DNA from: a virus
Lineage: Duplodnaviria; Heunggongvirae; Uroviricota; Caudoviricetes
Virus record (IMG/VR): IMGVR_UViG_2565956708_000007
Length of the DNA stretch: 64,000 bases
Strand: one strand, 5' to 3'
In this document: positions 1-64,000 of the stretch, piece by piece
Position numbering within the stretch: the stretch's first letter is position 1
Layout: the number at the start of each line of letters is the position of its first letter
The notes under the pieces: model-generated
What the model saw: only the letters and a program-made list of their open reading frames with translations
Told to the model about the DNA's origin: nothing
Database searches by the model: none
Translations under genes and position numbers: made by a program

Positions 1-23
1 TTGTTTTTCATAGTTGTTTGACA

Positions 24-40
24 ATTGCTCTAATAAATTA
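24..40 (+). promoter_or_regulatory. C1 repressor operator-like site upstream of coi/c1
   Basis: ATTGCTCTAATAAATTA, 16/17 to the P1 C1 operator consensus ATTGCTCTAATAAATTT; TTGACA at 18-23 immediately upstream. Confidence 0.75.
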
Positions 41-278
41 TAGTTTTGCCGCCGTTTCGTAATACGACTTTGGATTCACTATTTAATGTGTCTTCAGCGT
101 TGTAGAGCGGCTCAGAAGGAAATGAGCAAACAGGGAAACCTTATACAACGGCATTACAGCTATGCATTGCTCATCTTACACACAGCGCAATGTTGTTAGA
201 TTACCCCAGCATGGATCATGGGTGAAACAGTAGGTCAGAGCTTCAGGCTCTGTGTTGTCAATACAGTGAGGCATAATT

Positions 279-488
279 ATGGCTTTCATTCCACCAACCA
301 TCGACGACGTTAGACATTGCTCTAACGCTTTATCTGTAGACCCCGCCGAAACCGACGCTGCCCGCGCCATTGCTGAACACTACTCAAAGATATCCAATCA
401 GGAGTACCGCATCACCCAAGACGACCTGGATGATCTCACTGACACAATCGAATATCTCATGGCCACTAACCAGCCAGACTCACAATAA
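279..488 (+). CDS. coi: Coi, C1 inactivator (69 aa)
   Basis: 69-aa ORF directly upstream of c1, same strand, size and position match P1 coi; recognised from memory, not searched. Confidence 0.75.
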   Translation: MAFIPPTIDDVRHCSNALSVDPAETDAARAIAEHYSKISNQEYRITQDDLDDLTDTIEYLMATNQPDSQ

Positions 489-504
489 ATGCACTAATAA
501 ATCT
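488..504 (+). promoter_or_regulatory. C1 operator-like site between coi and c1
   Basis: AATGCACTAATAAATCT, 14/17 to operator consensus. Confidence 0.5.
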
Positions 505-598
505 ATTATTTTCGTTGAATCCTTCTATAATGGTGGCCAACAACTCCCAGTGTAATCCGCTGTGAGTTGTTGGCCATGTCAATTCTGGAGGAGGATCA

Positions 599-1450
599 AT
601 GATAAATTATGTCTACGGCGAACAACTGTACCAGGAGTTCGTCAGCTTCAGGGATCTCTTTCTAAAAAAAGCTGTTGCACGCGCCCAACACGTTGATGCC
701 GCCAGCGACGGTCGTCCTGTACGCCCGGTTGTCGTTCTGCCGTTCAAAGAAACTGACAGCATTCAGGCTGAAATTGATAAATGGACTTTAATGGCGCGGG
801 AACTGGAACAGTACCCAGACCTCAATATCCCAAAGACTATTTTATATCCAGTGCCTAACATCCTTCGCGGTGTGCGTAAGGTTACGACTTATCAGACAGA
901 AGCTGTGAACAGCGTCAACATGACCGCTGGCCGCATTATTCATCTGATTGATAAGGACATTCGCATCCAGAAAAGCGCGGGGATCAATGAGCACAGTGCG
1001 AAATACATAGAGAACCTGGAAGCAACAAAAGAGCTAATGAAGCAGTACCCGGAGGATGAAAAATTCCGTATGCGTGTACACGGCTTTAGCGAAACAATGC
1101 TGCGCGTCCACTACATTTCCAGTAGCCCTAACTACAATGATGGTAAATCAGTTAGTTACCATGTGCCGCTGTGTGGTGTGTTTATCTGCGATGAAACTCT
1201 CCGTGATGGAATCATCATCAACGGTGAATTCGAGAAAGCAAAATTTAGCCTTTATGACTCTATAGAACCGATCATCTGCGACCGCTGGCCGCAGGCAAAA
1301 ATATATCGCCTGGCAGATATTGAAAATGTAAAAAAACAAATTGCCATCACTCGCGAAGAGAAAAAGGTCAAATCAGCCGCATCAGTTACGCGCAGCCGTA
1401 ACACTAAGAAGGGGCAGCCAGTAAACGACAACCCCGAAAGCGCGCAATAG
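599..1450 (+). CDS. c1: C1 immunity repressor (283 aa)
   Basis: 283-aa ORF beginning MINYVYGEQLYQEF, recognised as P1 C1; flanked by operator sites and coi. Confidence 0.9.
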   Translation: MINYVYGEQLYQEFVSFRDLFLKKAVARAQHVDAASDGRPVRPVVVLPFKETDSIQAEIDKWTLMARELEQYPDLNIPKTILYPVPNILRGVRKVTTYQTEAVNSVNMTAGRIIHLIDKDIRIQKSAGINEHSAKYIENLEATKELMKQYPEDEKFRMRVHGFSETMLRVHYISSSPNYNDGKSVSYHVPLCGVFICDETLRDGIIINGEFEKAKFSLYDSIEPIICDRWPQAKIYRLADIENVKKQIAITREEKKVKSAASVTRSRNTKKGQPVNDNPESAQ

Positions 1451-1474
1451 TTTCTATCCGGCATGGTCAATGAG

Positions 1475-2959
1475 TTATTCATTAAGCCATGCCAGAGCTT
1501 CATCAACCTGCGCTTCGTCTTCGACGCTAAGCACTTCATCCTGGGGAACATAATCAGCCAGCATAGCGAAACAATATGTATCCCAATGGTCTGGTGAGTG
1601 CAGGTTGAGTTTTTTCTTCATATCCTCCTTACTCATCACCTTCCATTGACCTGCGGAGTTAATCCCTACAGGGATTTTCGACGCTTCCTCAATAGTTTCA
1701 TTACCCTTATCCAGTCTCATACGACCAGATTTTACGGCCTCTGCGGCTTGAACGTTGGCATAAGCACGCTTATCAAAGTACAGGCTCTTATCTTCACGGC
1801 TATGCATCTTTTTACCCCAGCGTATACGCTGTACGGTAATACCATAATACTCGTACATCAGATCCGCCGTTGCTTTACCCAGGCCATCGCCGTCTATCGC
1901 TATGGTGATATTTGGGAATCGCTCAGGATTACATTCTGCGAAAATTTTGGCGGCAAGCTGCGTTTCTGTAACGTCTGTGTATTCCAGCATTCGATAGTTG
2001 ATTACACGGCGTTTATTTCTCTGGCCGGACACCATCATGATATTGATAACGGACTTATCCCGTCCCGTACCACCAGCAACGTCCACACATGCAAGCCAGC
2101 CCCATCCTTTGGCAATCTTGACTTTCCGCCGCGTCGCACGTTCAACCTCATCACGTCCAAGAAGGAAGCCATCCTGTGATTTAGGGAATAGTCCGCGTAC
2201 TTTAATCATGTACATAGGGTTATCACGCCCGCCGTACTCCGCCAGCTTCATTTTGATAAATGCTGGCGTTACCAGCGGTGATTCCTCACTGTTAAGCGTG
2301 ATCGCCGTATAAACGCCATCAGGGTTACCAGGACGCTTGGCCAGTTTATGGTGAGTATCGTAGAAATAGCCGCTTGGGCGTGTAGGCTGTGACAGTAATA
2401 AGATGCGGTTATCCTGTCCGGTAAGAGCACCAGTGATGATACCGAAAGCTCTATCACTGACACCGGAGGCTTCATCGATAATATACAGAAGATGATCTGC
2501 GTGTTCACCGGCGAGAGCTTCTTCACTTCCCAGACGAAAGCCCTTCGGTACTACAGTCCATACACCTTTACCAGTAACCTCATAGAAAGCGGTTTCTGTC
2601 AGAACAAAATAATCAGCAAGCCATGGAAAACGGCTGGTGGCAGTAGCCCAGTTTATCTTGATGTACTTGAATATACCGGTCATTACCTGCTGAATTTTGT
2701 TCGCAACGATAATGGCGCGGGCACCGGGATACATGATTATGAACAACATGATCATGATAGAAGTCATGTCTGATTTCCCGGTACCGTGACCAGACGAAAC
2801 AGATGTCTTGCTACCCTGTTCCTGCACAGACTCAATAATCAGATCCTGCTGCCAGGTAGGTGTTTTGCCGAACAAAACATCAGCGGCCGCAATCCAGTCA
2901 TAACGATATAGCGCCACCAGCTCGCGCCAACGTGGATCCGTTACGCAACTTCTGGCCAT
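1475..2959 (-). CDS. pacB: Terminase large subunit PacB (494 aa)
   Basis: 494-aa ORF immediately downstream of pacA, convergent with c1; size and context as P1 pacB. Confidence 0.85.
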
Positions 2960-4152
2960 TAATCATCATCCCCGTATAGCTTGCGGGTAACTTCTTCGTC
3001 TTCCTCCTCGTCTTCGTCCAGGTCTTGTTCCAGCCATGGGTCGTTTGATACACCTTCAGTATCAACATCTCCATAACCGCCTGTATCAACAATATCGGCG
3101 ATTTCTTCCCTACGCTGCTCAATCCACAATGCGGCATCGGCGCGGCGGTTGGCGGCCCGTTCTCGCGCAACTTTGTCCAGATCTTCAAGAGAAGGGCCAC
3201 CGACGGCTGTTTGCCTTTCCTCATCATCGGTATTGGTCTTAGGAGCACGCAGATCGGCTTTGATTTGCTCCAGCATCAGGGGCGGTACTTTCCCTCCATG
3301 CGCCTCGATGAATTCAGCTGCCTCCAGCACTGACCAGTTGTTTTCACGCTTTCGTTCGTATGCCAGCTTAACAATGCCAGCTTGCCCCATAGACAAAGCG
3401 TGCTTTTCCGCCTCCCGGCTTTCTTTTCGATAGTTATTCCGGATGCTGTAAATGGTGTTGATCAGGCTGCTTATCTGCGCGGAACAGCTGTTTAGCATGC
3501 TCGCGATACGGTATTCAGGCGGAGTTCCTTCATCATCGTCTTTTTGCTGATCGCGCATTTCCTGAACCAAGCGAATACACGTATCCCTGGCGTTCTCCAG
3601 CATAAGGAGATGAGAGAGAGACTTTTCCAGAAGAGTGGTTTCCAGAACATCAGCCCCGGACCGACGCAACATAGCGCGCGCGGCCTTCCGCGCTTCAACG
3701 TTATCTATCAGGTAATCGCCAGCTTCGAATTCAAAGCGTTCACCATCATCATCCAGGGTGTCGCGTTCCAGGCGATCACGTAAGGTCCGGTGGGCGCGGG
3801 TGATCACGTCATGATCATCAGAACGATCATTTATGCGCTTATTCTGGCGCTTCGCGTTCTCGACTGCGGCACTGACAACAGCATTAACTCTTTGTTTTTC
3901 AGCCATTTCAGCCACAATGTGATCACCTGCACGTTGATCATTAGCGTGATCAATGATCATGCTTTTTAGTGGTTTTCTGACAGGCTTATTTGGCTTACGG
4001 CTGTCCGCTGTTCCGGTGTCTTCTTTGAATGCACGGAGATAACGACGTGCGGTGTTTGGGTTGAGATTAAACTCGGCGGCATATTGTGCGATGGTGTAAC
4101 CACCATCTCGCGCCAGGCGAGCAAAATTCTTCTTGTGATCGTCCCAGGTCAC
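2959..4152 (-). CDS. pacA: Terminase small subunit / pac-cleavage protein PacA (397 aa), GTG start
   Basis: 397-aa ORF containing the pac site; acidic C-terminal tail; GTG start preceded by AAGGAAG. Confidence 0.85.
3800..3960 (-). other. pac packaging site: 3 + 4 GATC-containing TGATCA/G hexamers flanking a ~90 bp cleavage region
   Basis: GATC at 3801, 3812, 3824 and at 3921, 3936, 3948, 3955 inside pacA; matches the described P1 pac architecture. Confidence 0.85.
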
Positions 4153-4196
4153 TTATGCTTCCTTTCGTATAAAACTCTTTTTGACGCGAGGGTAAC

Positions 4197-4215
4197 GAAA
4201 GTCACATGTCAAAAG
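4197..4215 (-). promoter_or_regulatory. Putative late (Lpa-dependent) promoter for pacAB
   Basis: minus-strand catgTGACTttcgtTACCCT, TGACT-N5-TANNNT motif shared with three other structural operons in this window. Confidence 0.4.
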
Positions 4216-4238
4216 GCCCGGAACGGGCAAGCAATCAA

Positions 4239-4691
4239 TCAGATACGTGCGGATGTGGCATTACCGTAATGACGGTGCTGACGGACCACCTTATTGAAAA
4301 GTTGACGCGCCATCACCCAAGGCTGGTGCTCCCGGCGTTCCTTTTCGTCCTGCGTCATATAGAGTTCGTTCTGGAGTTTTTCATCAAACCGGCGCGGAGC
4401 GCGGCTGCGGCGAAAGAATTCAGGATTCAGAGAGTGGATCTGAAATCTACGTGGGCGTGTACTGTCATCAATCAAAACAGACGAATACTTAGACACAGCG
4501 ATAGCCTTTAAGCGCAGATAAACATCGCGCTTATCGACATCCAGATGCGGGTATTCCTTTTCAAGAATTGCTGCGAGTTCTTTCGCTGATAGAAGAGATT
4601 TAGTGCGGATCATGTAATCCGCAATCTCGTACGATGTTATTCGTGAGTGATTTATTTCCATGAAGTGGCGTCCCTGCCAGTTAAGTAACAT
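4239..4691 (-). CDS. lpa: Late promoter activator Lpa (150 aa)
   Basis: 150-aa ORF upstream of pacA with a C1 operator-like site 70 bp upstream, as for P1 lpa. Confidence 0.75.
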   Translation of the reverse strand: MLLNWQGRHFMEINHSRITSYEIADYMIRTKSLLSAKELAAILEKEYPHLDVDKRDVYLRLKAIAVSKYSSVLIDDSTRPRRFQIHSLNPEFFRRSRAPRRFDEKLQNELYMTQDEKERREHQPWVMARQLFNKVVRQHRHYGNATSARI

Positions 4692-4761
4692 CCTGTCACC
4701 TACTGATTAGCCCATGTCAACTAATCAACGTCGAATATAATACCCTCGATTAAAGAAATAG

Positions 4762-4778
4762 CAATACATTAGAGCAAT
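4762..4778 (-). promoter_or_regulatory. C1 operator-like site upstream of lpa
   Basis: plus strand CAATACATTAGAGCAAT, 14/17 to reverse-complement consensus. Confidence 0.6.
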
Positions 4779-4779
4779 T

Positions 4780-5823
4780 TTATCTAACGCTCGACGAGTG
4801 ACTTGTGATAGCGCCGACTCCAAGCGCGTAATCAAAGAACAATCGTTGATGCATCGCCAGCCTACCGTGCGTCTTCTCCCAATTATCGCGGTCACGCTCA
4901 ATATCACGCTGGCATGACTGGCACAGAGGAATAGCATAAATGTCATGCGCGCATAATCGACTATGACGAACGATATAAGGCGTAATGTGAGCGCCAGCTC
5001 CCGCAGCTCCACAGCCACAGCATGGACGGGAAGCCACAAAGTCCATGTACTCGGGCAATTTTAGCGATTGAAGTTTTGGTATTTTGAAATGCGCCATATC
5101 TGGGTCGGAGTCAACATCCACAGGGCATACTTTTGCACGCATTGGCGCGGCGCGTTCTTCCATCATCTGAACATATGCTGTAGCGCGATCGTCATACGGG
5201 CGAATATCCGCCTCTTTCAGAGGTCCGCTATCCTGCGGAGTAGCCTTCATCTTATTTATTGATATGCGGCAGACTTCTTCCGGCATCAGGTGCATCATGT
5301 TGCGCATGAAAGCCCACCAGCACAGTTCCTGAATACTTAAATCATGGCCATCTGAAAGCCCCATTTCCTGACGGGCGACATCCAGTATCCAGTTAACGCG
5401 ATTATTATGCAGCGTTTCTTTCAGCTCATTAAAACCACGCATCCGGTAATGGTTATCGTGATGCCAGCACAACAACACCGCGCTCTTGTCTCGTTCAGCG
5501 TGGACAATATGGTTGTCACACCAACTACGATCTGCGGCCTGGCATTGACCCTCTTTCCTACGCAACCACGCCACCAGCGAGTCAATTCCACCAATACGGC
5601 GAAACAGTTCATCGCTGTTAAAAAACGGCTGCAACGCCTCATTTGTTGCCATGGTTTGCTCGGTAACAACGAGGCCGTCTTCCATGTGCTCGATTAACTC
5701 ACGCGGCACCGGCTCCATAATAAATTTACGGCCAGCCTCCACCAGCTTTCTGACCTCCTGATCCACTTTGAACGTGGCGAGGCCAAGCTCTTTCTGTACA
5801 AAGGGAGTAATTATGGCTTTCAC
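4780..5823 (-). CDS. Cys-rich hypothetical protein downstream of doc (347 aa), possibly P1 pdcB
   Basis: long ORF between doc and lpa; [12 protein letters not shown] and CxxC motifs; function unknown. Confidence 0.55.
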
Positions 5824-5850
5824 ATCACACCTTTAATCACTGATTGGGCT

Positions 5851-6030
5851 TTATCTGCTGCCCGGCATTCTCTGTTTAAGCACAACCATTTCCTGACGGC
5901 ATAACACAGCAATAGCGGTCCTGACTCCAATTTGCTTACCAACCAGGTATTGCTTTACCTTGCGGCGGCTCACGCCATCAAGAAGCATCTTTAACGCTTC
6001 ACGAGACAACTTGTTGTATTTACGTGCCAT
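5851..6030 (-). CDS. Small basic hypothetical protein downstream of doc, possibly P1 pdcA
   Basis: short ORF; start taken at an internal Met to avoid a 17-nt overlap with doc. Confidence 0.35.
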   Translation of the reverse strand: MARKYNKLSREALKMLLDGVSRRKVKQYLVGKQIGVRTAIAVLCRQEMVVLKQRMPGSR

Positions 6031-6034
6031 TAAT

Positions 6035-6415
6035 CTACTCCGCAGAACCATACAATCTACGTAACGTGTCGGCGACAGAAGATACAGATATCTCGCCAGT
6101 CGCAGCGCCTACAGTAAGGTCTGCCAGTTCAGGTGAATCAAATACCTGCACCCCGTTACGGCGTAGAAATAGCAGCGCACTGTTTAGCGCGGTACGCTTA
6201 TTGGCATCATTGAATATATGCCCTCTCGCTGTAGCCACCAGGTAGGTGGCGGAGACTTCGAAAAGGTCGGTGATCTCTTCGTAGGCAACTCTGGCCTGAA
6301 CTCTCCCGATAATGGCCTCTGCCCTACCCGGATCAGACATTCCCGGCAGGCCGCCGTAGCGGCTTATATTCGCATCATGAAGCGCAACAAGTTCTTCCGG
6401 TGATATATGTCTCAT
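6035..6415 (-). CDS. doc: Doc toxin (Fic-family kinase), 126 aa
   Basis: [22 protein letters not shown], recognised as P1 Doc; start overlaps phd stop. Confidence 0.9.
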
Positions 6416-6636
6416 TATCGGTTAACCATTTCCTTGTTGGTGGAGTCCAGGGTGTCAAACAGGGATGCAAATTCAGCATCCAGCGCCGCTTTTTTGTAGG
6501 CTTCGAAAGTAGCCTTGCTGACAATTACTGCTGGCTCACGGCCTCTGCGGGTGATTTCAACCTCTTCCCCGGCTTCAACATTGTTGAGCACTTCAGAAAG
6601 GTTGCCACGCGCGGTACGGAAGTTAATGGATTGCAT
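6415..6636 (-). CDS. phd: Phd antitoxin, 73 aa
   Basis: [39 protein letters not shown], recognised as P1 Phd; ORF track begins two codons earlier. Confidence 0.85.
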
Positions 6637-6708
6637 AAACACCTCGTGTACTCGTTATGTGTACACAATTATAAACTTCACAGGCATAAAGCACCAGCAC
6701 TTTGCAGC

Positions 6709-7098
6709 TTAAATAACCGGACAATCATCAAATTCCCCACTTCGGGCATCATTGATGACATGAGTGATCACACCAAAAACAGCATTACTGCCCGTGTATC
6801 CATCGTCATCTACTGGTAACGCCTCTTTCTTCCCGGTGCTTAAGTCCTCCAGGTGCTGGCGCGGATACTTCCTGTATCTCTTTATGCGATATTCACCCTC
6901 CATAGCGCACACAAGCAGAGAACCATCAACCGGAGTAAGCGAGGAATCAACCACCAGCAAAGCACCCTGCAATATTCCCTCACGGTGATGGCTATCAGCT
7001 GCCCGCATGAAGTAGGTTGCTGATGGATGTCTAATTATCTGCTGATCAAGAGAAATTCGGCTTTCAACATAATCCGCCGCAGGAGAAGGGAAGCCCAT
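6709..7098 (-). CDS. humD: HumD, UmuD-like S24 peptidase family protein (129 aa)
   Basis: 129-aa ORF with a LexA box upstream; recognised as P1 humD. Confidence 0.8.
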   Translation of the reverse strand: MGFPSPAADYVESRISLDQQIIRHPSATYFMRAADSHHREGILQGALLVVDSSLTPVDGSLLVCAMEGEYRIKRYRKYPRQHLEDLSTGKKEALPVDDDGYTGSNAVFGVITHVINDARSGEFDDCPVI

Positions 7099-7116
7099 AG
7101 CGTTTTACCTCAATGA

Positions 7117-7136
7117 TACTGTTTATTCATACAGTA
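7117..7136 (-). promoter_or_regulatory. LexA (SOS) box upstream of humD
   Basis: TACTGTTTATTCATACAGTA fits CTGT-N8-ACAG. Confidence 0.75.
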
Positions 7137-7221
7137 TACATTGAAAAGGCATAGTTTGTGAAAGCGGGGTTTGTAGGCGCGCCACGCTGGGGGCTAATCA
7201 CATTTCTCCCCCATCTTGCCG

Positions 7222-7473
7222 TTATTTTTTTGGTGCATCCTCGTTCTGATACACCGGATCGCTCCCTTTTGGCAACTGGAGGCTTAACTGCCGGTAGTGC
7301 CGTAGCCGTTCCATGAAATAGGCGCGCAGGTTTTCCGGTTGCTCACGGGCCACCTGCTCTGCAATCACAGGTATATTCAGCCGTTCTTTGTAAGCAACGC
7401 CGCTGGCGGCAAGGTCTACGTTCACCTTGTCTCGCTCTTCCTGGCTTTTAGCTGCTATATTTCGATCTGACAC
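7222..7473 (-). CDS. hot: Hot, homolog of DNA polymerase III theta subunit (83 aa)
   Basis: [42 protein letters not shown] resembles HolE theta. Confidence 0.8.
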
Positions 7474-7505
7474 AAGAAACCTCCAGGAGTTAGTGGATCA
7501 GGCAC

Positions 7506-7856
7506 ATGCACAATAACGTTCTCAATGTTAGCCGTTCAATTCAGACAATCAGAGACTGCACCAGTGTGGTGGCATCAATCCCATTGCGAAACAGCATAGA
7601 CGAACTGCAAATTCGTGTATTGAATCCGAATCAGGCTAATAAGCAATTGCGCTTTATTTTGACGCTGAAAAGTGAAACAGAGGGGATAAAGCACAGCGTA
7701 AAAGTGTTTTCTGAGGCCATTCTGCTTAATGGGAAGCTCCGGCATCTGGTAAGGCCAGAACGTCAATATCCTGACGTCCTGGCGCGTGAAAAAGACCTTC
7801 TTTCTGAAGTTCAGGATAGGGTGATCGATTTCGTCAAATGCTATCCCCTGCATTGA
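7506..7856 (+). CDS. Hypothetical protein (116 aa), coding status uncertain
   Basis: only plus-strand ORF in a minus-strand block; weak RBS. Confidence 0.25.
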   Translation: MHNNVLNVSRSIQTIRDCTSVVASIPLRNSIDELQIRVLNPNQANKQLRFILTLKSETEGIKHSVKVFSEAILLNGKLRHLVRPERQYPDVLAREKDLLSEVQDRVIDFVKCYPLH

Positions 7857-8125
7857 GGGCAGGTGTTCCCTTCCGCAAAGTAGGGAAAATTGCTATCAAG
7901 TTCATCACACCATCTGCGATGGTCGTAGCACCAAAACGCCTCCCACGGTGCACGGAAATACTTCATCCACCAGGACACTCGATCAGGTATATCTGCTGGT
8001 GGCAGTTCTTCTGGCAATAATTTGCCTGATAATTCCCTTTCCGCCCGCGACAGCATTTTTTTGAGGCTCGCGTTCTCTTTTTCAAGCTCATCTACGCGCA
8101 CCTGTAATTCAGCTTTCGTTGGCAT
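7841..8125 (-). CDS. Hypothetical protein with C-terminal CxxC zinc-ribbon-like motif
   Basis: ORF, start at internal Met MPTKAEL; coiled-coil N-terminus; ends ...NTCPQCRG. Confidence 0.4.
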   Translation of the reverse strand: MPTKAELQVRVDELEKENASLKKMLSRAERELSGKLLPEELPPADIPDRVSWWMKYFRAPWEAFWCYDHRRWCDELDSNFPYFAEGNTCPQCRG

Positions 8126-8789
8126 GGTCCACCTCATGCTTTTCAGCCACCAGCGGCAATAAAGCCCTGGCCATCTTATGAACCAATAGTGCATCAATAA
8201 TGCCAAGCGTATGCCCCGGCTTAATGTTTAATGCCGCCTCAAGGCGACACCTTTCCAGGCCACTTTTCTCGGCTTGTTTATGATGATCTGGTGTAATAAC
8301 GTCGCCCAAAACACGGCTAATTCTTTCTCGTAATTGCTGGGTGCCAGCACACTTGATCGCTGTATCGTGGAGACGGTTAACCAGTTCGCGATAAACATGC
8401 GGCTTAATTCGGATACGTTCACCGGTGACGCCCTTTCCTGGTGCTGGCACCGAACTATCCGGAATATCCGGATAGTTGCCAGCCTCGTAAGCTACCCGCA
8501 GCCAGTGCATGAATGTTTCAGTGGACACACAACCACAGTCCACATCGATTTTTCCGCGTTGCTGTTCCAGCCACTGCTCAAAATTCAATCTACACGTATT
8601 ACTTTCATGTTGCTCTTTTTGTCTCAAGGCCAGCACCTGTTGGGCCAGTTCCAGAACGATACCGGGTGACGCTAACCTCTCAAATTCCAATAAATAGTTT
8701 GCGTCAGGATGACAAGTAGCCTCGCCTGCAAAAAATACCAATTGCTGTAAGTATGCTGTCGTTAGAGTAGTCATTTCTTTTTGCGCCAT
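8109..8789 (-). CDS. Hypothetical protein (226 aa)
   Basis: ORF in operon context; no motif recognised. Confidence 0.5.
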   Translation of the reverse strand: MAQKEMTTLTTAYLQQLVFFAGEATCHPDANYLLEFERLASPGIVLELAQQVLALRQKEQHESNTCRLNFEQWLEQQRGKIDVDCGCVSTETFMHWLRVAYEAGNYPDIPDSSVPAPGKGVTGERIRIKPHVYRELVNRLHDTAIKCAGTQQLRERISRVLGDVITPDHHKQAEKSGLERCRLEAALNIKPGHTLGIIDALLVHKMARALLPLVAEKHEVDHANES

Positions 8790-9145
8790 TTCTTTTCACA
8801 TTCCTTAGTCCATTTTTCAATGTTCATTTTGGCAATATCAGTCATTCCATCACCTAAGAAATACTTTTTCCGGTACGTCTTGCACTTAAACCACACTACA
8901 ACAGCCACCAGCCAGAAAATAAAAGGCCATACGGCAATACCAACTCCAGCCGCGATAAAGCCCAATATCCATAAATGAAGCTCTCCAACTTCTGTTTCCG
9001 GCAATATTCTTAAAGAATTAAACAGCAGGCTGAACGAATGGTCGTATGCATTGGCAGTATAAGACATGCAATCCATATAATTAAAGTCATAGCCTGCGGC
9101 TGCCGCCCATAATGGGCGGTCAAGAAAATGTTTTAGTGTCATCAT
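8771..9145 (-). CDS. Small membrane protein (124 aa)
   Basis: hydrophobic stretch LWILGFIAAGVGIAVWPFIFWLVAVVVWF; basic C-terminus. Confidence 0.5.
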   Translation of the reverse strand: MMTLKHFLDRPLWAAAAGYDFNYMDCMSYTANAYDHSFSLLFNSLRILPETEVGELHLWILGFIAAGVGIAVWPFIFWLVAVVVWFKCKTYRKKYFLGDGMTDIAKMNIEKWTKECEKKWRKKK

Positions 9146-9151
9146 ATTAAT

Positions 9152-9445
9152 TTAAGGTTCAGACCAGTTATCTTCAATAGCAATGCTTAATCTTTGTAGC
9201 CATTCTGCTAATTTCAGCATTGCTTCTCTTTCGCTTAAACCACACGGAAAATCATCAAGCGATATTGTTGGCTTGAAGTTTCCCAAATTATCCATTTCAA
9301 CGGTCAGATTTTGCTCCAGAACGGTATTTCTTACGCGGCTATTGTGCCGAAGCAAATATACTGAACGTGATTTATTGGTTTTGTGGTCGAACGTATATTC
9401 GGTAAGTATCATCTGACTTCCGCCATGATTATTACCGCGCCACAT
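9152..9445 (-). CDS. Hypothetical protein (97 aa)
   Basis: ORF only. Confidence 0.4.
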   Translation of the reverse strand: MWRGNNHGGSQMILTEYTFDHKTNKSRSVYLLRHNSRVRNTVLEQNLTVEMDNLGNFKPTISLDDFPCGLSEREAMLKLAEWLQRLSIAIEDNWSEP

Positions 9446-9468
9446 AATTACTCCGTGTTAATTGAAAT

Positions 9469-9771
9469 TTAGCTATTAATCTTCACTTTTATCGCGAACA
9501 CCTTTACCGGTTTATCACCGAAGTGTGGATGTGTGATTGTTTTTATTTCATATCCGTTATACGGGACGTCAATTCTGCGACTGAAGTCTTCGCGCTTCGG
9601 ATATCCCTTTGTGATAATCAGGCGGTAATACTTACGGTTAACGAGGCGCTTATTCCAGTAGTCATTACACAGGCGATACTCTTCCGTTTTCTCCCCGCGA
9701 ATCATGGCATCGAAGTATTCACCTTTAACGGCAAGTTGCAGGTTAGCCATTACCTCACCTCCAGTCTCCAT
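9469..9771 (-). CDS. ASCH-like domain protein (100 aa)
   Basis: GEKTEEYR matches the ASCH GxKxxExR signature. Confidence 0.5.
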   Translation of the reverse strand: METGGEVMANLQLAVKGEYFDAMIRGEKTEEYRLCNDYWNKRLVNRKYYRLIITKGYPKREDFSRRIDVPYNGYEIKTITHPHFGDKPVKVFAIKVKINS

Positions 9772-10010
9772 ACCGCCTGACCAATCCGGCTGGCATGGGT
9801 ATCTTTGGATACTGTTCCGTCTTTAGCCAGCTCCATAAGAATTTTGCGCAAATCTGCCGAACGCCATTCTTCATCAGGAAATTCCTTCTCCATTGCCAAC
9901 CGCAGATTCCAGGTTGCCATCCTGAATGGATATTCCCCGCCGAGAGCTTTATCTTGCAGGGCAGCCCGGGAACGCATCACCTGCAAAACCTTCTCTTTTA
10001 CATCCATCAT
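9750..10010 (-). CDS. Hypothetical protein
   Basis: ORF; start trimmed to internal MMDVKEK so that it abuts the upstream gene stop. Confidence 0.4.
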   Translation of the reverse strand: MMDVKEKVLQVMRSRAALQDKALGGEYPFRMATWNLRLAMEKEFPDEEWRSADLRKILMELAKDGTVSKDTHASRIGQAVWRLEVR

Positions 10011-10900
10011 TTCGCCTCCTGCGGCGGTTCTGGTAGCGGCATCCAGAACAAGGCGTTCCCTAACCACGATAAAGTGCCGTCGCTCAACTCCACGTATTCC
10101 CCTTGTACCTGTCCTGCCATATACTCGCCGTGCTTTGAATAAATTAAAATCCAATCATCTTGAGGGGGCATTCGCTCACTACAGCTTATCCAACCATCCG
10201 GAGTTACCGGAACTTGTGGAATGGCTGTCTGCTCTCGAACGTCATTAGGCGCTATAGGTTCTGCTGCCAACTGACTGGCATATTTGTTAATGGTAACGAT
10301 AAGCTCTTGCTCAGCCTCATCCAGACAATCACCGATACCTCGCCTGTCACCGTCAAAATCATCGAAATCGGCACGAATCCTGGCAACCTTCAGGATTGCG
10401 GACAACACCTCACTAGGAATTGCCGGATAGTTGGTTGACGTTTCCGCGATTTCCCGAAAATTATTGGTTGACGAATTCTTGTTTTCCCGAAAGTTTCCGG
10501 ACTGAAGCATGGCGGCGCGGCAGGCGTTCCATATTTCGGCAGCAATATCGCGCTCGCTATCGGTTAATTTGTACGTTGAAACATAGCCAGAGAGCATTTC
10601 TACGTTTTCCGGAGTTGCTTCTTCAGGCACTACCGGTGCTGGAGGGGCGGCGTAAATGCCCTCTATCACTAAATGTTTGCGCTCAAAATCATCTGGCTCT
10701 CGATGATATACGTAACTCCAATCACCAAGGTTATCATTGCGCCTGCAACGGAAACCTATCGGCTCTGCTTCCAGCGATGCCAGAGCAATTCGTGCCAGTT
10801 CTTCCGCTTCTTCTGCTGGCAGTACAACGTTGCTACCAGGTCCGTATGTTTCGCGCCACTGCCTGATTGTCAGCAGTCGCTCTTTGGTAATAGTGATCAT
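10007..10900 (-). CDS. Hypothetical phage protein (297 aa) with N-terminal domain shared with 11775-12137
   Basis: N-terminus MITITKER...ELARIALASLEAEP...WNACRAAMLQ paralogous to the downstream 120-aa ORF; Trp-rich C-terminal domain. Confidence 0.55.
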   Translation of the reverse strand: MITITKERLLTIRQWRETYGPGSNVVLPAEEAEELARIALASLEAEPIGFRCRRNDNLGDWSYVYHREPDDFERKHLVIEGIYAAPPAPVVPEEATPENVEMLSGYVSTYKLTDSERDIAAEIWNACRAAMLQSGNFRENKNSSTNNFREIAETSTNYPAIPSEVLSAILKVARIRADFDDFDGDRRGIGDCLDEAEQELIVTINKYASQLAAEPIAPNDVREQTAIPQVPVTPDGWISCSERMPPQDDWILIYSKHGEYMAGQVQGEYVELSDGTLSWLGNALFWMPLPEPPQEAK

Positions 10901-11412
10901 GCCGCGTTTCCTTCTTTCTTATTAACAATTACACCGTCATATATTTCATTAAGGTGCCCTCTCAACTCCATGCGCCTTAATGCAGATAACATGTAATCGC
11001 ATTCAACCTGCTTATTTCCAGTAAATGGCTTATCGTCAGGATTACCCCAACAGCAATTACCCTTGGGCCACCCATGTACTTTCCGTACTCTTCCGTTAAC
11101 AACGTGAAGTAATCCCCAGCCAGGTGGTAAATCCTCAACTGAAATAATTCCCGGCTCACTAATAAAGAATCGCCAGTCGCCCATTCCAAGAGATGGATTT
11201 TTACGAAAACGCTTTTTTCTATCTGCCAACAAGTCAGCACGAGAACACTTCGCCTCTATCAGGCATGATGCTGAATTTCTGAATCCCATAGCATCTGGCT
11301 GTTCTCCGGTACTGGTTACAGCTATAAAGCGGTCATGAAAACAAACCTTGAACCCGTTGCGCTTAAGGAACTTATACGCAATCTGACAGAGTTCGCGGTG
11401 TGTTAACGCCAT
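10897..11412 (-). CDS. Hypothetical protein
   Basis: start taken at MALTHREL, preceded by AAGGAGAGTGATATGGC, the same initiation context as the gene at 12343. Confidence 0.5.
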   Translation of the reverse strand: MALTHRELCQIAYKFLKRNGFKVCFHDRFIAVTSTGEQPDAMGFRNSASCLIEAKCSRADLLADRKKRFRKNPSLGMGDWRFFISEPGIISVEDLPPGWGLLHVVNGRVRKVHGWPKGNCCWGNPDDKPFTGNKQVECDYMLSALRRMELRGHLNEIYDGVIVNKKEGNAA

Positions 11413-11413
11413 A

Positions 11414-11602
11414 TCACTCTCCTTTAGTGCGCAAGTGGTTTTTCCAGCGGTTTTGCGCCGCGCTGGGCTTTTTGCAAAAACCACAATCCATCATCCCGTA
11501 ATATTTCATCAACCCCATCCGTCGGTTGCTGAGTCTCACCCACTGCCAGACGCCAGGAGCGTTTCTACGAACTAACAGAATCTTTGCTTTACGGTTTTTC
11601 AT
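11414..11602 (-). CDS. Small basic Cys-containing protein (62 aa), uncertain
   Basis: ORF ending one nucleotide before the next start codon. Confidence 0.3.
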   Translation of the reverse strand: MKNRKAKILLVRRNAPGVWQWVRLSNRRMGLMKYYGMMDCGFCKKPSAAQNRWKNHLRTKGE

Positions 11603-11774
11603 CGCTTTGCTCTCCTGCGTCTCTTTGCTGCTCGTCGTGCCGCTGCAATACCGGTATGGCGGCGCTTTGGTGCCGGGATGATGTTGTCAGCCATCAGGAC
11701 ATGTGGCTTTGCAATTAGCGCAGAAGCCCAAAAACGAGTCGGGTACGGTAACAAGCCGAAAAATGCCACACGCA

Positions 11775-12137
11775 TTACTCACCTCCCTTACCCTGAAGCA
11801 TGGCAGCGCGGCAGGCGTTCCAGCCATCAACATAATCAAACGTATTGCTATCGTCTGGATCGATTTCATCCGGCACTACCGGCTCTGGTTGGATAGTGAC
11901 GTTGGCAAAGGCAGCACGCAAACCGGCCTTAATTTCCTCTACTTCATCAGCGCCTAGCGATGAATCTGACAATGCGTGATGGAATGCGTAAGCCATGTCG
12001 TCGTTTACTGCAACCGGTTCGGCTTCCAGTGATGCCAGCGCAATTCGTGCCAGTTCCATTTGTTCGCCACGGGTAAGCCCGTTATCAAGCGGATTTTTAA
12101 TGAATAATTCGATACGTTCTTTGGTAATAGTGGTCAT
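11775..12137 (-). CDS. Hypothetical protein (120 aa), paralog of the N-terminal domain of 10007-10900
   Basis: MTTITKERIELF...ELARIALASLEAEP...WNACRAAMLQ. Confidence 0.5.
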   Translation of the reverse strand: MTTITKERIELFIKNPLDNGLTRGEQMELARIALASLEAEPVAVNDDMAYAFHHALSDSSLGADEVEEIKAGLRAAFANVTIQPEPVVPDEIDPDDSNTFDYVDGWNACRAAMLQGKGGE

Positions 12138-12343
12138 TTGTTAATCCTCAAAACTTTATGCCCGGGCGCAAAAGCACGTGTTTTGTCTTTACTTATTCGC
12201 CACCCGTCTTTACGGGCCTCTTTTGCACAACCAGACCATGACGTACCGATATACTCACCGAAGTCTGGCACTGGATATACACCTTCCGTACACTGGCGGC
12301 AGTCACAATAGAGATGCATGGTGTAACTTGCAGCGATAGCCAT
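12134..12343 (-). CDS. Small Cys-rich protein (about 69 aa)
   Basis: start at MAIAASY with duplicated initiation context; CDCRQC and GC motifs. Confidence 0.4.
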   Translation of the reverse strand: MAIAASYTMHLYCDCRQCTEGVYPVPDFGEYIGTSWSGCAKEARKDGWRISKDKTRAFAPGHKVLRINK

Positions 12344-12344
12344 A

Positions 12345-12977
12345 TCACTCTCCTTTGATGCGAATGCCAGGGGCGCGTGGCACATTAACTTCCACGATGC
12401 GCACAGTTGGTTTGTACATCTCAATCGCAGTCAGCCAGTCAGCGCCAGTCATGCGCTTTTCTGCATCGCCATTAGTCCACTTAACCGGTACACCAATAGC
12501 CTTCATCGCGATTTCTATTTCCCCGGCAATGGCGCTTTTTCCGCAACCAGTAAAACCAGATACAACGACCAGAACTTCACCTTTGGCTGGTTTTATTTCC
12601 CGCTCCTCCAGTTCAGCAATGCGCTTACTCCCATCCGAGATAACACCTTCGTAATACTCACGCTGCTCGTTGAGTTTTGATTTTGTCTCCTCAAGCTCAA
12701 CTCTCAGCTTCCCAACCGTAAGCGCAATATCCTCGTTCTCCTGGTCGCGGGATTTGATGTATTGCTGGTTCCTTTCCCGTTCATCCAGTAGTGCCAGCAC
12801 GGTTTCTGGTCCGGCCAGAAATTTGAAGGCGTTGAGCGCATCAATATCCACACCGTAATCTTTAAGTTCCTGTTCACTTAACAAATCATCATCAGCTGGC
12901 AACATTAACAGGCGTTCCATTGCTGGAATTGCACGTTCCGCCGCCTCACGCAGTGCCTGGTAATTAATTTCGCTCAC
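12345..12977 (-). CDS. Ea22-like protein (210 aa)
   Basis: N-terminus MSEINYQALREAAE and coiled-coil middle resemble lambdoid Ead/Ea22 proteins. Confidence 0.55.
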   Translation of the reverse strand: MSEINYQALREAAERAIPAMERLLMLPADDDLLSEQELKDYGVDIDALNAFKFLAGPETVLALLDERERNQQYIKSRDQENEDIALTVGKLRVELEETKSKLNEQREYYEGVISDGSKRIAELEEREIKPAKGEVLVVVSGFTGCGKSAIAGEIEIAMKAIGVPVKWTNGDAEKRMTGADWLTAIEMYKPTVRIVEVNVPRAPGIRIKGE

Positions 12978-13708
12978 TGGTTGCCTCCTTTGCGAAGCTG
13001 GGCAGCAAAGTCAACTAACCACTCAGTCATTTCAACCTTCCCTACCAGGTCTGAACCAGGGTGCATACAGCAATCACTCTGCGCCGCTTTGAAATCCTTA
13101 TACTCATATTCTTGGGCCACCAGATTTTTTGCAGCTTCTATAGCAGCATCCACGCCCTGCGCCCGCACTTCAGCCAGGAAAGCATCGGTGGCTGGCATAT
13201 TTCCTGTTGCCTTCATGGCCTCCAAAATAACCAGAACGCCATCTCGCCCAACCACCTCAGCGATAACCTCGGTGTTGTCGCCAACAACATCGCAGAATGC
13301 CTGAACTGCCTTACGAGCCAGCTCATTCTCCACTGCCAGCGCCGTGCGATTACCCTCCAGCTCTGCAATGCGCTGTTTTGCGGCATCCAGTTCAATCGAC
13401 AATTTTTCCAACTGCTCTTGATGCTTCTTGTATTCCTGATATGCGTGCCAAGACTGACCTTTGCGCACACTATCAGTGATATCAGTAATCTGTTCTGGTG
13501 TTAGCGTGGTCAGTGGCTGTGATGGGAAAATAAGCACTTTCCCGGAATCCCAATCAAAACCAGCGTGAATTGACTGAACCTCAACTGAAGGTGTTGAACC
13601 AATGCTGCCAGGCGAATGAACAACGATTGTTACATCCATATCGCGACGATGGCTGTGGTTGTTGGACAAAATACGATTCACCAACTCAGAAAATTTGGAA
13701 AATTTCAT
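12974..13708 (-). CDS. Ea22-like protein paralog (244 aa)
   Basis: C-terminal ATDAFLAEVRAQG shared with 13992-14696. Confidence 0.5.
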   Translation of the reverse strand: MKFSKFSELVNRILSNNHSHRRDMDVTIVVHSPGSIGSTPSVEVQSIHAGFDWDSGKVLIFPSQPLTTLTPEQITDITDSVRKGQSWHAYQEYKKHQEQLEKLSIELDAAKQRIAELEGNRTALAVENELARKAVQAFCDVVGDNTEVIAEVVGRDGVLVILEAMKATGNMPATDAFLAEVRAQGVDAAIEAAKNLVAQEYEYKDFKAAQSDCCMHPGSDLVGKVEMTEWLVDFAAQLRKGGNQ

Positions 13709-14028
13709 GCTGATTCCCCTTTCTCTGCTCTCTCCTGTCGGAACATCACTATCATCAGGTCGCCTTTTGTCGCTATCCTGGCTGTTGTACCTGGTTCAAT
13801 GCGGCTAAGCTCAAATGCGTCATAGAACGCTTCTAATGCCTTCTGGCGTAGTTCCTGTTTGCGCCGTTTTTTCCACTGTTTTAGGAAAATGGAACCCAGC
13901 CATCGCCATGTGCGGGACATGATGTAAAGCCAACCGAGAAGTGCCAGACCGGTATTTAGGAGCGTATCGATCGTTATTGTCGTGTCGATATTCACTGGCT
14001 GCTTCCTTTGCGAATCTGTTCCGCCCAT
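13705..14028 (-). CDS. Small membrane protein (107 aa)
   Basis: hydrophobic N-terminal segment; basic region. Confidence 0.4.
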   Translation of the reverse strand: MGGTDSQRKQPVNIDTTITIDTLLNTGLALLGWLYIMSRTWRWLGSIFLKQWKKRRKQELRQKALEAFYDAFELSRIEPGTTARIATKGDLMIVMFRQERAEKGESA

Positions 14029-14696
14029 TCTTCAAGGGATTTCTCCGCATATTCACCAGACAGGCCATCAATCGGATGCGCTTCATTAGCCAACTCTTCT
14101 TTCGCTGACAAAATCATGCGTGTAACGTCGAAAACTTCACGCAAAGACTTATTGATAAATCCGTGATTGAACGCAGCAGCAAGACGGCTGGCGGTATAGT
14201 TAATCCCCTCGTTGCGTGCTTCCGCACGAATTTCAGCCAGAAAAGCATCGGTAGCTGGAGTTTCGCTGTGGTGCAGGGCATCGTTGATAATCATTGCAGC
14301 AACTCCGGCCTGCCCTGCATCCGTGACCGACACATGCTCAAGAGTTACGGCCATTGCGTGTTTCAGCCCGGCGTTCTCTGCCACCAGCGCCGCGAGCTTA
14401 GTCTCAAGCGGTGCTATTCGGCACATAGCATCAATATTTGTGTCCTCCAGGCGCTTAATTTCACCAAGTAGCTCCAGTGCAACCTTTGGGTTGAATGCGG
14501 CAACATAACGAGCGTTGTTCTCTGCGTTTTTCAGCCCATCAAAGCCGGTCCATTTGATAACATCTTCACATCGTTTATCACCGGGCGTATGCACAGCATA
14601 CGTACCTGTACCCGTCGAAATAAACGCGACCCATTCGCCCTGTGTTGCCTGTTTTGCTATCTCACGTAGTGCCTGATAGTTAATTTTGGTTGTCAT
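13992..14696 (-). CDS. Ea22-like protein paralog (234 aa)
   Basis: MTTKINYQALREIAKQ; ATDAFLAEIRAEA shared with neighbour. Confidence 0.55.
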   Translation of the reverse strand: MTTKINYQALREIAKQATQGEWVAFISTGTGTYAVHTPGDKRCEDVIKWTGFDGLKNAENNARYVAAFNPKVALELLGEIKRLEDTNIDAMCRIAPLETKLAALVAENAGLKHAMAVTLEHVSVTDAGQAGVAAMIINDALHHSETPATDAFLAEIRAEARNEGINYTASRLAAAFNHGFINKSLREVFDVTRMILSAKEELANEAHPIDGLSGEYAEKSLEEWAEQIRKGSSQ

Positions 14697-15571
14697 GCCA
14701 CCACCTCTTCGAATTTCAACTCCAATTGATCACCCCAGATTTCACATGACTCTGAACACGAGCCGGTATCGAATCGCCTGGTTTGCACCATCGCCTGATA
14801 CAAATTTCTGTAGTCGCTGTCGGCATACATTCTGGCAATCCCGTCAAGGCTCAGATGACCACGGTACATAACGTCTTTATTTGTCTTTCGGTGACCATCC
14901 CGGACGTGTTTACCTGTAACCAGTTCATTAAAAACCCGCATCAGACCAGGTTCGTCTTTACATGCAAGCCCCAGCTTTTGCGTTGACTTTTTGATGCAAA
15001 AAACACAGTTCCCTAGGTGCTCCGGGATTTGCAAATCAAAAGGTTGTTTTCGCCACCACCGGATAACATCCGACTTATCAAGATCTGACAGCTCTGCAAG
15101 ATACCGGACGCCCAGTTTCGGTTTCAGCCTGCGGTGTTCGTCCGCACGAATACCCAGCCATGTGATGTAATTCCCTCGCCCAAAATGGTCATCGCAATAT
15201 TTCGTGAAAGGGGTGAGTTTTAGCCTGTCAGTACAGAACGCGCCGCCGATGTATGGCGTACCGTACTTTTTAACCATGTCCATAAACGGTTTAAGCACCG
15301 GCATTCGCGTCTGAATATCCTTTGGTTCCCATTCCGTATAACCATTTGGCTGCCCAAGTTCTGGATTTATATCGACCTGCAACACCGTTAGCGGTACGTT
15401 CCAGAACTTCACAACCTCACGAATAAAGCGATACGTCAGAGGATGTTCACAGCCGGTATCCATAAAAATGAAATGGACGCTAGCGCCAGCTTTTCGCTTT
15501 GCTTCCATCAGATGAACGAGATAAGCCGATGTTCGTCCACCTGAAAAGCTGACAACTTGATGCATACTCAC
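14693..15571 (-). CDS. PAPS reductase-like (PP-loop ATP pyrophosphatase family) protein
   Basis: N-terminal SFSGGRTS PP-loop motif; 292 aa. Confidence 0.75.
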   Translation of the reverse strand: MSMHQVVSFSGGRTSAYLVHLMEAKRKAGASVHFIFMDTGCEHPLTYRFIREVVKFWNVPLTVLQVDINPELGQPNGYTEWEPKDIQTRMPVLKPFMDMVKKYGTPYIGGAFCTDRLKLTPFTKYCDDHFGRGNYITWLGIRADEHRRLKPKLGVRYLAELSDLDKSDVIRWWRKQPFDLQIPEHLGNCVFCIKKSTQKLGLACKDEPGLMRVFNELVTGKHVRDGHRKTNKDVMYRGHLSLDGIARMYADSDYRNLYQAMVQTRRFDTGSCSESCEIWGDQLELKFEEVVA

Positions 15572-15574
15572 GGT

Positions 15575-16153
15575 TTATTCCTGAATGCGCTTAAACTCGA
15601 TTACCCATACCCACGGGTTAGATAGCCAGTTCTCTTGCCCGTAAATACCGCGCCAGATATCACCGAAACCAACGCGATAAACAGCTTCCGGCGGTGTAAT
15701 CTTGTACGTCGCCGGAGATGCGCCTTCCGCTTTAGCATCTGCCTCGCTCATGTCATGCAGCCGTTCCACACGCACGTCGGTAATTTCCAGCAAAATACGC
15801 GAAGCCCAGCGCGGCATGTGAATTGATGGCGTCCACTTTTCTGATACTGGTTTATTACAAACCTCGACCGGAACCCGGTGCGTTTGTTCTGTCCAGGAGT
15901 TACGCACGCTTGCGCGATAAACCAGCGTTGCGACGTCCGTCGCTTTGCCATGTACCCGGTAGGTTTCGCGAACCCAAATACGATCGCCCGGTTGACCATA
16001 TGGACAATGCTTAGCAAGCAACTCTACGGCCACAGCCCGTCCATAGAATTTTTCTTCAACAATCCTGCGAGTCTGTGTTTTATTCCCACCAAGAATTGCC
16101 CGGACCATCTCATCGTTGAAAATCATGCCGCGCTCTTTCACTTCGTCTTTCAT
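15575..16153 (-). CDS. ASCH domain protein (likely start at MIFNDEMV near 16126)
   Basis: ILGGNKTQTRR matches ASCH GxKxxxxR signature; first gene after operator 16332-16348. Confidence 0.55.
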   Translation of the reverse strand: MKDEVKERGMIFNDEMVRAILGGNKTQTRRIVEEKFYGRAVAVELLAKHCPYGQPGDRIWVRETYRVHGKATDVATLVYRASVRNSWTEQTHRVPVEVCNKPVSEKWTPSIHMPRWASRILLEITDVRVERLHDMSEADAKAEGASPATYKITPPEAVYRVGFGDIWRGIYGQENWLSNPWVWVIEFKRIQE

Positions 16154-16331
16154 GCATCCCCCTTACCCATGTGCGACGATGCCGCCAAAAGTGATAGAGA
16201 ACAGCCAGAAATAGATCGCGGCCATAATGATTTTGAATGCCGTGTTCATATTTTCAGCTCCTGTGATTGATTGGATACATGCCGCGCCTTGCGGCATGTT
16301 TTTATTTTCACTTCCCCTGTCTTAAAAATCA

Positions 16332-16348
16332 AGATTTATTAGAGCAAT
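16332..16348 (-). promoter_or_regulatory. C1 operator-like site
   Basis: plus strand AGATTTATTAGAGCAAT, 16/17 to reverse-complement consensus. Confidence 0.7.
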
Positions 16349-16854
16349 TATTGTTGATGAAGAAGCGCATTTTCATACTCCCTGACCATGAATGTAAGTA
16401 CGCCGTGACTCCTGAACACACGCGCCACTTCAATCTTATCTTCCAGCGCGAACGCAATTTTACTTAGACCAATTTTCTTCAGGAGATCAATCTTTGCTGG
16501 ACCGTCATTTCTGTCATCGGTGGCAGGACGCATAGATAGCAAAGGCTCAGCCCCGTTTGTTACGTACTTCCGCAGCCAGGCTCGTGTTTTATCCCTTGCG
16601 ATCTCACAGCGCCCGGTTACAAACCAGACCGTGTAAACGTTAAATAACTGGCGCACCATATCAATAACTGGAGTTATGGGAGTATCAGTGTCACAGGCGA
16701 GATTAAACTCGTTCCAGTCCTTTGTTAATGCACCTTTACCTGGTGGCGGAAGCAAATGCAGTCTGTCTTCAGTTGCCTCTGATATTGTTCCATCAATATC
16801 AACTATGACGATATACGGACGTTCATGGTGTGCGTGTTGGTTGAAAATACTCAA
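16348..16854 (-). CDS. HAD-superfamily phosphatase-like protein (168 aa)
   Basis: VDIDGTISE motif I of HAD hydrolases; resembles polynucleotide 3'-phosphatase-type proteins. Confidence 0.5.
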   Translation of the reverse strand: MSIFNQHAHHERPYIVIVDIDGTISEATEDRLHLLPPPGKGALTKDWNEFNLACDTDTPITPVIDMVRQLFNVYTVWFVTGRCEIARDKTRAWLRKYVTNGAEPLLSMRPATDDRNDGPAKIDLLKKIGLSKIAFALEDKIEVARVFRSHGVLTFMVREYENALLHQQ

Positions 16855-16927
16855 ATGCCCTCCTCATTGGACGAAAAAAATGCTGGTGGGACGCACTCCA
16901 CCAGCATTAAAAGTGACACTGTAACTA

Positions 16928-18190
16928 TCAGCGGACGTAAATTGTGCCGCCGTTCTCTTTTTCCCATGCATCGCTACGTGCATAGCAAACATCGAGAAGT
17001 CTTCTTGCCGCTGTTTCCTCTAAACCCAATTCGACAACCAACTGCTCATGACGGCGGGTAACCACATCAAACAGGGTATGCAACCCTTTAGTTGCCAGAT
17101 CATCAATGAATTCCGGTTCGAACGGCAGCTCTGCATCTGCCAACATAACCTCTTGCGCCCACTCAACTCGACGGACCAATTCCGGGCGGCGGCTTTCCAT
17201 CTCTTTACAGATCAATTCATGGAAGAACTCTACCCAACCTTCCGGCTGGAACTCGCGGAAAATTGCCAACGGCTGGAAGTTTGGCATCAACCATTCGTTG
17301 ATTCGGATATCAATGGCATAGCCCATGTCGCAGCAGAACTGATAAGCAAAGTCCAGCTTAGAAACGATATAAGGACGCTCGTTATTGAACTCTTTAGGCG
17401 ATGAGATCCCATAAGCTAGGAGGCGCGGGAAGAAGGAGATTTGCCCTAACGTCGGATGAAGTTTGCTTGCAGGGAAACGGCGCTCAGTAATGCCATACAT
17501 TTCCTTCTTGAGCGTCGCAAATTTGGCATTCTCATTAACCAGCGCGGTAACCTCTGCTTTTTTATTAGCAAATGCCACGCGCGCTTCGCTTGCATCCTTA
17601 ATAGTTTTTTTGAGCTGTTGGTTAAGGTCGGCGACCTGCTTACGCAGTTCCTGTCGCTCGCTTTTAGCTTTGTTATAGCGTTTCTCAAGGTTAAAAGGAT
17701 CAAGTTTCATGATCTCTTTATATTGAGATTTTAGCGTTGAAATCTGTGAGTTCCGCAGTTCAACCATCGCGGTCATTTCATTGAGTTTTGTTTCCAGCTC
17801 AATGCTTATACGTTCGGCATTATCAGCACGCTGGTTGGCATCATGCGTCGCATCGTCGATCGCGTCCTGTTGCTGGCGTTTCAAATGTTCAATTTGCAGC
17901 TGAAGCTCTTCAATTTCTTTACCCTTCAGACCGAGATCCAACTGCATATTTTCAGCTGCATCTACCAGGGAGTTATGGCTATCAGCTTCTGCGTTATAAA
18001 CATCAATAAGCTGTGCGTGAAGCATCTCCGCTGACTGAACCGCATTATCAAAAAAACGTGCTGTGAGGTCATCACAACTAACGCGGCGTTGCGCGGCCCG
18101 GATGTTCTGGATAATGGCCGGGATACCGGCGTTCAGGACATCAGGGATAGATACATTTTCGATTGATTGGTTTTGTGCTGAAGTGCTCAT
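16928..18190 (-). CDS. Coiled-coil hypothetical protein (420 aa)
   Basis: long heptad-rich central region; no enzymatic motif recognised. Confidence 0.55.
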   Translation of the reverse strand: MSTSAQNQSIENVSIPDVLNAGIPAIIQNIRAAQRRVSCDDLTARFFDNAVQSAEMLHAQLIDVYNAEADSHNSLVDAAENMQLDLGLKGKEIEELQLQIEHLKRQQQDAIDDATHDANQRADNAERISIELETKLNEMTAMVELRNSQISTLKSQYKEIMKLDPFNLEKRYNKAKSERQELRKQVADLNQQLKKTIKDASEARVAFANKKAEVTALVNENAKFATLKKEMYGITERRFPASKLHPTLGQISFFPRLLAYGISSPKEFNNERPYIVSKLDFAYQFCCDMGYAIDIRINEWLMPNFQPLAIFREFQPEGWVEFFHELICKEMESRRPELVRRVEWAQEVMLADAELPFEPEFIDDLATKGLHTLFDVVTRRHEQLVVELGLEETAARRLLDVCYARSDAWEKENGGTIYVR

Positions 18191-18191
18191 T

Positions 18192-18410
18192 TCAAAGTTC
18201 CGTATTAGCTTGTGCTTCGGTCATTTTTCCTAAGTATGAAGGAGGAAGGACTACGCAATTTGTATCCAGTCCCTCACCTATGGCAGCCTGTAAAATTCTG
18301 GCTAAGGTGAGTCTCTTGTTGCGATACCTGGTGATGACATGCCTGATACCGCCGGTCGGCGTAACAAAGGCGATCAGCCAGTAGTGATATTTCCGTCGGA
18401 ATGGCCACAT
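18192..18410 (-). CDS. Small hypothetical protein (72 aa)
   Basis: ORF between coiled-coil gene and operator pair. Confidence 0.35.
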   Translation of the reverse strand: MWPFRRKYHYWLIAFVTPTGGIRHVITRYRNKRLTLARILQAAIGEGLDTNCVVLPPSYLGKMTEAQANTEL

Positions 18411-18424
18411 AGTGCACCTTATGA

Positions 18425-18441
18425 ATTGCTCTAATAAAAAA
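18425..18441 (+). promoter_or_regulatory. C1 operator-like site, left member of a divergent pair
   Basis: ATTGCTCTAATAAAAAA, 14/17. Confidence 0.55.
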
Positions 18442-18465
18442 CGTGATGAGTGTACATCACGTTTT
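18436..18465 (-). terminator. Palindromic hairpin with flanking T/A runs, likely bidirectional intrinsic terminator
   Basis: AACGTGATG-agtgta-CATCACGTT, followed by T6 on minus strand and T4 on plus strand. Confidence 0.5.
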
Positions 18466-18473
18466 AAAAATAT

Positions 18474-18490
18474 GGAATTATTAGAGCAAT
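18474..18490 (-). promoter_or_regulatory. C1 operator-like site, right member of a divergent pair
   Basis: plus strand GGAATTATTAGAGCAAT, 14/17. Confidence 0.55.
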
Positions 18491-18491
18491 A

Positions 18492-19193
18492 TTATTCTGA
18501 TTCTCGCTCAAAAAATGAGCTAATGAGGGGGAGCCAATCCTCTGACACTTCGCGAGGTCGCGGTTTGCCGTGGAAAAAGATTATTCGGCAGTCTTTTGGT
18601 AATGCCCCATTCCCCCTGGAGTAACGCGCGCTCGCATATTTTGAACCAGGTTCCACAACATCGGCCTTGTAACTTACAAACCATCCTGGATACAGATCCT
18701 GAAATGCTGGTGTATCATCGCCCATAACCTTCCGTAAGAACCCCTGATCACCCCAGCACTCAGTAGTGACACAACGAGAAATCCAACCTTCCGGATCTTG
18801 CCAGAATGAACTCCAGATATGCGCTTTAACACTATTTGGTATCCACAGGGCACCGCTGCCACGATATTGTGGATGGTAAAAATCCCTAAGCATGGTGAAG
18901 CTGGTTGGTGGATGCTCTAGGATTGGGCGTATATCACCGGCAATAACCGTGTCCAAATCCAGATAGAACAGATCATCGGTTATATCCGGTCGGAACAACT
19001 CGATTTTCGCCCACCAGCCACGGCACTTTTGCCACTGGTTGATCAATGGGACAACTTTGACGCCAGGTACATGTAAACGCTTCAGGTCTGTCAGGCAAAT
19101 AATTTCATAGCCTTTTGGCAGTTGATTAACCAGCCACTGCACATCGGAAGCGTTATAGTCACCACCAGAGCGAAAAACTAAAGCAATCTTCAT
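18492..19193 (-). CDS. Putative glycosyltransferase-like protein (DXD motif)
   Basis: FYLDLDTV DxD-type motif in a GT-A-like context; 233 aa; weak call. Confidence 0.4.
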
Positions 19194-31863: not shown

Positions 31864-32329
31864 ACTTGCCGGGTACGTCTCCGGCGAGGGCTTCCACCTC
31901 CGTATGCTTTTCGGCGCACCGCGCCCTGGCTGCAATTCGGTAACAGGGGATGCATAACCCTGGCTTCCAGCGTGATTAGCGCTTTCAGCATGACGGGATA
32001 TACCCGTAAATTCGTGGAACTGTACCCAAAGTGCTGTTAAGCACCGCTGTTACGCTGAAAAGAAGACGCAACAGGAAAGGACGCTGACCAACAGATGGCC
32101 CCTTCTCGTTCATCTGGTTAATCACACCAGCGCCCTTACCTGTTGTGCCTCCCCGTTCCCTAATACACAGACGGGGACACTCTGCGGTCGATTTTTTTGA
32201 CGGGGGACGACTCATACCCCGTGGCATCTGGTTTCTTAGGCCGCTACCATCATCAGATCATCGTTTGCATTTACTTTAATGGTCAGTTTCTAAACCGCCG
32301 CAAAGTCGCTAACCATGACGAAAACCCTG

Positions 32330-32355
32330 AAAAAAACGCCCACCCGAAGATGGGC
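32330..32355 (-). terminator. Intrinsic terminator-like hairpin plus U-run in the leader upstream of the tRNA genes
   Basis: minus strand GCCCA-tcttcggg-TGGGC followed by GTTTTTTT. Confidence 0.55.
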
Positions 32356-32518
32356 AAACTGGAAGCTCGTAACGCACTTCGGCGTTGCCACTTAGGCGCA
32401 TGGTCAACCTGGCAACTCGGTGGTTTGTCTGGGAGGACTAGGCCCAGCCATGCTTACCGCCGCGCCTGTCGCGGCTAACAGCTAAATCGCTCTATAAATC
32501 ACGATTCATTGAGGCGAT

Positions 32519-32546
32519 ATTACACTAATAAATTTATTAGAGCAAT
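32519..32546 (-). promoter_or_regulatory. Two overlapping, oppositely oriented C1 operator-like sites with embedded promoter for the tRNA-ban operon
   Basis: ATTACACTAATAAATTT (15/17) overlapping AAATTTATTAGAGCAAT (17/17 reverse complement); -35 TTGCTC and -10 TAATAT on minus strand. Confidence 0.75.
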
Positions 32547-34801
32547 ACACCCAAAACGTCATGAGCTACACCTCGAGTGTCCCCCTTACAAGACACAGAA
32601 CGTCTGGCAAAAAGAGGTTCCACTCTGAAGCCACTGTCATGATAAAGCTCTCTGATGTTTGGCGCGCCACTGTTAGTAATGAGAACCTTTGCACCTCGAC
32701 GATGAGCATCCGTCAACAGAGACACCAGGCGTTTTTGCTCTTCAAACTTAAAGTCATGACCGGAATAGTTCGTGAATCCCTCTGTATTTGGAAGCGGTTC
32801 ATACGGCGGATCGCAAAAGATGACATCTCCTTCTCCGGCAGCTTCAATCACCGCTGCAAAATCACCGCATACAAACTCAGACCGCCCTTCCGCACCGAGG
32901 AAGGCTTCCATCTCCTGTAATGGGAAATACGGAGTTTTATACTTCCCATAACCGACATTGAACTCACCGGCCTGGTTGTAACGCGTCAATCCGTTAAAAC
33001 AATGTCGGTTCAGGAACAAAAACGCCGCTGCGCGATGTAAATCATCATAGACTTGTTTGTTAAACGCATTCCGTACTGCCAGGTATCCTTCCTGTGTGTT
33101 GTAGTCCTGGAAGAAACGATGTGCCAGAGTGATAAGTGAATGCGCCTCGCGTTGCAGAGTCTTGTAAAAGTTAATCAGGTCAGCATTCACATCATTTAGC
33201 AGATTTTCCTGGTATCCGGCATTCATGAAGACAGCTCCGCCACCAACGAAAGGTTCAATCAGGCGCTTCCCTTCTGGCAAATAGCGAAAGATTTGTTCCA
33301 GAACACCAAATTTTCCACCAGCCCATTTGAATATGGACCGTTCGAATTCTGCCGCTGGTTTAACTTTTCGCTCTTTTGTTTCACTTCCTTCTTTCTGCCG
33401 ACATACGGCCTTAGTAATCCGATCGCCAATCCAGCGCATTACTGGTATTGCCATACTATTGCCGATCGCTTTGTAACGCGGTCCGTCAGCTGCAAGCATC
33501 GCGGCCTCTTCTTCGCTTAAATCTGGATAGTGATTGCGAAGATATGCCAGTTCATCTGAATTAACTTTTTTACGCTTTTCCGTCGGGATCAACGTATGCC
33601 CATCAGGAAAACCTTGCAGCCTTTCACATTCGACAGGGGTAAGACGGCGGACAGCTACTTCTGCGTTTCTTACTTCATAGCAAACAGCTGTTGGATTTTT
33701 AGCCATTAGAGATGGTGAAGTATTCTTAGTTGCAGCATGTTGTGTACCGCTCATACGCTCAGGAAAAGCCAATGTAACAAGATGCTCATGGCTTTCTTGC
33801 TCACGTGCCCGCAATGTACCATGCCCTTCTGACCAAAAACCTGCTCCTGTGCTGCTAAAAACGGCAAGGTCAGTGGCATCTTTAAAATCTCTTGCCTTTA
33901 CTGTCGATGCGGTTTCATCGTCAATATATTCCCCAAATGCTGCCATCCTGAAAGCGTTTACGGCTTTCGTCGATTTCATACCGGGTGGCATGTCAGCGTG
34001 TAGGCATGGATTTAGGCTTTCGCCACTGATTGCAGCGCCATTTGCAATAATGGCGGAAGCGATTTCCTTCTTTTTTCGGCTCGGCGCAATATTCCGGCGC
34101 ACGCCTTCGAACTCAAAAAGTACCGTTGCGGGATCGAGGTCTGTTCGAGCACTTGCGACAACAAACACGCGTCGGCGTCGTTGTGCCACTCCGAAGTATT
34201 GGGCATCAAGGATTCTCCAGGCCACCTTTCGCTGCGGTCCATAAATACAACCACACTGCGGCCACTTTGGAGCATGGCAACCGGTTTTGCCATCCCACCG
34301 CCAGAACGCGTTACTTTTTCCTGATTCAGGTCGATCACCTGGTTCAAATGGCGCATCTTCTCCAGCCAATCCGGCAAGGAAACATCCGAAGGCGTTATCT
34401 GCCGATGACAGGACTCCTGGGACATTTTCCCAGACGATAACTGTCGGTTTGAGAAATGACTCAGCCCGTTTGTCGTCAATTGCATTTGCAAGCTCCACAT
34501 ACTTTAAAGTTAGCGCGCCACGCTCATCATCAAGCCCACCACGTAATCCAGCGATACTGAATGCCTGACAAGGTGTTCCCCCGACGAGCACATCAGGGGA
34601 TTCGATTTCCCCAGCCAGGACTTTTTTGGCAAGTTTTGTCATGTCGCCAAGGTTGGCGACATGGGGCCAGCGGTGCGCAAGAACGGCAGATGGAAAAGGC
34701 TCGATTTCAGCAAACCACGCCGGACGCATACCCAACGGTTCCCAGGCAATACTCGCGGCTTCAATTCCACTGCAAACAGATCCATAGCACAGCTCTTTCA
34801 C
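32537..34801 (-). CDS. dmt: Dmt, bifunctional DNA methyltransferase (N-terminal C5-cytosine MTase fused to C-terminal Dam-like N6-adenine MTase)
   Basis: GGTPCQAFS (PCQ motif IV) and ENV motif N-terminally; DPPY motif C-terminally; 754 aa. Confidence 0.9.
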
Positions 34802-35703
34802 TGCTTAGCCTCTCCACCAAGGGCATTTACCAGAGCATCAACCAGGCACGAAATTTCACTGGTCAACAGGAAGAAATCTGCGTCCAGTCGCTGCGCTACA
34901 TCTTCACTATCAATATCAGAGTTCTGATCAAGCAATTCATCCGCAAATTTGACGCTGGTAAGGCTGAAGTTATGGTCCAGTGTAAATTTAATGCGGTTCT
35001 GCCAGTCGAGTGCCAACTTAGTGACGAGCTTGCCAGCTTCCAGGTGTGTGGAAATTTCATCGCTTCCCAAATCCTGCTTTTTCACTCGGGCAATACCGCC
35101 ATCCTCAAGCACTGCCTTAAGTTCTGCCGCATCCCCCATTTGAAATCCCTGTGGAGCACTACCATCACGTACCCAGTCGGTCAGCGTTAATTCAATGGGA
35201 TTTTCAACACTCAGGGGAACAACAGGAAGAGAACCCAGAGACTTACGCATAAGCGCGAGCATATCCTCTGCCTGCCGCGCGCTGGCATTGATATAGATAC
35301 GTTTAGTTGAACCGTCGTAGATCGCCTGGATAACAGAAAACTTTGAAAAAGCCCGTGGCAGAAGAGAATGCAGAACTTCGTCTTTCAGGGAGTCCTTCTC
35401 TGTTTTCTTCAGTTTACGCGCTTGTTCTTGCTCAAGTTTTTCAATTTTTTCTTGAATAGCTCGCTGGATAACCGGCGGGGGAAGAATTTTTGTTTCGCGC
35501 TTTGCTTCAACAAGGATAAAACCATTTCCATGCATAGCGATAACTTCGGAATTATCACCAAATGGAGATACAAAACCGAACTTGGCCATATCCTGACTAC
35601 CGCATGGCGTGAAAAGGATCATTTTCTTTTTATCTTCTAAGTCGGTCAGATCCGCCTCACGAGAAAGTTTATAAATAGTAATGTTTTTCCAGTGCTTAAA
35701 CAT
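34798..35703 (-). CDS. hrdC: HrdC, RdgC homolog (recombination-associated protein)
   Basis: strong resemblance to E. coli RdgC along the whole length ([11 protein letters not shown]..., [21 protein letters not shown]); start placed at MFKHWKN. Confidence 0.85.
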
Positions 35704-35980
35704 GTTGTAACCCTTGAATATCAACCACAGAAAGCTCGTCTTTGTAGAAAAAGGCCAGGTTGTGGCACCCCCTCGTTTGAGCGTATGAGCTGGGACCAAT
35801 TTCGTTCTTCCAGACAAATGGCTTCAAATCCGTACGGCGAAGCATAAAAACGCGATTTGTTCCGCTCTGATTCCCAATGAGGCAAAAGCCTTCTTTCACC
35901 TTGATAGCCTGCAAGTTGTCGAGTTCACCGCTGGTTACACGGCTATCGAACTCTTTGCGGCTTATTAGCTCCATCTGCAT
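35696..35980 (-). CDS. Small protein upstream of hrdC (possibly P1 uhr); start uncertain
   Basis: ORF between operator at 36052 and hrdC. Confidence 0.4.
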
Positions 35981-36051
35981 CTGACGACTCCAAACAAATG
36001 CCCATTGAAGGGCGATGGCTGAATGGTACCGAAAATACGACATAAAAAACA

Positions 36052-36068
36052 ATATTTATTAGAGCAAT
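36052..36068 (-). promoter_or_regulatory. C1 operator-like site for the uhr-hrdC-dmt operon
   Basis: plus strand ATATTTATTAGAGCAAT, 16/17. Confidence 0.7.
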
Positions 36069-36149
36069 TTTGCAATAGTTGAACTCCATGTAGACCACAA
36101 ACAACCTGAGTTAAAATAACGAAAATCAGAGCAAATAATTGGTGATAAC

Positions 36150-36434
36150 GTGGCAAGTATTGCAACAAAAGACAGCATTTGTTCGGGGCACGGAGGATTC
36201 CCATCCAGGCCTCCTGTAGAGAGTGAACCACTACTTAAAGTCAACGGAGTCGAAGTGTTAGTTGATGGTAAGCAATATGCACAGCATACCGATGGAAACA
36301 GTACGCACGGTGGGCAAGCTATATCAACCAGGGCATGGTTTACCGTCAATGGTAAAGGGATCGTATGCGTTGGTGACCCTGTTTCATGCGGATCTACCGT
36401 AGCGTCCGGAGACGGCCTGGTTCAGGTAAGTTAG
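36150..36434 (+). CDS. PAAR-repeat spike-tip protein, GTG start
   Basis: 94 aa; SGHGG, VCVGDPVSCGS and ASGDG segments typical of PAAR proteins. Confidence 0.55.
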   Translation: MASIATKDSICSGHGGFPSRPPVESEPLLKVNGVEVLVDGKQYAQHTDGNSTHGGQAISTRAWFTVNGKGIVCVGDPVSCGSTVASGDGLVQVS

Positions 36435-36442
36435 GAGATATC

Positions 36443-37231
36443 ATGCTGGAAAAAGACTACCAGTTATCCGCATATAAAAAATTGGCCGCCGCCGGTGGGA
36501 TGAAAACACCTGGTGCCATAACATCGGCACGAAACAGTGCTAACACAGCAAAACTGCTTGCAGAAGAATTGACCGGATTAATTCTGGATACAATTGTCTA
36601 TCCCGACACTATTACCAGCTATGTTTCAACGATCAGAACAACCACAACCGGCTTAACGAACATTGGAGAACTGGCAACTAAGCACGCGGACCTGTTGGCT
36701 GGTTATGCAGATCTGTCAATGCTGCTTCAACTCGATATTGGTTGGGATGTTTACTGCCGTGCTAATGAGCGAGAAGTATCAGAACTGCCGATCTCTATTG
36801 CCATTGGTGATGTGACTATTACTAAATCGCTTGAGGACGCTGTAAACGCGCTTAATACATCAAGTTTAGTCGCTGCTATGGGGGAGATTAACCAGACCCT
36901 TAACACTGGCTCAGGAAGCTCGTCAGGCTCTGGTTCAGGCGGCGGCACTGCCACTCCCCCACCAGCACTAACAGAAGAGCAAATTGAATCTCTGAAAGTA
37001 GCAACTGAACAGTTTGGGGTTGTATTCAACCAGACAACAGCGGCCACAACTGCGTTACAACAGCAGTATGAACGAGCGAATGAAAGCGCCAATGTAGCCA
37101 TAACTGCTTATAACCATGCTATCGGTACTGCGCTTGCGGAAGCATCAGCAAATAAGGCCAGCACAGCCAGCGCAGTTGCTGCTTTGGTTCCTGATTCTGT
37201 TCTTGATGAATTAAACAAAGCGGCACAGTAA
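36443..37231 (+). CDS. Hypothetical protein with Gly/Ser-rich linker
   Basis: ORF; SGSSSGSGSGGG linker. Confidence 0.5.
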   Translation: MLEKDYQLSAYKKLAAAGGMKTPGAITSARNSANTAKLLAEELTGLILDTIVYPDTITSYVSTIRTTTTGLTNIGELATKHADLLAGYADLSMLLQLDIGWDVYCRANEREVSELPISIAIGDVTITKSLEDAVNALNTSSLVAAMGEINQTLNTGSGSSSGSGSGGGTATPPPALTEEQIESLKVATEQFGVVFNQTTAATTALQQQYERANESANVAITAYNHAIGTALAEASANKASTASAVAALVPDSVLDELNKAAQ

Positions 37232-37270
37232 CAAAGGACTTCATTGATAATTTTTCTTCAGGAGGAAGAC

Positions 37271-37693
37271 ATGTCATTCTTTTCTACGTTAAAAACAGCT
37301 TTGTCTTTGAAGGAGAAACTTGCTGCTACTGGTGTTCTTGTTCTGATTTGCGCACTTGTTGGTGCTGGGTTTGCATGGGAACGTCATCAGCTAAAGCAAG
37401 CCATCGAGAAAATTGGCAGTCTTGATCAGGCTGTTAAGGAACGTGATAAGTCAATAATGGATCTTAACCAGACCATTGAGACGATGAACAAAGCAGAGCA
37501 ACATTTTCACAGCCAGGAAGTGAAAAATGAATCAGAACAAGCCAAATATGCTGACAGGCAAATGGAACGAAAAGCTGAAGTTCAGAAACAACTGGTTGCG
37601 GCGGGTAATGTTCGCCAGCGCATTCCTGCTGACACTCAGCGGTTGCTCCGGGAGTCGATCAGCGAATTTAACGCCGACGCCGACAAAGGTTAA
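37271..37693 (+). CDS. i-spanin-like protein (N-terminal TM anchor, periplasmic coiled coil)
   Basis: AGGAGG RBS; TM segment ATGVLVLICALVGAGFAW; coiled-coil remainder; overlapped by a lipoprotein ORF in another frame. Confidence 0.45.
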   Translation: MSFFSTLKTALSLKEKLAATGVLVLICALVGAGFAWERHQLKQAIEKIGSLDQAVKERDKSIMDLNQTIETMNKAEQHFHSQEVKNESEQAKYADRQMERKAEVQKQLVAAGNVRQRIPADTQRLLRESISEFNADADKG

Positions 37694-37859
37694 CCACCCT
37701 GCCTCCAAAAGTGCATTTATGTGCAGAATGCCAGAGTTTAGCAGTGAATATTTCGATGATCTGCCAGCGTATATCCTCGATACAGAAACGATGCTGATGG
37801 GGATTAACAGGAAGAATCGCAACGTTAATGATTACAACCGCGCTATCAGCGGTAACTAA
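37527..37859 (+). CDS. o-spanin-like outer-membrane lipoprotein, overlapping the preceding gene
   Basis: lipobox LLTLSGC; starts inside 37271-37693 in a different frame and extends beyond it. Confidence 0.45.
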   Translation: MNQNKPNMLTGKWNEKLKFRNNWLRRVMFASAFLLTLSGCSGSRSANLTPTPTKVNHPASKSAFMCRMPEFSSEYFDDLPAYILDTETMLMGINRKNRNVNDYNRAISGN

Positions 37860-37870
37860 AAGGGATTTTT

Positions 37871-38263
37871 ATGTCTGATAAAGTAACAGTAAAGCAAACT
37901 ATCAACAAAGCGACTTCAATCTACAAAATTGAGCACATCACTGTTGGCAAGCCAGGATCTGAACAATACCGTCATGCTTTCGAGCTTGCCGCTCAGCTTG
38001 GTTTAAAACACCCGGATTGCATTGAGCATGTATTTCCGACCTATGCTGATGAGCAATGTACTCATGTTCTTACCGAAGAGGATTTTTTCAGCACTGAAGA
38101 ACGAGAAGGCGTTGATCGCTGCATTGGTGTGATTTGCTCTTCAGTGAGTTATGAGTTATTCCCTAATGTCCATGAAAATGGTGGTATTGGATACCAATTC
38201 CTGTACGAAGGCGATGAGCTTAAATGTTATGAACATGGTCTTCTTATCGAAAGCGTAGAATAA
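37871..38263 (+). CDS. Hypothetical protein (130 aa)
   Basis: ORF upstream of origin. Confidence 0.5.
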   Translation: MSDKVTVKQTINKATSIYKIEHITVGKPGSEQYRHAFELAAQLGLKHPDCIEHVFPTYADEQCTHVLTEEDFFSTEEREGVDRCIGVICSSVSYELFPNVHENGGIGYQFLYEGDELKCYEHGLLIESVE

Positions 38264-38299
38264 TACCCTTCCTTCCAACCGGCTATGTTGGCCGGTTTA

Positions 38300-38400
38300 T
38301 TCAACTTATCCACAGCATAGATCCAATAAACAGATCCCAAAGAGAACCTAGGAAGATCCAAAGAAGATCCCGGATCGCTGTAAGCCGCGCCGTTCATGGC
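38300..38400 (+). other. Plasmid origin core: DnaA box and cluster of six GATC (Dam) sites
   Basis: TTATCCACA at 38306-38314; GATC at 38320, 38333, 38355, 38366, 38373, 38410, mostly within AGATCC heptamers. Confidence 0.75.
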
Positions 38401-38417
38401 CTGAAACGGGATCAACA

Positions 38418-38522
38418 TTGACTATACGCGATTTTATGTTGACTGTGTGCGATTTTATGTTGACTGCACGCGATTTATTGTTGACTATACGCGACAGAAA
38501 CGTTGACTGTACGCGATTTTAG
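38418..38522 (+). repeat. Five direct iterons upstream of repA (incC-type)
   Basis: TTGACTRYRCGCGATTTTATG units starting at 38418, 38439, 38460, 38481, 38503 (21-22 bp period). Confidence 0.85.
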
Positions 38523-38597
38523 AGCCTGAATATTCACAGCTGTTGATAACAGTCATCTAAATTAACGCCAGGCCGCGCCACACATGGAGAAACCACG

Positions 38598-39482
38598 ATG
38601 CCGGAAGAAAGTAAAGGCTTCCTTAGCGTTGAAGAAGTTGCAGGAAATACAGGAGAAATCCACAGCCTGAAGCCCAATAACAACAGCACTATACAACCTA
38701 TCGCTTTGTTGCGCTTAGGTGTGTTTGTGCCAACCTTAAAATCTACCAATGTGGCACTACGTCGCGGATCGTCAGTTACAACAAACACAACGAACGCAAC
38801 TGAAGAACTATCAAGCCTCAAAATTGTTGAGCAGGAAGGCTATGAGGGAATTGAAATTCATGGTCCACGCCTGGATATGGATACTGATTTTAAGGTGTGG
38901 GTGGGCATAACCTCCGCGTTGTTTGACTACGCACCTGATGATGACGGCATAATCACCCTGCCATTCTCCGAGTTTGCCGATCGATGCGGCTATCCACGTA
39001 AGCGCCTTTCAAAGGCGTTCCGTAAAAGTATTGATGACTCTCTGACACGCATTCAGCAGACAGTTGTCAAATTCCGCTTCCCGGCGGCAAAAGGTCATCT
39101 CAATAACATTAACGTCAACTTGTTGGCATATAGCAGCCTGAATACCGAGCTTGATGTTATCGAGATCCAGCCGCAGAAACAGCTATCTGAACTTTACTAT
39201 GTTGACTATAAGCGAATCCTGAAGCTGAAGATGCTGGATAAACTAGGGCGCAAAGAGACGGCCAAGGTACTGTATACATTCTTTGAGGCTCTACCCGCCA
39301 ACCCGGCACCTGTCAGCATTGAGCGCCTTAGAGCGAGGCTTAATCTCAAATCATCCGTTAGCGTGCAAAATAGCGTTATCAGAAAAGCCATGAAAGATTT
39401 GGAAGCTATTGAATATCTTAAATTTTCAGAGATAAAAAACGGCAGGAAAATCGGCTTCCAGATCCATAAGCGCAATCCATAA
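38598..39482 (+). CDS. repA: RepA plasmid replication initiator (P1/P7 family, divergent from P1 RepA)
   Basis: shares blocks with P1 RepA (PVALMRLGVFVP, GPRLDMDTDFK, FVIVHSRNP-like end) but differs in the N-terminus and in iteron sequence. Confidence 0.85.
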   Translation: MPEESKGFLSVEEVAGNTGEIHSLKPNNNSTIQPIALLRLGVFVPTLKSTNVALRRGSSVTTNTTNATEELSSLKIVEQEGYEGIEIHGPRLDMDTDFKVWVGITSALFDYAPDDDGIITLPFSEFADRCGYPRKRLSKAFRKSIDDSLTRIQQTVVKFRFPAAKGHLNNINVNLLAYSSLNTELDVIEIQPQKQLSELYYVDYKRILKLKMLDKLGRKETAKVLYTFFEALPANPAPVSIERLRARLNLKSSVSVQNSVIRKAMKDLEAIEYLKFSEIKNGRKIGFQIHKRNP

Positions 39483-39745
39483 TATTGACTATATGCGATA
39501 GCGAGAAGTTGACTATAGGCGACATTCGTTGACGCTGGTGGATTTTTGCTGGCGTCAATATTCTGCAAGTCGCTATTGAGATGGCTTTTAGGGGCATTTC
39601 ATCGCGTATAGTCAACGTTTCTCCCGACAATATCTTACATAGTCGATCTTTGGTGGAGTTAAATCGACTACAGTCAACTTTTGACTGTAGTCACATCGCG
39701 CATAGTCAACTATTCACATTAACCTTCGCGCATAGTCAACATTTG
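39483..39745 (+). repeat. incA-type iteron array downstream of repA, iterons in both orientations
   Basis: TTGACTATATGCGA, TTGACTATAGGCGA, TTGACTGTAGTCA direct; TCGCGTATAGTCAA, TCGCGCATAGTCAA (x2), GACTACAGTCAA inverted. Confidence 0.75.
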
Positions 39746-39774
39746 CGCGGTTCTCATCAAGCAGTGGTATTGAT

Positions 39775-40584
39775 ATGCAAGAAGAGAAACAACACTACCT
39801 CTACGTTCTGGTGCCAGAGAACGGAGATACTTTTAAAATCGGCATTTCATGTGGTCCATTGGCACGGTTTAAAGGGCTATAAGTGAGTCCCGATTTTGCG
39901 CTTTCACGGGTCTATCGTGGTACGCGTTTGGCAATAGTTAATCTTGAGCGGGCTTTACACGCAACCTTTTTCCCCTGGAATGCGCCGTGGGAGAAAAGCG
40001 CTGGTGGCGGGCATACTGAATGGTTTACACGAGAGTGTCTTGATAAGGTTTTGGCTCATATCGAATATCTAAATGATATGTGGGGAGGGATTCTCGAGCG
40101 CATTAAGTCGAATGATTTACTTCAGCGTCCAGTAGATGCTGCCCGCTCTTTCGAAAAAGAGCTGGATGTTACTTCTATCGTGACTTTCAAAGATGACGCA
40201 GGAATGAGGGACGTGGCTTATGTCTCCATATCTGGCTATGAACCGGACGCGATCCGCGCTCAATGTGAATTGCTGAAAGCAATGTTTATGCTTCGGACTA
40301 AATATTCCTGGGAGACAAGGCGGGTGTGCTTCCCTATGGAAGAGTTAACCGCCACCATTGATTCCCAGCTTTACCACGATAATCCAGAGAAGTTTTTTAG
40401 CCTTTTAGCCGGTAATGGGCTTAACTGTGTGTCCGGGCTGGGGCGAAGTAGAATCCAACATGCCTCGCTCTTCGGTCCCTTCTTTTACGATCGACACGGG
40501 TACTTTGAGGCTGAACTTCCGGCGCTTACGCGTGCTATAGATACTATCGATTTCGAACGATTATTCGCTGCTCTTAGCAAATAA
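39775..40584 (+). pseudogene. GIY-YIG / T5orf172-family protein gene interrupted by an in-frame TAA at 39880-39882
   Basis: ATG at 39775 encodes HYLYVLVPENGDTFKIGIS (GIY-YIG N-terminal motif); TAA in frame; same frame continues ...NLERALHATFF...GGHTEWF. Confidence 0.5.
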
Positions 40585-40591
40585 CACTGAT

Positions 40592-40612
40592 GCCCCTGAA
40601 CGGGGCTTTTTT
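40592..40612 (+). terminator. Intrinsic terminator
   Basis: GCCCC-tgaac-GGGGC followed by TTTTTT. Confidence 0.75.
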
Positions 40613-40705
40613 GTGCCCTCCTTGTAACTCTCAATCGTGCAAAATGAACCAAACATGCAGAGAATGCTATGTACAAGCATCTGTGCATACATTATTATTT
40701 TATGC

Positions 40706-40746
40706 AGCATTTTTAATTAAATTCAAAAATACAGCATAAAGGATGA
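40706..40746 (+). promoter_or_regulatory. Imperfect inverted repeat in parA promoter region, probable par operator
   Basis: TTTATGCAGCATTTTT ... AAAAATACAGCATAAA (14/16 complementary). Confidence 0.5.
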
Positions 40747-40752
40747 CTTTCG

Positions 40753-41949
40753 ATGAGTGATTCCAGCCAGCTTCACAAGGTTGCTCAAAGAGCAAACAGA
40801 ATGCTCAATGTTCTGACTGAACAAGTACAGTTGCAAAAGGATGAGCTACACGCGAACGAGTTTTACCAGGTCTATGCGAAAGCGGCACTGGCAAAATTGC
40901 CTCTACTGACTCGTGCGAACGTTGACTATGCCGTAAGTGAAATGGAAGAAAAGGGTTATGTTTTCGATAAACGCCCTGCTGGCTCTTCAATGAAATATGC
41001 GATGTCAATTCAGAACATCATTGACATATATGAACATCGCGGAGTGCCAAAATACCGGGATCGCTACAGCGAAGCGTATGTGATTTTCATCTCCAATCTT
41101 AAAGGCGGTGTGTCAAAAACTGTATCGACGGTTTCTCTGGCGCATGCAATGCGTGCTCATCCTCATCTTCTGATGGAAGATTTAAGGATTCTGGTTATTG
41201 ACCTTGATCCGCAATCTTCAGCAACGATGTTTTTAAGCCATAAACACTCTATTGGTATCGTAAACGCAACATCTGCACAGGCTATGTTGCAGAATGTAAG
41301 CCGTGAAGAGCTGTTAGAGGAGTTTATTGTTCCTTCTGTTGTACCTGGGGTTGACGTTATGCCTGCGTCGATTGACGATGCCTTTATTGCATCCGATTGG
41401 AGAGAGCTGTGCAATGAGCATCTACCGGGTCAGAACATCCATGCAGTCCTGAAAGAAAATGTGATTGATAAGCTGAAGAGCGATTATGACTTTATCCTCG
41501 TTGATAGTGGTCCTCACCTTGACGCCTTCCTGAAAAATGCTTTGGCCTCGGCCAATATACTGTTTACACCTCTGCCGCCTGCAACGGTTGATTTCCACTC
41601 ATCGCTTAAATACGTTGCCCGCCTTCCTGAGTTGGTGAAACTCATTTCGGATGAAGGCTGTGAGTGTCAGCTTGCAACTAACATTGGATTTATGTCCAAG
41701 TTGAGTAACAAGGCAGACCATAAGTATTGCCATAGCCTGGCTAAAGAAGTGTTCGGTGGGGATATGCTTGATGTTGTCCTCCCTCGCCTTGACGGTTTTG
41801 AACGCTGCGGCGAGTCTTTTGACACTGTTATTTCAGCTAACCCGGCAACGTATGTTGGTAGTGCTGATGCATTGAAGAACGCGCGAATTGCTGCGGAAGA
41901 TTTTGCTAAAGCAGTTTTTGACCGTATTGAATTTATCAGATCTAACTGA
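40753..41949 (+). CDS. parA: ParA partition ATPase (398 aa)
   Basis: MSDSSQLHKVAQRANRMLNV N-terminus recognised as P1 ParA; deviant Walker A KGGVSKT. Confidence 0.9.
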   Translation: MSDSSQLHKVAQRANRMLNVLTEQVQLQKDELHANEFYQVYAKAALAKLPLLTRANVDYAVSEMEEKGYVFDKRPAGSSMKYAMSIQNIIDIYEHRGVPKYRDRYSEAYVIFISNLKGGVSKTVSTVSLAHAMRAHPHLLMEDLRILVIDLDPQSSATMFLSHKHSIGIVNATSAQAMLQNVSREELLEEFIVPSVVPGVDVMPASIDDAFIASDWRELCNEHLPGQNIHAVLKENVIDKLKSDYDFILVDSGPHLDAFLKNALASANILFTPLPPATVDFHSSLKYVARLPELVKLISDEGCECQLATNIGFMSKLSNKADHKYCHSLAKEVFGGDMLDVVLPRLDGFERCGESFDTVISANPATYVGSADALKNARIAAEDFAKAVFDRIEFIRSN

Positions 41950-41965
41950 GGAGTAAGAAACCCCC

Positions 41966-42967
41966 ATGTCAAAGAAAAACAGACCAACAATTGGGCGAAC
42001 CCTTAATCCTTCAATATTAAGCGGATTTGATAGTTCTTCAGCCTCTGGCGATCGAGTCGAGCAGGTATTCAAGTTATCAACTGGTCGCCAGGCCACATTT
42101 ATTGAAGAGGTAATACCTCCGAACCAGGTAGAAAGCGATACCTTTGTTGATCAGCATAACAACGGGCGTGACCAGGCATCTCTTACGCCAAAATCATTAA
42201 AAAGTATCCGAAGCACTATTAAGCATCAGCAATTTTACCCTGCAATAGGTGTCAGACGGGCTACAGGGAAAATTGAAATTTTGGATGGTTCCCGGCGTCG
42301 AGCTTCTGCCATCTTAGAGAACGTAGGGTTGCGGGTTTTAGTCACGGACCAGGAGATCAGCGTTCAGGAAGCGCAAAATTTAGCGAAAGACGTTCAGACA
42401 GCATTGCAGCACAGCATTCGAGAAATAGGTCTGCGTTTGATGCGAATGAAAAATGATGGGATGAGTCAGAAGGATATTGCAGCCAAAGAAGGACTGTCTC
42501 AGGCGAAGGTCACGCGTGCTCTCCAGGCAGCGAGTGCTCCGGAAGAATTAGTCGCCCTTTTCCCTGTGCAGTCGGAATTAACCTTTTCGGACTACAAAAC
42601 GCTTTGTGCTGTTGGCGACGAAATGGGGAACAAGAATTTAGAGTTTGATCAGCTTATTCAAAACATATCCCCGGAAATAAACGACATCTTATCCATTGAA
42701 GAAATGGCCGAAGATGAAGTTAAAAATAAAATCCTGCGCTTGATAACAAAGGAAGCCTCACTACTCACGGATAAAGGTTCTAAAGATAAGTCCGTAGTTA
42801 CTGAATTATGGAAATTTGAGGACAAGGATCGCTTTGCAAGGAAGCGCGTGAAAGGCCGTGCATTTTCTTATGAGTTTAATCGACTTTCAAAAGAGCTACA
42901 GGAAGAACTCGACAGGATGATTGGGCATATCCTTAGAAAGAGCCTCGATAAAAAGCCGAAGCCTTAA
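41966..42967 (+). CDS. parB: ParB partition protein (333 aa)
   Basis: 333-aa ORF downstream of parA, followed by parS with ParB box motifs. Confidence 0.9.
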   Translation: MSKKNRPTIGRTLNPSILSGFDSSSASGDRVEQVFKLSTGRQATFIEEVIPPNQVESDTFVDQHNNGRDQASLTPKSLKSIRSTIKHQQFYPAIGVRRATGKIEILDGSRRRASAILENVGLRVLVTDQEISVQEAQNLAKDVQTALQHSIREIGLRLMRMKNDGMSQKDIAAKEGLSQAKVTRALQAASAPEELVALFPVQSELTFSDYKTLCAVGDEMGNKNLEFDQLIQNISPEINDILSIEEMAEDEVKNKILRLITKEASLLTDKGSKDKSVVTELWKFEDKDRFARKRVKGRAFSYEFNRLSKELQEELDRMIGHILRKSLDKKPKP

Positions 42968-42969
42968 AC

Positions 42970-43056
42970 TTTCGCCATTCAAATTTCACTGTTAACCTAC
43001 TGTTTTTAAAGTAAATCAATCTAAAATTTCAAGGTGAAATCGCCACGATTTCACCT
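42970..43056 (+). other. parS centromere (ParB box A heptamers and box B hexamers around an A/T-rich IHF-like core)
   Basis: TCGCCA-ttcaa-ATTTCAC ... GTGAAAT-CGCCAC-GATTTCACC. Confidence 0.85.
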
Positions 43057-43125
43057 TGGATTTTACCTTCCTCCCCTACTCCCGAAAAAAATAAAAAAAT
43101 TGCTTGTCACGAGAAAGTCAACAAG

Positions 43126-43141
43126 TGACTTTCAATAAAAT
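43126..43141 (+). promoter_or_regulatory. Putative late promoter (TGACT-N5-TAAAAT) inside an inverted repeat
   Basis: GAAAGTCA-acaag-TGACTTTC then caaTAAAAT. Confidence 0.45.
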
Positions 43142-43171
43142 CTCTTCCGAAAAGGGATTCACACAAGTGCC

Positions 43172-44899
43172 TTGTGTTTAAGGAAGAGTAAATTGAGTAA
43201 CTTACGCGAATACCAGAATCGTATTGCAGATATCGCAAAACGCTCTAAAGCTGTGCTTGGCTGGGCAAGCACTGCGCAGTTCGGTACTGATAACCAATTC
43301 ATTAAAGATGATGCCGCGCGTGCCGCATCTATCCTTGAAGCTGCACGTAAAGACCCGGTTTTTGCGGGTATCTCTGATAATGCCACCGCTCAAATCGCTA
43401 CAGCGTGGGCAAGTGCACTGGCTGACTACGCCGCAGCACATAAATCTATGCCGCGTCCGGAAATTCTGGCCTCCTGCCACCAGACGCTGGAAAACTGCCT
43501 GATTGAGTCCACCCGCAATAGCATGGATGCCACTAATAAAGCGATGCTGGAATCCGTCGCAGCAGAGATGATGAGCGTTTCTGACGGTGTTATGCGTCTG
43601 CCTTTATTCCTCGCGATGATCCTGCCTGTTCAGTTGGGGGCAGCTACCGCTGATGCGTGTACCTTCATTCCGGTTACGCGTGACCAGTCCGACATCTATG
43701 AAGTCTTTAACGTGGCAGGTTCCTCTTTTGGTTCTTATGCTGCTGGTGATGTTCTGGACATGCAATCCGTCGGTGTGTACAGCCAGTTACGCCGCCGCTA
43801 TGTGCTGGTGGCAAGCTCCGATGGCACCAGCAAAACCGCAACCTTCAAGATGGAAGACTTCGAAGGCCAGAATGTACCAATCCGAAAAGGTCGCACTAAT
43901 ATCTACGTTAACCGTATTAAGTCTGTTGTTGATAACGGTTCCGGCAGCCTACTTCACTCGTTTACTAATGCTGCTGGTGAGCAAATCACTGTTACCTGCT
44001 CTCTGAACTACAACATTGGTCAGATTGCCCTGTCGTTCTCCAAAGCGCCGGATAAAGGCACTGAGATCGCAATTGAGACGGAAATCAATATTGAAGCCGC
44101 TCCTGAGCTGATCCCGCTGATCAACCACGAAATGAAGAAATACACCCTGTTCCCAAGCCAGTTCGTTATCGCGGCTGAGCACACGGTACAGGCGGCGTAT
44201 GAAGCACAGCGTGAATTTGGTCTGGACCTGGGTTCCCTACAGTTCCGCACCCTGAAGGAATACCTGTCTCATGAACAGGATATGCTGCGTCTTCGCATCA
44301 TGATCTGGCGTACTCTTGCGAACGACACCTTTGACATCGCTCTGCCGGTTAACCAGTCCTTTGATGTATGGGCAACCATCATTCGTGGCAAATTCCAGAC
44401 TGTATATCGCGACATTATTGAGCGCGTTAAATCTTCTGGTGCGATGGGGATGTTTGCTGGTGCTGATGCAGCATCTTTCTTCAAACAGTTGCCGAAGGAT
44501 TTCTTCCAGCCAGCCGAAGACTATATCCAGACTCCGTATGTTCACTACATCGGTACCCTGTTCGGTAACGTGAAAGTGTACGAAGTACCTGCTGGTATTT
44601 GTAAGAACTTAACGACAGAGAACATTCAGTTCAGCTCGATGGATGTGCTGTGCTACGTCCGTGATGAAAATCCGGGTAAAGCAGGCTTCGTGACTGGTGA
44701 TGCTGTCCCGGCCATCCCGTTCCAGCATCCGACCACTCCGGCGCTGGTCAACCGTACCACGCTGTGGGGTTCGGCTATCAACGATATGCACCCACGCAAC
44801 GGCGCTGATTACTTCACTCGTGTAACGCTGACAATGGCCAAAAAAGGCGGGCTTAACTTCATTAGCGGCGACACGATTGATGCCGGTGACTCTGAGTAA
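43172..44899 (+). CDS. Putative major head protein (P1 gene 23-like); start may be TTG at 43193
   Basis: 575-aa ORF immediately after parS in the position of P1 gene 23; call by position. Confidence 0.55.
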   Translation: MCLRKSKLSNLREYQNRIADIAKRSKAVLGWASTAQFGTDNQFIKDDAARAASILEAARKDPVFAGISDNATAQIATAWASALADYAAAHKSMPRPEILASCHQTLENCLIESTRNSMDATNKAMLESVAAEMMSVSDGVMRLPLFLAMILPVQLGAATADACTFIPVTRDQSDIYEVFNVAGSSFGSYAAGDVLDMQSVGVYSQLRRRYVLVASSDGTSKTATFKMEDFEGQNVPIRKGRTNIYVNRIKSVVDNGSGSLLHSFTNAAGEQITVTCSLNYNIGQIALSFSKAPDKGTEIAIETEINIEAAPELIPLINHEMKKYTLFPSQFVIAAEHTVQAAYEAQREFGLDLGSLQFRTLKEYLSHEQDMLRLRIMIWRTLANDTFDIALPVNQSFDVWATIIRGKFQTVYRDIIERVKSSGAMGMFAGADAASFFKQLPKDFFQPAEDYIQTPYVHYIGTLFGNVKVYEVPAGICKNLTTENIQFSSMDVLCYVRDENPGKAGFVTGDAVPAIPFQHPTTPALVNRTTLWGSAINDMHPRNGADYFTRVTLTMAKKGGLNFISGDTIDAGDSE

Positions 44900-44959
44900 T
44901 CAGGGGAAGTTCTCCGTTTAACATAGCGCCCCCGTGCGGGGCGCATAACAGGGAAAGTT

Positions 44960-46549
44960 ATGTCTCAATATTCAATTCAACAGTCATTAGGTAATGCATC
45001 CGGCGTCGCGGTTAGCCCGATCAATGCCGATGCGACGTTATCTACCGGTGTTGCATTAAATAGCAGCTTATGGGCTGGTATTGGCGTATTTGCGCGTGGC
45101 AAGCCGTTTACTGTTCTTGCGGTTACTGAGTCCAATTACGAAGATGTTCTCGGCGAACCGCTGAAGCCGTCTTCCGGCTCACAGTTCGAACCAATTCGCC
45201 ATGTATACGAAGCTATTCAGCAAACGTCTGGTTATGTTGTTCGCGCTGTTCCGGATGATGCGAAGTTCCCGATTATTATGTTCGATGAATCAGGCGAACC
45301 GGCTTACAGTGCGTTGCCATACGGTTCTGAAATTGAACTTGATAGTGGCGAAGCCTTTGCTATCTACGTTGATGATGGTGATCCGTGTATTTCACCTACC
45401 CGTGAGTTAACCATCGAAACGGCAACAGCGGACAGCGCGGGTAATGAACGCTTCCTCTTAAAACTGACCCAGACGACTTCGCTCGGCGTGGTAACGACCC
45501 TGGAGACACACACTGTGTCTTTGGCGGAAGAAGCGAAAGATGACATGGGCCGCTTGTGTTATCTGCCTACGGCTCTGGAAGCCCGTTCTAAATATCTGCG
45601 CGCGGTTGTTAATGAAGAGCTGATTTCGACAGCGAAAGTAACAAACAAAAAATCGTTGGCGTTCACTGGCGGTACCAACGGCGATCAGTCGAAAATCTCA
45701 ACCGCTGCGTACCTGCGTGCGGTTAAAGTGCTGAATAATGCGCCGTACATGTACACCGCTGTTCTCGGCCTGGGTTGCTATGACAATGCGGCGATCACCG
45801 CGTTAGGTAATATCTGTTCTGATCGCCTGATTGATGGCTTCTTTGATGTCAAACCGACATTGACGTATACGGAAGCGCTCTCTGCTGTTGAAGATACCGG
45901 TTTACTTGGTACCGATTATGTAAGCTGTGCTGTCTATCACTTCCCGTTCTCCTGCAAAGACAAATGGACCCAATCCCGTGTGGTCTTCGGTCTGTCTGGC
46001 GCGGCGTATGCGGCGAAAGCTCGTGGCGTCAAGAAAAACTCTGATGTCGGCGGTTGGCATTACTCACCGGCTGGTGAAGAACGTGCCGTCATTGCTCGTG
46101 CGTCAATTCAACCGCTGTATCCGGAAGATACCCCGGACGAAGAAGCAATGGTCAAGGGCCGTCTCAATAAAGTATCTGTTGGCACCTCTGGCCAGATGAT
46201 CATCGACGATGCTTTAACTTGCTGCACGCAGGATAACTATCTGCACTTCCAGCACGTCCCATCCCTGATGAATGCAATCAGCCGTTTCTTTGTCCAGTTA
46301 GCCCGACAGATGAAGCATAGCCCGGACGGTATTACTGCGGCTGGCCTGACTAAAGGGATGACCAAACTTTTAGATCGCTTTGTCGCCTCCGGCGCTCTGG
46401 TGGCTCCTCGTGATCCTGATGCTGACGGTACAGAACCGTATGTGCTGAAAGTTACGCAGGCGGAATTCGATAAATGGGAAGTAGTCTGGGCCTGCTGCCC
46501 GACTGGCGTAGCCCGTCGTATCCAGGGCGTACCGCTGCTTATTAAGTAA
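44960..46549 (+). CDS. Tail sheath protein (P1 gene 22-like)
   Basis: 529 aa; C-terminal region with GGWHYSPAG and following pattern resembling contractile sheath proteins. Confidence 0.6.
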   Translation: MSQYSIQQSLGNASGVAVSPINADATLSTGVALNSSLWAGIGVFARGKPFTVLAVTESNYEDVLGEPLKPSSGSQFEPIRHVYEAIQQTSGYVVRAVPDDAKFPIIMFDESGEPAYSALPYGSEIELDSGEAFAIYVDDGDPCISPTRELTIETATADSAGNERFLLKLTQTTSLGVVTTLETHTVSLAEEAKDDMGRLCYLPTALEARSKYLRAVVNEELISTAKVTNKKSLAFTGGTNGDQSKISTAAYLRAVKVLNNAPYMYTAVLGLGCYDNAAITALGNICSDRLIDGFFDVKPTLTYTEALSAVEDTGLLGTDYVSCAVYHFPFSCKDKWTQSRVVFGLSGAAYAAKARGVKKNSDVGGWHYSPAGEERAVIARASIQPLYPEDTPDEEAMVKGRLNKVSVGTSGQMIIDDALTCCTQDNYLHFQHVPSLMNAISRFFVQLARQMKHSPDGITAAGLTKGMTKLLDRFVASGALVAPRDPDADGTEPYVLKVTQAEFDKWEVVWACCPTGVARRIQGVPLLIK

Positions 46550-46558
46550 GGGAATACA

Positions 46559-47374
46559 ATGAGCAAAAACTTTTTTCAATCCGGGGCATTTTTGGGGAAT
46601 GGACTGTCCCGTTTCGCTTTGAACTCTGATCCTGTGCAGCTGATGGAGTCTGCCCGAGCAAGCGCCGAACCGCCAACAGATCCGGTTATTAATAATAATC
46701 CGGAACCGGCGGCACAGACTAACGATAACGTTCCATCTGCCCCGGCTCCAGAGCAAATCCTGGAAGGGAAAGACGGTAAAGAATGGACCGTCGAACAGGC
46801 GCACCAGATGATTCTGGAAGCTGCAAATCGAAGTGCTATGCAGAATGCGTTGAGTGATGCGGCCGACGCCGTTTTCTCCTGGGCTGATAGCGGTGATCTG
46901 ACTTTCGACTCCCTTGATGGTTTCGTTCAGGCTATCGCTGGTATCTCTGATGACGACGACTCCGAAGTTACAGAAGAACAGGACGATGCCTATAACGAAG
47001 CATGGGCAAATGTTGCTGACTTCCTCGCAGCATGCGGTGTAGATGATGACCTGATCGAAGCACTGGCTGACGATGAAGACGACGACGCTGCTGCTGATGT
47101 TGGTGCCTCTATCGCTGGTTTAGATAGCGACGACCGTGACGAACTGGAAGCGGCGTTTGTTGTTGCTGGCACTTCTGATGAAATGCTGACTGAAGCATTT
47201 AAGAAGGTTGTTCGTAACGGTGAGATCAAACTCATCCGTAAACGCCTGCGTAAAAAACGTCTGACTGCGGCTCAAAAATCGGCGCTGAAAAAAGCGCGTC
47301 GAAAAGCCCAGACCGGCGCGGCAAAACTTGCCCGCAAAAAGTCAATGAAACTGCGCCGTAAGCGCCTTGGCTAA
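46559..47374 (+). CDS. Acidic protein with highly basic C-terminal tail (271 aa)
   Basis: D/E-rich body, KR-rich last 50 residues. Confidence 0.5.
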   Translation: MSKNFFQSGAFLGNGLSRFALNSDPVQLMESARASAEPPTDPVINNNPEPAAQTNDNVPSAPAPEQILEGKDGKEWTVEQAHQMILEAANRSAMQNALSDAADAVFSWADSGDLTFDSLDGFVQAIAGISDDDDSEVTEEQDDAYNEAWANVADFLAACGVDDDLIEALADDEDDDAAADVGASIAGLDSDDRDELEAAFVVAGTSDEMLTEAFKKVVRNGEIKLIRKRLRKKRLTAAQKSALKKARRKAQTGAAKLARKKSMKLRRKRLG

Positions 47375-47409
47375 AGGAGGGGGCCGGAGAACTCCGGCCT
47401 TTAACTTGA

Positions 47410-47991
47410 ATGGCTCCTATAGCTTATGGGGTTTACAGCCAGGCTGACGGTGTATCGCCATATCTGAAAGTTACTTTAACGAACTCTCAGTACCAGGTTA
47501 CCGGATATATCAGCCAGGGAGCGGCAATGAACATGGCCCAGAATTGGGAAGCGCCATTTACCGGTATGTCCATGGGATCTGTTTCTGGTGCTCTGGGTGG
47601 TTTTGTGCAAGTAGGTACTGAAACAACGTCTGTTGCCCGTTGGAATAGCTTAATGGTTTGGGAAGGGGGGACTCCGCCGACGTTCACGCTGCCCGTAACT
47701 TTCATTGCTTTGAACAATCCATTCATTGAAGTTTCAGGCGCTATCGCCGCGTTGACAGCCATGATTAGCCCGGAACTAAAAGCGGCCAATGTTGGTGGTC
47801 GAATCCCGGAGCGCGTGACGCTAAACATTGGTCGCCGGATCAACATCACCGATGTCGCCATCCAGGACTTAAGTTTTGATCTCGATGCGCCAAGGGACAG
47901 TAATGGATATTTCCTGAAAAACACCGTCAACCTCCAGTTGACCGGTTCTTCGATATATAACAGCTCCGATATTGTTCGGGCGTTCCAGTAA
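47410..47991 (+). CDS. Hypothetical virion protein (193 aa)
   Basis: ORF in head/tail operon. Confidence 0.5.
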   Translation: MAPIAYGVYSQADGVSPYLKVTLTNSQYQVTGYISQGAAMNMAQNWEAPFTGMSMGSVSGALGGFVQVGTETTSVARWNSLMVWEGGTPPTFTLPVTFIALNNPFIEVSGAIAALTAMISPELKAANVGGRIPERVTLNIGRRINITDVAIQDLSFDLDAPRDSNGYFLKNTVNLQLTGSSIYNSSDIVRAFQ

Positions 47992-48002
47992 AAGGATTTT
48001 AT

Positions 48003-48512
48003 ATGGGGCACAATAACACTAAGGGAAACCGTAAATTTATTAAGGGCCGCTATACTGCCAACGCGGCCAAAGGCGAACGACTGGTATCTTCTGAATTCCA
48101 GCTCACTTTTGCAGGCTATGAAGATATCAGCGTACTGGTTCGCACGTCGCAAATCCCTGAAATGACCCGCGAGGATGTGGAGGACTATGGCCCAAATGGT
48201 GTGAAGTTCAACCAGCACGGTCCAATCCGTAACTCCGGGGAAATCCAGGTCCAGTGCGTGGAGACTATCGAAGGCGATATTCTTCAGTTCATTAAAGATC
48301 GCATTGCGGCGAAGGACTATGTTGATATCACGATGGCTGCGACCCCTGAATCCAAATCTTCCGGGGTTAACGCTGTGACAAAAGCTGCTACAACAATTGA
48401 AATGTTGGACTGCAAAATCTACAGTGATGCAATCGACTTTAGTACCGAAGATGTGACTGCCGCTGTGCGCCCGTCACTTCGTATCGTCTACAACTGGATT
48501 GAGTGGGATTAA
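48003..48512 (+). CDS. Putative tail tube-like protein (169 aa)
   Basis: size and position after sheath; weak call. Confidence 0.4.
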   Translation: MGHNNTKGNRKFIKGRYTANAAKGERLVSSEFQLTFAGYEDISVLVRTSQIPEMTREDVEDYGPNGVKFNQHGPIRNSGEIQVQCVETIEGDILQFIKDRIAAKDYVDITMAATPESKSSGVNAVTKAATTIEMLDCKIYSDAIDFSTEDVTAAVRPSLRIVYNWIEWD

Positions 48513-48533
48513 GAGTCATCCCTTGTATTTTAA

Positions 48534-48556
48534 AGCTCCTTCGGGAGCTTTTTTTA
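48534..48556 (+). terminator. Intrinsic terminator
   Basis: AGCTCC-ttcg-GGAGCT followed by TTTTTTT. Confidence 0.8.
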
Positions 48557-48615
48557 TAACTATTTTATATAAACATGCATCGATAACATTGTCTGGAGTT
48601 TTATGTTAGATTATT

Positions 48616-48632
48616 AATGTTCTAATAAACTA
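48616..48632 (+). promoter_or_regulatory. Weak C1 operator-like site
   Basis: AATGTTCTAATAAACTA, 13/17. Confidence 0.3.
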
Positions 48633-48653
48633 CAATTATTGAGGTAGCTGTTT

Positions 48654-49280
48654 GTGCCTGTACTGTTAAAGGGGGACTCTAAAATGGCTGTGATTCCAAT
48701 GTCGTACTCCCCGGGTACTGTCGCTCGTCGATTTTCGATCCTGGACGGAGTTACCATCCAAGGTGTGCTTTACCAGGTTATATGGGATTCCAAAACCCCA
48801 TTTGCAGCTGTAATAGAGGCTGCGCCTTCTATTATCGATGGTGATATGCGCCATAAGGTTGTCGCTACTCTTGAACTTCAACGTCGCCCGCAGCTTGAAG
48901 GCGTACTGGTAAGGAAGTTCTGGGAGGATAGCGATGTTGCCCAGATTGAAGGTATCGTGGTTGATGGAACCGTCCGGGATGTCGGTTTAGCTACTTTTGT
49001 TTACGAAACCGTAGCCTCAAAAGCTGGTGTTGTTTTGCTCAGTGATAATGAGCAATACGAAGGTGGAAAAGCTCTTTGGCAACACATCGCCCGTCGCTCT
49101 TCCGAGCTAAAAGTGTTTATCCTTGACACCGATGCCGCTCAGTATTACCCGTTTGACGGCGAACGTGTTTGCTATGACGGGGTAAGTATTCCTGAATCCG
49201 AGATATGGAGTGAACACCCAGATCGAAGTAAGCATGGGGTTGTTCTGGTCGCTGAATCCATAATTGGAAATGCGGCATAG
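48654..49280 (+). CDS. Hypothetical protein (208 aa; likely start MAVIPMS)
   Basis: ORF. Confidence 0.45.
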   Translation: MPVLLKGDSKMAVIPMSYSPGTVARRFSILDGVTIQGVLYQVIWDSKTPFAAVIEAAPSIIDGDMRHKVVATLELQRRPQLEGVLVRKFWEDSDVAQIEGIVVDGTVRDVGLATFVYETVASKAGVVLLSDNEQYEGGKALWQHIARRSSELKVFILDTDAAQYYPFDGERVCYDGVSIPESEIWSEHPDRSKHGVVLVAESIIGNAA

Positions 49281-49462
49281 CAGTAAAAAATTCCTTGCTC
49301 CTTAAAAGGGGAGAGGGTTAATCTACGTATGCTAAGCATAGATATGGCCTCAGATTAATGTTAAGCGTCTTGCAGGACGCGTAATGTTATCTGGGGCTTT
49401 CTTCTATCTGCTTTTCGGGTAATGCCTGAAGCAGATAGCCTCAAGCACCCGCAACGATTGTA

Positions 49463-49789
49463 TCAATGTCTGGCTTTTTTTCTATAGAAATCACCTGGAA
49501 GGGTGAATATCCACATCAGAAGAAATGTTGCAGCAAACATGATCCCTAATGGCCAGACCGCGCCAAAGAAAATCCATTCTAAGATCTCCTCTGCTTGTTC
49601 TTTGCGGTCGATATCGACAAGCATTTTTCGGCTGATCATGTATACACAGAAGCCAATACAAACATATCCTGCAAAAGCGATCGCTAACTGTAAAAAATCA
49701 GATTGCATCTCCGACCTCAAACTGAAAACGCCAGGTGACTCCAGATTAGAGCAATCTATCACCCTCTGAATCCTGCCGGTATACCCCAT
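49463..49789 (-). CDS. Small membrane protein downstream of repL
   Basis: two hydrophobic segments. Confidence 0.4.
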   Translation of the reverse strand: MGYTGRIQRVIDCSNLESPGVFSLRSEMQSDFLQLAIAFAGYVCIGFCVYMISRKMLVDIDRKEQAEEILEWIFFGAVWPLGIMFAATFLLMWIFTLPGDFYRKKARH

Positions 49790-50604
49790 TGTTCGTTATC
49801 TTTATTTTTGGCTAAAACCGCATTAAGAGCTTCGTTTACCGTCATGCAATGCGGCAAATTATCGAAGTTTGATACCCCGCCAATATCAGGAGAACGCTTG
49901 TTCTTCAGGTAAGCATATTTCCGCGCTGCCGCCTCTACTTTCTGCTTGAACTCATGTTTTTGAGCGCGCTTTTTGGATAACCGCAGATTGTCAGCCTTTG
50001 CTTTTGCCTCAGCGATCCATGAAGTCAATTTTTTGAGTCTGCTCGTTCCGGCACCGCCGGAAACTGATCTTTTTGTTTTTTTAACTTGTGACTTCTTATT
50101 CTTTATTGCCACGTCATCCTGACAGGGGGAGGGGGTATCATTTTGACATGGGGGTGTGGATAAAAAATTAAATAAAGCCAATGTCTTAGCGAGAACAGCT
50201 TTAACCTTGGTTGCCGCTGAAGAGATCTTTAATTTGCTTTCAATCAGCGCATTTTTGGCTTGTTGTGCGAAGGCCAAAAAGGATGGCGTAAACCGGTACA
50301 GGTTAGCGCGACGTTCACGGTGATCGCCGATAACAATCTCTACAGACAGAATTCCTTTGTTTACAGCTTCACGGAATGCACGAACGACGGTTGATTGGCT
50401 ATAACCAGTTTCTGCCGCGATCAGGCGGTGAGGCTTGTGAATGAAGTATTCACTGGTTGTTGCCGCGAGATTTGCACATTGCGACAGGATATGCCCGGCG
50501 CTACGGGATAGACCGGAGTGTGTTACAAAGCAGGCCAATTCATAGCCAGAAAAAGTAAAATCGCTCATCGTTATACAGCTCAGGAAAGTGACTTTAGCCA
50601 GCAT
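49759..50604 (-). CDS. repL: RepL, lytic replication initiator (oriL expected within)
   Basis: MSDFTFSGYELACFVTHSGLSRSAG recognised as P1 RepL; downstream of kilA under an operator. Confidence 0.85.
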   Translation of the reverse strand: MLAKVTFLSCITMSDFTFSGYELACFVTHSGLSRSAGHILSQCANLAATTSEYFIHKPHRLIAAETGYSQSTVVRAFREAVNKGILSVEIVIGDHRERRANLYRFTPSFLAFAQQAKNALIESKLKISSAATKVKAVLAKTLALFNFLSTPPCQNDTPSPCQDDVAIKNKKSQVKKTKRSVSGGAGTSRLKKLTSWIAEAKAKADNLRLSKKRAQKHEFKQKVEAAARKYAYLKNKRSPDIGGVSNFDNLPHCMTVNEALNAVLAKNKDNEQWGIPAGFRG

Positions 50605-50633
50605 TACAATGCTGGTGGTTCTTACTACGTCTG

Positions 50634-51434
50634 TTAGCGCGTTGCCGCGACAGGTACCAGCACACCAGCATCAAGCAATCGCTTCATCAGCCACTGCTGA
50701 CCTTTGCCGGTTATACGAGTCGTGAAAGAAATCCTGCTTCCATTGCTTGTATCGATCACGGTTTCTTTAAGGGTGAAATACCCACGGGATATGTATTCTT
50801 GTTTGGGGACGTTCCTGCGTTCACCGGTTGCGATCAGAATTCCGTTATCACGCAACCAGGTGAAGAGATAGTTTTGGCCCAGGCCGAGCACTTTGGCATA
50901 GTTGCCGATTAGAACCCCGCTGGCGGTAGCAACGCGTTCGGCGAATTCGACTTTAGGTGCATCCATCAGCATTTTTTGCTCCAGCCGTTGCTTTTGCTCT
51001 GCCAGGTCAGCAGCCAAACGGAGAGCTTCTGGGAGGCTCTTCGGAATAGCAGGTTGTAATCTTCCGGCTCGATAGTCGATAAATGTCTGGTTTACCTTCA
51101 GCCGAAACGCGGGAGAAATCCAGCCTGCGTACTCCACTGCGAGCAATTCATGGGCAAAAGTGCCGCCGCCACGGCCTTCGAACGAAACTATGCAATTCTG
51201 CATAGTTTCTTTTTCAAGCTCTTCGATGAGCTGTTTGGCTGACAGCGTTCTTAGCCATTGAGCTGGCGCTTTATGGGCACCGAGTCCGCTCGCTCTGTGT
51301 AGAGCATTAAGGTTGTAACGGCCAGCGCGGTCGGTCGTAATTTCAACACCACAAATAACAGGCAGAGTGGTTGAAGGATCGACATTTTGATGAAGGTTTG
51401 ATATATTCATATCCGCATTGAATGTTTGTTGCAT
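50634..51434 (-). CDS. kilA: KilA (KilA-N domain with C-terminal ANT-type domain)
   Basis: 266 aa; C-terminal half paralogous to the Ant C-terminus. Confidence 0.85.
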   Translation of the reverse strand: MQQTFNADMNISNLHQNVDPSTTLPVICGVEITTDRAGRYNLNALHRASGLGAHKAPAQWLRTLSAKQLIEELEKETMQNCIVSFEGRGGGTFAHELLAVEYAGWISPAFRLKVNQTFIDYRAGRLQPAIPKSLPEALRLAADLAEQKQRLEQKMLMDAPKVEFAERVATASGVLIGNYAKVLGLGQNYLFTWLRDNGILIATGERRNVPKQEYISRGYFTLKETVIDTSNGSRISFTTRITGKGQQWLMKRLLDAGVLVPVAATR

Positions 51435-51493
51435 TTTTTCTCCAAATTTGCATCAACCTTCAATCACCAGCTCGAAATGGTGATTCTTTGCAC

Positions 51494-51510
51494 TTAGAAA
51501 ACGAAATTTA
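51494..51510 (-). promoter_or_regulatory. C1 operator-like site controlling kilA-repL
   Basis: plus strand AAATTTATTAGAGCAAA, 16/17. Confidence 0.75.
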
Positions 51511-51598
51511 TTAGAGCAAATTTTTCTAACTCGATCCAGATCGGGTTGGACGATCTGCTCAGAAACCTGCCAGTTTGCTGGCAGGTTTTTTTCTTTTG

Positions 51599-52636
51599 TT
51601 AACCTATTGCTACTGGTTTTAACAAACCAGCATCAAGTAGCTTGCGAGTTAACCACTGCTGGCCTTTACCCGTTAATTGGGGCGTCAGCCGTATCTGGTA
51701 GCCATTTTCATCATCCAGCACCACTTCTTTCACCGTGAAATACCCGGCGTTGATGTACTGTTGGCGCGGTACGTTTTTGCGCGCTCCAAAAGCCATGAGA
51801 ATGCCATTCTGGCGCAACCATGAGAAAAGGGCGTTTTGCTTAAGTCCAACGACCTTTGCAAAGTTCCCGATCAGGATTCCATTAGCCACTGATACCCGGT
51901 CGGCAAAATCGACTTTAGGGGCTGCGGCCACCAGCTGTTGTTCCAGCTGCATTTTCTGTTCTGCCAACTCGGCAGCCAGGCGTAGAGCTTCTGGTAATGT
52001 TTGGGGGATCGATGGGGCAGGGGAGTTTGCCTGCTGCAATTCTTCCAGTTTGTCGATCAGCGAACGGCGGACCGCTTTTGACTCGCGCGCGGCGACTCGC
52101 AGGGCTTGTTTGAAAGTCATGGTTATGACAAGCATTGATGTTTTGTTCATTTTTTCCACTACACTTTTTGTGTAGTGCTCACCATCAAGCTCATCGAGTA
52201 TTTTTTCGATGAATTTGTTGTTCCGAACCTCTGGTTCCCCACATAACTTACGCGCTTCATTGACCATCTTTAACAGTGTCAGGCTGTCGATTGTGTCTCC
52301 GGTGTTGGAGATAACATTCACTGCTGGTGATGGAGTAGCTGAAGCAACAGGTGCTGGTTTTTCAACATTCAAATTATTACCGGTCATTCTGCGCGCCTCC
52401 TTTCTCATTTCTGCTGCCACTGTTGCGTAACGTAGACGTCCTTGTTCAATCAAATAATCCCTGATCTCGGCTATCAGTAGCCTGTTGATCACAGCCTTAT
52501 CTGTTCGGGTATAAAAACGTCTGGTTATCATGAAATAGTTGGCAATTGCGCCGGGGATCTCCCGTGTCGGCATACAGGTTGTATGCAAAGCGATCGCTTC
52601 GGCTATTTCATTACGGGTGACGAGAGGTGTTTTCAT
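51599..52636 (-). CDS. ant1: Antirepressor Ant
   Basis: 345 aa, translationally coupled to icd; C-terminal ANT domain shared with KilA. Confidence 0.8.
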   Translation of the reverse strand: MKTPLVTRNEIAEAIALHTTCMPTREIPGAIANYFMITRRFYTRTDKAVINRLLIAEIRDYLIEQGRLRYATVAAEMRKEARRMTGNNLNVEKPAPVASATPSPAVNVISNTGDTIDSLTLLKMVNEARKLCGEPEVRNNKFIEKILDELDGEHYTKSVVEKMNKTSMLVITMTFKQALRVAARESKAVRRSLIDKLEELQQANSPAPSIPQTLPEALRLAAELAEQKMQLEQQLVAAAPKVDFADRVSVANGILIGNFAKVVGLKQNALFSWLRQNGILMAFGARKNVPRQQYINAGYFTVKEVVLDDENGYQIRLTPQLTGKGQQWLTRKLLDAGLLKPVAIG

Positions 52637-52854
52637 AAACCCCCCTGAACGTTGGCAGAGAAGGGGAGGCTCCAGTAACTAAGTGAATTGCGCGAGTCAG
52701 TTGAAAAACGGGCAGTAAAAATGCAGGGGCCATCAGGCAATTGAGAGCGTGCTTCGTCTTCAGTTGCTGCGATAACGAAGTGATAGTGGTGTTTTTTACA
52801 GGAATAGAAACGCCAGATGAATTCTGGGCGTGCGCAAGGATTGGCATTAACCAT
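52633..52854 (-). CDS. icd: Icd, cell-division inhibitor (73 aa)
   Basis: 73-aa ORF overlapping ant start; position between c4 region and ant. Confidence 0.75.
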   Translation of the reverse strand: MVNANPCARPEFIWRFYSCKKHHYHFVIAATEDEARSQLPDGPCIFTARFSTDSRNSLSYWSLPFSANVQGGL

Positions 52855-53009
52855 AGTTACGGCCTCACAATCAGGTTTAACAACCTGCTACCCGCTGCTA
52901 AACAGGTGGCAGGACGTGACGGGGTTAGCAGACTGGCGATTGTGAAACCAGCAGGCCGAAGCCTCCCCATCACGCCCCACCATAATTTGGGCGTAACGCG
53001 GTTTTACGG

Positions 53010-53120
53010 ACACAAAAATACCGCAATATCGGATATCTGCGGCTGTCCGCACAATCATTCAGGCTGCTAAACCCGGTCGCAGAATTTGCTACGACGGCGG
53101 AACTATAAGCCTGAACGATT
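53010..53120 (-). ncRNA. c4: c4 antisense repressor RNA region (boundaries approximate) with 3' terminator-like hairpin
   Basis: between operator 53169-53185 and icd; contains GGGUUUAGCAGCC complementary to a downstream leader element UCUGCUAACCCC and CGGCCU complementary to the icd RBS AGGCCG; hairpin plus U-run at 53010-53041. Confidence 0.45.
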
Positions 53121-53168
53121 AAAAGGTCAATATGATGCGAAAAGATAGCATTCGCGACTTAAAAATAC

Positions 53169-53185
53169 AAATCTATTAGAGCATT
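53169..53185 (-). promoter_or_regulatory. C1 operator-like site for the c4-icd-ant operon
   Basis: plus strand AAATCTATTAGAGCATT, 15/17. Confidence 0.7.
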
Positions 53186-53281
53186 ATCTGATTAGTAAAT
53201 GCACAACTGGATCTAATAACCTCTTTTTTTTAAAGGCGAAAATATGTACCCTAAATGAGTTATAAGGCAGGTGAGGTTATA

Positions 53282-53929
53282 ATGAGAAAACTATTACTAC
53301 CGTTATTATTTATGGCTGGGACTGTTAATGCAGCATCAAGCGTAAAGGAGATTTGTACCGATTATACGAAATACCTTGGGCACGTTTACGGCTTTGCTGT
53401 CAGTCAAGACGAATCCATGCGCAAGAAGTTACTGTCAGATATGAAACGCCTTAAACTTTCTGAAGCGATGGTGCAGCAAGAACTGTATAAAGTCGCAACC
53501 AACGAAAATGCTAAATATCAATATTCTCGCCTGTTAAATCCCGACGCAAACGAGATCAATCGAAGCTCTTTCGATTATATGGTAAAGGCATGCGAAACCG
53601 CTCCTGATTTTGCTATTCCTAGCTGGGGTGTGCTGGTGGCGAGCAATGCCGTTAATAAAGAAGACGTTGGAAGAAATGGCATTGATTCAATCAGAAACTC
53701 ACCGGGAATGCGCCATCAAAACGTTCAGGGTACGCTTGAAGAACGGGCCAGGGGGCCGGGTACAAACTCCCCAATGGGAAACCTCTCCCCGGAGGAATTG
53801 CAAGAGTATAACCAACGGATGGAGCAGTATGAGAAAGCTGCACGCGAAAAAATGGAACAACAAAAAAACGGATCTCTTAATACTTTCCAGCAAGGTTTAA
53901 AAGCGCTTAATTTACCCTATGAATGGTGA
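53282..53929 (+). CDS. Secreted protein with signal peptide, Sim-like (putative superinfection exclusion)
   Basis: signal peptide MRKLLLPLLFMAGTVNAAS; about 215 aa; shares GMR...VQGTLEERARG motif with Sit. Confidence 0.5.
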   Translation: MRKLLLPLLFMAGTVNAASSVKEICTDYTKYLGHVYGFAVSQDESMRKKLLSDMKRLKLSEAMVQQELYKVATNENAKYQYSRLLNPDANEINRSSFDYMVKACETAPDFAIPSWGVLVASNAVNKEDVGRNGIDSIRNSPGMRHQNVQGTLEERARGPGTNSPMGNLSPEELQEYNQRMEQYEKAAREKMEQQKNGSLNTFQQGLKALNLPYEW

Positions 53930-53980
53930 ATATATGGTGGTTAACTAATTAAAATATTAATATCCAAAGGAGATAAATTA

Positions 53981-54457
53981 ATGCGCATCAAACGATTTTT
54001 ACTAGTTATTGCTTTGCTTACTCCGTTTTCATCAATGGCAAATGTAAGCAAATGGTCAACCGGCGAGACTCACGGTGTTCGTTCTTATGCTGTTTCCAGC
54101 AAAGATAATTATACGCTTACATTTGAGTGCGATGTTGGATTTAATAATACGGATCCCAATCAAGTAGGAACACGACTACTCACTCTCATGAAAACAGAAC
54201 CTGGCGGTGAGTCATTTGAGGCTAAAAAAGAACAAATAACGCTGAAAGTTGGTGATGATGAATATCCTATCAGTTCTATCGGTTCCTCTGTGGGTGATAG
54301 TTACTGGTATGGTTTTTGGTCAGATACCCCTGATATGGAAGTTAAAACATTCGATGCATACGTAGACGGAAAAAAAATCGCAACATTTACGCTACGTAAG
54401 GCCGCAGAGCTTTTCAACGCGGCACCTGAAGATGGCTGCCTGAAGCGCGCAAAATGA
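53981..54457 (+). CDS. Secreted hypothetical protein with signal peptide (158 aa)
   Basis: MRIKRFLLVIALLTPFSSMA signal peptide. Confidence 0.5.
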   Translation: MRIKRFLLVIALLTPFSSMANVSKWSTGETHGVRSYAVSSKDNYTLTFECDVGFNNTDPNQVGTRLLTLMKTEPGGESFEAKKEQITLKVGDDEYPISSIGSSVGDSYWYGFWSDTPDMEVKTFDAYVDGKKIATFTLRKAAELFNAAPEDGCLKRAK

Positions 54458-54468
54458 CCTGTCACAAA

Positions 54469-54484
54469 TGACTACTCGTAGAAT
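54469..54484 (+). promoter_or_regulatory. Putative late promoter (TGACT-N5-TAGAAT) embedded in an 11-bp inverted repeat
   Basis: cacaaaTGACTactcgTAGAAT; IR CTCGTAGAATC / GATTCTACGAG 54475-54509. Confidence 0.45.
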
Positions 54485-54491
54485 CGGTTAA

Positions 54492-55082
<591 letters not shown>

Positions 55083-55092
55083 GGGGGCTGAT

Positions 55093-55704
55093 ATGGGGCT
55101 TAATGTTGCTTCAGTAAAGTCTTATGTATCTTCGGCATTAACGACGACATTATTTGGCTCCGGCGTTGGTGAGCGGGAAGTTGGTAAGCTGACGTCAATC
55201 ATCATGAACAAAATGCTGTTCGCGCAAGGATGGCAGTTCTCTGTCGAAGTTGATGGTCTGGAGGGGGCAGACTTCTTTGCTAAAGACATTACCTACCACG
55301 ATTACAGCATCGAATATGAAACGATTAAAATCGGCGGAGGGAATATCCTTCAGCCAACGGAGCGTTCGCCTGGGCAGATAACAATGATGGTCAGGGATAC
55401 CGTTGATGGCCTCGTTTTGGACTGGTTTAAGACGGCAAAAGGTCGGGTGATCAATCCGGACGGTACCGGGAATATACCGTCTAAATATTTGCTCAATGTG
55501 CGTATTTATCGGTTGCTGTCCTCCGGTTTAACCAAACTGGAAAATGAGATGACGGTATTCCCGGTCACTACCGGCGATGTCACCTATGCGCGGGATCAGG
55601 TTACGGAATTTAAGTCATTCCCAATGACCTTCGCATTGCACAGCACGTTTAACCAATCCTCAAGTTCTTTAGCTTCCCTTCTGGGCTTTAGTTTTTCTCT
55701 TTGA
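55093..55704 (+). CDS. Hypothetical tail-module protein (203 aa)
   Basis: ORF. Confidence 0.5.
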   Translation: MGLNVASVKSYVSSALTTTLFGSGVGEREVGKLTSIIMNKMLFAQGWQFSVEVDGLEGADFFAKDITYHDYSIEYETIKIGGGNILQPTERSPGQITMMVRDTVDGLVLDWFKTAKGRVINPDGTGNIPSKYLLNVRIYRLLSSGLTKLENEMTVFPVTTGDVTYARDQVTEFKSFPMTFALHSTFNQSSSSLASLLGFSFSL

Positions 55705-55718
55705 ATTAAGGAGCAAGG

Positions 55719-56600
55719 ATGCTTTTACCTCTTTTCCCGCTACCATCGCGGCCAACTGAATTGATCCAGTTCCGTCAGCCAAATATTGCTGATGCGATGC
55801 GTTTCAACTCGATAACACCGGAGGAACAAGAACAACAGACAACGGCGTATTTAAAAGCCTTGCTGGCTGAACCCGCGAAATATGATCCCCTGACATGGAC
55901 GGCGCAGGACCGGATTACCGCGTTATGGTGGATATTTACTGGCTCCCGTGAAACACCGGTCGAGACATTCACCTACACCTGTAAACATTGCGGTAAAGAG
56001 CATTATTACGATTGCGATATGAATGCTCTGGCTGAAGATATCCAGGTCCTGGAAGTGGAACCGTTCATTGACGATATTGAGGTGTCTGTAGAGGGCGTGC
56101 CTTATCAATGGCGTATCGTGCCGCTTGATGGTTGGGCAATGGAAATGCTGGAGATGCGCCGTGCAGCATTGCCACCTGAAGACGACGCGGAATTCAAAGA
56201 AGCGATCGTTGATTTGCGTTTTTGGGAATTCGCTTATCAGGGTGAACTTTATAACGATGTTAGCGGTACTCGTGAAGAGCAGGCTGAGCGTCGTTATGAA
56301 ACGATCAAACGGATGGCCATTGATACTGAATTTATGAAGCTGGCGGCACACATCCGGCTGGCTCATGAAAAGCTCGAACATGGTTTACCGTGCTACATCG
56401 ATAAAGGCGAAATGCGTCTTCGTCTCCCGCCGCACAAATGCCCAAACCAGGATACAAAGGAGTCCACAGAGGGTGCGTATACCCGTCTGTGGGTGCCCTT
56501 TCGGGCTACCGACTTCATTCCACAGGTGGGGATTGAAAAGCTATCAGACCTTAGTGTCCAACCTGGTTTTGTATGGGGGTATACCGATTCAGGACGCTGA
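55719..56600 (+). CDS. Hypothetical tail-module protein (293 aa)
   Basis: ORF. Confidence 0.5.
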   Translation: MLLPLFPLPSRPTELIQFRQPNIADAMRFNSITPEEQEQQTTAYLKALLAEPAKYDPLTWTAQDRITALWWIFTGSRETPVETFTYTCKHCGKEHYYDCDMNALAEDIQVLEVEPFIDDIEVSVEGVPYQWRIVPLDGWAMEMLEMRRAALPPEDDAEFKEAIVDLRFWEFAYQGELYNDVSGTREEQAERRYETIKRMAIDTEFMKLAAHIRLAHEKLEHGLPCYIDKGEMRLRLPPHKCPNQDTKESTEGAYTRLWVPFRATDFIPQVGIEKLSDLSVQPGFVWGYTDSGR

Positions 56601-56681
56601 AAGGCTCACTGAATCCTATGCGTTTTTCCTTTTGGAGAAACTGGAAGAAAAACTTAAACCGAAGCGGTAGGCGATAAGATC

Positions 56682-59600
56682 ATGGAAAGAAAAAACGCCA
56701 ACATTGACGATGTGATAAGGACGGTTGAAACCGCCAGCGCAAAAGAGCTGGAAGAGCTTGCAGGTATTCGGGAAGCCGTTGAAGATTTGAAAGGTGGGCG
56801 AGTTGCTACAGTTGATCCTGTCTCTCGCAGTGTGTCGGCATTAAATCGCACAATCGAAAATTCCCGGCCAGACTTTGTGGCCAATGCGCCATCAGTGGAC
56901 CCTATTGTTGAGGCAATGAAACGGCTTAATTTAGGGGACGTTTCTCGTGTAGTTCAGGAGGATGTTGCTCTACAGGAACCGCAGGCCAAATCAACTACGC
57001 GAAAGGGTAAAAAACGACGCAAGAAGGCTATAACAGAAGATGTAAAGGCGCAACGGACCGAAGCAGCCGAACACGCTCGCGAAATGTTCGGTCAAAAAGG
57101 CGGTGCGCAAAAAAGCCAAAACCAACGCGATGCGCGTGGTCGTTTTATTGGAAAGTCAGGGAGTAAGGCCGCAGCGGAAGATGCCCGTGCTGAACGTGCT
57201 GAAAAGGCCAGGCGCAAAGAGGATGATGAGCGTCTAAATGCTGAATCAGGTTTATTAAAAAAACTGTCAAAAGTAGCTGAAGGCATAGGTAACCCTTCAG
57301 AGACTCGTGCCGTCGATGCGTTAGGTTATGCCGTTGCTGGTCCATTGTGGGCAGCAGGGAAGGAGCTTGGCGGGATATCAAAAGAAGTTGGTGGATCGCT
57401 TAATGGTGCCAGAAAGTCTATTGCCGATGTGATTCGTGGCAATGACGATAACAGCCGTAGAAAAGGTTTTTTTAGGCGTAAATCGCAAAATAGTGCCGAT
57501 GTCGTTCAGGTTAACACCCAAAAACGGACGGTTCAGGAACTTCAGGAGCAGACCAGCGAAATTAAAGAGGGCAATGACAAGATTCTCCGCGCCCTTGATC
57601 AGATAGCCAAAAACACCGGGAAAAAGAAGGGCGGCTTGCTGTCCAAACTATTTAGCCTGTTAGGGAAGGGGGCCGGTGGCGTCGCGTCGTTGTTAATGGG
57701 GCGTGGCATGCTGAAAAAAGCTGGAGCACTCGCTTTTGGCGCTCTGGGGGCAAAGAAACTTGTAGGAATGCTACGCGGTGGTGGCAAGAAGACTCTCGCC
57801 CATGAAGGCGGAGATTTGGCTGCCCGGGCAGCAGGTAAACTTGGATTAAAGGCAGTTGGTAAAGGGGCGTTACGCGCAATTCCCCTAGTCGGCACAGTGG
57901 CTGGAGGTATTTATGATGCGGTAACCGGTTGGAATGATACAGAAGCGCAACGTCGAGCGTTTGGGCTTAAATCAGGACAAGATCCATCATTCCAGCAAAA
58001 AGCCGCTTATACGTTAGCCAATGTTCTTGATTTGGGGGGACTGGTATCTGGTATTAGCAGTGCTATTGGTGATGTTCTCAAATCACTTGGATTTGAGGAT
58101 ATCGGCAATATGTTGCAATCATTTTCGACGGAAAGTATTGCCCAGGCCATTGATAGCGGGGTTACCAACTTAGAAACATATATTTCTAACCTTGGCGACA
58201 CCATTTCTACCAAGTTCGATGATTACACAGCAAAGATTGGTGATGCTGTTTCAGCATGGTTTAGCGATACATCTAATAAGTTGCTTGAAAAGCTGGATGC
58301 CATAAAAGACTTCTTTACTGTCGATAACCTGAAACAGGTTTTCAGTGATGCAATTGATAGTGCAATTGACTTCATTAAGAACCCAGGGAAACACATTAAA
58401 GAGGCGGCTGGTAATATTTGGGATGGGGTTAAAAATTTACCCGGTAAAGCATTAGATGCAGCGGTTGATGCCGTTAAAAATACCCCTGCGGCAATGATTG
58501 TATCAAAAATACCCAATCCGATCGGCGAGGCTAATGCAAAAGAAATCACTCCAGAGTTAAAAGCTCCGGTTAATAGCCACCAGGAGACATCTGATTCTAA
58601 AACTGAATCCGATGCTAAACAGACTAATATTGCTACCCGCGTGATAAATGCGGCACTGGACACGGCGAAAGATAGCAATAAAACAGTTAAAGAAACTGCC
58701 AATCAGATTATCAATGCAAATGCCGTAGAAACGGGCAATAGCGCGGTGCGGAAAATTGATTCAGCTATTGGACAAAATAGCTCGTCATCATCGTCGCGTA
58801 ATACCACCGGCACTGGGAATGACATTCAGAAAGCTGCTGATACCTACAATAATGGCAACTTAGATGTAAAAGTCGGAAGCCTTGGCGCTGAAGGTAAGGC
58901 AAATCTCGATAAGTTAGCTCCGTATTTTGCTGAACTAGAGAATAAATATGGTCTTCCTGAAGGCACTCTTTACGCGATTGCTGCAACTGAATCTGGTGGT
59001 AATCCATACGCAAAATCCCAAACTGGTGCTCTAGGAATGTTTCAGTTCACGGGCATTGCTCGTGAAGAGACTGGCTTAGCTGAAGGTGAATCGTTTGATC
59101 CTGTGAAATCGGCAGAAGCTGCGGCTCTTCTCATGAGCAAGTATCTGAAGCAAGCCAATGGAGACTTAAACGAGGCCATCACTGCATATAACGCTGGGTT
59201 TGGCACTATTAATAAGTGGAAAAAAGGCACCGGTGACTTATCGAAGGAAAACCGTGAGTACGCGATCAAGGTCAATACTCATCGTGCTCGCTATTTAGGT
59301 GGTGAAATCTATACACCTGGGGCAGGAGCACAGGGTGGGGCGCAATATGGAGTGAGGGGACAACTGCCTGATAACGCCGTTATCGATCAGTCTACTGGTC
59401 TGGCGTTTACCCCTGGTGATAGCCCGTTTGAGAAAGGCGGTCTGGTAGACAAAATCGGCAATGCTGTTGGCGTTAACGATCTGGTCAACAAATTCATGAA
59501 TGGCCGGGGTATGCGTCGGGAAGTCGTTCAGGGAACGCTCGAAGAACGTGCACGAGGGAAGGGGACCGCAACAGCAGCTGGCAATGTGTATGTTGATACT

Positions 59601-60074
59601 CCGATGCCAGTTGAAGAGGCGCGTCCGGTGGCCAGCAACTCAAGTTACTTTGACCAACTCGGCGCACAAATGGGGATTGATGGACTATTCGATAAACTCC
59701 GCAACTCGCCGGGGATGCGGAAAAATAATGCGCTTGAACCAGCCTCCACGTCCCAGGTGACGACTGCCGCCAACGATTTGCAGCAACCAACCGGTCGTAT
59801 GCAGATAGACGGACAGGTTATTAGTGACCTTGGCGGCTCCGGTGCCAAGCCGACAATGCAGTTGGCTGATAATACCGTTTCACTTGATGGTGAAACGAAG
59901 CGGCTGTTTGCGCAGATGACCTCATTGCTTGCCAGGATTGAAGAGCACACCAAAGACTCGGCGAAAGGCCAGGGAACTGTCGTAAAGGTCAGCACGCCTC
60001 AGCCGGGCGTTATGCGCACGGTACCACTGTCAATTGATGATCCGTTGATGAATGACTACGCGAGAGTTGATTGA
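56682..60074 (+). CDS. sit: Sit-like protein: tape-measure-like protein with lytic transglycosylase (SLT) domain
   Basis: 1130 aa; Gly/Lys-rich repeats; SLT motifs ATESGGN, GALGMFQF, AYNAGFG near residues 750-830. Confidence 0.8.
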   Translation: MERKNANIDDVIRTVETASAKELEELAGIREAVEDLKGGRVATVDPVSRSVSALNRTIENSRPDFVANAPSVDPIVEAMKRLNLGDVSRVVQEDVALQEPQAKSTTRKGKKRRKKAITEDVKAQRTEAAEHAREMFGQKGGAQKSQNQRDARGRFIGKSGSKAAAEDARAERAEKARRKEDDERLNAESGLLKKLSKVAEGIGNPSETRAVDALGYAVAGPLWAAGKELGGISKEVGGSLNGARKSIADVIRGNDDNSRRKGFFRRKSQNSADVVQVNTQKRTVQELQEQTSEIKEGNDKILRALDQIAKNTGKKKGGLLSKLFSLLGKGAGGVASLLMGRGMLKKAGALAFGALGAKKLVGMLRGGGKKTLAHEGGDLAARAAGKLGLKAVGKGALRAIPLVGTVAGGIYDAVTGWNDTEAQRRAFGLKSGQDPSFQQKAAYTLANVLDLGGLVSGISSAIGDVLKSLGFEDIGNMLQSFSTESIAQAIDSGVTNLETYISNLGDTISTKFDDYTAKIGDAVSAWFSDTSNKLLEKLDAIKDFFTVDNLKQVFSDAIDSAIDFIKNPGKHIKEAAGNIWDGVKNLPGKALDAAVDAVKNTPAAMIVSKIPNPIGEANAKEITPELKAPVNSHQETSDSKTESDAKQTNIATRVINAALDTAKDSNKTVKETANQIINANAVETGNSAVRKIDSAIGQNSSSSSSRNTTGTGNDIQKAADTYNNGNLDVKVGSLGAEGKANLDKLAPYFAELENKYGLPEGTLYAIAATESGGNPYAKSQTGALGMFQFTGIAREETGLAEGESFDPVKSAEAAALLMSKYLKQANGDLNEAITAYNAGFGTINKWKKGTGDLSKENREYAIKVNTHRARYLGGEIYTPGAGAQGGAQYGVRGQLPDNAVIDQSTGLAFTPGDSPFEKGGLVDKIGNAVGVNDLVNKFMNGRGMRREVVQGTLEERARGKGTATAAGNVYVDTPMPVEEARPVASNSSYFDQLGAQMGIDGLFDKLRNSPGMRKNNALEPASTSQVTTAANDLQQPTGRMQIDGQVISDLGGSGAKPTMQLADNTVSLDGETKRLFAQMTSLLARIEEHTKDSAKGQGTVVKVSTPQPGVMRTVPLSIDDPLMNDYARVD

Positions 60075-60430
60075 TGGCCAACAATAACGAAATTGATCCT
60101 TTGCTGACGCTGGAGTTATCCGGCGTAAAAACGTATGAGTCCCAGGAGGAGGCCTGGGGCGCTCGTTTATATGAGTGGCTAAACACTTATCAGGGTGAGG
60201 TATACGGGGATCCGTCATGGGGCAATGTTTTACCGCAGTTTAAACACGAACCGACCAACTTGTCGCATGTTCAAATTGCGGTTGAGGCAATGCTGTTGCA
60301 AAAACTGACGGTAGATTTACCTGACATACCGATTTCTGGCTTGTCAGTAGCCGAGGGAGATGCTTTTGATAAGTTGAAAATATCCATTCGTATCAGGGAT
60401 ATAACTATCACACAGGACGTGGTGCTATGA
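60071..60430 (+). CDS. Hypothetical baseplate/tail protein (119 aa)
   Basis: ORF overlapping sit stop and next start. Confidence 0.5.
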   Translation: MMANNNEIDPLLTLELSGVKTYESQEEAWGARLYEWLNTYQGEVYGDPSWGNVLPQFKHEPTNLSHVQIAVEAMLLQKLTVDLPDIPISGLSVAEGDAFDKLKISIRIRDITITQDVVL

Positions 60431-61860
60431 GTAAAACAACACCGACTAAAGACAGTATTCGTGCAGAGTTTGAAGAGCTTGTCGAGAAAGATTCATTCTG
60501 GTCGAAGTTTGTCGGCTCTCAATTTGTCTCGATGCTGACATTGTTTATTACCCAGATTGTCTACAGGTGCTTTCAGTATGCCGATGCGGCGCTGGCTGAA
60601 GGCTTTATATCGACCGCGACGCGGCGTTCCTCTATCCTGGCAGCGGCAGAAACGAATAGTTACGTTGGTACCAAGCCAACACCGTCATCGGGGATGATTG
60701 AGATCACCGCCACAAGTGAAGATGCCCCAGCGGTAATTCCCAAAAACATGCCTTTAATATCTGACGACCAGTACCCTTACATGACTATGGATGTATGCAG
60801 GTTGGTTGACGGCACCGGTACGGTAGAAGTGGCACAGTTGGAAATCCAGGAGGTGACATATACCGTTACGGCTGCCAAAGAATTTCTGGAAGTCGTGTTA
60901 TCAAAGGCTCTCACTGCTGTCTGCTATAAGCTGGAAGTATTCGTGACGACCGATGGTAAGACCACGCAGTGGTCTTCCAGCACAATGTTCCGGTTAGCTG
61001 GTAGTAAAAGCCAGGTCTACGTTGAGTTTTATAAACCATCCGAACAGTTGGGTGTCCGATTCGGCGATGGGCTAATTGGGCAAATACCGCCAGAAGGCTC
61101 GACAATTACGCTTAAGGTATGGTGCACCAACGGCGATATAACCCTGGTTGCTGGCCAAAACCTGACTCCTGTTGATTCTGCGGCTAATTTAGCTAATTTG
61201 ATTTCAGTTAAGACAACGACACCTATAACCGCAGGTACCGATGCTGAAACAACGGAGATCACACGTAACCGTGCACAATATTACCTTGCCTATGATGATC
61301 AGGTCGTATGGGGCGGGGACTATACGTATTTTCTGGTGCGTAACATCCCGGGACTGTCCTGGGTAAAGGCATGGGGCGAAGGCCAGCAAGAGAAATTAGA
61401 TGGTGCTTATAATGTTCGGAATATCAATAAGATATTTATTTCAGGATGGCATCCAAACAAAAGCCAGTCAGAGCTTGAAGAAATGATCCTGGCCGCCTTT
61501 AAGAAGGTGCCGAATGAGTTGAACAAGAAATTCTCGTATAAAGAGGTCAGAAAACTACCCTTTAAGATCACCATCACTGGGCGGATATCGGCAAGCCTGA
61601 CCATTGAGAACGTGACTGATGAGCTGAAGTCGGCACTGGAAACAAAATTTGGGCGTGACTCAACTTTCTTTGATCCGAACCGTGTCGGCAAGTACATCCT
61701 AATCAAGAAAAAAGACGTTTGGGCATTTATCGAAACGCTGGGTTATTTCCGCGACTTTTATCTGGAATTTGTCGAGTGGAATGAGTCCAACGGCTTTTAC
61801 GATTTCGTTTATCTGGATACAGAAAACTCCACCTTTAATATTTCGTATGAGGAGGAGTGA
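60427..61860 (+). CDS. Hypothetical baseplate protein (477 aa)
   Basis: ORF in tail block. Confidence 0.5.
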   Translation: MSKTTPTKDSIRAEFEELVEKDSFWSKFVGSQFVSMLTLFITQIVYRCFQYADAALAEGFISTATRRSSILAAAETNSYVGTKPTPSSGMIEITATSEDAPAVIPKNMPLISDDQYPYMTMDVCRLVDGTGTVEVAQLEIQEVTYTVTAAKEFLEVVLSKALTAVCYKLEVFVTTDGKTTQWSSSTMFRLAGSKSQVYVEFYKPSEQLGVRFGDGLIGQIPPEGSTITLKVWCTNGDITLVAGQNLTPVDSAANLANLISVKTTTPITAGTDAETTEITRNRAQYYLAYDDQVVWGGDYTYFLVRNIPGLSWVKAWGEGQQEKLDGAYNVRNINKIFISGWHPNKSQSELEEMILAAFKKVPNELNKKFSYKEVRKLPFKITITGRISASLTIENVTDELKSALETKFGRDSTFFDPNRVGKYILIKKKDVWAFIETLGYFRDFYLEFVEWNESNGFYDFVYLDTENSTFNISYEEE

Positions 61861-62696
61861 TGCAGCGTTCCTGGTTTAATAACCGGCTTACATCAGCTAA
61901 GCAAAAGTCATTACTTTATAAATCATTGGCTGATTTGGTTCAGTCAATGATGGACACCTTTGTTGACCCATGGTTGGAGCGAATTACCAACCGGAAGTCT
62001 ATTTTCTCCATGAGCAAGGAGGATCTGGAGACTAGGACAAATGAACTTGGCCAGTTTTTTACTATCAGAACGTCGAATTCATCTTCCGTTCCGATGTTGT
62101 TACAACAGCGGTTTGATGAGATCCATTTTAAGGGTACTGAACGCCCTATAAACCAGACAATTTATCGCGAATTTAACGGTATATCGGTTTTATGGGATCC
62201 CATATATGCTCCGGTGGACTTTGAACGTCATCCCTATGGCACGGTCCTGATTCCAGAAAGCACACTGGAAACCACCGGCGGCACATTCGGCGAGATGTTT
62301 CTGACTTCCAGAGGAATGATCAGTATTCCCATAAACGACTTGGCCCGGACAATGGGTATTACTGGAACGATAGATCAGTCCGCAATTACAGAAGAAATTC
62401 TCAGAAAGTTTAATCAGTTCGTAAAGCCTCTACTGCCACTGCATATAGTGTTTGATGGGCTTACGCTCTATTTGTCGGTTGTTGTAAATGAACAGGCCGA
62501 CATGATCACTTTGAATGAGATTTCTGATACCGAAAAAGCATTCTGCTGGTTTGAAACTTCGGATACAACTTCGCTTACTGAAGTTACGTCGATTAACGCC
62601 CCGATCACTGCAACGCCGGGCGGCACTATTGTGAAAGCAACGCCTACGTTTGATCGCACCCGCGCAGATGATTTGCTGTTGGATAGCGATGCGTGA
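61857..62696 (+). CDS. Hypothetical baseplate/tail protein (279 aa)
   Basis: ORF; followed by a GC-rich hairpin 62702-62722. Confidence 0.5.
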   Translation: MMQRSWFNNRLTSAKQKSLLYKSLADLVQSMMDTFVDPWLERITNRKSIFSMSKEDLETRTNELGQFFTIRTSNSSSVPMLLQQRFDEIHFKGTERPINQTIYREFNGISVLWDPIYAPVDFERHPYGTVLIPESTLETTGGTFGEMFLTSRGMISIPINDLARTMGITGTIDQSAITEEILRKFNQFVKPLLPLHIVFDGLTLYLSVVVNEQADMITLNEISDTEKAFCWFETSDTTSLTEVTSINAPITATPGGTIVKATPTFDRTRADDLLLDSDA

Positions 62697-62774
62697 CAAT
62701 CACCCCGTCCGCAGGGCGGGGTGACAAGTTACTTATCTTACAATGAGGCTTCACAACATTGATTAGGGAAAATC

Positions 62775-63209
62775 ATGTCTGACGTCTCAACAAACCTCTA
62801 TAAGAGTCAGTTGTTGGACTATTACTATCAGCGGCGCGCTGAATCGTCCATTAACAAAGGCTCTCGATTTTTAATCAGCAAGGCCGTTTTCGGTACCAGT
62901 TCACTGGTTACTAAGAAAGGAGATGGCACTTATGAGATTGGAGAACTGCCAAAGGCTTTCGATCTGGCAGAACTGACCAGTCAATTTTGCACCATCAACC
63001 TCGTCCCAACCTACTCAGGCGGGATAATTACTGTCCGAATGGACCTTGATCAAAGTCAGTTGCAGGAAGGGAAAAACTACCCATTCAACACTCTGGTTGT
63101 TCTGGATAACGAGAATAAGCCAATCGCCATTATTTGTGTCCAAGAAGACTCGCTGTATGTGGGCAAAACATATACCGCAGTTATGGCCATAAACTCGACT
63201 ACAGCATAA
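62775..63209 (+). CDS. Tail-fibre-associated protein (P1 gene R-like)
   Basis: 144-aa ORF immediately upstream of the tail fibre gene. Confidence 0.5.
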   Translation: MSDVSTNLYKSQLLDYYYQRRAESSINKGSRFLISKAVFGTSSLVTKKGDGTYEIGELPKAFDLAELTSQFCTINLVPTYSGGIITVRMDLDQSQLQEGKNYPFNTLVVLDNENKPIAIICVQEDSLYVGKTYTAVMAINSTTA

Positions 63210-63220
63210 GGATATGCTTG

Positions 63221-64000
63221 ATGAATGACGTTACAGTTGTTACATCGGTTACTTACCCATCACCCGAGTCGTTGGCTCTGGTGGCTGATGTGCAATACCA
63301 CGAACCATATCTGTCAGCCGCTCTAAACCGAAAATTCAGGGGAATTGTTGACCCGGGATTTTATGCTGGTTTCTTGCCTAAGCCTGGCGGTGGAATGAAC
63401 CTGTTAATCACCTCAGTGGATGGAGATAAAACCGCTGGCGCGGCGTCAGTGGATATTGGTGAATTCTACCAGGTAACTATTCAGCATCGTAAGGATATCT
63501 CTCTTGCACTTAACGCAGGCAAGAAATATGCAATTGTGCTGAAGGGAAGATACCTTCTTGGAGAAGATACCTATCAGGTGAATACCGCGTCACATATTCA
63601 TGCAGCTGAATTTGTTGCCAGAACCTATACCGATTCATATCAGTTAGGTGATGGGGAACTGCTGGTTTGTACGGTGAATATCCCTGCTGGCGTATCTACC
63701 ATTACTCAAGAGATGATTGATACATCCGAGCGTATCAACCGCACGATCGGCATTGATATTTCAGACTCTGTAACCAGTACCAGAAGTGATGTTGCTGCGA
63801 GTTCGCTGGCAGTTAAAAAAGCCTACGATCTGGCGAAAAGCAAATATACGGCGCAGGATGCAAGCACAACGCAAAAGGGATTAGTTCAGCTCAGTAGTGC
63901 CACTAACAGTACGTCCGAAGTGCTGGCCGCCACACCGAAAGCTGTCAAGGCTGCATATGACCTGGCTAACGGGAAGTATACAGCCCAGGATGCAACCACG
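63221..64000 (+). CDS. Tail fibre protein, N-terminal part (P1 S-like); continues beyond window end
   Basis: open frame from ATG at 63221 to window end; repeated KKAYDLAKSKYTAQDA / ATPKAVKAAYDLANGKYTAQDA motifs typical of tail fibres. Confidence 0.7.
   Translation, partial: MNDVTVVTSVTYPSPESLALVADVQYHEPYLSAALNRKFRGIVDPGFYAGFLPKPGGGMNLLITSVDGDKTAGAASVDIGEFYQVTIQHRKDISLALNAGKKYAIVLKGRYLLGEDTYQVNTASHIHAAEFVARTYTDSYQLGDGELLVCTVNIPAGVSTITQEMIDTSERINRTIGIDISDSVTSTRSDVAASSLAVKKAYDLAKSKYTAQDASTTQKGLVQLSSATNSTSEVLAATPKAVKAAYDLANGKYTAQDATT

What the first reader, a model, noticed from the sequence alone, without database searches (positions are those of the whole stretch)
3800..3960. pac site with 7 Dam sites, and a Dam-type methyltransferase domain on the same element
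pac carries GATC-containing hexamers in 3 + 4 arrangement inside pacA; the element also encodes dmt with a Dam-like DPPY domain fused to a C5-cytosine methyltransferase domain. The phage can therefore methylate its own pac and origin GATC sites independently of host Dam, and the fused C5 activity may protect against restriction.
Basis: partly seen in the sequence, partly recalled or inferred. Interest (0 to 1): 0.35.

Follow-up and report, generated by a model that had tools for sequence, protein, structure and literature searches.

The report
Phage P1 packaging site and methylase
This is the textbook packaging-start site (pac) of a P1-like phage-plasmid, with seven Dam-methylation sites inside the pacA gene, and the phage's own well-known Dam/C5 fusion methyltransferase (Dmt) lies 29 kb away, so the finding is real but already known.

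Summary
Window 3800-3960 holds seven GATC sites, three at 3802/3813/3825 and four at 3921/3936/3948/3955. All sit in TGATCA/G hexamers inside a 397-aa ORF (2959-4152, minus strand).

The window is a P1-like phage-plasmid (Punavirus), reverse-complemented relative to P1. The ORF is pacA and the stretch is P1's 161-bp minimal pac site. All seven hexamers, the IHF site and the mapped cleavage positions are identical to P1. The 4+3 pattern recurs in about 58 of 63 IMG/VR pacA loci, and 6 of 7 hexamers survive in a relative whose PacA is only 71% identical.

dmt (32537-34801, minus strand, 754 aa) differs from P1 Dmt at 6 residues. Its N-terminal half is a C5-cytosine methylase with intact motifs. 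Its C-terminal half is a Dam-family domain with DPPY.

Methylation-gated pac cleavage, and the need for P1's own methylase in dam-minus hosts, were published in 1988-1990.

The C5 activity has not been tested.

Side observation: the C5 target-recognition region is a shuffled cassette among P1-like phages, and some alleles carry an intein in the catalytic motif.

Verdict: already known, low interest.

The parts
3800..3960 (-). pac, the 161-bp minimal packaging site, inside pacA
   Evidence: Gap-free alignment to P1 pac at 98% column identity, with all hexamers invariant. P1 annotation. Literature description of the 161-bp pac (PMC10028697).
3920..3959 (-). HEX4: four TGATCA hexamers (3920-25, 3935-40, 3947-52, 3954-59); this is the upstream side in the pacA reading direction
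   Evidence: conserved in 52+ of 63 IMG/VR loci.
3801..3829 (-). HEX3: three hexamers (3801-06 TGATCA, 3812-17 TGATCA, 3824-29 TGATCG on the pacA strand)
3868..3877 (.). Staggered pac cleavage positions, transferred from P1 by homology (P1 90804-90813)
   Evidence: P1 feature table; gap-free offset of 1399 between L001 and the window.
3885..3897 (-). IHF binding site (AAACAAAGAGTTA), identical to P1
   Evidence: P1 annotation at L001 2486-2498; invariant columns in the alignment.
2959..4152 (-). pacA, pacase subunit A, 397 aa, N-terminal HTH
   Evidence: 95.7% aa identity to P1 PacA; annotated pacA in phiW39, SJ46 and P1; weak Pfam HTH_23 match.
1475..2959 (-). pacB, pacase subunit B / large terminase, 494 aa
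   Evidence: 88.7% aa identity to P1 PacB; annotations.
4189..4207 (-). Late promoter LPpac (Lpa-dependent), identical to P1
   Evidence: sequence read.
4239..4691 (-). lpa, late-promoter activator; its C1 operator Olpa lies at 4762-4778
32537..34801 (-). dmt, 754-aa fusion methyltransferase. The C5-cytosine half is roughly residues 1-470 (PCQ motif at nt 34565-34573). The Dam half is residues 487-754 (DPPY at nt 32801-32812).
   Evidence: Pfam and NCBIfam dam/dcm. PDB E. coli Dam match, E 3.5e-57. Six aa differences from P1 Dmt.
34798..35980 (-). uhr (35696-35980) and hrdC (34798-35703), the upstream genes of the dmt operon
36052..36068 (-). C1 operator Odmt (Op68), overlapping the -35 of Pdmt
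   Evidence: One mismatch to the C1 operator consensus; identical to P1 Odmt in the alignment.
38306..38520 (+). Plasmid origin oriR: DnaA box at 38306-38314, GATC repeats at 38320, 38333, 38355, 38366, 38373 (plus 38410), then five iterons upstream of repA
51533..51555 (-). Three Dam sites at the -35 of PkilA (P53), the promoter of the lytic replicon kilA-repL; the C1 operator OrepL lies next to it at 51504-51520
   Evidence: Same 13/6-bp spacing as the P1 features 'Dam methylation site 1-3'.

Best explanation
Window 3800-3960 is the pac site of a P1-like phage-plasmid, and dmt is that phage's own Dam-type methylase. The proposed sequence of events is as follows.

1. When C1 repression is lifted, Pdmt (operator Odmt) expresses uhr-hrdC-dmt and Plpa (operator Olpa) expresses Lpa. 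Lpa then turns on the late promoter LPpac, so PacA and PacB are made. The promoter and operator sequences are shown here. Their regulation is inferred from P1.

2. The Dam half of Dmt, together with host Dam if present, methylates the adenines of the seven GATC sites in HEX4 and HEX3. This is inferred from P1 experiments.

3. PacA/PacB bind the two hexamer clusters, and IHF/HU bend the roughly 90-bp spacer. The pacase then cuts in the centre, around 3868-3877, but only when the sites are methylated. Unmethylated pac is not cut, and hemimethylated pac is bound but not cut. This is taken from the literature.

4. Headful packaging then runs from the cut toward pacB and c1, which is decreasing window coordinates. 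This is established P1 knowledge and was not tested here.

Methylation state therefore licenses and limits pac cutting on replicating concatemers. Carrying dmt makes that step independent of the host's dam genotype.

The C5 half of Dmt is most likely an active cytosine methylase that modifies progeny DNA. Its target sequence and its role are unknown.
For: - Identity of the element: pacA/pac is 94.9-99.9% identical to P1, P7, SJ46 and phiW39, with pacA/pacB annotated under the match. The whole window is collinear with P1-like phages.
- pac anatomy: all 7 hexamers, the IHF site and the cleavage region are identical to P1 in a gap-free alignment.
- Selection on the hexamers: 52 of 63 IMG/VR pacA loci share the exact seven positions and hexamer sequences, and about six more differ by a single change. 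In L060 (PacA 71% identical), 38 of 42 hexamer columns are conserved against 84 of 159 elsewhere, Fisher p = 2.5e-6.
- Not a peptide repeat: the hexamers sit in two different reading frames and encode different residues (M-I, D-H, D-Q, D-R, V-I).
- Statistics: the hexamer cluster was never reached in 100,000 random placements.
- Dmt: Dam domain E 1e-56 (Pfam), NCBIfam dam 249.7 bits, E. coli Dam structure 2g1p E 3.5e-57 with DPPY and the NRxxxNG...R.YN..GEFN segment aligned. It differs from P1 Dmt at 6 of 754 residues.
- Regulation: Odmt, Olpa and LPpac are conserved. dmt is listed among C1-controlled lytic genes (PMC4713147).
- Published function: PMC10028697 describes the 161-bp pac with HEX4, HEX3, IHF and cleavage site, and reports that synonymous recoding of the hexamers lowered P1 titre about 9-fold. 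PMC12707154 states that P1 needs GmATC at pac and that dmt is essential in Dam-minus hosts.
Against: Nothing in the sequence argues against this reading. All functional steps are transferred from P1 by homology, and no methylation or cleavage data exist for this particular element. PacB is only 88.7% identical to P1 PacB, although identical alleles occur in described phages such as SJ46 and phiW39. The primary papers (Sternberg & Coulby 1987-1990; Lobocka 2004) could not be opened, so they are cited only through reviews and GenBank notes.
Confidence: 0.95

Rival explanations
1. The GATC cluster is a by-product of the PacA coding sequence (repeated Asp-His / Asp-Gln dipeptides, GAT-CAx) or of chance, and has no function as DNA.
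For: Five of the seven hexamers are read as N-GAT-CAx/CGx codon pairs (D-H, D-Q, D-R). A 7-GATC cluster appears in 0.75% of random placements.
Against: Two hexamers are in another reading frame (M-I, V-I). In L060 the flanking amino acids change while the hexamers stay (p = 2.5e-6). The full hexamer cluster was never reached in 100,000 simulations. Synonymous recoding of the hexamers reduces P1 packaging (PMC10028697).
Confidence: 0.01
2. The GATC cluster works mainly as a SeqA-sequestration, replication-origin or transcription-control element, like oriC or oriR, rather than as a packaging signal.
For: GATC clusters in this same window do mark the plasmid origin (38320-38413) and the PkilA promoter (51533-51555).
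Against: There is no DnaA box or iteron near 3800-3960; the only DnaA-box matches are at 26542, 38306 and 50155. The site is internal to a late gene. The mapped P1 cleavage and IHF sites lie exactly between the two hexamer groups. Binding of a hemimethylation-specific factor may still modulate pac, which is compatible with the main explanation.
Confidence: 0.03
3. This rival concerns only the C5 half of Dmt. It proposes that the C5 half is vestigial, or serves something other than anti-restriction such as regulation, and that Dmt is in practice just a Dam enzyme.
For: Recent work and many annotations treat Dmt simply as an N6-adenine or 'DNA adenine' methylase. The P1 record says only 'perhaps' for C5. 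No paper reporting m5C made by Dmt was found.
Against: C5 motifs I, IV (GTPCQAFS), VI (ENVPG), VIII (QRRRRVF), IX ([15 protein letters not shown]) and X (GNSMAIPV) are intact and invariant across five alleles. The region between motifs VIII and IX exists in at least five modular variants while the rest of the protein stays 96% or more identical. An intein sits at the catalytic Cys in 22 of 79 sampled alleles; inteins typically occupy sites whose function is under selection. This pattern fits an active enzyme with changing specificity.
Confidence: 0.3

Closest known systems
Bacteriophage P1 pac site (Sternberg & Coulby 1987-1990; annotated in AF234172 / NC_005856)
   Same: Same position in pacA and the same 161-bp extent. 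The seven hexamers, the spacing, the IHF site and the cleavage region are identical. It has the same flanking LPpac, lpa and pacB.
   Different: There are nine substitutions in the 201 aligned bases, all outside the hexamers. The pacA/pacB alleles are of the phiW39/SJ46 type rather than the P1 type.
P1 Dmt (GenBank AAQ14041, 'bifunctional DNA methyltransferase')
   Same: Same 754-aa length, C5-then-Dam architecture and target-recognition-region type. It sits in the same uhr-hrdC-dmt operon behind Odmt, with Oban overlapping its 3' end.
   Different: Six amino-acid differences. At residue 74 the window, like P7, SJ46 and RCS47, has G (GGTPCQ), whereas the sequenced P1 c1.100 strain has W.
E. 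coli Dam (PDB 2g1p) and T4 Dam
   Same: The Dam half aligns over its full length with E. coli Dam (E 3.5e-57). It keeps DPPY and, by my reading of the alignment, most DNA-contact residues known from the Dam-DNA structure (K9, N120, L122, R124, N126, N132, Y138 equivalents) (residue roles are from memory of Horton et al. 2006).
   Different: It is fused to a C5 methylase, is phage-encoded and C1-repressed, and scores below the NCBIfam equivalog cut-off for host Dam (244 against 441 bits).
Multispecific C5 methyltransferases of temperate Bacillus phages (SPR, phi3T, rho11s)
   Same: Both are phage-borne C5 methylases with a long, modular region between motifs VIII and IX. In P1-like Dmt alleles the modules recombine in different combinations. 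The review describes the Bacillus case as anti-restriction by arrayed recognition domains (PMC12707154).
   Different: No sequence relationship was tested. Multispecificity of Dmt is only an inference from module patterns, and no target sequence is known.
P1 oriR and PkilA Dam-controlled sites
   Same: The window keeps the DnaA box plus GATC-repeat block of oriR and the three GATC sites at PkilA.
   Different: The five iterons next to the GATC block, and repA, are of a different type from P1 and match RCS47 and relatives.

Membership tests
P1-type pac site (Punavirus) | Lies within the 5' third of pacA, upstream of pacB | tested here: met
   pac covers pacA nt 193-353 of 1194. pacA is 2959-4152 (-) and pacB is 1475-2959 (-).
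P1-type pac site (Punavirus) | Seven TGATCA/G hexamers, four on one side and three on the other, about 90 bp apart | tested here: met
   matches the description in PMC10028697.
P1-type pac site (Punavirus) | Central cleavage region with an adjacent IHF site | tested here: met
   The sequence is identical to the P1-annotated cleavage positions and IHF site. Cleavage itself was not tested.
P1-type pac site (Punavirus) | Pacase genes driven by an Lpa-dependent late promoter (LPpac) | tested here: met
   LPpac at 4189-4207 is identical to P1, and lpa is at 4239-4691.
P1-type pac site (Punavirus) | Cleavage requires adenine methylation of the GATC sites | not testable with these tools
   Known for P1 (PMC12707154, PMC10028697). 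Testing it here needs an in vivo or in vitro pac cleavage assay on methylated and unmethylated DNA.
P1 Dmt fusion methyltransferase | Dam-family (D12 class) domain with a DPPY catalytic motif | tested here: met
   Pfam PF02086 E 1.1e-56; TIGR00571 249.7 bits (cut-off 114.85); DPPY at residues 664-667.
P1 Dmt fusion methyltransferase | C5-cytosine methylase domain with the catalytic PCQ, ENV and QxRxR motifs in the same polypeptide | tested here: met
   PF00145 E 2.8e-36; TIGR00675 117.4 bits (cut-off 100.65); motifs read directly from the translation.
P1 Dmt fusion methyltransferase | Synteny: Odmt-Pdmt-uhr-hrdC-dmt, followed by Oban and tRNA genes | tested here: met
P1 Dmt fusion methyltransferase | Methylates GATC adenines in vivo | not testable with these tools
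   Inferred from near-identity to P1 Dmt and the published P1 dam work.
P1 Dmt fusion methyltransferase | Methylates cytosine C5 at a defined target | not testable with these tools
   Not established even for P1; the GenBank note says 'perhaps'.

The most novel reading that the evidence does not exclude
The C5 half of Dmt is an active, modular and possibly multispecific cytosine methylase. Its recognition modules are shuffled among P1-like phage-plasmids: at least five combinations were seen between motifs VIII and IX, next to an almost invariant Dam half. Its catalytic PCQ motif is a homing site for a LAGLIDADG intein. On this reading Dmt couples a fixed housekeeping function (licensing pac cleavage) to a fast-evolving anti-restriction function in one protein. 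This is not excluded by my evidence, but it may already be catalogued, for example in REBASE, which I could not consult.
Probability: 0.35. Interest if true: 0.35.

Novelty: already known. Interest (0 to 1): 0.08.

Why it matters
The finding does not open a new question. Methylation-gated pac cleavage and the phage-borne Dam of P1 are classic results, and they are already exploited in P1 phagemid engineering. Its practical value is for annotation. It fixes the identity and orientation of the window as a P1-like phage-plasmid, places pac, the cleavage point and the likely packaging direction, and shows that three Dam-sensitive control points (pac, oriR, PkilA) and the dmt operon are intact in this element. 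The only part still open experimentally is what the C5 half of Dmt methylates and whether that protects against restriction.

Tried and rejected
- Primary papers: I tried to open Lobocka 2004 (PMC523184), Sternberg & Coulby 1990 (PMC54894), Abeles & Austin 1987 (PMC553761) and Abeles et al. 1993 (PMC206955). None is held, so these are cited only through reviews, reference lists and GenBank notes.
- C5 literature: searches for work on Dmt C5 activity, or on an intein in it, found nothing specific.
- Internal late promoter: I checked whether the internal late promoter annotated in P7 dam (LPdam2) is present in the window's dmt. The best match has 2 mismatches in 19 nt, at codon 412, and P1 has the same sequence. 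This is inconclusive and was not used.
- Origin-type explanation for the pac cluster: rejected, because no DnaA box or iterons lie near it.
- Coding artefact: rejected on the reading-frame and L060 comparisons.
- Searches not run: the large protein searches and structure prediction, because the Pfam, NCBIfam and PDB matches and the 99% identity to P1 Dmt already settle the identity. They would not reveal the C5 target.
- Not resolved: whether the divergent pac-bearing contig L060 also encodes a Dmt. Only the best 80 of 401 Dmt loci were returned.

Full report
**1. Observation**

Window 3800-3960 contains seven GATC sites: three at 3802, 3813 and 3825, and four at 3921, 3936, 3948 and 3955. Each sits in a hexamer. 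On the + strand these read TGATCA six times and CGATCA once; the last reads TGATCG on the minus strand. All seven lie inside a 397-aa ORF on the minus strand, 2959-4152.

GATC is not over-represented in the window overall (249 observed, 251 expected), so this is a local cluster. Seven GATC within 157 bp arose in 0.75% of 20,000 random placements. Seven YGATCA within 160 bp arose in none of 100,000 placements. Only one other stretch reaches five or more sites per 160 bp, at 38320-38413.

**2. What the element is**

The 1.4 kb around the site is 99.9% identical to phages phiW39 and SJ46 and 94.9% identical to P1. pacA, pacB and lpa are annotated under the match. The rest of the window is collinear with P1-like phages (Punavirus) and with many roughly 95-kb E. 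coli, Klebsiella and Salmonella phage-plasmids. The window is reverse-complemented relative to the P1 map. Gene positions are:
- c1 at 599-1450 (+)
- pacB at 1475-2959 (-)
- pacA at 2959-4152 (-)
- lpa at 4239-4691 (-)

PacA is 95.7% and PacB 88.7% identical to the P1 proteins.

**3. Anatomy of pac**

A gap-free alignment with P1 shows all seven hexamers unchanged. The nine differences from P1 in 201 columns all fall outside the hexamers.

Transferring the P1 feature table with the constant offset of 1399 gives these positions:
- the staggered primary cleavage positions at window 3868-3877
- the IHF site at 3885-3897 (AAACAAAGAGTTA, identical to P1)
- the late promoter LPpac at 4189-4207

This matches the published description: a 161-bp pac inside pacA, with seven TGATCA/G hexamers in HEX4 and HEX3 groups flanking an IHF site and the cleavage site (PMC10028697).

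An eighth TGATCG hexamer lies just outside the minimal site at 3773-3778. It is also present in P1 and in most relatives.

**4. Evidence that the hexamers are selected as DNA**

Among 63 pacA loci from IMG/VR, 52 have the exact same seven positions and hexamers, and about six more differ by a single change.

The most divergent full-length relative is L060, with PacA 71% identical. It keeps six of the seven hexamers. Across the alignment, 38 of 42 hexamer columns are identical against 84 of 159 elsewhere (Fisher p = 2.5e-6).

The hexamers are read in two different frames and encode different residue pairs (M-I, D-H, D-Q, D-R, V-I). In L060 the neighbouring residues change while the hexamers persist. 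A peptide-repeat or chance origin is therefore rejected. Synonymous recoding of the hexamers is reported to reduce P1 titre about 9-fold (PMC10028697).

**5. The methyltransferase**

ORF 32537-34801 (-) encodes 754 aa. Family and structure matches are:
- Pfam C5 DNA_methylase at the N-terminus, E 2.8e-36
- Pfam D12-class Dam domain at residues 493-725, E 1.1e-56
- NCBIfam dam at 249.7 bits and dcm at 117.4 bits, both above their cut-offs
- the E. coli Dam structure 2g1p aligned over residues 487-750, E 3.5e-57, including DPPY

The protein differs from P1 Dmt at six residues. The P1 record calls Dmt 'bifunctional ... methylates DNA at N6 adenine in GATC sequences and perhaps at C5 cytosine'.

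The C5 motifs are all present: CSGIEA (I), GTPCQAFS (IV), ENVPG (VI), QRRRRVF (VIII), [15 protein letters not shown] (IX) and GNSMAIPV (X).

The domain order is C5 at the N-terminus and Dam at the C-terminus.

**6. Regulation**

A scan with the C1 operator consensus finds 12 sites where 0.34 are expected by chance. They include:
- Odmt at 36052-36068, upstream of uhr-hrdC-dmt and identical to P1
- Olpa at 4762-4778
- the bivalent Oban at 32519-32546
- OrepL at 51504-51520

dmt is reported among the C1-controlled genes induced in the lytic cycle (PMC4713147). Dmt is therefore a lytic-phase enzyme.

This matters for the interpretation. In the prophage state the plasmid origin must depend on host Dam. 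[quoted passage not shown] A dam-negative lysogen lacking GATC methylation would therefore not refute the hypothesis. The right material is induced or virion DNA.

**7. Other Dam-sensitive sites in the window**

The second GATC cluster is the plasmid origin. It has a DnaA box at 38306-38314 and GATC repeats at 38320, 38333, 38355, 38366 and 38373 (plus 38410). These align with P1's DnaA box and its five 'Dam methylation sites in incC'. Five iterons and repA follow.

The iterons and repA are not of the P1 type; they match RCS47 and relatives.

A third group, 51533/51539/51552, has exactly the 13/6-bp spacing of P1's 'Dam methylation sites 1-3' at the -35 of PkilA (P53), the lytic-replicon promoter.

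**8. Mechanism**

The best-supported mechanism is the P1 one.
1. De-repression gives Dmt and Lpa.
2. Lpa turns on LPpac, so PacA/PacB are made.
3. Dmt, and host Dam if present, methylates the pac GATCs.
4. Pacase with IHF/HU binds HEX4 and HEX3 and cuts between them only when the sites are methylated.
5. Headful packaging follows.

The review literature states that P1 needs GmATC at pac and that dmt is essential in Dam-minus hosts (PMC12707154). It also describes a model in which pacase binds hemimethylated pac and cuts after further methylation (PMC10028697).

Here the sequence features are shown directly. All activities are inferred by homology.

**9. Side analysis of the C5 half**

Aligning Dmt from the window, P1, P7, SJ46 and RCS47 shows that all length variation lies between C5 motifs VIII and IX, which is the target-recognition region.

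Among 81 proteins (the window plus the 80 best of 401 IMG/VR loci, so a biased sample), there are five variants of this region: 171, 127, 89, 279 and 224 aa. They are built from recurring modules in different combinations. Meanwhile the Dam half stays 96% or more identical, and DPPY is present in all 81.

In 22 of 79 alleles, spread over three recognition-region types, a roughly 341-aa insertion splits the catalytic motif (GTP | C...HN | CQAFS). In RCS47 this insertion matches Pfam Hint_2 and LAGLIDADG_3, which makes it an intein with a homing endonuclease.

This pattern favours an active C5 enzyme with changing specificity, which fits an anti-restriction role. It remains an inference, and no paper testing it was found.

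**10. Verdict**

The feature is already known, and this window holds another copy of it in a P1-like phage-plasmid. Interest is low.

Noticed in passing
window 8359-13968: GATC desert. Only 2 GATC occur in 5.6 kb where 18-21 are expected from local composition, and GC is a normal 0.43-0.49. The stretch coincides with a non-P1 accessory block (ASCH, eaa, DUF551, ead/Ea22-like and hypothetical genes) shared with lambdoid and Stx phages. It was probably imported from a lineage under GATC counter-selection.
   Followed up: partly
window 33650-34180 (dmt codons ~208-384); loci L005, L006, L120, L131, L133, L138: The region of Dmt between C5 motifs VIII and IX (the target-recognition region) exists in at least five modular variants among P1-like phages. 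The window, P1 and RCS47 have 171 aa, P7 has 89, SJ46 has 224, and others have 127 and 279. The Dam half is nearly invariant.
   Followed up: partly
L007 (RCS47) 438-3725; also L103-L108, L111-L112, L114, L130-L137 and others: A roughly 341-aa intein (Pfam Hint_2 + LAGLIDADG_3) is inserted exactly at the catalytic Cys of the C5 PCQ motif of Dmt. It occurs in 22 of 79 sampled alleles, across three different recognition-region types. It is absent from the window.
   Followed up: partly
window 38417-38520 and repA (38598 onward): The plasmid replicon is not of the P1 type. The DnaA box and GATC block align with P1 oriR, but the five iterons (GATTTTATGTTGACTGTGTGC-like) and repA match RCS47 and 'RepFIB'-annotated relatives. 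P1 covers only 19% of window 38000-40800.
   Followed up: partly
window 51533-51555: Three GATC sites with 13/6-bp spacing correspond to P1's annotated Dam methylation sites 1-3 at the -35 of PkilA (P53). The C1 operator OrepL lies next to them at 51504-51520, and a terminator-like hairpin lies just upstream on the + strand.
   Followed up: yes
window 3773-3778: An eighth TGATCG hexamer lies 22 bp beyond HEX3, outside the 161-bp minimal pac. It is present in P1 and in about 58 of 63 IMG/VR pacA loci.
   Followed up: partly
window 34580-34582 (Dmt residue 74): The window, P7, SJ46 and RCS47 have G74 (VGGTPCQ), whereas the sequenced P1 c1.100 mod749::IS5 strain has W74 (VWGTPCQ), next to the catalytic motif IV. 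This could be a laboratory-strain change affecting the C5 activity.
   Followed up: no
window 24-53185 (12 sites): Twelve matches to the 17-bp C1 operator consensus occur where 0.34 are expected by chance. They include Olpa (4762), Oban (32519/32530), Odmt (36052) and OrepL (51504), so the P1 immunity regulon is intact.
   Followed up: partly
window 29634-29709, 31710-31863: Three tRNA genes (Met-CAT, Thr-TGT, Asn-GTT) lie downstream of dmt, as in P1 and P7.
   Followed up: no

Follow-up and report, generated by a model that had tools for sequence, protein, structure and literature searches.

Short repeated linkers at gene and module edges in the accessory operon of a P1-like phage-plasmid: probable boundary sequences of lambdoid-type mosaicism

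Translationally coupled, overlapping genes are usual in phage operons, where they meet at ATGA, TAATG or TGAnATG junctions, and ordinary coupling junctions are specific to the gene pair that they join. On a larger scale, 'short conserved boundary sequences' have been proposed as homologous recombination sites in lambdoid mosaicism (Clark 2001, for phage HK620, and Susskind & Botstein 1978, for the modular theory, both as cited in PMC3029335). Mosaicism also reaches inside genes: the Ea22 proteins are an example, and DUF551 is described as a portable domain (PMC10834534). With regard to mechanism, the homology required is about 30 bp for both Red and RecA, and Red can also recombine sequences that have diverged (PMC2327257); lambda gains prophage DNA through homologous recombination in experiments (PMC3945230).

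The DNA analyzed here (the window, by which we mean the whole stretch of 64,000 nucleotides) is a P1-like phage-plasmid with a lambdoid-type 'ea' accessory operon. The P1-like phage RCS47 matches it with 98.3% identity across 83% of 25 kb, and the accessory block, flanked by hot/humD/phd-doc and phosphatase/pmgS genes, is annotated in relatives as DUF551, ead/Ea22-like, eaa and ASCH genes. The region under study belongs to a compact accessory operon of the lambdoid 'ea / exo-xis' type, made up of small genes in one orientation. Of the 16 gene starts that we checked, most abut or overlap the preceding stop (ATGA, GTGA, TAATG, TGAtATG), and at many of them a Shine-Dalgarno motif lies within the last codons of the upstream gene.

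All features described below are on the minus strand. The region of the 297-aa and 120-aa genes is adjoined by two Ead/Ea22-like genes, whose 210-aa and 234-aa proteins score 130.7 and 88.5 bits against Pfam PF13935 (cut-off 27); the 210-aa gene (U0, 12345..12977; E=7e-38) is the upstream partner of junction A, described below. The other small genes are a 69-aa cassette gene (D0, 12134..12343; PHROG 926), a 58-aa gene (11599..11775; PHROG 13831), a 62-aa gene whose product has the C-terminus ...NHLRTKGE-stop (U1, 11414..11602; PHROG 1380), and a 171-aa cassette gene (D1, 10897..11412; PHROG 9263 and 631). U1 is followed in other contigs by D0, D1, D2 or D12. The relatives of D1 are uniform (80 of 80 have 171 aa and the N-terminus MALTH), and D1 had no match in Pfam, NCBIfam or PADLOC and only chance-level matches in a PDB sequence search. 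For the proteins of the region as a whole, DUF551 and Ead_Ea22 were the only Pfam families matched, NCBIfam and PADLOC searches returned zero matches, and all PHROG families matched are labelled 'unknown function'.

A first-pass annotation had proposed that the 297-aa and 120-aa proteins share an N-terminal module, and this was borne out: both ORFs exist, the motifs quoted are present, and BLASTP aligns the two proteins with 54/145 identities (37%), 28% gaps and E=3e-16. The proteins are homologous. The 297-aa gene (10007..10900) consists of a head, linker 1, a body, linker 2, linker 3, a 33-nt tandem duplication, an acidic middle and a C-terminal DUF551 domain (residues 236-294, 10019..10207; Pfam PF04448, E=1.1e-9, 39.5 bits against a gathering cut-off of 22), and its separate parts match PHROG 60, 14306, 924, 660, 5117 and 3323. 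The 120-aa gene (11775..12137) has a head, linker 1, body, linker 2 and linker 3 as well, and ends directly in GKGGE-stop; Pfam finds no DUF551 in its protein. Both proteins remain below the threshold for Ead/Ea22 (PF13935). A PDB sequence search with the 297-aa protein and with an N-module profile gave zero matches, and an AlphaFold2 model of the 120-aa protein (from a 23-sequence alignment) has five short helices at low confidence (pLDDT 64.8, pTM 0.32). N-modules near-identical to its own are fused to DUF551 in other genomes. We considered whether the 120-aa gene is a broken DUF551 gene and rejected this, because its GKGGE-stop end is found again and again in other genomes and forms a working junction with the gene that follows.

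A nucleotide self-comparison, equivalent to the dot-plot that had been suggested as a check on the shared module, found repeats, and found them in short islands only. DNA similarity between the 297-aa and 120-aa genes is confined to four islands of 23-45 nt, and the remainder is unalignable. Three of the islands are intragenic linkers, which encode ELARIALASLEAEP, PxPVVP(D/E)E and WNACRAAMLQ. Linker 1 (ELARIALASLEAEPI) occupies 10757..10801 in the 297-aa gene and 12012-12056 in the 120-aa gene (42 nt, 10760-10801 / 12015-12056, 90% identity). Linker 2 (PAPVVPEE) is at 10619..10642 and, in the 120-aa gene, at 11865-11888 (24 nt, 83%), and linker 3 (WNACRAAMLQ) is at 10502..10531 and 11793-11822, respectively (30 nt, 97%). 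Linker 3 of the 297-aa gene is read through into the longer protein; elsewhere among phages, GKGE-stop and the junction come immediately after this motif. The fourth island is a gene-start boundary of the form ATGAYCACTATTACC (M-T/I-T-I-T), which in the 297-aa gene reads ATGATCACTATTACCAAAGAGCGA (M-I-T-I-T-K-E-R; 10877..10900), its ATG overlapping the stop of the 171-aa gene (ATGA), and which lies at 12114-12137 in the 120-aa gene (23 nt, 10878-10900 against 12115-12137, 91%). At 15-23 nt, the gene-start boundary is shorter than the ~30 bp quoted for efficient RecA/Red recombination, as are some of the islands. Tandem Repeats Finder reported only trivial repeats of 8-10 nt.

Beyond these islands, one gene junction occurs twice. 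The first-pass annotation had placed a duplicated initiation cassette at 11396-11412 and 12327-12343. Two exact copies of the 17-mer AAGGAGAGTGATATGGC are indeed present (exactly two in 64 kb, 0 mismatches, against 0.02 expected), but at 11408-11424 and 12339-12355, each 12 nt above the position given; the second copy lies outside the interval 10007-12137 given there. The similarity between the copies extends over 24 nt (92%; 11408-11431 / 12339-12362). Self-comparison and exact-match search define junction A (12339..12362) as CGCATC AAA GGA GAG TGA t ATG GC, which joins the end of the Ea22-like gene (...G-I-R-I-K-G-E-stop) to the start of the 69-aa gene, and junction B (11408..11431) as CGCACT AAA GGA GAG TGA t ATG GC, which joins the end of the 62-aa gene (...R-T-K-G-E-stop) to the start of the 171-aa gene. 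A start context is thus present as claimed, but it is more than initiation alone, being a complete stop/ribosome-binding site/start junction: the upstream gene ends in codons (...K-G-E, TGA) that hold the ribosome-binding site, one base follows, and then ATG-GC of the next gene. The residues KESDMA, reported as encoded in frame upstream, are found in the mechanically called ORFs but are not coding sequence of those genes; in the other frame AAA GGA GAG TGA is K-G-E-stop of the upstream gene, and ORFs extended upstream through the junction are artefacts. In RCS47 the KESDMA 'extension', being part of the upstream gene, stands ahead of another downstream gene.

The general form of this junction is [CGCGCCGC-TGGCATTCGCATC]-AAAGGAGAGTGA-T-ATGGC, which encodes a common C-terminal tail ..AAGIRIKGE, places the ribosome-binding site of the following gene 6 nt ahead of the ATG, and sets stop and start 1 nt apart; in many genomes it runs about 20 nt further into the upstream gene. 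For the 13-nt core of the junction, its ribosome-binding and stop/start role is a sufficient explanation. A second junction type, AAGGGAGGTGAGTAATG (11773..11789; ...K-G-G-E-stop overlapping the ATG), identified in the survey of gene starts, connects the 120-aa and 58-aa genes; in RCS47 this type and the same downstream gene follow an Ea22-like ORF ending AAGIRIKGGE. Comparison with RCS47 and pEc1077 revealed a further gene-start repeat, the 21-nt GATGAAAAACCGTAAAGCAAA at 11583..11603, of which two copies flank an extra 174-nt cassette gene in both relatives.

The arrangement invites the reading, one of two options named in the first-pass annotation, that a gene pair or segment was recently duplicated within the accessory block and that the copies have since diverged. 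The two units do run in a common order, from junction through small cassette gene and ATGA overlap to N-module gene, and their repeats are direct and similarly spaced (931-1291 nt). Nevertheless, we found neither contiguous similarity over the unit nor low synonymous divergence: only the islands of 23-45 nt are alike, and the synonymous divergence within them is substantial (pS 0.28, dS about 0.35), so that homogenisation of these two copies is not recent. D0 and D1 are unrelated, belonging to different PHROG families (926 versus 9263/631). Close homologues of the parts lie elsewhere: other records from E. coli and Salmonella encode homologues 98% identical to the 120-aa protein, and other phage contigs match segments of the 297-aa gene at 96-100% identity. 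The order of the slots also differs between the close relatives L035 and RCS47. Recent duplication in the block is very improbable on these grounds; the 297-aa and 120-aa genes are old paralogues built from a linker-sharing pool and not a fresh duplication.

That pool is visible in the combinations found among homologues. The 3,055 homologues of the 120-aa protein carry the same body with DUF551, with other C-termini or with Ead/Ea22 N-termini (the last in P0032 and P0051, for example), and in P0016 and P0028 a head of the 297-aa type is joined to the 120-aa body. At linker 1 (motif ELARIALASLEAEP), 11 classes of head meet 20 classes of body, and the 297-aa-type head alone is paired with 15 different bodies. 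The gene start ATGA[CT]CACTATTACC was found in 91 of the 132 N-module gene occurrences in the loci, before 11 head types. In IMG/VR we counted 132 occurrences of the junction, which join at least 25 upstream-tail classes to 15 downstream classes in 48 distinct pairs, although these loci were picked by the motif itself and so carry a selection bias. The sole set without this bias, which covers one downstream gene, is the sample chosen by D1 protein similarity, and there the exact AAAGGAGAGTGAT is present in 71 of 80 relatives, behind at least 10 unrelated upstream genes.

Junction A is part of a consensus linker of 30-40 nt, CGCGCCGCTGGCATTCGCATCAAAGGAGAGTGATATGGC. The 39-nt consensus occurs in 2,870 of 5,426 complete E. 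coli genomes, at up to 10 places in each (5,550 chromosomal and 313 plasmid places). A scan of species-representative genomes with an 18-mer returned 58 matches in 596 Gb (an estimated ~17 being expected at uniform base composition), mostly chance matches lacking the gene arrangement; the real ones are confined to Escherichia, Enterobacter and a few contigs that are probably mis-binned. Across these data the linkers are conserved at the nucleotide level between otherwise unrelated flanks, and they are located at gene or module edges, linkers 1-3 dividing variable segments of proteins.

Could function alone account for this conservation? On that account the junction is simply an optimal translation signal, the protein motifs are structurally required, and the joints are products of illegitimate recombination from which selection kept those with intact genes, the linkers having no part in the exchange. 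The placement of AAGGAG 6 nt upstream of the ATG (as at junction B) and of stop and start 1 nt apart agrees with it, as do the other junctions of the operon that embed a Shine-Dalgarno motif and the lack of structure in the junction RNA, which is what an initiation region should exhibit; moreover, most phage mosaic joints are without boundary sequences, and illegitimate recombination is favored in general (PMC3029335). The extent of the conservation argues otherwise. Over 29 distinct upstream classes it reaches about position -29, some 20 nt beyond the ribosome-binding site, with identical tail codons, and the unbiased sample repeats this behind its 10 or more unrelated genes; the same codons upstream of the ribosome-binding site in unrelated genes require common descent of the DNA, not convergence. 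The islands, too, are closer in DNA than their amino acids require: the 37 identical residues within them differ at 8 nucleotides, compared with 25.6 +/- 3.2 expected from independent codon draws (P<5e-5), so their synonymous sites are far more alike than amino-acid constraint demands. Together with the crossover product and the repeat-bounded indel described below, these observations make constraint alone unlikely.

That several unrelated genes share one sequence around their initiation regions would also permit co-regulation, with the junction acting as an operator, that is, a shared site for a small RNA or for an RNA-binding or translational repressor protein. Folding of the RNA at junctions and gene starts was no better than that of shuffled sequences (z-scores -0.31, +1.47, +0.75 and +1.16), Rfam gave zero matches between 9000 and 16000, and the analysis yielded no candidate regulator; the stop, ribosome-binding site, start and tail codons account fully for the conserved part. 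Neither a match to a known structured RNA nor significant structure was found, and we consider an operator extremely improbable.

Further evidence on the linkers comes from the points at which similarity to relatives begins and ends. The ends of high-scoring pairs with related contigs cluster at 12348-12371, 11400-11435, 12144-12155, 10896-10907, 10752-10763, 12000-12023, 10500-10535 and 11784-11795; at 10752-10763, the edge of linker 1 in the 297-aa gene, there are 31 such breakpoints. The linkers mark switches from high identity to zero similarity among relatives, and both breakpoints and recombinant products coincide with them, as expected of boundary sequences, although this is partly expected from conservation alone: where linkers are the sole conserved pieces, similarity must end at their edges, and part of the breakpoint signal is unavoidable.

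Individual recombinant products can also be named. RCS47 has the order U1-junction-D0-ATGA-N-module gene, and the window has U1-junction-D1-ATGA-N-module gene. One contig (L033) matches the window at 12809-12339 (95.5%) and at 11431-10765 (96.1%), with an overlap between these matches that is precisely the 24-nt junction, as a homologous crossover predicts; judged by its sequence, L033 is exactly what a crossover of junction A with junction B yields. The indel of the 174-nt cassette is likewise flanked by a direct repeat, the 21-nt gene-start sequence. The prediction of modular recombination made at the outset is upheld by these patterns, in that the similarity of relatives switches at the repeats and, elsewhere, the repeats connect many partners that are unrelated. 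Recombination at the linkers is accordingly a supported, if still putative, history for the block. Chi sites were tried as a cause of exchange and rejected: the window contains 29 (1.65 expected), yet the stretch from 8913 to 14380 is free of them.

A set of cassettes that pair combinatorially through a standard connector also recalls an integron-like, site-specific system in which the linkers would be recognition sites of a recombinase. Self-comparison and folding detected neither hairpins nor imperfect inverted repeats in the linkers, relatives have no recombinase gene annotated within the block, the linkers are of several unrelated types (some inside genes), and they are spread over lambdoid prophages that carry different integrases. 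With neither an attC-like site nor an integrase found, we give this reading almost no credence.

We conclude that the repeats are probably conserved boundary or linker sequences of lambdoid mosaicism, which would edge exchangeable gene cassettes and sub-gene modules. The shared protein modules and the repeated junction are one phenomenon, and the linkers are a clear case of known phage mosaicism, not of fresh local duplication. Linkers of 20-45 nt are dispersed over many prophages in one cell and over co-infecting phages; as the same linkers are scattered in this way, recombination could cross over within them, by homologous or annealing-type exchange (host RecA and phage Red-beta/RecT-like enzymes being the presumed agents). 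Each crossover would swap the cassette or protein segment on one side while keeping reading frame, stop, ribosome-binding site and start, and, because the last three are preserved, the junction would keep its new neighbor translationally coupled (presuming that coupling operates here). The simplest explanation of cassette exchange is homologous recombination of the general kind. The linkers may persist as an aid to exchange, or only through their translational or protein role combined with repeated homogenisation.

A bolder proposal, and a rather unlikely one, is that the ea-type operons of enterobacterial temperate phages, including the copy on this P1-like phage-plasmid, may constitute an integrase-free cassette-exchange system, in which a small set of standardised adaptors of 20-40 nt is selected for in-frame swapping of whole genes and protein segments by general or phage recombinases, stop, ribosome-binding site and start being kept. 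If so, the adaptors would be an evolvability device, beyond leftovers of common descent or translation signals, the C-terminal tail (AAGIRIKGE) that they encode on unrelated proteins would be a side effect, and linkers maintained for exchange would allow the old boundary-sequence model of modular evolution in phages to be tested on a simple case.

Whatever maintains them, the linkers form a defined, countable set that explains how, in E. coli, Shigella, Salmonella and Enterobacter, lambdoid prophages and P1-like phage-plasmids reassort small accessory genes and protein parts, and they can serve as landmarks in mapping recombination across the prophage pangenome. They also bear on annotation: adaptor-encoded tails and heads on unrelated proteins can mislead homology clustering, and single PHROG or Pfam-like families here blend unrelated bodies.

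Compared with the boundary sequences of lambdoid phages, as these are summarised in PMC3029335, the linkers of the window are similarly short, placed at module edges and conserved between unrelated flanks. They differ in lying inside coding sequence, where unrelated proteins receive from them the same C-terminal tail and some are intragenic, and in being on a P1-like phage-plasmid, not a lambdoid phage. In the literature library that was searched, the linker strings themselves did not turn up. The mosaicism of lambda exo-xis and Ea22 concerns the same early accessory region and likewise combines a shared N-terminal part with unrelated C-terminal domains, one of them DUF551 (PMC10834534); the head and linker of the 297-aa and 120-aa proteins are, however, another N-terminal module, with no Ead_Ea22 match in Pfam, and that work treats protein architecture, not nucleotide linkers or gene junctions.

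Relaxed recombination of the Red-beta/Rad52-like kind has been shown experimentally to exchange DNA at short or diverged homologies within one cell (PMC2327257, PMC3945230), and the linker is present in up to 10 copies in an E. coli genome; the homologies in those experiments were hundreds of bp at 78-95% identity, compared with 20-45 nt for the linkers here. Integron cassettes (attC) are a functional analogy only: they too are small, promoter-less and co-oriented, with standard connectors and combinatorial content, but neither an integrase nor an attC-like folded site was found for the block, and its connectors are of several unrelated types, in part intragenic. Finally, as in coupled phage genes generally, a stop and the start that follows it lie within 1-4 nt of each other here, and the last codons of the upstream gene contain the Shine-Dalgarno motif; the junction described here differs in being a fixed string of 18-39 nt that is reused in at least 48 gene pairs.

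RCS47, a P1-like phage, aligns to the first 25 kb of the window with 98.3% identity and 83% coverage of that stretch (other Punavirus records at 97-98%), and Rfam finds three tRNA genes, the sok antitoxin RNA and the P1 C4 antisense RNA with its a1/b1 targets (29637-31863, 49276-49450 and 52902-53108), a set consistent with a P1-like backbone; the window is therefore a P1-like phage-plasmid. The genes considered here belong to a block of small genes, on the minus strand throughout (about 8.1 to 16 kb), that close relatives flank with hot/humD/phd-doc and phosphatase/pmgS genes and annotate as DUF551, ead/Ea22-like, eaa, ASCH and hypothetical proteins; lambdoid phages carry this gene content in their early-left "ea / exo-xis" accessory region. 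Matches to DNA from 9400-13000 occur in 614 phage records and in 3625 of the 5426 complete E. coli genomes, patchwise in every case, with at least 80% coverage in one single place for only one record. The same block holds a candidate PAPS-reductase-like gene, judged from its sequence (292-aa ORF, 14693-15571), and a second Ead/Ea22-like gene (234 aa, Pfam E=8e-25) together with a 244-aa gene (12974-14696); the latter two have PHROG 368, 492 and 614 in common, making more module sharing within the block likely. For the closest plasmid, pEc1077-100 (L001), RefSeq lists three pseudogenes in the corresponding region (two "incomplete, missing C-terminus", one "frameshifted"; L001 7274-7408, 7742-7920 and 8693-8818); one of these segments corresponds to the 171-aa gene, whose ORF is intact in the window.

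The 297-aa (10007-10900, minus strand) and 120-aa (11775-12137, minus strand) proteins align with 37% identity and 28% gaps (E=3e-16) through the motifs by which the first-pass annotation had recognized a common N-terminal module, and the module is thus upheld. Self-comparison of the DNA likewise revealed a repeat, in the form of four islands and no long repeat: the first 8 codons (10878-10900 and 12115-12137; 23 nt, 91%), linker 1, encoding ELARIALASLEAEP (10760-10801 and 12015-12056; 42 nt, 90%), linker 2, encoding P-x-PVVP-D/E-E (10619-10642 and 11865-11888; 24 nt, 83%), and linker 3, encoding WNACRAAMLQ (10502-10531 and 11793-11822; 30 nt, 97%). At the 37 identical residues within islands we counted 8 nucleotide differences, compared with 25.6 +/- 3.2 expected from independent codon draws using the codon usage of the block itself (P<5e-5), indicating that the repeat is genuine at the nucleotide level. 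It is genuine in the DNA but old, with a synonymous divergence (pS) of 0.28 and a dS of about 0.35. The suggestion of recent modular duplication or recombination therefore divides: recombination is borne out by breakpoints at the linkers and combinatorial partners, whereas recent local duplication is contradicted by this divergence and by the restriction of similarity to islands, and we consider it very unlikely. Self-comparison also revealed a 33-nt tandem duplication in the 297-aa gene (10430-10495; NFRENKNSSTN / NFREIAETSTN), absent from the Tandem Repeats Finder output; overlapping matches to the related contig L033 suggest that its copy number may vary among relatives.

A near-identical initiation context had been reported for two further genes; it is present twice, 12 nt above the positions originally assigned. 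The 17-mer AAGGAGAGTGATATGGC has exactly two copies in the window (11408-11424 and 12339-12355, minus strand; 0.02 expected), within a common stretch of 24 nt. On the coding strand the junction reads AAA GGA GAG TGA T ATG GC: its 5' part closes the upstream gene with three codons (K-G-E) and the stop, followed by one spacer base, its 3' part supplies the ATG-GC of the downstream gene, and AAGGAG lies 6 nt ahead of the ATG, so the repeated piece is a complete stop, ribosome-binding site and start junction. Copy A (12339-12362) joins the 210-aa Ea22-like gene (12345-12977) to the 69-aa cassette gene D0 (12134-12343), and copy B (11408-11431) joins a 62-aa gene (11414-11602) to the 171-aa cassette gene D1 (10897-11412). 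The KESDMA reading, first described as lying upstream in frame, exists in mechanically called ORFs but crosses the preceding gene in a different frame; the extension is part of the upstream 62-aa gene, and in RCS47 it accordingly stands before D0, not D1. Of the 16 gene starts inspected in the block, most overlap the preceding stop or directly adjoin it (ATGA, GTGA, TAATG, TGAtATG), many with a Shine-Dalgarno motif inside the last codons of the upstream gene. Stop/start overlap with an embedded Shine-Dalgarno motif characterises translationally coupled operons, and the genes of the block are probably coupled in this way.

The junction is a reused connector. An exact IMG/VR scan with an 18-mer returned at least 120 stretches; among the matches listed, 132 motif-selected occurrences comprise at least 25 classes of upstream tail and at least 15 of downstream gene in at least 48 distinct pairings, the two pairs of the window being common ones. 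To avoid motif-selection bias, 80 loci were gathered through the D1 protein: exact AAAGGAGAGTGAT is present in 71 (the remainder are off by 1-2 bases), and the genes found ahead of D1 represent at least 10 unrelated families. In a comparison of 29 distinct upstream classes, conservation extends to about 29 nt before the ATG and takes two main forms, CGCGCCGCTGGCATTCGCATC-AAAGGAGAGTGATATGGC (tail AAGIRIKGE) and CGCGCCGCCGCAGCCGGT-AAAGGAGAGTGATATGGC (tail AAAAGKGE). Unrelated upstream proteins thus have a C-terminal tail with identical codons in common, which requires common descent of the DNA and not convergence. Of 5426 complete E. coli genomes, 2870 contain a 39-nt form, with as many as 10 places in one genome and totals of 5550 places on chromosomes and 313 on plasmids. 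When each species is represented by one genome, the 18-mer is about as frequent as chance predicts, and genuine instances are confined to Escherichia and Enterobacter plus a few probably mis-binned contigs; the connector is lineage-specific and no universal initiation sequence. The enterobacterial phage junction, along with the same cassette genes (MATLTKKERAWLNEL, MAIAASYTMHLYCDC), also turns up in four short contigs assigned to Segatella copri, Collinsella sp. and Xanthomonas pisi (L206, L215, L252 and L253), most likely through contamination or mis-binning. A second junction type, AARGGAGGTGAGTAATG (KGGE-stop overlapping ATG; 11773-11789), leads from the 120-aa gene to a 58-aa gene; in RCS47 the gene downstream of it is the same, and the upstream partner is an Ea22-like ORF with the terminus AAGIRIKGGE.

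Reassortment extends inside genes. The gene after D1 starts GCATGA(C/T)CACTATTACC (M-T/I-T-I-T) in 78 of the 80 D1-selected loci, beyond which the sequences split into several heads, including the type seen in the 120-aa protein, and the two window copies are unrelated upstream of the module's ATG; this marks the first codons as a gene-start boundary. The 120-aa protein has 3055 homologues, and its body (AVNDDMAYAFHH to WNACRAAMLQ) occurs alone (ending GKGE, GKGGE or GDKS, then stop), fused to DUF551, fused to other C-terminal domains, or with an Ead/Ea22 N-terminus replacing the usual head. At linker 1, 91 distinct proteins from the collected loci combine 11 head classes with 20 body classes; the 297-aa-type head has 15 different bodies, and in two homologues (P0016 and P0028) it sits on the 120-aa body, making these linker 1 recombinants of both window types. 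Linker 3 DNA (TGGAACGCCTGCCGCGCCGC) has its start, CGCGCCGC, in common with the general end-of-gene connector and in other phages continues directly into GGGAAAGGAGAGTGATATGGC; the 297-aa gene continues through it, giving a longer protein that ends in DUF551 (Pfam 39.5 bits, cut-off 22). At the level of sequence, these comparisons demonstrate conserved linkers between unrelated flanks, with combinatorial partners.

End-points of matches of at least 85% identity between related contigs and the window cluster at both junctions, both gene starts and the margins of linkers 1 and 3, a clustering that conservation alone would partly produce. RCS47, 98-99% identical in the backbone, has 62-aa gene-junction-D0-ATGA-N-module gene where the window has 62-aa gene-junction-D1-ATGA-N-module gene, a cassette replacement between the two boundary sequences. 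Contig L033 matches 12809-12339 (95.5%) and 11431-10765 (96.1%), the matches overlapping by exactly the 24-nt junction, and is the product, 210-aa gene-junction-D1, expected from a crossover between copies A and B; in L035 the two slots are in reversed order relative to the window. RCS47 and pEc1077-100 contain, and the window lacks, a 174-nt gene (58 aa, MKNRKAKRLF, MKNRKAKRLFLQ) paralogous to the adjacent 62-aa gene (MKNRKAKILLV), with a 21-nt direct repeat, composed of the two small genes' starts, on either side of the indel (window 11583-11603; L002 6858-7034; L001 about 8111-8264). Breakpoints and specific products thus map to the linkers, whose nucleotide conservation exceeds the protein requirement. 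Functional constraint without any role in exchange we judge unlikely: the tail inherited by common descent, the test on synonymous sites and the exactness of the joints all speak against it.

Crossovers would occur inside linkers by general recombination, with host RecA and phage Red/RecT-type annealing proteins as candidate systems; an integron-like site-specific system is extremely improbable. A junction crossover would keep frame, stop, ribosome-binding site and start, and the new neighbour would stay translationally coupled. The minimal homology quoted is about 30 bp, and Red tolerates divergence (PMC2327257); capture of prophage DNA by lambda through homologous recombination is experimentally documented (PMC3945230). 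Chi (GCTGGTGG) has 29 sites in the 64 kb (1.65 expected from shuffles) and none within the interval under study, the nearest being 8905-8912 and 14381-14388; P1 is Chi-rich. For the persistence of the linkers we favour a mixture of an exchange aid and a translational or protein role, with repeated homogenisation. That they are maintained as a standardised, integrase-free cassette-exchange system is doubtful, and that they are operators or small-RNA targets is highly improbable.

Every PHROG family involved is annotated "unknown", searches of NCBIfam, PADLOC and PDB with these proteins gave no match, and the 120-aa protein yields a weak AlphaFold model (pLDDT 64.8). By eye, a D...E-x-K arrangement in the 171-aa protein (PDAMGF...CLIEAKCS) resembles that of PD-(D/E)XK nucleases, a likeness that sequence searches of Pfam, NCBIfam, PADLOC and PDB did not support.

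The exact linker strings were not found in the literature searched. That short conserved boundary sequences serve as recombination sites in lambdoid mosaicism is an established concept (Susskind & Botstein 1978 and Clark et al. 2001, both cited through PMC3029335), and the window holds a well-resolved further instance of it. Ea22-type proteins are mosaic in build, with DUF551 as a portable domain (PMC10834534), and the 297-aa protein likewise ends in DUF551. The region is an ordinary but clean case of phage modular evolution.

Follow-up and report, generated by a model that had tools for sequence, protein, structure and literature searches.

Genomic context of the locus

The window (the whole stretch of 64,000 nucleotides that was analysed) is, judged by its sequence, a P1/P7-type phage-plasmid: the region around the site considered here has 98.6–99.2% identity to P1, P7, Salmonella phage SJ46 and other punaviruses. 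All genes near the site are located on the minus strand. The gene pmgQ (hdmD; 18492–19193), the last one of the upstream operon pmgN-pmgO-pmgP-ppp-pmgQ, ends with a stop codon at 18492–18494. It is separated by a gap of 81 bp from pmgR (shtA; 18192–18410), the first gene under control of the operator site, which is followed by pmgS (shtB; 16928–18190), the second gene of the pmgR-pmgS unit. According to a deletion analysis cited in PMC10695390, pmgR is essential. The 81-bp gap houses both operators and the hairpin between them, while the gene of the c1 repressor is situated on the plus strand at 599–1450; its product is identical to P1 C1.100 in 281 of 283 residues (99%).

The offsets to P1 coordinates, determined for c1 (599–1450) and for the pmgR region, differ by ∼5.96 kb; the window has ∼6 kb more DNA than P1 between c1 and pmgR, as expected for a P7/SJ46-like phage-plasmid. 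An ORF on the plus strand (18412–18624), which runs antisense to pmgQ, was regarded as spurious.

The 66-bp operator–hairpin–operator block (18425–18490) is identical in the window, P1 (AF234172) and P7 (AF503408) and occupies the same place, between pmgQ/hdmD and pmgR/shtA; near the site the window departs from P1 in a few bases only, all of them in the stretch from Op86b to the pmgR start codon. The element is not new: it is the Op86a/Op86b–PpmgR region of P1 and P7, the regulatory gap of the pmgR-pmgS (shtA-shtB) operon. In the original prediction, promoter and terminator elements appeared superimposed here in one intergenic space, and the element was suggested to separate the upstream enzyme genes from the downstream ones. 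Both points are correct: in the 81-bp gap a promoter overlaps with a terminator-like hairpin, and the gap parts pmgN-pmgQ (with ppp) from pmgR-pmgS. Such an arrangement was also called unusual; however, in compact phage genomes it is common for operators to occur as a flanking pair and for a terminator to border directly on the promoter that follows, and the site itself is present in the P1 and P7 records.

C1 operators

Two operators delimit the block. OpmgRb (former Op86b; ATTGCTCTAATAAAAAA) is located at 18425–18441 in plus orientation; OpmgRa (former Op86a; ATTGCTCTAATAATTCC), in minus orientation at 18474–18490, begins 1 nt past the pmgQ stop codon. Both are annotated as protein_bind sites for ‘phage repressor C1’ in P1 AF234172 and P7 AF503408. 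The P1 record describes OpmgRb as a ‘monovalent C1-controlled operator’ and states that OpmgRa ‘controls expression of pmgR and pmgS’; in the P7 record the sites are named Op(sht[a]) and Op(sht[b]) and are said to regulate the sht operon. Two operator-like sites of 17 bp, 32 bp apart around a palindrome and accompanied by a T6 run on the minus strand, had been predicted from the letters alone; the sequence is exactly as described, and the annotation confirms that the sites are C1 operators. Their orientation was misread: the sites were called divergent, but the asymmetric operators point toward each other and are thus convergent. The 32 bp between them span 18442–18473, and the distance from centre to centre is 49 bp.

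P1 is known to have 22 C1 operators with an asymmetric 17-nt consensus, ATTGCTCTAATAAATTT, and C1 was reported to bind these asymmetric sites as a monomer, with the helper Lxc/Bof (PMC8546580). Each of the two sites agrees with the P1 C1 operator in 13 of 13 positions of the 13-nt core and in 14 of 17 positions of the consensus. With up to two mismatches allowed, the 13-nt core occurs 15 times in the window, against 1.9 occurrences expected; none of 100 shuffled sequences reached 15. By annotation and by match to the consensus, both 17-bp sites are catalogued C1 operators with a cognate c1 gene in the same genome; binding of C1 and repression at these two sites are taken from their annotation as ‘former Op86a/b’. 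The upstream operon, by annotation in the P1 record, is likewise controlled by C1, through Oppp/Op83 and O26/Op82.

The operator core of Op86b is invariant in the alignment of four lineages described below. The T6 run makes up positions 12–17 of Op86b, where the operator consensus would read AAATTT. The corresponding end of Op86a varies by lineage (TTCC, TTTC or TTTT), and the combination of an invariant T6 at the end of Op86b with a variable end of Op86a fits a double constraint acting on the former.

Structure and conservation of the hairpin

At the centre between the operators the DNA reads AACGTGATG-agtgta-CATCACGTT, and the stem extends to 11 bp (AAAACGTGATG/CATCACGTTTT). In RNA of the gene strand (minus) this is a hairpin, AAAACGUGAUG-UACACU-CAUCACGUUUU, at 18438–18465, with an 11-bp stem and a 6-nt loop. 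The extended hairpin has a folding energy of −13.4 kcal/mol (z = −5.7 in comparison with dinucleotide shuffles); its core stem (18442–18461; −8.5 kcal/mol) is short, having 7 bp with four G:C pairs. No match of the region to Rfam was found at E ≤ 1.

To see how the element varies we used a pattern search with two inverted operator cores, which matched 118 IMG/VR contigs; nearly all of them carry the same 66-bp block. Protein and DNA searches revealed three further diverged lineages, represented by the IMG/VR contig L056, by Salmonella plasmids (e.g. pCVMN1543) and by Cronobacter phage JK004, with PmgS proteins only ∼69% identical to PmgS of the window. The layout is common to the four lineages: the pmgQ stop codon is followed by Op86a, the hairpin, T6, Op86b, ∼14 nt and the pmgR start codon, with 66 bp from operator to operator in each. 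A scan of genome contigs with a PmgS alignment produced only two near-identical Escherichia coli loci. A scan of metagenomes, where the pattern also matched the other strand, returned mainly P1-type copies again and added a few stem variants. Distant PmgS-like proteins with 20–24% identity (from Citrobacter pCfr13-1, E. coli pPSS-08-1_2 and Pseudomonas phages) reside in a different gene context.

Some of the collected contigs have features of their own. The first 63 nt of L056 include ∼60 bases upstream of Op86a that are unlike pmgQ, and a search with its positions 1–900 gave matches of 80–99% identity in >1700 plasmid records from many genera, far beyond the punavirus plasmids. These matches probably map to the upstream stretch, which suggests that the end of a mobile element may have replaced the upstream gene there. 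Long near-perfect palindromes ending in TTGCTCTAATA...TATTAGAGCAA were seen in three metagenome contigs (L144, 2139–2197; L154, 1231–1288; L155, 13428–13478); they lack a P1-like interior and appear to be unrelated elements.

In the three non-P1 lineages the hairpin reads AAA(A/G)CATGGTG-TATCAT-CACCATGTTTT. Its stem differs from the P1 stem by two compensatory pairs, a G:C to A:U and an A:U to G:C replacement, which may reflect a single split, as the three lineages share one hairpin sequence; besides, a symmetric protein site or templated repair can likewise give rise to compensatory change in a DNA palindrome. Among 20 distinct 66-mers that were aligned, 97.3% of the stem cells are paired, a value that no shuffle equalled, while slid registers gave 38–72%.

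Conservation at the level of populations could be assessed in 161 P1-type copies. The mean minor-allele fraction is 0.005 in the inner 42 nt (the positions left free by the search pattern), as compared with 0.030 in the pmgQ 3′ flank and 0.053 in the 14 nt that separate Op86b from the start codon, i.e. 6–10 times lower. Within the latter segment (18411–18424, minus strand), the first four bases past Op86b are the most polymorphic ones of the region in these copies, with CTAC, TTAC, ATAC, CTAT, CCAT, CCAA, TCAT and other variants observed; the Shine-Dalgarno sequence AAGGTG beside them is mostly retained.

The substitutions in the stem carry information on the strand on which the hairpin works. 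All one-sided transitions that are recurrent or fixed lead to G.U pairs in RNA of the gene strand; there are seven such sites (A26G, A29G, C43U, A44G, C46U, A47G and C48U) with at least 12 events. On the other hand, the four changes of A.C type on this strand are all singletons. The one-sided probability of such a bias is ∼0.04, assuming that the events are independent and that both kinds are equally likely. In JK004 the stem has an energy of −8.7 kcal/mol on the gene strand but is weakened to −4.7 kcal/mol if the opposite strand is read. This strand bias speaks for a hairpin formed in coding-strand RNA rather than for a dyad that acts in DNA only.

Terminator features

The hairpin core starts 31 nt past the pmgQ stop codon on the same strand and is followed there by UUUUUUAUUA. 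The T6 run (18436–18441, minus strand; the U-tract of the RNA) comes directly after the core stem, and its columns T50–T55 are invariant in all 20 distinct sequences. We computed a terminator score d of the d’Aubenton-Carafa type, with modern energy parameters and the stem ended before the T-run. For the site d is +10.7 when the gene strand is read and −20.7 for the strand opposite; the other lineages gave +11.6 to +13.6 and −18 to −75, respectively. The score is moderate: the site ranks sixth among 15 positive-scoring sites of the window. Six sites of the window have d ≥ 10, as compared with three in total over eight dinucleotide shuffles (∼16-fold enrichment).

The built-in terminator scan of the window did not list the site, probably because the stem was extended into the T-run, with too few T left after it. 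The P1 and P7 records have no terminator at this hairpin; in ∼30 kb of the P1 GenBank record that was inspected no terminator is annotated at all, so such an absence is uninformative. In the searchable literature we found nothing usable on 3′-end (Term-seq) or start-site mapping in P1 or on Op86. Given its position, score and pairing, the hairpin with T6 is probably an intrinsic terminator for transcripts of the upstream genes. In P1vir RNA-seq at 30 min the values for pmgQ, pmgR and pmgS are all near 11–12 (PMC8201110, Table S1), so any termination is not visible at gene level at that time.

Two other hairpins of the neighbourhood have stronger scores. At 16881–16906 (minus strand), 22 nt past the pmgS stop codon, the hairpin TGCTGGTGGAGTGCGTCCCACCAGCA has a T7 run after it (−16.1 kcal/mol, d = +31.4, rank 3 of 15); it is annotated in neither the P1 nor the P7 record and would close pmgR-pmgS as a two-gene unit separate from pap. 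The pmgR-pmgS unit is thus bracketed by terminator-like signals, at 18436–18465 and at 16881–16906. The other one, CATGCCGCGCCTTGCGGCATG at 16278–16298 with a T-run after it (d = +34), is situated between Op88/OpmgT and pmgT on the plus strand, opposite to the genes, and could be a stop for antisense transcription.

The pmgR promoter

Published expression data point to a promoter inside the gap. In P1vir RNA-seq (PMC8201110, Table S1) the logFC values at 10 min are 6.9–7.4 for pmgO-pmgQ (7.05 for pmgQ), 9.02 for pmgR and 9.99 for pmgS; in the dksA host the values at the same time are 6.23 for pmgQ, 9.00 for pmgR and 9.09 for pmgS. Thus, from pmgQ to pmgR and pmgS there is a step-up of ∼2–3 log2 units (∼4-fold or more) in two hosts. 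The logFC values are not clearly length-normalised and pmgR is the shortest of these genes, yet the excess of pmgS is beyond any length effect. Since the step-up at 10 min exceeds what length could produce, the location of a promoter in the pmgQ–pmgR gap is well supported. CRISPRi roadblocks in pmgO-pmgQ gave no lethal phenotype, though the knockdown of pmgR itself was also missed (PMC10695390); this outcome is a weak sign that the essential pmgR needs no transcription from upstream.

The P1 GenBank record places PpmgR, a ‘predicted sigma 70 promoter’, at 18461–18489 (minus strand), with the −35 hexamer TTGCTC at 18484–18489 and the −10 hexamer TAAAAC at 18461–18466. The conserved final T of a −10 hexamer is absent here from all sequences, and the hexamer is replaced by TAAAGC, TGAAAC or TGAAGC in variants and relatives (L122, L123), with TGAAGC in JK004. 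A −10 element lacking its final T and degenerate in relatives makes this assignment doubtful, and the GenBank hexamers are, on these grounds, probably wrong.

We scored all positions for sigma-70 promoters, admitting as −10 element only hexamers with its key A and T. One candidate has the top score in every lineage scored. Its −10 hexamer is TACACT (18449–18454, minus strand; TATCAT in the other lineages), which is the loop of the hairpin, and its −35 hexamer is TCCATA (18471–18476, minus strand; TTCAAT, TTTAAT or TTTACT in relatives), which overlaps the last 3 nt of Op86a. The spacer is 16 bp, the −35 and −10 hexamers are at operator positions 15–20 and 37–42, and the predicted start is near 18442. 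Three of the six loop bases differ between lineages, while the T, A and final T of the pattern T-A-n-n-n-T are invariant. The proposed −35 hexamers are weak, with three or four matches of six. A third candidate has the −10 hexamer AATAAT inside Op86a (operator positions 9–14), which matches the consensus in five of six positions and is found in all lineages, with GAGAAT, GTGAAT or GCGAAT situated 16–17 bp upstream as −35.

Two other possibilities were rejected. The −22 boxes of the Lpa-dependent late promoters LP26, LPhot and LPpac (AAATGACTA, AAGTTACTT and ATGTGACTT) mismatch the hairpin at the required spacing; a plus-strand promoter using TTGCTC of Op86b as −35 has no acceptable −10, as read from the sequence.

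The score, the conservation and a geometry like that of the P1 promoter Plpa lead us to prefer the −10 in the loop over the GenBank hexamers. We favour, as the predicted pmgR promoter, the one with its −10 in the loop and its start near 18442. With such a start, Op86b would span about +2 to +18, and Op86a would cover the −35 hexamer and DNA upstream of it.

Proposed mechanism and alternative explanations

The model that we propose combines the dual C1 operators, a promoter with its −10 in the loop and the hairpin with T6 as a terminator, together insulating two C1-controlled operons from each other within 81 bp; we consider it rather likely as a whole. It builds on the annotated operators and repressor gene, on the promoter in the gap and on the conserved RNA-type pairing. 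In the prophage, C1 (with Lxc/Bof) on both operators would mask the polymerase footprint at its upstream as well as its downstream edge and silence pmgR-pmgS, the contribution of each operator being a predicted one. Upon induction or infection the pmgR promoter would fire early, with RNA polymerase starting at about 18442 (a predicted start site), at the first bases of Op86b. Transcripts arriving from pmgN-pmgQ would fold the hairpin and, by the termination presumed here, end in the U-tract at about 18436–18441. Transcripts from the pmgR promoter would start inside the hairpin, if the GenBank promoter is used, or past it, if the promoter is the one with the loop −10; lacking the 5′ arm of the hairpin, they should not be terminated and would run through pmgR-pmgS to the terminator after pmgS.

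A more specific claim is that the GenBank assignment misses the actual pmgR promoter, whose −10 is the very loop of the terminator hairpin of the upstream operon. Four overlapping signals would then be compressed in one 66-bp block (operator, −35, terminator with −10, and U-tract with operator) in at least four punavirus lineages, and upstream transcripts would be stopped while the promoter’s own transcripts escape. We put this claim forward tentatively, the balance of our judgement being close to even and tilted slightly against it.

Explanations in which the hairpin acts on the transcripts of pmgR itself, or acts together with bound repressor, deserve comparison with this model. If transcription started near 18470 from the −10 hexamer AATAAT in Op86a, every transcript would carry the hairpin with the U-tract, yielding an RNA of ∼35 nt or a regulated readthrough, as in a leader or attenuator. 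The five of six matches to the −10 consensus, the presence of AATAAT in all lineages with hexamers 16–17 bp upstream of it, and the preservation of the hairpin as an RNA structure on the gene strand are all consistent with such a leader. Still, AATAAT belongs to the operator core, where binding of C1 suffices to account for its conservation, and the −35 candidates are weak and lie within coding sequence. P1 is not known to have an antitermination system, and no Rfam family matched the region. Besides, pmgR and pmgS are among the highest-expressed P1 genes at 10 min (PMC8201110), which is at odds with a promoter that feeds directly into a terminator. All this makes a leader or attenuator unlikely. 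The suggestion of the original prediction that the site may produce a very short RNA is unsupported: it needs the −10 inside Op86a, while the better conserved candidate starts past the hairpin and early expression of pmgR and pmgS is productive. The original prediction also proposed a repressor-controlled terminator or roadblock. Control of a terminator by the repressor is unsupported; the operators flank a promoter, just as at other P1 operons. In a roadblock, C1 bound to Op86b in a lysogen would stall polymerases coming from pmgQ and make a weak terminator efficient; the overlap of the U-tract with Op86b would place C1 exactly where polymerase pauses, and the hairpin by itself is only a moderate terminator. 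However, with the upstream operon controlled by C1 at Oppp/Op83 and O26/Op82, little transcription should arrive in a lysogen, and a roadblock would supplement the main model, not take its place; we judge it quite unlikely.

Other explanations deny the hairpin a role in RNA. The palindrome could be bound by a dimeric protein of the host or the phage, or it could serve, as a spacer or a cruciform, to fix how far apart and in what phase the C1 sites stand. The perfect dyad located exactly midway between the operators, the 66-bp spacing fixed in nearly all copies and the joint change of both half-sites between lineages would all suit a signal in DNA. Yet the recurrent or fixed variants are of G.U type on one strand only, though they would harm a dyad as much as the rare changes of A.C type; the invariant T6 and the strand-specific terminator score would be left unexplained, and no candidate protein is known. 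A purely DNA-level function is, in our opinion, improbable. Finally, the hairpin might be functionless, a palindrome that arose by chance or was inherited in the spacer of a dual-operator promoter, given that there are only four lineages and three of them have one hairpin sequence. The fold z-score of −5.7, the two compensatory pairs, the inner 42 nt being far less polymorphic than the flanks and the ∼16-fold enrichment of sites with such terminator scores over shuffles render this very unlikely.

The import of these observations beyond P1 biology is small. Annotations of P1 and P7 have included the operators and the operon they target for two decades. The refinements offered here, i.e. the hairpin as a likely terminator and the −10 moved to the loop, are modest and testable. 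If true, they would correct the predicted PpmgR hexamers and add a terminator between pmgN-pmgQ and pmgR-pmgS in a phage with wide use in transduction, cloning vectors and studies of phage-plasmids. They would also describe a compact natural example in which a terminator encloses a promoter and repressor sites lie on either side, possibly an insulating part for synthetic constructs.

Comparison with known systems

The element recorded in P1 and P7 is the same as the one described here; the records differ from the present reading in that they take TAAAAC, not the loop, for the −10 and annotate no terminator. Within P1, the bivalent operators Obanab (Op72ab) and Oc1ab (Op99ab) resemble the site in having two asymmetric 17-bp C1 sites in convergent orientation that serve one promoter. 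In Obanab and Oc1ab, however, the sites overlap with an 11-bp offset, whereas here they are 49 bp apart from centre to centre, with the hairpin and the core promoter between them.

Precedents for the placement of promoter hexamers relative to the operator come from Plpa, Pc1 and P1ban, P1 promoters annotated without the word ‘predicted’. Plpa/Olpa (Op94) has the same geometry as the promoter proposed here, with −35 TTGCTA at operator positions 15–20, a 16-bp spacer and −10 TATTAT at positions 37–42; unlike our site, it has a single operator, better hexamers and no palindrome around the −10. In Pc1 the −35 is also at operator positions 15–20. On the other hand, P1ban has the geometry of the GenBank PpmgR, with −35 at positions 2–7 and −10 at 25–30, but with a good −10, TAATAT, and makes a precedent for the GenBank assignment.

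With intrinsic (Rho-independent) terminators the hairpin shares a stem-loop and U-tract on the coding strand after a stop codon, a strand-specific score and conserved pairing. It departs from typical ones in that its stem is short and only moderately G+C-rich and its U-tract doubles as part of a repressor site.

Dual-operator repression, with sites flanking a promoter, is familiar from gal OE/OI and lac O1/O3, and in the block studied here repressor sites are likewise found upstream and downstream of the core promoter. Unlike in gal and lac, C1 is reported to act as a monomer on asymmetric sites with Lxc/Bof (PMC8546580), and both sites are within the polymerase footprint, so that looping is not required.

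Follow-up and report, generated by a model that had tools for sequence, protein, structure and literature searches.

How might an RNA polymerase that starts at the end of the dmt gene of a P1-type phage reach the tRNA genes and the ban region, past a strong intrinsic terminator and a long stretch without annotated coding sequence? We addressed this question in a window of 64,000 nucleotides (the whole stretch of phage DNA analyzed), which in the region concerned matches phage P1 and its relatives at 99% identity; all coordinates are positions in this window, and features lie on the minus strand unless marked otherwise. On this strand dmt (32537-34801) comes first, followed by the leader interval, by ∼470 nt of non-coding DNA, by the tRNA genes, and by the ban region. 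The tRNA genes are those for tRNA-Asn (31788-31863), tRNA-Thr (31710-31785) and, beyond tRNA-Thr and before the ban region, a tRNA with a CAT anticodon. In the phage P1 reference, ∼1.5 kb past the promoter P1ban carries no annotated CDS on the same strand. In this P1-type phage, the ban operon, which is repressed by C1, has the interval as its 5′ leader; within the interval, positions 32384-32474 are, judged by comparison with related sequences, a multi-helix RNA domain of ∼90-100 nt with a loop-to-strand pseudoknot.

The control elements at the head of this leader have been described before. The C1 operator Op72a (Obana), ATTGCTCTAATAAATTT, lies at 32530-32546, where it overlaps the final dmt codons and the stop, and is a perfect match (17/17); Op72b (Obanb), ATTACACTAATAAATTT, lies on the plus strand at 32519-32535 (15/17), in the opposite orientation and with a 6-bp overlap. 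The two 17-bp asymmetric sites, with 0 and 2 mismatches, form the overlapping opposed pair characteristic of such an operator. With up to 3 mismatches allowed, 12 matches to the C1 site were found in the window, compared with 0.34 expected, and none of 100 shuffles reached 12. The sigma-70 promoter P1ban spans 32517-32545, its -35 element TTGCTC (32545-32540) and -10 element TAATAT (32522-32517) being separated by a 17-nt spacer. Operator and promoter coordinates correspond one-to-one with features 68667-68696 of AF234172, and the position of the dmt end matches as well; the annotation of AF234172/NC_005856 places there a divalent operator, Obanab (formerly Op72ab), together with P1ban, a sigma-70 promoter, and the P7 record is annotated in the same way. 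Comparison of Op72ab/P1ban of phage P1 with the window revealed identity in sequence, spacing, and dmt-end position, with no difference. By this match, the overlapping operator pair and the -35/-10 pair are the already known Op72ab and P1ban; that C1 represses P1ban is taken from the annotation of the P1 record. The P1 reference also annotates P2ban, a weaker predicted promoter, immediately upstream of P1ban.

From P1ban, transcription is predicted to start near 32510, which would give an RNA of ∼181 nt up to the terminator. The terminator itself, UGCCCAUC-UUCG-GGUGGGCG followed by U7, occupies 32330-32356 (stem 32356-32337, T7 32336-32330). A terminator scan assigned it the 8-bp stem, with 5 G-C pairs and a UUCG loop, of an intrinsic terminator, and identified it as the sole strong terminator-like site that the minus strand has from the promoter to the ban region. 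It is kept in P1, P7, D6, and an E. albertii plasmid. An earlier note, made from the letters of this DNA, had drawn the same anatomy: opposed overlapping operators (one of them perfect), a minus-strand TTGCTC/TAATAT pair, and, about 180 nt downstream, an intrinsic terminator (placed at 32330-32355) closing a C1-controlled, structured, ORF-free leader of the tRNA/ban operon. That anatomy is borne out throughout, and the -35/-10 pair coincides exactly with the annotated P1ban signals. The claim that ORFs in the interval do not exceed 15 codons is correct for ATG starts only; if GTG and TTG starts are allowed, ORFs of 24-33 codons overlap it on the minus strand, and a mechanical ORF list gives a 93-codon ORF with a TTG start on its plus strand. 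The ORFs of the interval carry no coding signature, and the lengths of hairpin 2, described below, change in 1-nt steps. Neither ARAGORN nor the Rfam tRNA model called a tRNA over 32330-32546, the three annotated tRNAs being the only calls, which gives no support to a tRNA-like reading of the leader's four-way junction.

What, then, lies between the promoter and the terminator? In BLAST searches, a segment of ∼95 nt in the P1 leader (∼32474-32380) matches sequences of many lambdoid phages at 75-79% identity, and the leader is 77.6% identical over ∼97 nt to the dicF locus of the E. coli Qin prophage. DicF was among the first bacterial small RNAs to be described, and the dicBF locus belongs to the best-studied bacterium. 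The P1 record itself marks a 'dicF-like region' at 68791-68892, roughly window positions 32422-32321. The Qin locus and phage P1 share the order of element, short linker, and terminator hairpin; they differ in that the P1 homology covers the element preceding DicF, while DicF itself is missing from P1. In Qin the homologous segment (963-1059 of locus L006) lies directly upstream of mature DicF (1083-1135) and excludes it, leaving ∼25 nt between the end of the element and the 5′ end of DicF, which is made by RNase E (PMC5069750, PMC9438474). A scan with the DicF model (RF00039, threshold 48 bits) returned no match in the window at E≤1 (5 kb) and none in 32280-32560 at E≤10, while the Qin DicF used as positive control scored 76.7 bits; these empty scans with a working control rule out that the leader is DicF. 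Complementarity of the P1 tail to ftsZ (-60 to +60) was no better than in shuffles (p∼0.2-0.3) in a crude duplex test. On the strength of its sequence, the leader core is a member of a large RNA family that adjoins DicF in Qin and in many lambdoid prophages.

The structure of this family was derived from an alignment (A2) of 77 sequences, 76 of them distinct, collected with two reciprocal anchors and supplemented with reference phages. Two blocks, GGCGCGGCGGYAAGYAUGG and CAGGYUGRCCAURCGC, flank a variable hairpin, and each of them is near-invariant even where the other served as the search anchor. The proposed fold comprises an outer helix P0, helices P1, P2 (lower stem, internal loop, and variable upper hairpin) and P3, and a pseudoknot of 6 bp in which the P3 loop pairs with the 5′ strand of the internal loop in P2. 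Paired cells make up 95.7% in A2 and 33-52% in controls with partners shifted by 1-3 columns; double-sided changes occur at 9 pairs, compared with 0-5 after sliding. None of 500 shuffles matched the values of A2 for pairing, double change, and covariation, the structure having been derived in part from the same sequences that score it. RNAalifold, run independently, recovered P0, P1, P2, and P3 together with a compensated pair, 43-84 (U-A or C-G). At pseudoknot pair 47-106, 70 sequences have U-A, 4 have U-G, and 2 have C-G; within the P1 lineage the pair is U-A in P7 and C-G in P1. Helix P1 shows no covariation in A2.

Hairpin 2 is represented by 46 versions, whose lengths run from 25 to 31 nt by single nucleotides, apart from one outlier of 51 nt; all of them fold as hairpins, with at least 7 distinct stem sequences and exchanges of whole stems. 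That its length changes in such steps while the hairpin is retained speaks for a constraint on RNA and against one on coding. The U-G and G-U pairs of P0, which would be A-C mismatches on the opposite strand, indicate that the RNA belongs to the operon strand. Most family members come from Escherichia, with others from Salmonella, Serratia, and a single phage whose recorded host is Actinobacillus; since the family is shallow and consists mostly of Escherichia prophages, independent substitution and covariation events are few. A diverged copy in Serratia symbiotica (103 bits) keeps both blocks, has a different hairpin-2 stem, and in P3 carries a change that is compensated; here, too, a terminator hairpin comes next. 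Overall, the alignment of relatives speaks for P0-P3 and the pseudoknot.

Figured on the window sequence, the family structure begins after a hairpin AAUCG...CGAUU (32485-32506) that is an MFE prediction only, is specific to P1-type phages, and, being invariant in the P1 lineage, offers no covariation. Helix P1 (32460-32474) consists of CCGCG, an ACAGG loop, and CGCGG, and its 3′ arm is part of invariant block 1, here GGCGCGGCGGUAAGYAUGG; the GCCGCG-ACAGG-CGCGGC hairpin singled out in the earlier note, found at 32475-32459, is this helix. Helix P2 (32418-32459) has a lower stem of CGGU (32459-32456) with ACCG (32421-32418), an internal loop whose GCAUGG (32453-32448) is the 5′ strand of the pseudoknot, and a variable upper hairpin CUGGG-CCUAGUCCU-CCCAG (32447-32429). 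Helix P3 (32384-32416) pairs GUUGCCA with UGGCAAC and encloses a near-invariant 19-nt loop, GGUUGACCAUGCGCCUAAG, in which CCAUGC (32403-32398) is the pseudoknot partner of 32453-32448. A variable tail of 27 nt, GCCGAAGUGCGUUACGAGCUUCCAGUU (32357-32383), which has no DicF homology, links the domain to the terminator. The covariance model matches 32342-32497 with 95.7 bits (E = 6e-31), the two blocks, the variable hairpin, P1-P3, and the pseudoknot all being present, and finds this one copy in the window.

All family helices except P0 can form in the window sequence; for P0 (GUUGUGGY / RCYRCAAC), only 4 of 8 positions pair. A substitute outer helix for P1 phages (GCUG..AGC with GCU..CAGU) was rejected because its pairing is lost in the E. 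albertii plasmid. The helix that closes the junction in lambdoids is thus missing in P1 and its substitute is not kept, which weighs against read-through as the function of the domain. A single-sequence fold of the 183-nt leader was not significant (z = -1.6), and its MFE structure conflicts with the comparative one, so the evidence for structure is comparative.

How well is this domain kept within the P1 lineage? The earlier note would have given way if the interval proved to be unconserved spacer, and it is not: across ∼470 P1-type plasmids the leader core is invariant apart from compensated changes, and relatives occur far outside P1. The stem of hairpin 2 has been exchanged with pairing retained, from CUGGG/CCCAG in P1 to CGGGG/CCCC in P7. 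Conservation in this lineage is lowest in the tail that joins core and terminator; over ∼28 nt, the E. albertii plasmid differs there by 5 substitutions and an insertion of 4 nt, with core and terminator unchanged. The P1-type leader was found in ∼470-500 PLSDB plasmids and the segment just past the terminator in ∼570-620, and the plasmids that have this segment without the P1-type leader presumably resemble D6. Phage D6 has the same terminator, tRNA leader, and downstream operon, with an unrelated segment upstream and no element. That the same terminator and operon exist there without the element, which is either dispensable in D6 or replaced, is an observation against read-through.

In other phages the element occupies one and the same kind of place. 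In mEp460, cdtI, 2H10, Salmonella F1055, Qin, and the phage with Actinobacillus as its recorded host, it always lies in the leftward early operon, just beyond the repressor gene and ahead of dicB, kil, exonuclease, or recombination genes. The same slot of the leftward operon is held by nutL in lambda and by putL in HK022 and HK639. In all contexts inspected, a repressor-controlled early promoter is followed by the element and then by the first terminator of a long operon. No N-type Pfam family was found in the ORFs between repressor and element in two lambdoid groups, and phage cdtI has no ORF between pL and the element and no annotated N, Q being its sole annotated antiterminator.

A hairpin with a T-run follows the element within 110 nt in 126 of the 126 family members with enough flank. 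In lambdoids it is the DicF-type hairpin, GGCGG...CCGCC-CUUUUU, whose loop (the small-RNA seed) varies by phage group; in P1 and P7, a short UUCG-capped terminator stands in its place. As the downstream hairpin differs between P1 and lambdoids while the element stays the same, the constant part of the locus is the upstream element and not the small RNA. Such complete adjacency agrees with a local attenuator, or with a small-RNA gene, at least as well as it does with read-through; processive antiterminators need not adjoin a terminator. Lambdoid loci have in addition a long-range stem that brackets the element and DicF and is possible only in read-through transcripts; in one locus (L045) it reaches -38.6 kcal/mol, compared with -22.7±3.5 kcal/mol in shuffles, of which 0 of 300 were as good.

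We tentatively favor, by analogy, the reading that the leader core is a cis-acting RNA promoting read-through, put-like in its logic and not in its fold. The shared context in two unrelated types of phage, the lack of an N-like protein between repressor and element, and the ∼1.5-kb CDS-free stretch are what lead us to prefer it; a long untranslated stretch leaves the transcript open to Rho. RNA polymerase would begin at P1ban, within the divalent operator Op72ab, and after ∼35 nt would transcribe a ∼90-nt domain with P1, P2, P3, and the pseudoknot, followed by the 27-nt tail and the terminator. The domain would act in cis on the polymerase transcribing it, allowing that polymerase to pass the adjacent terminator, and in phage P1 it may also carry the polymerase over the ∼1.5 kb of CDS-free strand into the tRNA and ban genes. 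Those transcripts that terminate would leave a short RNA, of ∼180 nt in P1 and a DicF precursor in lambdoids. The 20-nt blocks of loop and strand, which are near-invariant even where selection of the sequences did not require it, fit binding to a conserved host machine. The assignment of read-through versus termination is inferred entirely from sequence.

It is instructive to compare the element with known systems of this kind. The put RNAs bind the zinc-binding domain of the RNA polymerase β′ subunit and act in cis. They suppress intrinsic and Rho-dependent terminators without dedicated protein factors (PMC9378689). Like putL and putR of HK022 and putL of HK639, the element is a cis-encoded structured RNA that follows an early repressor-controlled promoter and precedes terminators, and the element-bearing phages checked likewise have no N-type proteins. 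Unlike the pseudoknotted leader element, however, a put RNA is ∼70 nt long and consists of two stem-loops without a pseudoknot, and the conserved put strings CGAACGGCGCG..AAACCAUGCGUCGG..GGCGGG.UCAGGA.GA.CGGCAAU fail to align with it. HK022 putL and putR and HK639 putL form a clear sequence family of their own. The covariance model of our family has no match at the put sites of HK022 and HK639, the only hit being a 6-bit fragment elsewhere in HK639. Membership in put was rejected, since only GCGGCGG, ACCAUGCG, and UCAGG.UGA are common to both and their structural contexts differ; the analogy was retained. That the element is unrelated to put, in sequence as well as by covariance model, itself speaks against read-through. 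There is some possibility, on which we would place limited weight, that the domain represents a new structural class of polymerase-modifying RNA, a processive antiterminator unrelated to put. With lambda-type nut sites the element shares its position in the lambdoid leftward operon and, in some lambdoid copies, a boxA-like UGCUCUC on the 5′ side; in contrast to nut, no boxB-type hairpin or N-type protein was found, and P1 has no boxA-like string. For the string in the lambdoid 5′ flank, a strand of the long-range stem is a better explanation than boxA.

The same data can be read with the terminated RNA as the product, whether a stable non-coding RNA, a small-RNA precursor, a scaffold that shields or places the terminator-proximal small RNA (DicF in lambdoids) or passes it to RNase E, RNase III, or Hfq, or a protein-binding RNA acting in trans, and we regard this as possible though doubtful. 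Element and terminator hairpin are invariably adjacent, the Qin element ends those ∼25 nt before the RNase E-made end of DicF, and the near-invariant loops would also be compatible with protein binding. The bracketing stem, which in L045 beats 300 of 300 shuffles, resembles an RNase III excision site and agrees with the RNase III-dependent 72-nt form of DicF (PMC5069750). However, DicF is absent from P1, and the element is conserved better than the small-RNA seeds that it would serve. In P1 the tail is conserved least and has no ftsZ complementarity above shuffles, yet the domain is strictly kept, so that DicF biogenesis cannot be the sole function of the element. For the same reasons, namely a poorly conserved tail and ftsZ complementarity not above shuffles, the suggestion in the earlier note of a C1-controlled small RNA, taken as a base-pairing one, finds little support.

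That note had alternatively proposed an attenuator gating the operon, which agrees with the data and comes close to the read-through that we favor, although no conserved alternative antiterminator pairing accompanies it. As a conditional attenuator or riboswitch-like sensor, the leader would let a ligand, protein, or RNA decide whether the terminator folds, and so choose between small RNA and downstream genes; we think this improbable. The architecture is that of terminating riboswitches and attenuators, in which a conserved structured domain (the 'aptamer') stands directly 5′ of an intrinsic terminator of variable sequence, here 15-30 nt later, and the 5′ strand of P0 in lambdoids has two alternative partners. 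In phage P1, CCGAAG (32382-32377) can pair with CUUCGG in the apex of the terminator; this candidate antiterminator was dropped, since CCGAAG is CCGAAA in the E. albertii plasmid and the terminator there has no compensating change. Unlike those systems, the element has no conserved mutually exclusive pairing, and an alternative pairing conserved across the types was not found; it has no match to an Rfam riboswitch or other family, and no candidate ligand is suggested by its gene context of mixed early phage operons. Less probable still is that the P1 leader is a functionless relic that recombination left from a lambdoid dicF region, its terminator ending late dmt transcripts and insulating ban. 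The terminator does lie 180 nt past the stop of dmt and on the strand of that gene, D6 demonstrates that terminator and tRNA leader form a mosaic module separable from the element, and the P1 copy scores 95.7 bits on the family model, compared with ∼180 bits, and is missing P0. A relic, however, would hardly keep its core unchanged over hundreds of P1-lineage plasmids, replace hairpin 2 between P1 and P7 with pairing retained, or alter a pseudoknot pair on both sides; together, these observations indicate purifying selection on structure in P1 phages.

If the leader does promote read-through, the element would govern expression of early operons past a built-in terminator (dicB, kil, and recombination genes in lambdoids, the tRNAs and ban in P1) and would set the ratio of DicF to the downstream cell-division inhibitors DicB and Kil. 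Such an activity would explain how long early operons continue past a strong terminator in P1 and in lambdoids without N, and it would give the very small group of RNAs known to reprogram RNA polymerase a second fold. Whatever its activity, the most conserved piece of dicBF is this unannotated pseudoknotted RNA directly upstream of DicF, rather than DicF, and the ban operon of P1 is headed by the same RNA. Even as a processing scaffold, the element merits an Rfam family and annotation in genomes.

The leader core is a real, widespread, and apparently undescribed structured RNA, and it is the new part of this locus. Rfam 15 has no family covering it, no RefSeq annotation lies beneath it among the 12 E. 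coli records listed, and it is not described in the main recent DicF papers or in a 2025 review of phage small RNAs. A gapped-pattern scan of genome contigs gave many chance matches, from which at least 5 true members were recovered with a covariance-model sieve; because this pattern is too permissive, the taxonomic range is under-sampled. Among complete E. coli genomes, the Qin element is present in 4414 of 5426 (∼80%), with a median of 2 copies and a maximum of 8. It accounts for roughly 9400 matched places in complete E. coli assemblies, and 479 of its copies in the complete E. coli set are on plasmids.

Among the lambdoid relatives, sequence flanking the conserved RNA element on its 5′ side, including the 5′ strand of the outer closing helix (P0), is complementary to a stretch 1-25 nt past the DicF-type terminator. 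The two strands lie at ~925-955 and ~1160-1185 in the Qin prophage locus (L006), with equivalents in L005, L010, L045 and L225, and the predicted long-range stem comprises at least 15 bp. Only transcripts that read through the terminator could form this stem, which is a likely site of RNase III excision and also offers P0 an alternative partner. P1, in contrast, lacks this long-range stem. Within the element itself, the loop of hairpin 2, the variable upper hairpin of P2 (window 32442-32434 and its equivalents in relatives), is pyrimidine-rich, and a UCCU(U/C) motif recurs there although the stem sequences vary; in the lambdoid copies, the internal loop carries GAGGA on its opposite strand. 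These motifs could pair with each other as an alternative to the proposed fold, or could act like an anti-Shine-Dalgarno sequence.

The otherwise unrelated leader of phage D6 (L152, ~2265-2300) contains CCCCGCUGCAACG, a string that also forms, base for base, the lambdoid element's 3′ end (the end of helix P3 plus the 3′ strand of P0), and this sequence match suggests a recombination scar. Aeromonas phage AP1 (MT713136.1, 249906-249973) carries a copy of DicF and its downstream flank, 98.5% identical to positions 134-201 of the Qin query, with the upstream element missing beside it; this copy may represent a rare case of DicF uncoupled from the element, or the record may be a chimeric assembly.

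Downstream of the terminator, between it and tRNA-Asn, an ATG-initiated ORF of 80 codons (31985-32227, minus strand) lies in a stretch that had been called non-coding. This candidate ORF is without annotation in the P1 reference; the phage JL22 record places hypothetical proteins somewhere within the matched 1.1-kb stretch, and these may or may not coincide with this ORF. The operon cargo also appears to differ from that of reference P1, since two ORFs, one of 275 aa whose N-terminus is lipoprotein-like and one of 78 aa (29737-30781, minus strand, between tRNA-Thr and the CAT-anticodon tRNA), stand where P1 has plp, upl and tciABC annotated.

The tRNA region also holds three minus-strand copies of a bracketed hairpin unit (approximately 32146-32040, 31707-31620 and 31492-31400), each with a variable insert of 40-50 nt between the conserved ends CACAACAGGUAAGGG and CCCUUACCGUUGUG and with minimum free energies between -35 and -46 kcal/mol. 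The middle unit, directly 3′ of tRNA-Thr, contains a perfect T-arm, GGGUUCGAAUCCC, despite which ARAGORN made no tRNA call there; the D6 record annotates a doubtful tRNA-Ser 3′ of its own tRNA-Thr.

At 30815-30935 (minus strand), the Rfam model of STnc100, an sRNA of gammaproteobacteria, scores 37.8 bits (E = 9e-6), below its gathering score of 47. Besides the overlapping Op72 pair, ten C1-operator matches with 1-3 mismatches (for example 24-40, 16332-16348, 36052-36068 and 51504-51520) are scattered across the window, as expected from the dispersed C1 regulon of P1.

Follow-up and report, generated by a model that had tools for sequence, protein, structure and literature searches.

The Rz/Rz1 pair of phage lambda combines a type II helical inner-membrane protein with a small outer-membrane lipoprotein carrying one periplasmic cysteine. 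The Rz1 gene is wholly embedded in that of Rz, and Rz is crosslinked by periplasmic cysteines. In the LysB/LysC pair of phage P2, the prototype of the overlapped arrangement, the o-spanin gene uses the +1 frame, beginning within the 3' portion of the i-spanin gene and ending past its stop; this pair lies in the lysis cassette. By the criteria of Summer et al. 2007 and Kongari et al. 2018, an i-spanin is recognized by a single N-terminal transmembrane domain of N-in/C-out topology, followed by a helical periplasmic domain built as two helices with a linker, and an o-spanin by a signal peptidase II lipobox cysteine without Asp at position +2. The o-spanin gene is embedded in, overlaps, or adjoins the i-spanin gene, and the pair usually, but not obligatorily, belongs to the lysis cassette or adjoins it. 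In function, the two proteins of such a pair should form a complex, be required for disruption of the outer membrane, and complement lambda Rz/Rz1. At the level of profiles, both proteins are expected to match PHROG spanin clusters significantly over most of their length.

In phage P1, the RefSeq record describes ppfA (gp064) as having "possible periplasmic function" and gives mlp (gp063) the product name "Rz-like spanin," while other P1-like records name the two genes Rz and Rz1. As cited by Bednarek et al. 2022 (PMC9025707), the pair was proposed as the P1 spanins from predicted features by Summer et al. 2007. Bednarek et al. likewise treat ppfA and mlp as the predicted spanin genes of P1, whose operon is not linked to lyz or lydA/B; their article swaps the i- and o-spanin labels of the two genes, an assignment that the sequence features contradict. 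Kongari et al. 2018 (Table S1) list gp064 and gp063 as an overlapped ("ovl") i-spanin/o-spanin pair of family "P1."

Here we analyze this pair in a 64,000-nucleotide stretch of phage DNA, hereafter the window. A preliminary description of the window had noticed an overlapped i-spanin/o-spanin arrangement, and the gene architecture, the PHROG profiles, the annotation of P1, and the catalog of Kongari et al. 2018 all agree with it. That description had missed that the pair is already known as the catalogued ppfA/mlp of P1. What we add is comparative proof of dual coding, a note on the start codon of mlp, and the finding that annotation pipelines mis-call the o-spanin.

The element and its ppfA-mlp locus

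The whole window is a P1-like phage-plasmid (Punavirus). It is collinear, in reversed orientation, with positions 92264->31146 of plasmid pEC00592_4. The region of about 4 kb around the pair is 97.5-98.2% identical to the P1-like phages Ro157c2YLVW, RCS47, and SJ46, and it matches 734 plasmid records, with E. coli and Salmonella among the hosts and a top identity of 99.2% (E. coli). Elsewhere in the window, Rfam matches comprise the P1-typical C4 antisense RNA, sok, and three tRNAs; no Rfam RNA family was found within or near ppfA/mlp. The pair differs from P1 DNA at nine nucleotides in 589 bp, and P1 and P7 share with it the 167-nt overlap, the Shine-Dalgarno sequences, the neighbors upfC, upfB, and upfA, and the site upstream of the plasmid origin. 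Homology to P1/P7 ends at about position 38392, and a different replicon follows from there on: unlike in P1, a Rep3-type replicon with its own iterons lies downstream of upfA, as in P1-like plasmids of the SJ46/RCS47 type. The features of the locus are collected in Table 1.

Table 1. Features of the ppfA-mlp locus and its surroundings, in window coordinates
Feature	Position	Strand	Remarks
upfC	36150..36434	+	PAAR tail-spike tip; PF05488, phrog_281; co-oriented with the pair, upstream
upfB	36386..37231	+	Tail-tip "tripod" protein; phrog_1559; 39-nt gap to ppfA
ppfA Shine-Dalgarno AGGAGG	37260..37265	+	Read in the sequence, 5 nt before the ATG
ppfA	37271..37693	+	ATG ORF, 140 aa; type II inner-membrane protein with helical periplasmic domain
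PpfA transmembrane segment, residues 17-35	37319..37375	+	LAATGVLVLICALVGAGFA; Kyte-Doolittle 19-residue window maximum 2.35
Shine-Dalgarno-like AGGAAG	37515..37520	+	6 nt before the annotated mlp ATG; AGGAGG in divergent relatives
mlp	37527..37859	+	+1 frame relative to ppfA; 110-aa lipoprotein precursor
Alternative mlp start TTG	37596..37598	+	16 codons before the lipobox Cys
Doubly constrained overlap	37596..37693	+	PpfA last helix (RQRIPADTQRLLRESISEFNADA) plus Mlp signal core and mature N-terminus
Lipobox L-S-G-C	37635..37646	+	Cys40 (37644-37646) is the predicted lipidated first mature residue
Second Cys of Mlp, C66 in FMCRMPEF	37722..37724	+	Invariant in 69 alleles
upfA	37871..38263	+	phrog_1453, unknown function; begins 11 nt past the mlp stop; last gene before the origin
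Plasmid origin iterons	38413..38519	.	Five TTGACTrTrCGCGA copies, 21-22 bp spacing (repeat search)
repA	38598..39482	+	Rep3-type replication initiator, PF21205 and PF01051; replicon differs from P1's own

PpfA as a candidate i-spanin

PpfA is 100% identical to its P1 counterpart, and the AGGAGG ahead of its gene is the Shine-Dalgarno sequence given for P1 gp064 in Table S1 of Kongari et al. 2018. The transmembrane segment is its sole hydrophobic stretch and follows an N-terminus of net charge +2, which points to a single N-terminal membrane helix of N-in/C-out topology, as judged by hydropathy and the positive-inside rule rather than by a dedicated predictor. The only Cys of the protein sits inside the transmembrane segment; the 104 residues beyond it abound in E, Q, A, and K and contain no Cys and a single Pro. 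The same division is made for P1 gp064 in Table S1 of Kongari et al. 2018, where an N-terminal/TMD part of 36 residues precedes a periplasmic part of 104, with 0 periplasmic Cys and "one in TMD." An AlphaFold2 model computed from an 18-sequence alignment (mean pLDDT 69, i.e., moderate confidence) consists of two helices, at residues 13-110 and 120-138, separated by a non-helical stretch of low confidence (111-119), and so presents the two helices and linker of an i-spanin periplasmic domain; its pTM of 0.28 is what one would expect of an extended monomer. A PDB sequence search with PpfA found nothing relevant, the best match being a ribosomal protein at E = 0.48. The reading of 37271-37693 as a type II membrane protein in the preliminary description is thus borne out by the membrane segment, the positively charged N-terminus, and the modelled helical periplasmic domain.

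Mlp as a candidate o-spanin

The coordinates agree with the preliminary description also in that a lipoprotein gene begins within ppfA, in another frame, and ends 166 bp past its stop: mlp overlaps ppfA by 167 nt, runs 166 nt beyond the ppfA stop, and has its own stop codon at 37857-37859. Mlp is identical to P1 Mlp at 107/110 positions, the differences being S7N, V32A, and P60S, and two of these changes lie inside the overlap and are silent in ppfA. Its signal region, VMFASAFLLTLSG|C, consists of a hydrophobic core followed by the lipobox, and the residue at +2 after Cys40 is Ser, of the outer-membrane sorting type. The lipobox noted earlier is invariant as LSGC|S in all 69 alleles compared (see below), so that a signal peptidase II cysteine without Asp at +2 is present throughout. 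For P1 gp063, Kongari et al. 2018 (Table S1) report a LipoP cleavage at the 39th position and no Prosite match, with a length of 110 aa, of which 71 are mature, and 1 periplasmic Cys. The mature protein here is of the same length and contains 5 Pro; C66 is its only periplasmic Cys besides the lipobox Cys40 and may be a candidate for a homodimer disulfide. PpfA, having no periplasmic Cys, would on that account form any dimer non-covalently.

A crude pattern of a basic residue, a hydrophobic run, and a lipobox occurs at only some 5 places in the six-frame translation of the 64-kb window, which argues against chance. The other lipoprotein seen inside the window, an SPFH protein, carries Asp at +2.

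Dual coding of the overlap

We compared loci from P1, P7, plasmids, IMG/VR contigs, and assemblies, reaching relatives with down to ~60% identity in PpfA, which are P1-like plasmids of Salmonella, Cronobacter, and Klebsiella; a scan of genome contigs for other species yielded just three loci, all near-identical. Each of the distinct nucleotide alleles (69/69) keeps the +1 frame open over 109-123 codons, and neither the lipobox Cys nor the +2 Ser nor the Cys of FMCRMPEF varies among them.

Nucleotide diversity per codon position was calculated from 67 indel-free alleles, with zones numbered in the 589-nt pair and values given for ppfA positions 1/2/3. The zone coding for ppfA only (1-253) has 0.088/0.074/0.160, the pattern of the ppfA frame, and the zone coding for mlp only (424-586) has 0.170/0.048/0.034, the pattern of the mlp frame, ppfA position 1 being mlp position 3. 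Between them, the overlap from the Mlp signal core to the ppfA stop (326-420) is low at all three positions (0.033/0.046/0.064), as under double constraint, and the first 23 mlp codons (257-325) show 0.052/0.053/0.193, a stretch in which Mlp is free of amino-acid constraint. The ppfA stop is exactly the point at which the codon-position variation ceases to follow the ppfA frame and begins to follow that of mlp, and the wobble diversity of ppfA falls from 0.16-0.19 upstream to 0.064 where the Mlp signal core and lipobox are encoded. The last helix of PpfA, RQRIPADTQRLLRESISEFNADA, which is read from this same DNA, varies less than any other part of the protein, as a double constraint on the overlap would lead one to expect. 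Both frames encode proteins under purifying selection, and this selection spans ~40% protein divergence.

In public assemblies the two proteins also occur fused into one of 195 aa, or of 193 aa in a single variant (e.g., P0067, 31 members; P0068, 22 members), but intact alleles dominate, with 274 member sequences in P0029 and 834 in P0030. We considered a programmed PpfA-Mlp frameshift and rejected it on the grounds that the junctions fall at six or more positions (after residues 85, 97, 104, 110, 127, and 139); the 195-aa fusions represent independent 1-nt deletions or assembly errors.

None of PGAP, RAST, and Prodigal calls the full mlp ORF; they report only a 3' fragment of 43-52 aa. The 43-aa fragment of PGAP and RAST begins at M68 and contains neither the signal peptide nor the lipobox nor either of the cysteines.

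Two possible starts of mlp

The start of mlp could be either the ATG at 37527 or the TTG at 37596. The upstream ATG is present in every allele, and its position is not strictly conserved, being one codon further downstream in a divergent group. The AGGAAG preceding it coincides with the Q-E-V codons of ppfA, so that a purine-rich Shine-Dalgarno sequence at this site is partly forced by the PpfA sequence. Initiation there yields a signal peptide of 39 residues, which is unusually long, with an n-region of charge +6; Kongari et al. 2018 (Table S1) remark of P1 gp063, "Too long signal sequence." If this ATG is used, the signal peptide of Mlp would be among the longest lipoprotein signal peptides known in spanins.

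Initiation at the TTG yields a canonical signal peptide of 16 residues, M-RRVMFASAFLLTLSG|C. The codon at this position is TTG in 60/69 unique alleles, those of the P1 group, and ATG in 9/69, which are divergent; the ppfA residue across it is H, D, or Y, always from a NAT codon, and no Shine-Dalgarno sequence was found before the TTG. That the codon 16 positions ahead of the lipobox Cys is the sole true start was rejected, since in one further lineage (L177) this codon is AGG, which leaves the upstream ATG as the only one of the two starts. Residues 1-23 of Mlp show no amino-acid constraint, ppfA wobble being mlp position 2 in this zone, and judged from the alleles this would fit a tolerant n-region or non-translation. 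We also set aside the stop-free state of this extension as coding evidence: it is uninformative, as the local ppfA codons probably rarely allow stops in the +1 frame.

Gene neighborhood and distance to the lysis genes

Immediately upstream of ppfA, on the same strand, are genes for virion proteins. In the cryo-EM structure of P1 (PMC12810830, 2026), UpfC is the monomeric tail-spike tip and UpfB the baseplate "tripod" attached to the spike. Lying behind these late structural genes in the same orientation, the pair is placed in a manner that fits expression during lytic growth. All divergent loci share the order rdgC-uhr <- -> PAAR-upfB-ppfA-mlp, and the gene after mlp varies, being upfA or, in some relatives, a gp49_66-family gene that replaces or precedes upfA. 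The iterons (38413-38519) and repA (38598-39482) follow, and the earlier statement that the pair is next to the plasmid origin is correct.

A scan of the window for an LPlyz-like late promoter, with the P1 -22 box and -10 (AAGTGATTT-N4-TATCCT) as query and 2 mismatches allowed, found no such motif at 35.9-37.3 kb. The P1 record has only predicted sigma-70 promoters before ppfA, P1ppfA and P2ppfA, and no late promoter is annotated there. A generic scan for sigma-70 promoters and terminators returned no more than shuffled sequences did, with no convincing terminator between upfB and ppfA.

The preliminary description had also placed the pair far from any endolysin in the window, and this holds. 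In pEC00592_4, the lysozyme gene (13518-14075) and the holin genes (13277-13489 and 23730-24397) lie outside the part that matches the window, whereas the counterpart of the pair is at 56792-57380; lyz, lydD, and lydA/C are accordingly outside the window, and the pair is neither in nor next to a lysis cassette. In P1 itself, lyz (20325-20882) and ppfA/mlp (63354-63942) are ~43 kb apart, as the lysis genes and the pair also are on the plasmid, and dispersed lysis genes are a known peculiarity of this phage (PMC9025707). The distance from the endolysin is thus a characteristic of P1 and no anomaly. Judged by the mapping to pEC00592_4, the only protein in the window with a lytic-transglycosylase domain is a large one (reference 35072-38464, roughly window 56.7-60.1 kb), which corresponds by size and position to the tape-measure protein Sit (PMC12810830), a virion protein and not a lysis endolysin.

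Relation to curated families and to the lambda and P2 pairs

Both proteins match PHROG spanin profiles significantly over most of their length: PpfA matches phrog_89, "Rz-like spanin," over residues 21-139 (E = 5.1e-25), and Mlp matches phrog_30284 over its full length (E = 2.4e-76) and phrog_456 (E = 7.7e-5). In Pfam-A (hmmscan, E <= 0.1), neither protein hits the Rz (PF03245) or Rz1 (PF06085) family; for PpfA the scan lists no more than coiled-coil noise below threshold, and for Mlp it lists nothing. The P2 families are approached only below the NCBIfam thresholds, LysB (TIGR03495) at 18.2 bits and E = 0.0023 against a cutoff of 92.75 and LysC (NF038368) at 13.3 bits against a cutoff of 27. 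These sub-threshold scores speak against membership in the lambda or P2 sequence families, not against spanin function.

The closest likeness in gene arrangement is to P2 LysB/LysC, with which ppfA/mlp shares the out-of-frame overlap and the topology signals, but the sequence similarity is faint and below threshold, and ppfA/mlp is ~43 kb from the endolysin. The lambda proteins are of the same two types as PpfA and Mlp, the lipoprotein having one periplasmic Cys in either case. In contrast to Rz1, however, mlp only overlaps its partner gene, and in contrast to Rz, PpfA has no periplasmic cysteines to be crosslinked. Rz1 is also a protein of ~40 aa that is much richer in proline than Mlp, with its 71 mature residues and 5 Pro.

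The predicted spanin function and its alternatives

Taken together, the pair is very probably a two-component spanin of this P1-like phage-plasmid. The identity of the genes, their topology signals, and their conservation are directly observed, as is the purifying selection in both frames. Against the spanin reading count the plating results of a CRISPRi study, the sub-threshold scores to curated families, the lack of a periplasmic Cys in PpfA, the missing late promoter, and the 39-residue signal peptide.

A rival view is that PpfA and Mlp are real envelope proteins whose main role is not lysis but, for example, exclusion, envelope modification, or plasmid-related fitness, with sigma-70 transcription in the lysogen. 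The only promoters in the P1 record before ppfA are of the sigma-70 type, no LPlyz-like motif lies nearby, the genes are beside the plasmid maintenance region and ~43 kb from lyz, and similarity to the curated Rz and LysB families is below threshold. Furthermore, CRISPRi knock-down of either gene left P1 plating undiminished, with an EOP of 1.3 for ppfA and 0.24 for mlp, and both were scored non-essential for plaque formation, whereas the same study scored lambda Rz as essential. However, spanins are reported to be dispensable for lysis in shaken laboratory cultures (PMC9025707), which makes dispensability in the laboratory compatible with a spanin. The combination of a type II helical membrane protein with an out-of-frame outer-membrane lipoprotein is, moreover, a defining and rather specific spanin signature; PHROG spanin profiles match both proteins, the genes immediately upstream encode virion baseplate proteins, i.e., are late genes, and the other lipoprotein of the window, the SPFH protein, has Asp rather than Ser at +2. 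We therefore consider a main role outside lysis improbable. There is also a small chance that the pair, which lies in the tail-tip operon (upfC-upfB-ppfA-mlp-upfA), departs from a textbook late lysis function: as no Lpa-dependent late promoter is recognizable and the predicted promoters are all sigma-70, it could be made in the lysogen and have an added envelope role. As a separate matter, mlp may start at TTG 37596.

The single-nucleotide deletions that produce the 195-aa (193-aa) fusions at six or more positions of the overlap, along with the non-essentiality of both genes by CRISPRi, could alternatively mean that the pair is a decaying or dispensable remnant, inherited in P1-like plasmids under weak selection. 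This appears highly improbable given that intact alleles predominate (P0029 and P0030), that both frames are under purifying selection with an invariant lipobox and invariant Cys residues, and that some of the frameshifted versions are possibly assembly errors. The still simpler idea that the +1 ORF is a chance open frame, with ppfA as the sole gene, would account for the short 3' calls of PGAP, RAST, and Prodigal, and the first 23 codons are probably open by composition, few ppfA codons there having T at position 2. Yet the 166 bp past the ppfA stop vary mainly at mlp third positions, and ppfA wobble is frozen exactly at the Mlp signal core and lipobox; the openness of the frame in all alleles, the codon-position diversity, and the invariant residues refute the chance-frame reading in practice. 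The preliminary description had allowed that the lipoprotein frame might lack a functional start or signal sequence; a start codon preceded by a Shine-Dalgarno sequence, a signal core, and a lipobox are present and conserved.

As a spanin pair, PpfA and Mlp would act as follows. The single N-terminal helix of PpfA is predicted to anchor it in the inner membrane, with a mostly helical domain of ~100 residues exposed to the periplasm. Mlp would be exported, lipidated at Cys40, and cut by signal peptidase II, and, because its +2 residue is Ser, would be inserted via the Lol pathway into the outer membrane, in its inner leaflet. By analogy with the lambda Rz/Rz1 paradigm, from which the formation of a complex, the fusion of membranes, and the need for Lyz are inferred, the two would bind through their C-terminal parts and bridge the periplasm, restrained by the peptidoglycan meshwork. 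Once the SAR-endolysin Lyz, timed by the LydA/LydB holin-antiholin, had degraded the wall, the freed complexes may collapse and so fuse the inner with the outer membrane, removing the last barrier to phage release. The pair would in this way do the job of lambda Rz/Rz1, disrupting the outer membrane after wall degradation. Because the genes overlap, one stretch of DNA encodes both the last PpfA helix and, for Mlp, the signal core and mature N-terminus.

Implications

Beyond correct annotation, the identification of the pair in this element has little wider importance, and either outcome regarding the start codon or the expression of the genes would refine P1 biology modestly rather than reveal a new kind of system. 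Automatic pipelines nevertheless still mis-call the o-spanin, and the pair, which was recovered from the letters of the window alone, is a good positive control for the detection of out-of-frame overlapping genes. A firm parts list for P1 lysis has some practical value, given that P1 is widely used for transduction and that resistance genes are spread by P1-like plasmids.

Annotation and database variants of the ppfA/mlp overlap

The o-spanin gene, mlp, is truncated in the gene calls of PGAP, RAST and Logan/ENA, which report only a 3' fragment encoding 43-52 aa; the full gene is present only in the hand-curated records of P1 and P7. The 43-aa calls of PGAP and RAST begin only at M68 of Mlp, past both cysteines, and so carry neither lipobox nor signal peptide.

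Public assemblies also contain PpfA-Mlp fusion proteins of 195 aa (193 aa in the database protein P0002), which originate from single-nucleotide deletions within the ppfA/mlp overlap. The most frequent deletion falls in the A5 run immediately 5' of the mlp ATG (P0067, with 31 members, and P0068, with 22). A programmed frameshift is not indicated as their source, since the deletions lie at at least six different positions in the overlap. The fusions either exist in nature, as null alleles, or are artefacts of assembly.

Genomic context

The operator Op68/Odmt sits in a divergent region, from which uhr-hrdC-dmt run leftward and upfC-upfB-ppfA-mlp-upfA rightward. No promoter is annotated in P1 for the rightward operon; a weak TTAAAA-17-AATAAT match is seen in this region at 36111-36139. 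Within the operon, UpfB (36386-37231) is the tail-tip "tripod" of P1 (2026 cryo-EM, PMC12810830), and its residues 216-257, preceded by a Gly/Ser-rich linker, give a weak, sub-threshold match to the Pfam SLT transglycosylase domain (E = 0.016; 15 bits versus a cutoff of 21.3).

The other lipobox in the window belongs to an SPFH-domain lipoprotein, which is not spanin-like; the Asp at +2 (LTGC|D) suggests that this protein would be retained in the inner membrane. Its gene and the overlapping gene for a two-TM protein form a pair adjoined by the tRNA gene at 29637-29709. This is one of three tRNA genes matched by Rfam, alongside the sok antitoxin RNA, the C4 antisense RNA and the a1/b1 targets of C4, a set typical of P1-like elements.

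Homology to P1/P7 ends just past upfA; in the region 38392-39525 the replicon differs from theirs and is of the Rep3 type, and close relatives carry a GIY-YIG nuclease gene after repA. This replicon is that of the SJ46/RCS47-type P1-like plasmids.

Coordinates of features in the window and of equivalent database entries
Feature	Position	Strand	Remarks
sok, C4 antisense RNA, tRNAs	49276-49450, 52902-52987, 53056-53108, 31713-31863, 29637-29709	-	Rfam matches
275-aa lipoprotein	29737-30564	-	SPFH/Band 7, PF01145, E = 1e-30
78-aa protein, two TM	30545-30781	-	Precedes and overlaps lipoprotein gene
Op68/Odmt	36051-36068		C1 repressor operator, AATATTTATTAGAGCAAT
PpfA-Mlp fusions	Equivalent to 37271-37859		P0031, P0039, P0044, P0046, P0050, P0067, P0068, P0002
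Truncated o-spanin call, L002 (related locus)	2729-2860		Compare window 37527-37859
Truncated o-spanin call, pEC00592_4 (reference plasmid)	56792-56923		Compare window 37527-37859
Iterons	38413-38519		TTGACTrTrCGCGA
repA	38598-39482		Rep3-type replicon
Weaker iteron copy (68%)	39197-39218		Within repA
Two further iterons	39480-39525

Follow-up and report, generated by a model that had tools for sequence, protein, structure and literature searches.

The 64-kb window, i.e., the whole stretch of phage DNA analysed here, most likely carries the replicon by which a P1-like phage-plasmid is maintained as a low-copy plasmid prophage. It is of the p0111 type, belongs to the P1 oriR/repA/incA family and most likely works as that of P1 does; a probability of roughly 0.9 is given to this reading. 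A sequence-only reading of the same DNA had already seen a DnaA box, five direct iterons and repA between positions 38300 and 39745, and all of them are present where it had placed them. The elements of the replicon, of the cassette that contains it, and of the adjacent partition operon are as follows (positions in the window):

38297 to 38391, plus strand: left transition zone, delimited by pairwise alignment and the blastn segment 35213-38391
38306 to 38314, plus strand: DnaA box TTATCCACA, exact motif match (9/9)
38319 to 38413, plus strand: cluster of six GATC (Dam) sites, which in the alignment matches the five Dam sites annotated in P1 oriR
38416 to 38522, plus strand: five direct origin iterons (incC equivalent) with core TTGACTRYRYGCGA, found by repeat search and weight matrix
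38541 to 38549, minus strand: candidate DnaA-box-like site TTATCAACA (8/9) between the iterons and repA
38598 to 39482, plus strand: repA of the p0111 type, for a predicted iteron-binding initiator of 294 aa of the Rep3/RepE winged-helix class
39200 to 39221 (also given as 39202-39215), plus strand: iteron-like site TTGACTATAAGCGA within repA, 1 mismatch, 15.6 bits, encoding VDYKR
39483 to 39548, plus strand: proximal incA-like array of two direct iterons and a variant site, found by repeat search and matrix scan
39527 to 39548 (core 39529-39546), plus strand: the variant site TTGACGCTGGTGGATTTT, weaker but strictly conserved
39596 to 39741, minus strand: distal incA-like array of four strong inverted iterons (22-mers) starting at 39596, 39658, 39690 and 39720
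near 39636-39650, minus strand: degenerate inverted site
39681 to 39692, plus strand: iteron half-site, forming a 12-bp palindrome with 39666-39677
39775 to 40584, plus strand: T5orf172/GIY-YIG-family gene of 810 bp, part of the p0111 cassette
40592 to 40616, plus strand: terminator-like hairpin with a T run, at the end of the cassette
40753 to 41949, plus strand: P1-type parA (context, outside the swapped cassette)
41966 to 42967, plus strand: P1-type parB (context, outside the swapped cassette)

The DnaA box lies at the outer edge of the origin and is followed by the GATC cluster, as in origins of the P1 type. The GATC sites start at 38320, 38333, 38355, 38366, 38373 and 38410; the 100-bp stretch holding these six is the densest of the window, in which no other 100 bp contains five or more. 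With an expectation of 0.39 GATC per 100 bp, the Poisson probability of six is ~3e-6. The sequence-only reading had set all six in AGATCC heptamers. The number was right, but the context AGATCC(A/C) is found in only four of them, the remaining two reading GGATCG and then GGATCA. Directly 5' of repA, five direct iterons (units of 21/22 bp, starting at 38418, 38439, 38460, 38481 and 38503) follow each other at spacings of 21/21/21/22 bp, about two helical turns apart, which is again the P1-type arrangement. The iteron core that had been proposed is present, although its wording had to be changed: the second origin iteron carries TGCGA, hence the core is better written as TTGACTRYRYGCGA. A weight matrix made from the five origin iterons was used to scan both strands of the entire window. 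The 12 highest-scoring sites all fell within 38416-39741; the 12th scored 15.6 bits, and the best site in the background 12.0. The presence of the origin, repA and array elements at these positions, far beyond chance, is confirmed.

A second iteron array begins 2 bp past the stop codon of repA. As had been claimed, it contains sites in both orientations: those at 39483 and 39507 are direct and the four strong ones of the distal part are inverted. The proximal part thus holds two direct iterons plus the variant site and the distal part four inverted ones plus one or two degenerate copies, so that the array as a whole comprises six strong and two or three degenerate sites. Such a proximal direct/distal inverted organization right after repA is that of a P1-type replicon. 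Three sites in the control region have no counterpart in P1, namely the variant site TTGACGCTGGTGGATTTT (39529-39546), the head-to-head palindrome of 12 bp (39666-39692) and the iteron-like site within repA (39202-39215). The last of these is identical in the L003 repA, which is 75% identical to that of the window. The idea that this identity reflects constraint at the DNA level was dropped, as 17 identical bases are unexceptional in an alignment in which conserved protein motifs give unbroken identity over 22-32 bp.

The start codon of repA is preceded by GGAGA at 7 nt. In Pfam, its product scores 27.3 bits with Rep3_C (cut-off 21.1) and 22.0 bits with Rep3_N (cut-off 22.4), the latter being 0.4 bit short, while no NCBIfam model matches either this RepA or that of P1. 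PDB sequences, searched with RepA by itself and then with a profile of 15 sequences, yielded chance-level matches only, and the relation to RepE, π and RctB was therefore reached through a predicted structure and Foldseek. The AlphaFold model, built on a 20-sequence alignment, has a mean pLDDT of 72. Its best matches in the PDB were RctB domains 2-3, RepE of F, the WH1 domains of MSBI1.176 and pPS10 RepA, and π of R6K, with probabilities of ~1.0; global TM-scores were low (0.29-0.37) and those of matches to WH1 only were 0.58-0.62 when normalised to target length. By the Pfam matches and this model, RepA can be placed among the winged-helix iteron initiators of the Rep3/RepE class.

The locus was compared with that of annotated P1 (NC_005856, 56000-66000) and with P7. 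In P1, the order is upfA, two DnaA boxes, five Dam sites, five incC iterons, repA, nine incA iterons, Ppar, parA and parB, and in P1 and P7 the incA copies 7-9, which are proximal to repA, are oriented like incC while copies 1-6 are inverted. The window follows the same order of elements and the same orientation logic, in line with the P1 oriR/incC/repA/incA layout that had been recognised from the sequence. On the repA side of the iterons, where the window has the DnaA-box-like site TTATCAACA, DnaA boxes are present in P1 too. The two loci differ in detail: P1 has two tandem outer DnaA boxes and the window one, the nine incA iterons of P1 and P7 (3 + 6) stand against six strong ones (2 + 4), and the window alone has an 810-bp gene between incA and the par promoter.

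This common layout, together with par genes identical to those of P1, could suggest a plain P1/P7 IncY replicon and a mistaken idea of the P1 sequence in the sequence-only reading. That explanation is refuted by the RepA comparison and by iteron scans in both directions. RepA is 42% identical to P1 RepA (115/272, E 9e-71), with the first ~23 residues unaligned, and 42% identical to P7 RepA. The P1 iteron ATGTGTGCTGGAGGGAAA, which had 11 matches in the P1 locus, is absent from the window even when as many as 3 mismatches are allowed, and a scan of the P1 locus for the window iteron TTGACTRYRYGCGA found none; the two iteron types are unrelated. A RepA and iterons of P1 specificity, on which IncY membership depends, are therefore lacking by both measures. 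The departure of the RepA N-terminus and of the iterons from P1, which had been noted in the sequence-only reading, was thus borne out by alignment, neither being identical to the P1 reference.

Outside the replicon the resemblance to P1 is of a different order. ParA is identical to the P1 reference in 397 of its 398 residues, as expected from its description as P1-like, and ParB in all 333; P7 ParB is only 43% identical to the latter. By blastn, 35213-38391 matches P1 at 95.6% and 40651-45966 at 98.8%, and in the segment between them (38392-40650) the sole piece that can be aligned with P1 is 59 bp long. On the left, high identity to P1 stops at ~38296, and the right junction at 40651 precedes the -35 sequence of Ppar by 19 bp, according to the P1 annotation and a promoter scan match at 40670-40698. 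A cassette of ~2.36 kb (38297-40650), situated between upfA and the par promoter, thus takes the place of ~1.6 kb of P1 (roughly 61313-62913). It contains the origin, repA, the downstream array, the T5orf172/GIY-YIG gene and the terminator-like hairpin. From the sharp steps in identity on both flanks it follows that the cassette arrived, or left, by recombination. The replicon swap within a P1-like backbone that had been postulated is upheld by the contrast between 42% RepA identity and near-identical par genes with flanks of 95.6-98.8%, and the comparison supports cassette replacement inside a P1 backbone.

Part of the origin can still be aligned with P1: 38297-38391, with the DnaA box and the GATC repeats, is ~75% identical to P1 oriR. 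Since this segment is alignable, and since the same arrangement of DnaA box, motif and GATC sites can be read in a relative from Proteus, the host-factor half of the origin seems to be conserved in the replicon family as a whole, the initiator-specific half having changed together with RepA. The module is, moreover, homologous to that of P1 throughout in layout, and this homology together with the alignable DnaA/GATC half makes a common ancestry of the P1 and p0111 modules real. Both observations would also fit vertical descent within the P1 lineage, in which RepA and the iterons evolved rapidly in place and cassettes were not exchanged. Such a course of events is nevertheless highly unlikely. 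It does not explain why flanks of 95.6-98.8% identity give way to essentially unalignable DNA in the space of a few bases at the right end (40651) and of ~100 bp at the left, nor the extra gene in the cassette that P1 is missing. It is also at odds with the finding of a module with an 85% identical RepA at a different locus in D6-related phage-plasmids, and with the 17 changes between IncY and p0111 inferred across a core-gene tree (PMC11165635).

In a search of 5.8 billion proteins, p0111 RepA came out as a compact cluster of 381 member sequences with 99% identity. Its relatives are, in order, a full-length protein with 85% identity, one of 53% from Proteus mirabilis and a broad cloud at 44-49%, SSU5-like and RepFIB-like initiators among them. 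The 85% identical RepA belongs to D6-related phage-plasmids of ~90 kb from E. coli and E. marmotae (e.g., NZ_CP085065.1; MOB-suite rep_cluster_2164). Their replicon has the iteron type of the window, the same origin of DnaA box, GATC sites and five iterons, and likewise 2(+1) direct and 4 inverted sites, but it is located between transglycosylase and tail genes instead of upfA and par, and it is without the T5orf172 gene. At the DNA level, it resembles the window at ~75-84% in the functional parts and at ~30-50% in the spacers. Because this variant shares the origin layout at another locus, the replicon family can be said to have moved between the two P1/D6 subgroups. A closer donor of the cassette was not found outside phage-plasmids.

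The P. mirabilis plasmid replicon with the 53% identical RepA shows the same DnaA box, a GGATAG.TCCAATAA motif, GATC sites and 21-bp iterons, which have the frame TTGA...CGATTTT in common with those of the window. In its locus the origin is duplicated, and a 13-copy 43-bp array lies downstream of repA. The variant site TTGACGCTGGTGGATTTT of the window resembles the iterons of this replicon. The SSU5/RepFIB-like RepA proteins, with SSU5-like and Klebsiella/Salmonella RepB-family members at 44-49% identity, are, like the Proteus RepA, of the same initiator family. Both these replicons and that of Proteus differ from the window in iteron core and in backbone.

RepA of the window is 100% identical to that of RCS47, phi456 and several records named "P1", and 99.7% identical to that of SJ46 and JL22. 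By its identity of 99.7-100% to RepA of JL22, SJ46 and RCS47, of which JL22 was typed as p0111 (PMC9603915), the replicon can be assigned to the p0111 type. No material difference in the replicon separates the window from the p0111 phage-plasmids RCS47, SJ46, JL22 and phi456 (PlasmidFinder reference AP010962). RCS47 has the same order upfA-ori-repA-incA-T5orf172-parA-parB, and the 24 kb surrounding the locus align to P1 with 98.3% identity over 80% of their length and to RCS47 with 98.6% over 99%. A region of 1.48 kb was found at 97.4-99.8% identity in 12 phage records, the values for the group of RCS47, SJ46, JL22 and phi456 being 97.8-99.1%. The same segment is present in 399 PLSDB plasmids, in 396 of them at 95% identity or more, and nearly all of these plasmids are from Escherichia, Salmonella or Shigella.

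That a replicon swap such as the one proposed here is also seen in other phage-plasmid replicon types had been suggested, and the IncY/p0111 alternative is indeed in print (PMC9603915; PMC7969092). In JL22, a repA' gene (p0111) and an unknown gene were described instead of repA (IncY), and 55 P1-like phage-plasmids were divided into 24 of type p0111 and 31 of type IncY (PMC9603915). Two replicase families occupying one position, typed as IncY or p0111, have been distinguished and their compatibility was inferred (PMC7969092). SJ46 RepA was reported to be 42% identical to P1 RepA (PMC5241659). In Salmonella, 132 p0111 and 94 IncY elements were counted, and the 17 changes between the two types mentioned above were inferred there (PMC11165635). 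Compatibility of p0111 and IncY has been stated as expected (PMC7969092; PMC11165635). In the literature searched, no data were found on replication, copy number or incompatibility of p0111, and the only publication with both "p0111" and "iteron" was a general review. The partition proteins of RCS47 have been described as P7-type (PMC5241659); this is not borne out, as RCS47 ParB is identical to that of both the window and P1 in 333 of 333 residues.

To see how the replicon varies, an alignment was made of 21 distinct p0111 replicons, which came from IMG/VR contigs and from reference records. In repA, 39 of the 41 variable sites are at third codon positions. The DnaA box TTATCCACA is invariant, none of the 84 positions in the six strong downstream iteron cores is polymorphic, and the proximal array (39483 to 39548) has zero polymorphism in the 21 relatives. 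In the origin iterons, polymorphism is limited to the central RYRY positions. This pattern points to purifying selection on RepA and its iteron sites. It also bears on the notion that the replicon is vestigial or secondary and that the element is maintained by another origin. Such a notion might be entertained with 64 kb of the element visible and with a neighbouring T5orf172 gene that is a pseudogene in this copy. It is extremely unlikely, in view of an intact repA under strong purifying selection and of iteron cores and a DnaA box that, save for the RYRY positions of the origin iterons, do not vary among the 21 sequences. In addition, the replicon occupies the single plasmid-replicon slot of P1 beside an intact P1 par operon, and surveys type P1-like elements by their repA (PMC9603915; PMC11165635).

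As a working replicon of the P1 family, the module would function by analogy with P1 as follows. Monomers of RepA would bind the five origin iterons and DnaA the flanking box. Opening, and sequestration once the origin has fired, would take place at the Dam-methylated GATC repeats, on which DnaA, Dam and SeqA would act. The downstream array would keep the copy number near one through titration of RepA and pairing of origins. RepA might also repress its own promoter in the iteron region. A scan with a simple sigma-70 consensus revealed no promoter for repA in the plus strand of 38416-38597. Each origin iteron holds the -35-like hexamer TTGACT, and an acceptable -10 was not found by hand at 16-19 nt from it. 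As no repA promoter was found between the iterons and the start codon, iteron-based autoregulation by RepA is proposed by analogy only. RepA and the iterons have diverged together from those of P1, and therefore no cross-reaction would be expected between the two systems, from which a separate incompatibility specificity is inferred.

The gene that follows the array matches Pfam T5orf172 with an E value of 7e-6 and belongs to phrog_2876; its protein has no match in PADLOC or NCBIfam. In the window it is broken by a CAA>TAA nonsense mutation at 39880-39882 (codon 36). A frameshift was considered as the defect and rejected, the alignment with pM121-2 showing the single CAA>TAA change. The nonsense codon is common to pMTY1887_NA2 (AP026465.1) and absent from 38 IMG/VR contigs, which have the intact allele. 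Among the PLSDB plasmids, the T5orf172 gene is present in 401 and the replicon in 399; the two travel together. With the three sites of its control region that P1 lacks, the p0111 cassette may differ from its P1 counterpart in more than specificity, and the nuclease-like T5orf172 gene could promote the repeated exchanges between IncY and p0111 by a homing-like process of cut and repair; this reading is unlikely. If it were true, a selfish nuclease, instead of chance recombination, would be the driving force of the replicon swap.

In conclusion, the exchange of IncY for p0111 is an already published event, real but ordinary, and the present analysis leaves current understanding unchanged. Its small additions are the exact junctions, a map of the individual iterons and of their conservation, the related replicon on D6-like elements and the T5orf172 nonsense mutation. 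Within the literature searched, the papers that name the p0111 type do not seem to spell out its origin at the base level, and a base-level map could guide incompatibility experiments. The type of replicon decides which plasmids and phage-plasmids coexist in one cell. Since genes for ESBL and other resistances are found on P1-like elements, the distinction between p0111 and IncY is useful for surveillance.

Replicons whose RepA is 85 % identical to that of the window are found at 5700-7130 of the E. coli record DABKFZ010000018.1 (L003) and at 77400-78900 of NZ_CP085065.1. The replicon of these D6-related phage-plasmids of ~90 kb shares its iteron type and layout with the p0111 replicon of the window, is flanked by a transglycosylase gene and tail genes, and is typed by MOB-suite as rep_cluster_2164; ~7 PLSDB records match it at at least 95 % identity. 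A further relative, with a RepA 53 % identical to that of the window, is located at 5260-7500 of Proteus mirabilis CP120531.1. Here, the origin is present in two tandem copies upstream of repA (5380-5483 and 5733-5828). Both copies have ~5 iterons of 21 bp, together with GATC sites and a DnaA box. Downstream of repA, at 6924-7500, a 43-bp unit consisting of two iteron-like halves forms a tandem array of 13.4 copies.

Two sites in the downstream array of the window and one inside repA were compared with one or both of these relatives:

39529-39546, TTGACGCTGGTGGATTTT, third of the direct sites in the downstream array, with an iteron-matrix score at background level
39666-39692, perfect 12-bp palindrome GACTACAGTCAA ctt TTGACTGTAGTC, made up of an inverted iteron and an adjoining + strand half-site
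39200-39221, iteron-like site within repA, TTGACTATAAGCGA, with 1 mismatch and a score of 15.6 bits vs a background maximum of 12.0

The variant site at 39529-39546 is unchanged across p0111 relatives and conserved in L003, there as TTGACGCTGGCGGATTT; it is similar to the Proteus iterons (TTGAYGCTAGTCGATTTT). The palindrome, which is absent from L003, recalls operators to which other Rep3 initiators bind as dimers. The intragenic site coincides with the VDYKR codons of repA, does not vary among 21 p0111 sequences and is identical in the L003 repA (75 % identical). The corresponding codons of the P1 and Proteus repA genes show no resemblance to their own iterons, and the similarity seen in the window may be due to chance.

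The last gene of the cassette carries a nonsense mutation:

39775-40584, T5orf172/GIY-YIG-family gene, with CAA>TAA in codon 36 (39880-39882)

The same TAA allele is carried by pMTY1887_NA2 (AP026465.1), in which only the 233-aa remainder is annotated. In an exact-match scan of IMG/VR contigs, codon 36 was CAA in 38 and TAA in none.

Outside the cassette, the following features were noted:

8687-9688 of the RCS47 RefSeq record, parB, compared with 41966-42967 of the window
29634-29709, 31710-31785 and 31788-31863, - strand, three tRNA genes with anticodons CAT, TGT and GTT

RCS47 ParB is identical to that of the window and of P1 at 333/333 residues; P7 ParB is 43 % identical to that of the window. 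This is at odds with the description of the RCS47 partition proteins as P7-type (PMC5241659). The same three tRNA genes have been reported in SJ46 (PMC5241659).

In the MOB-suite typing distributed with PLSDB, the P1-like p0111 plasmids NZ_CP083587.1 and AP026465.1 carry the replicon label 'IncHI1B'. This appears to be a naming artefact, and it could misdirect automated typing.
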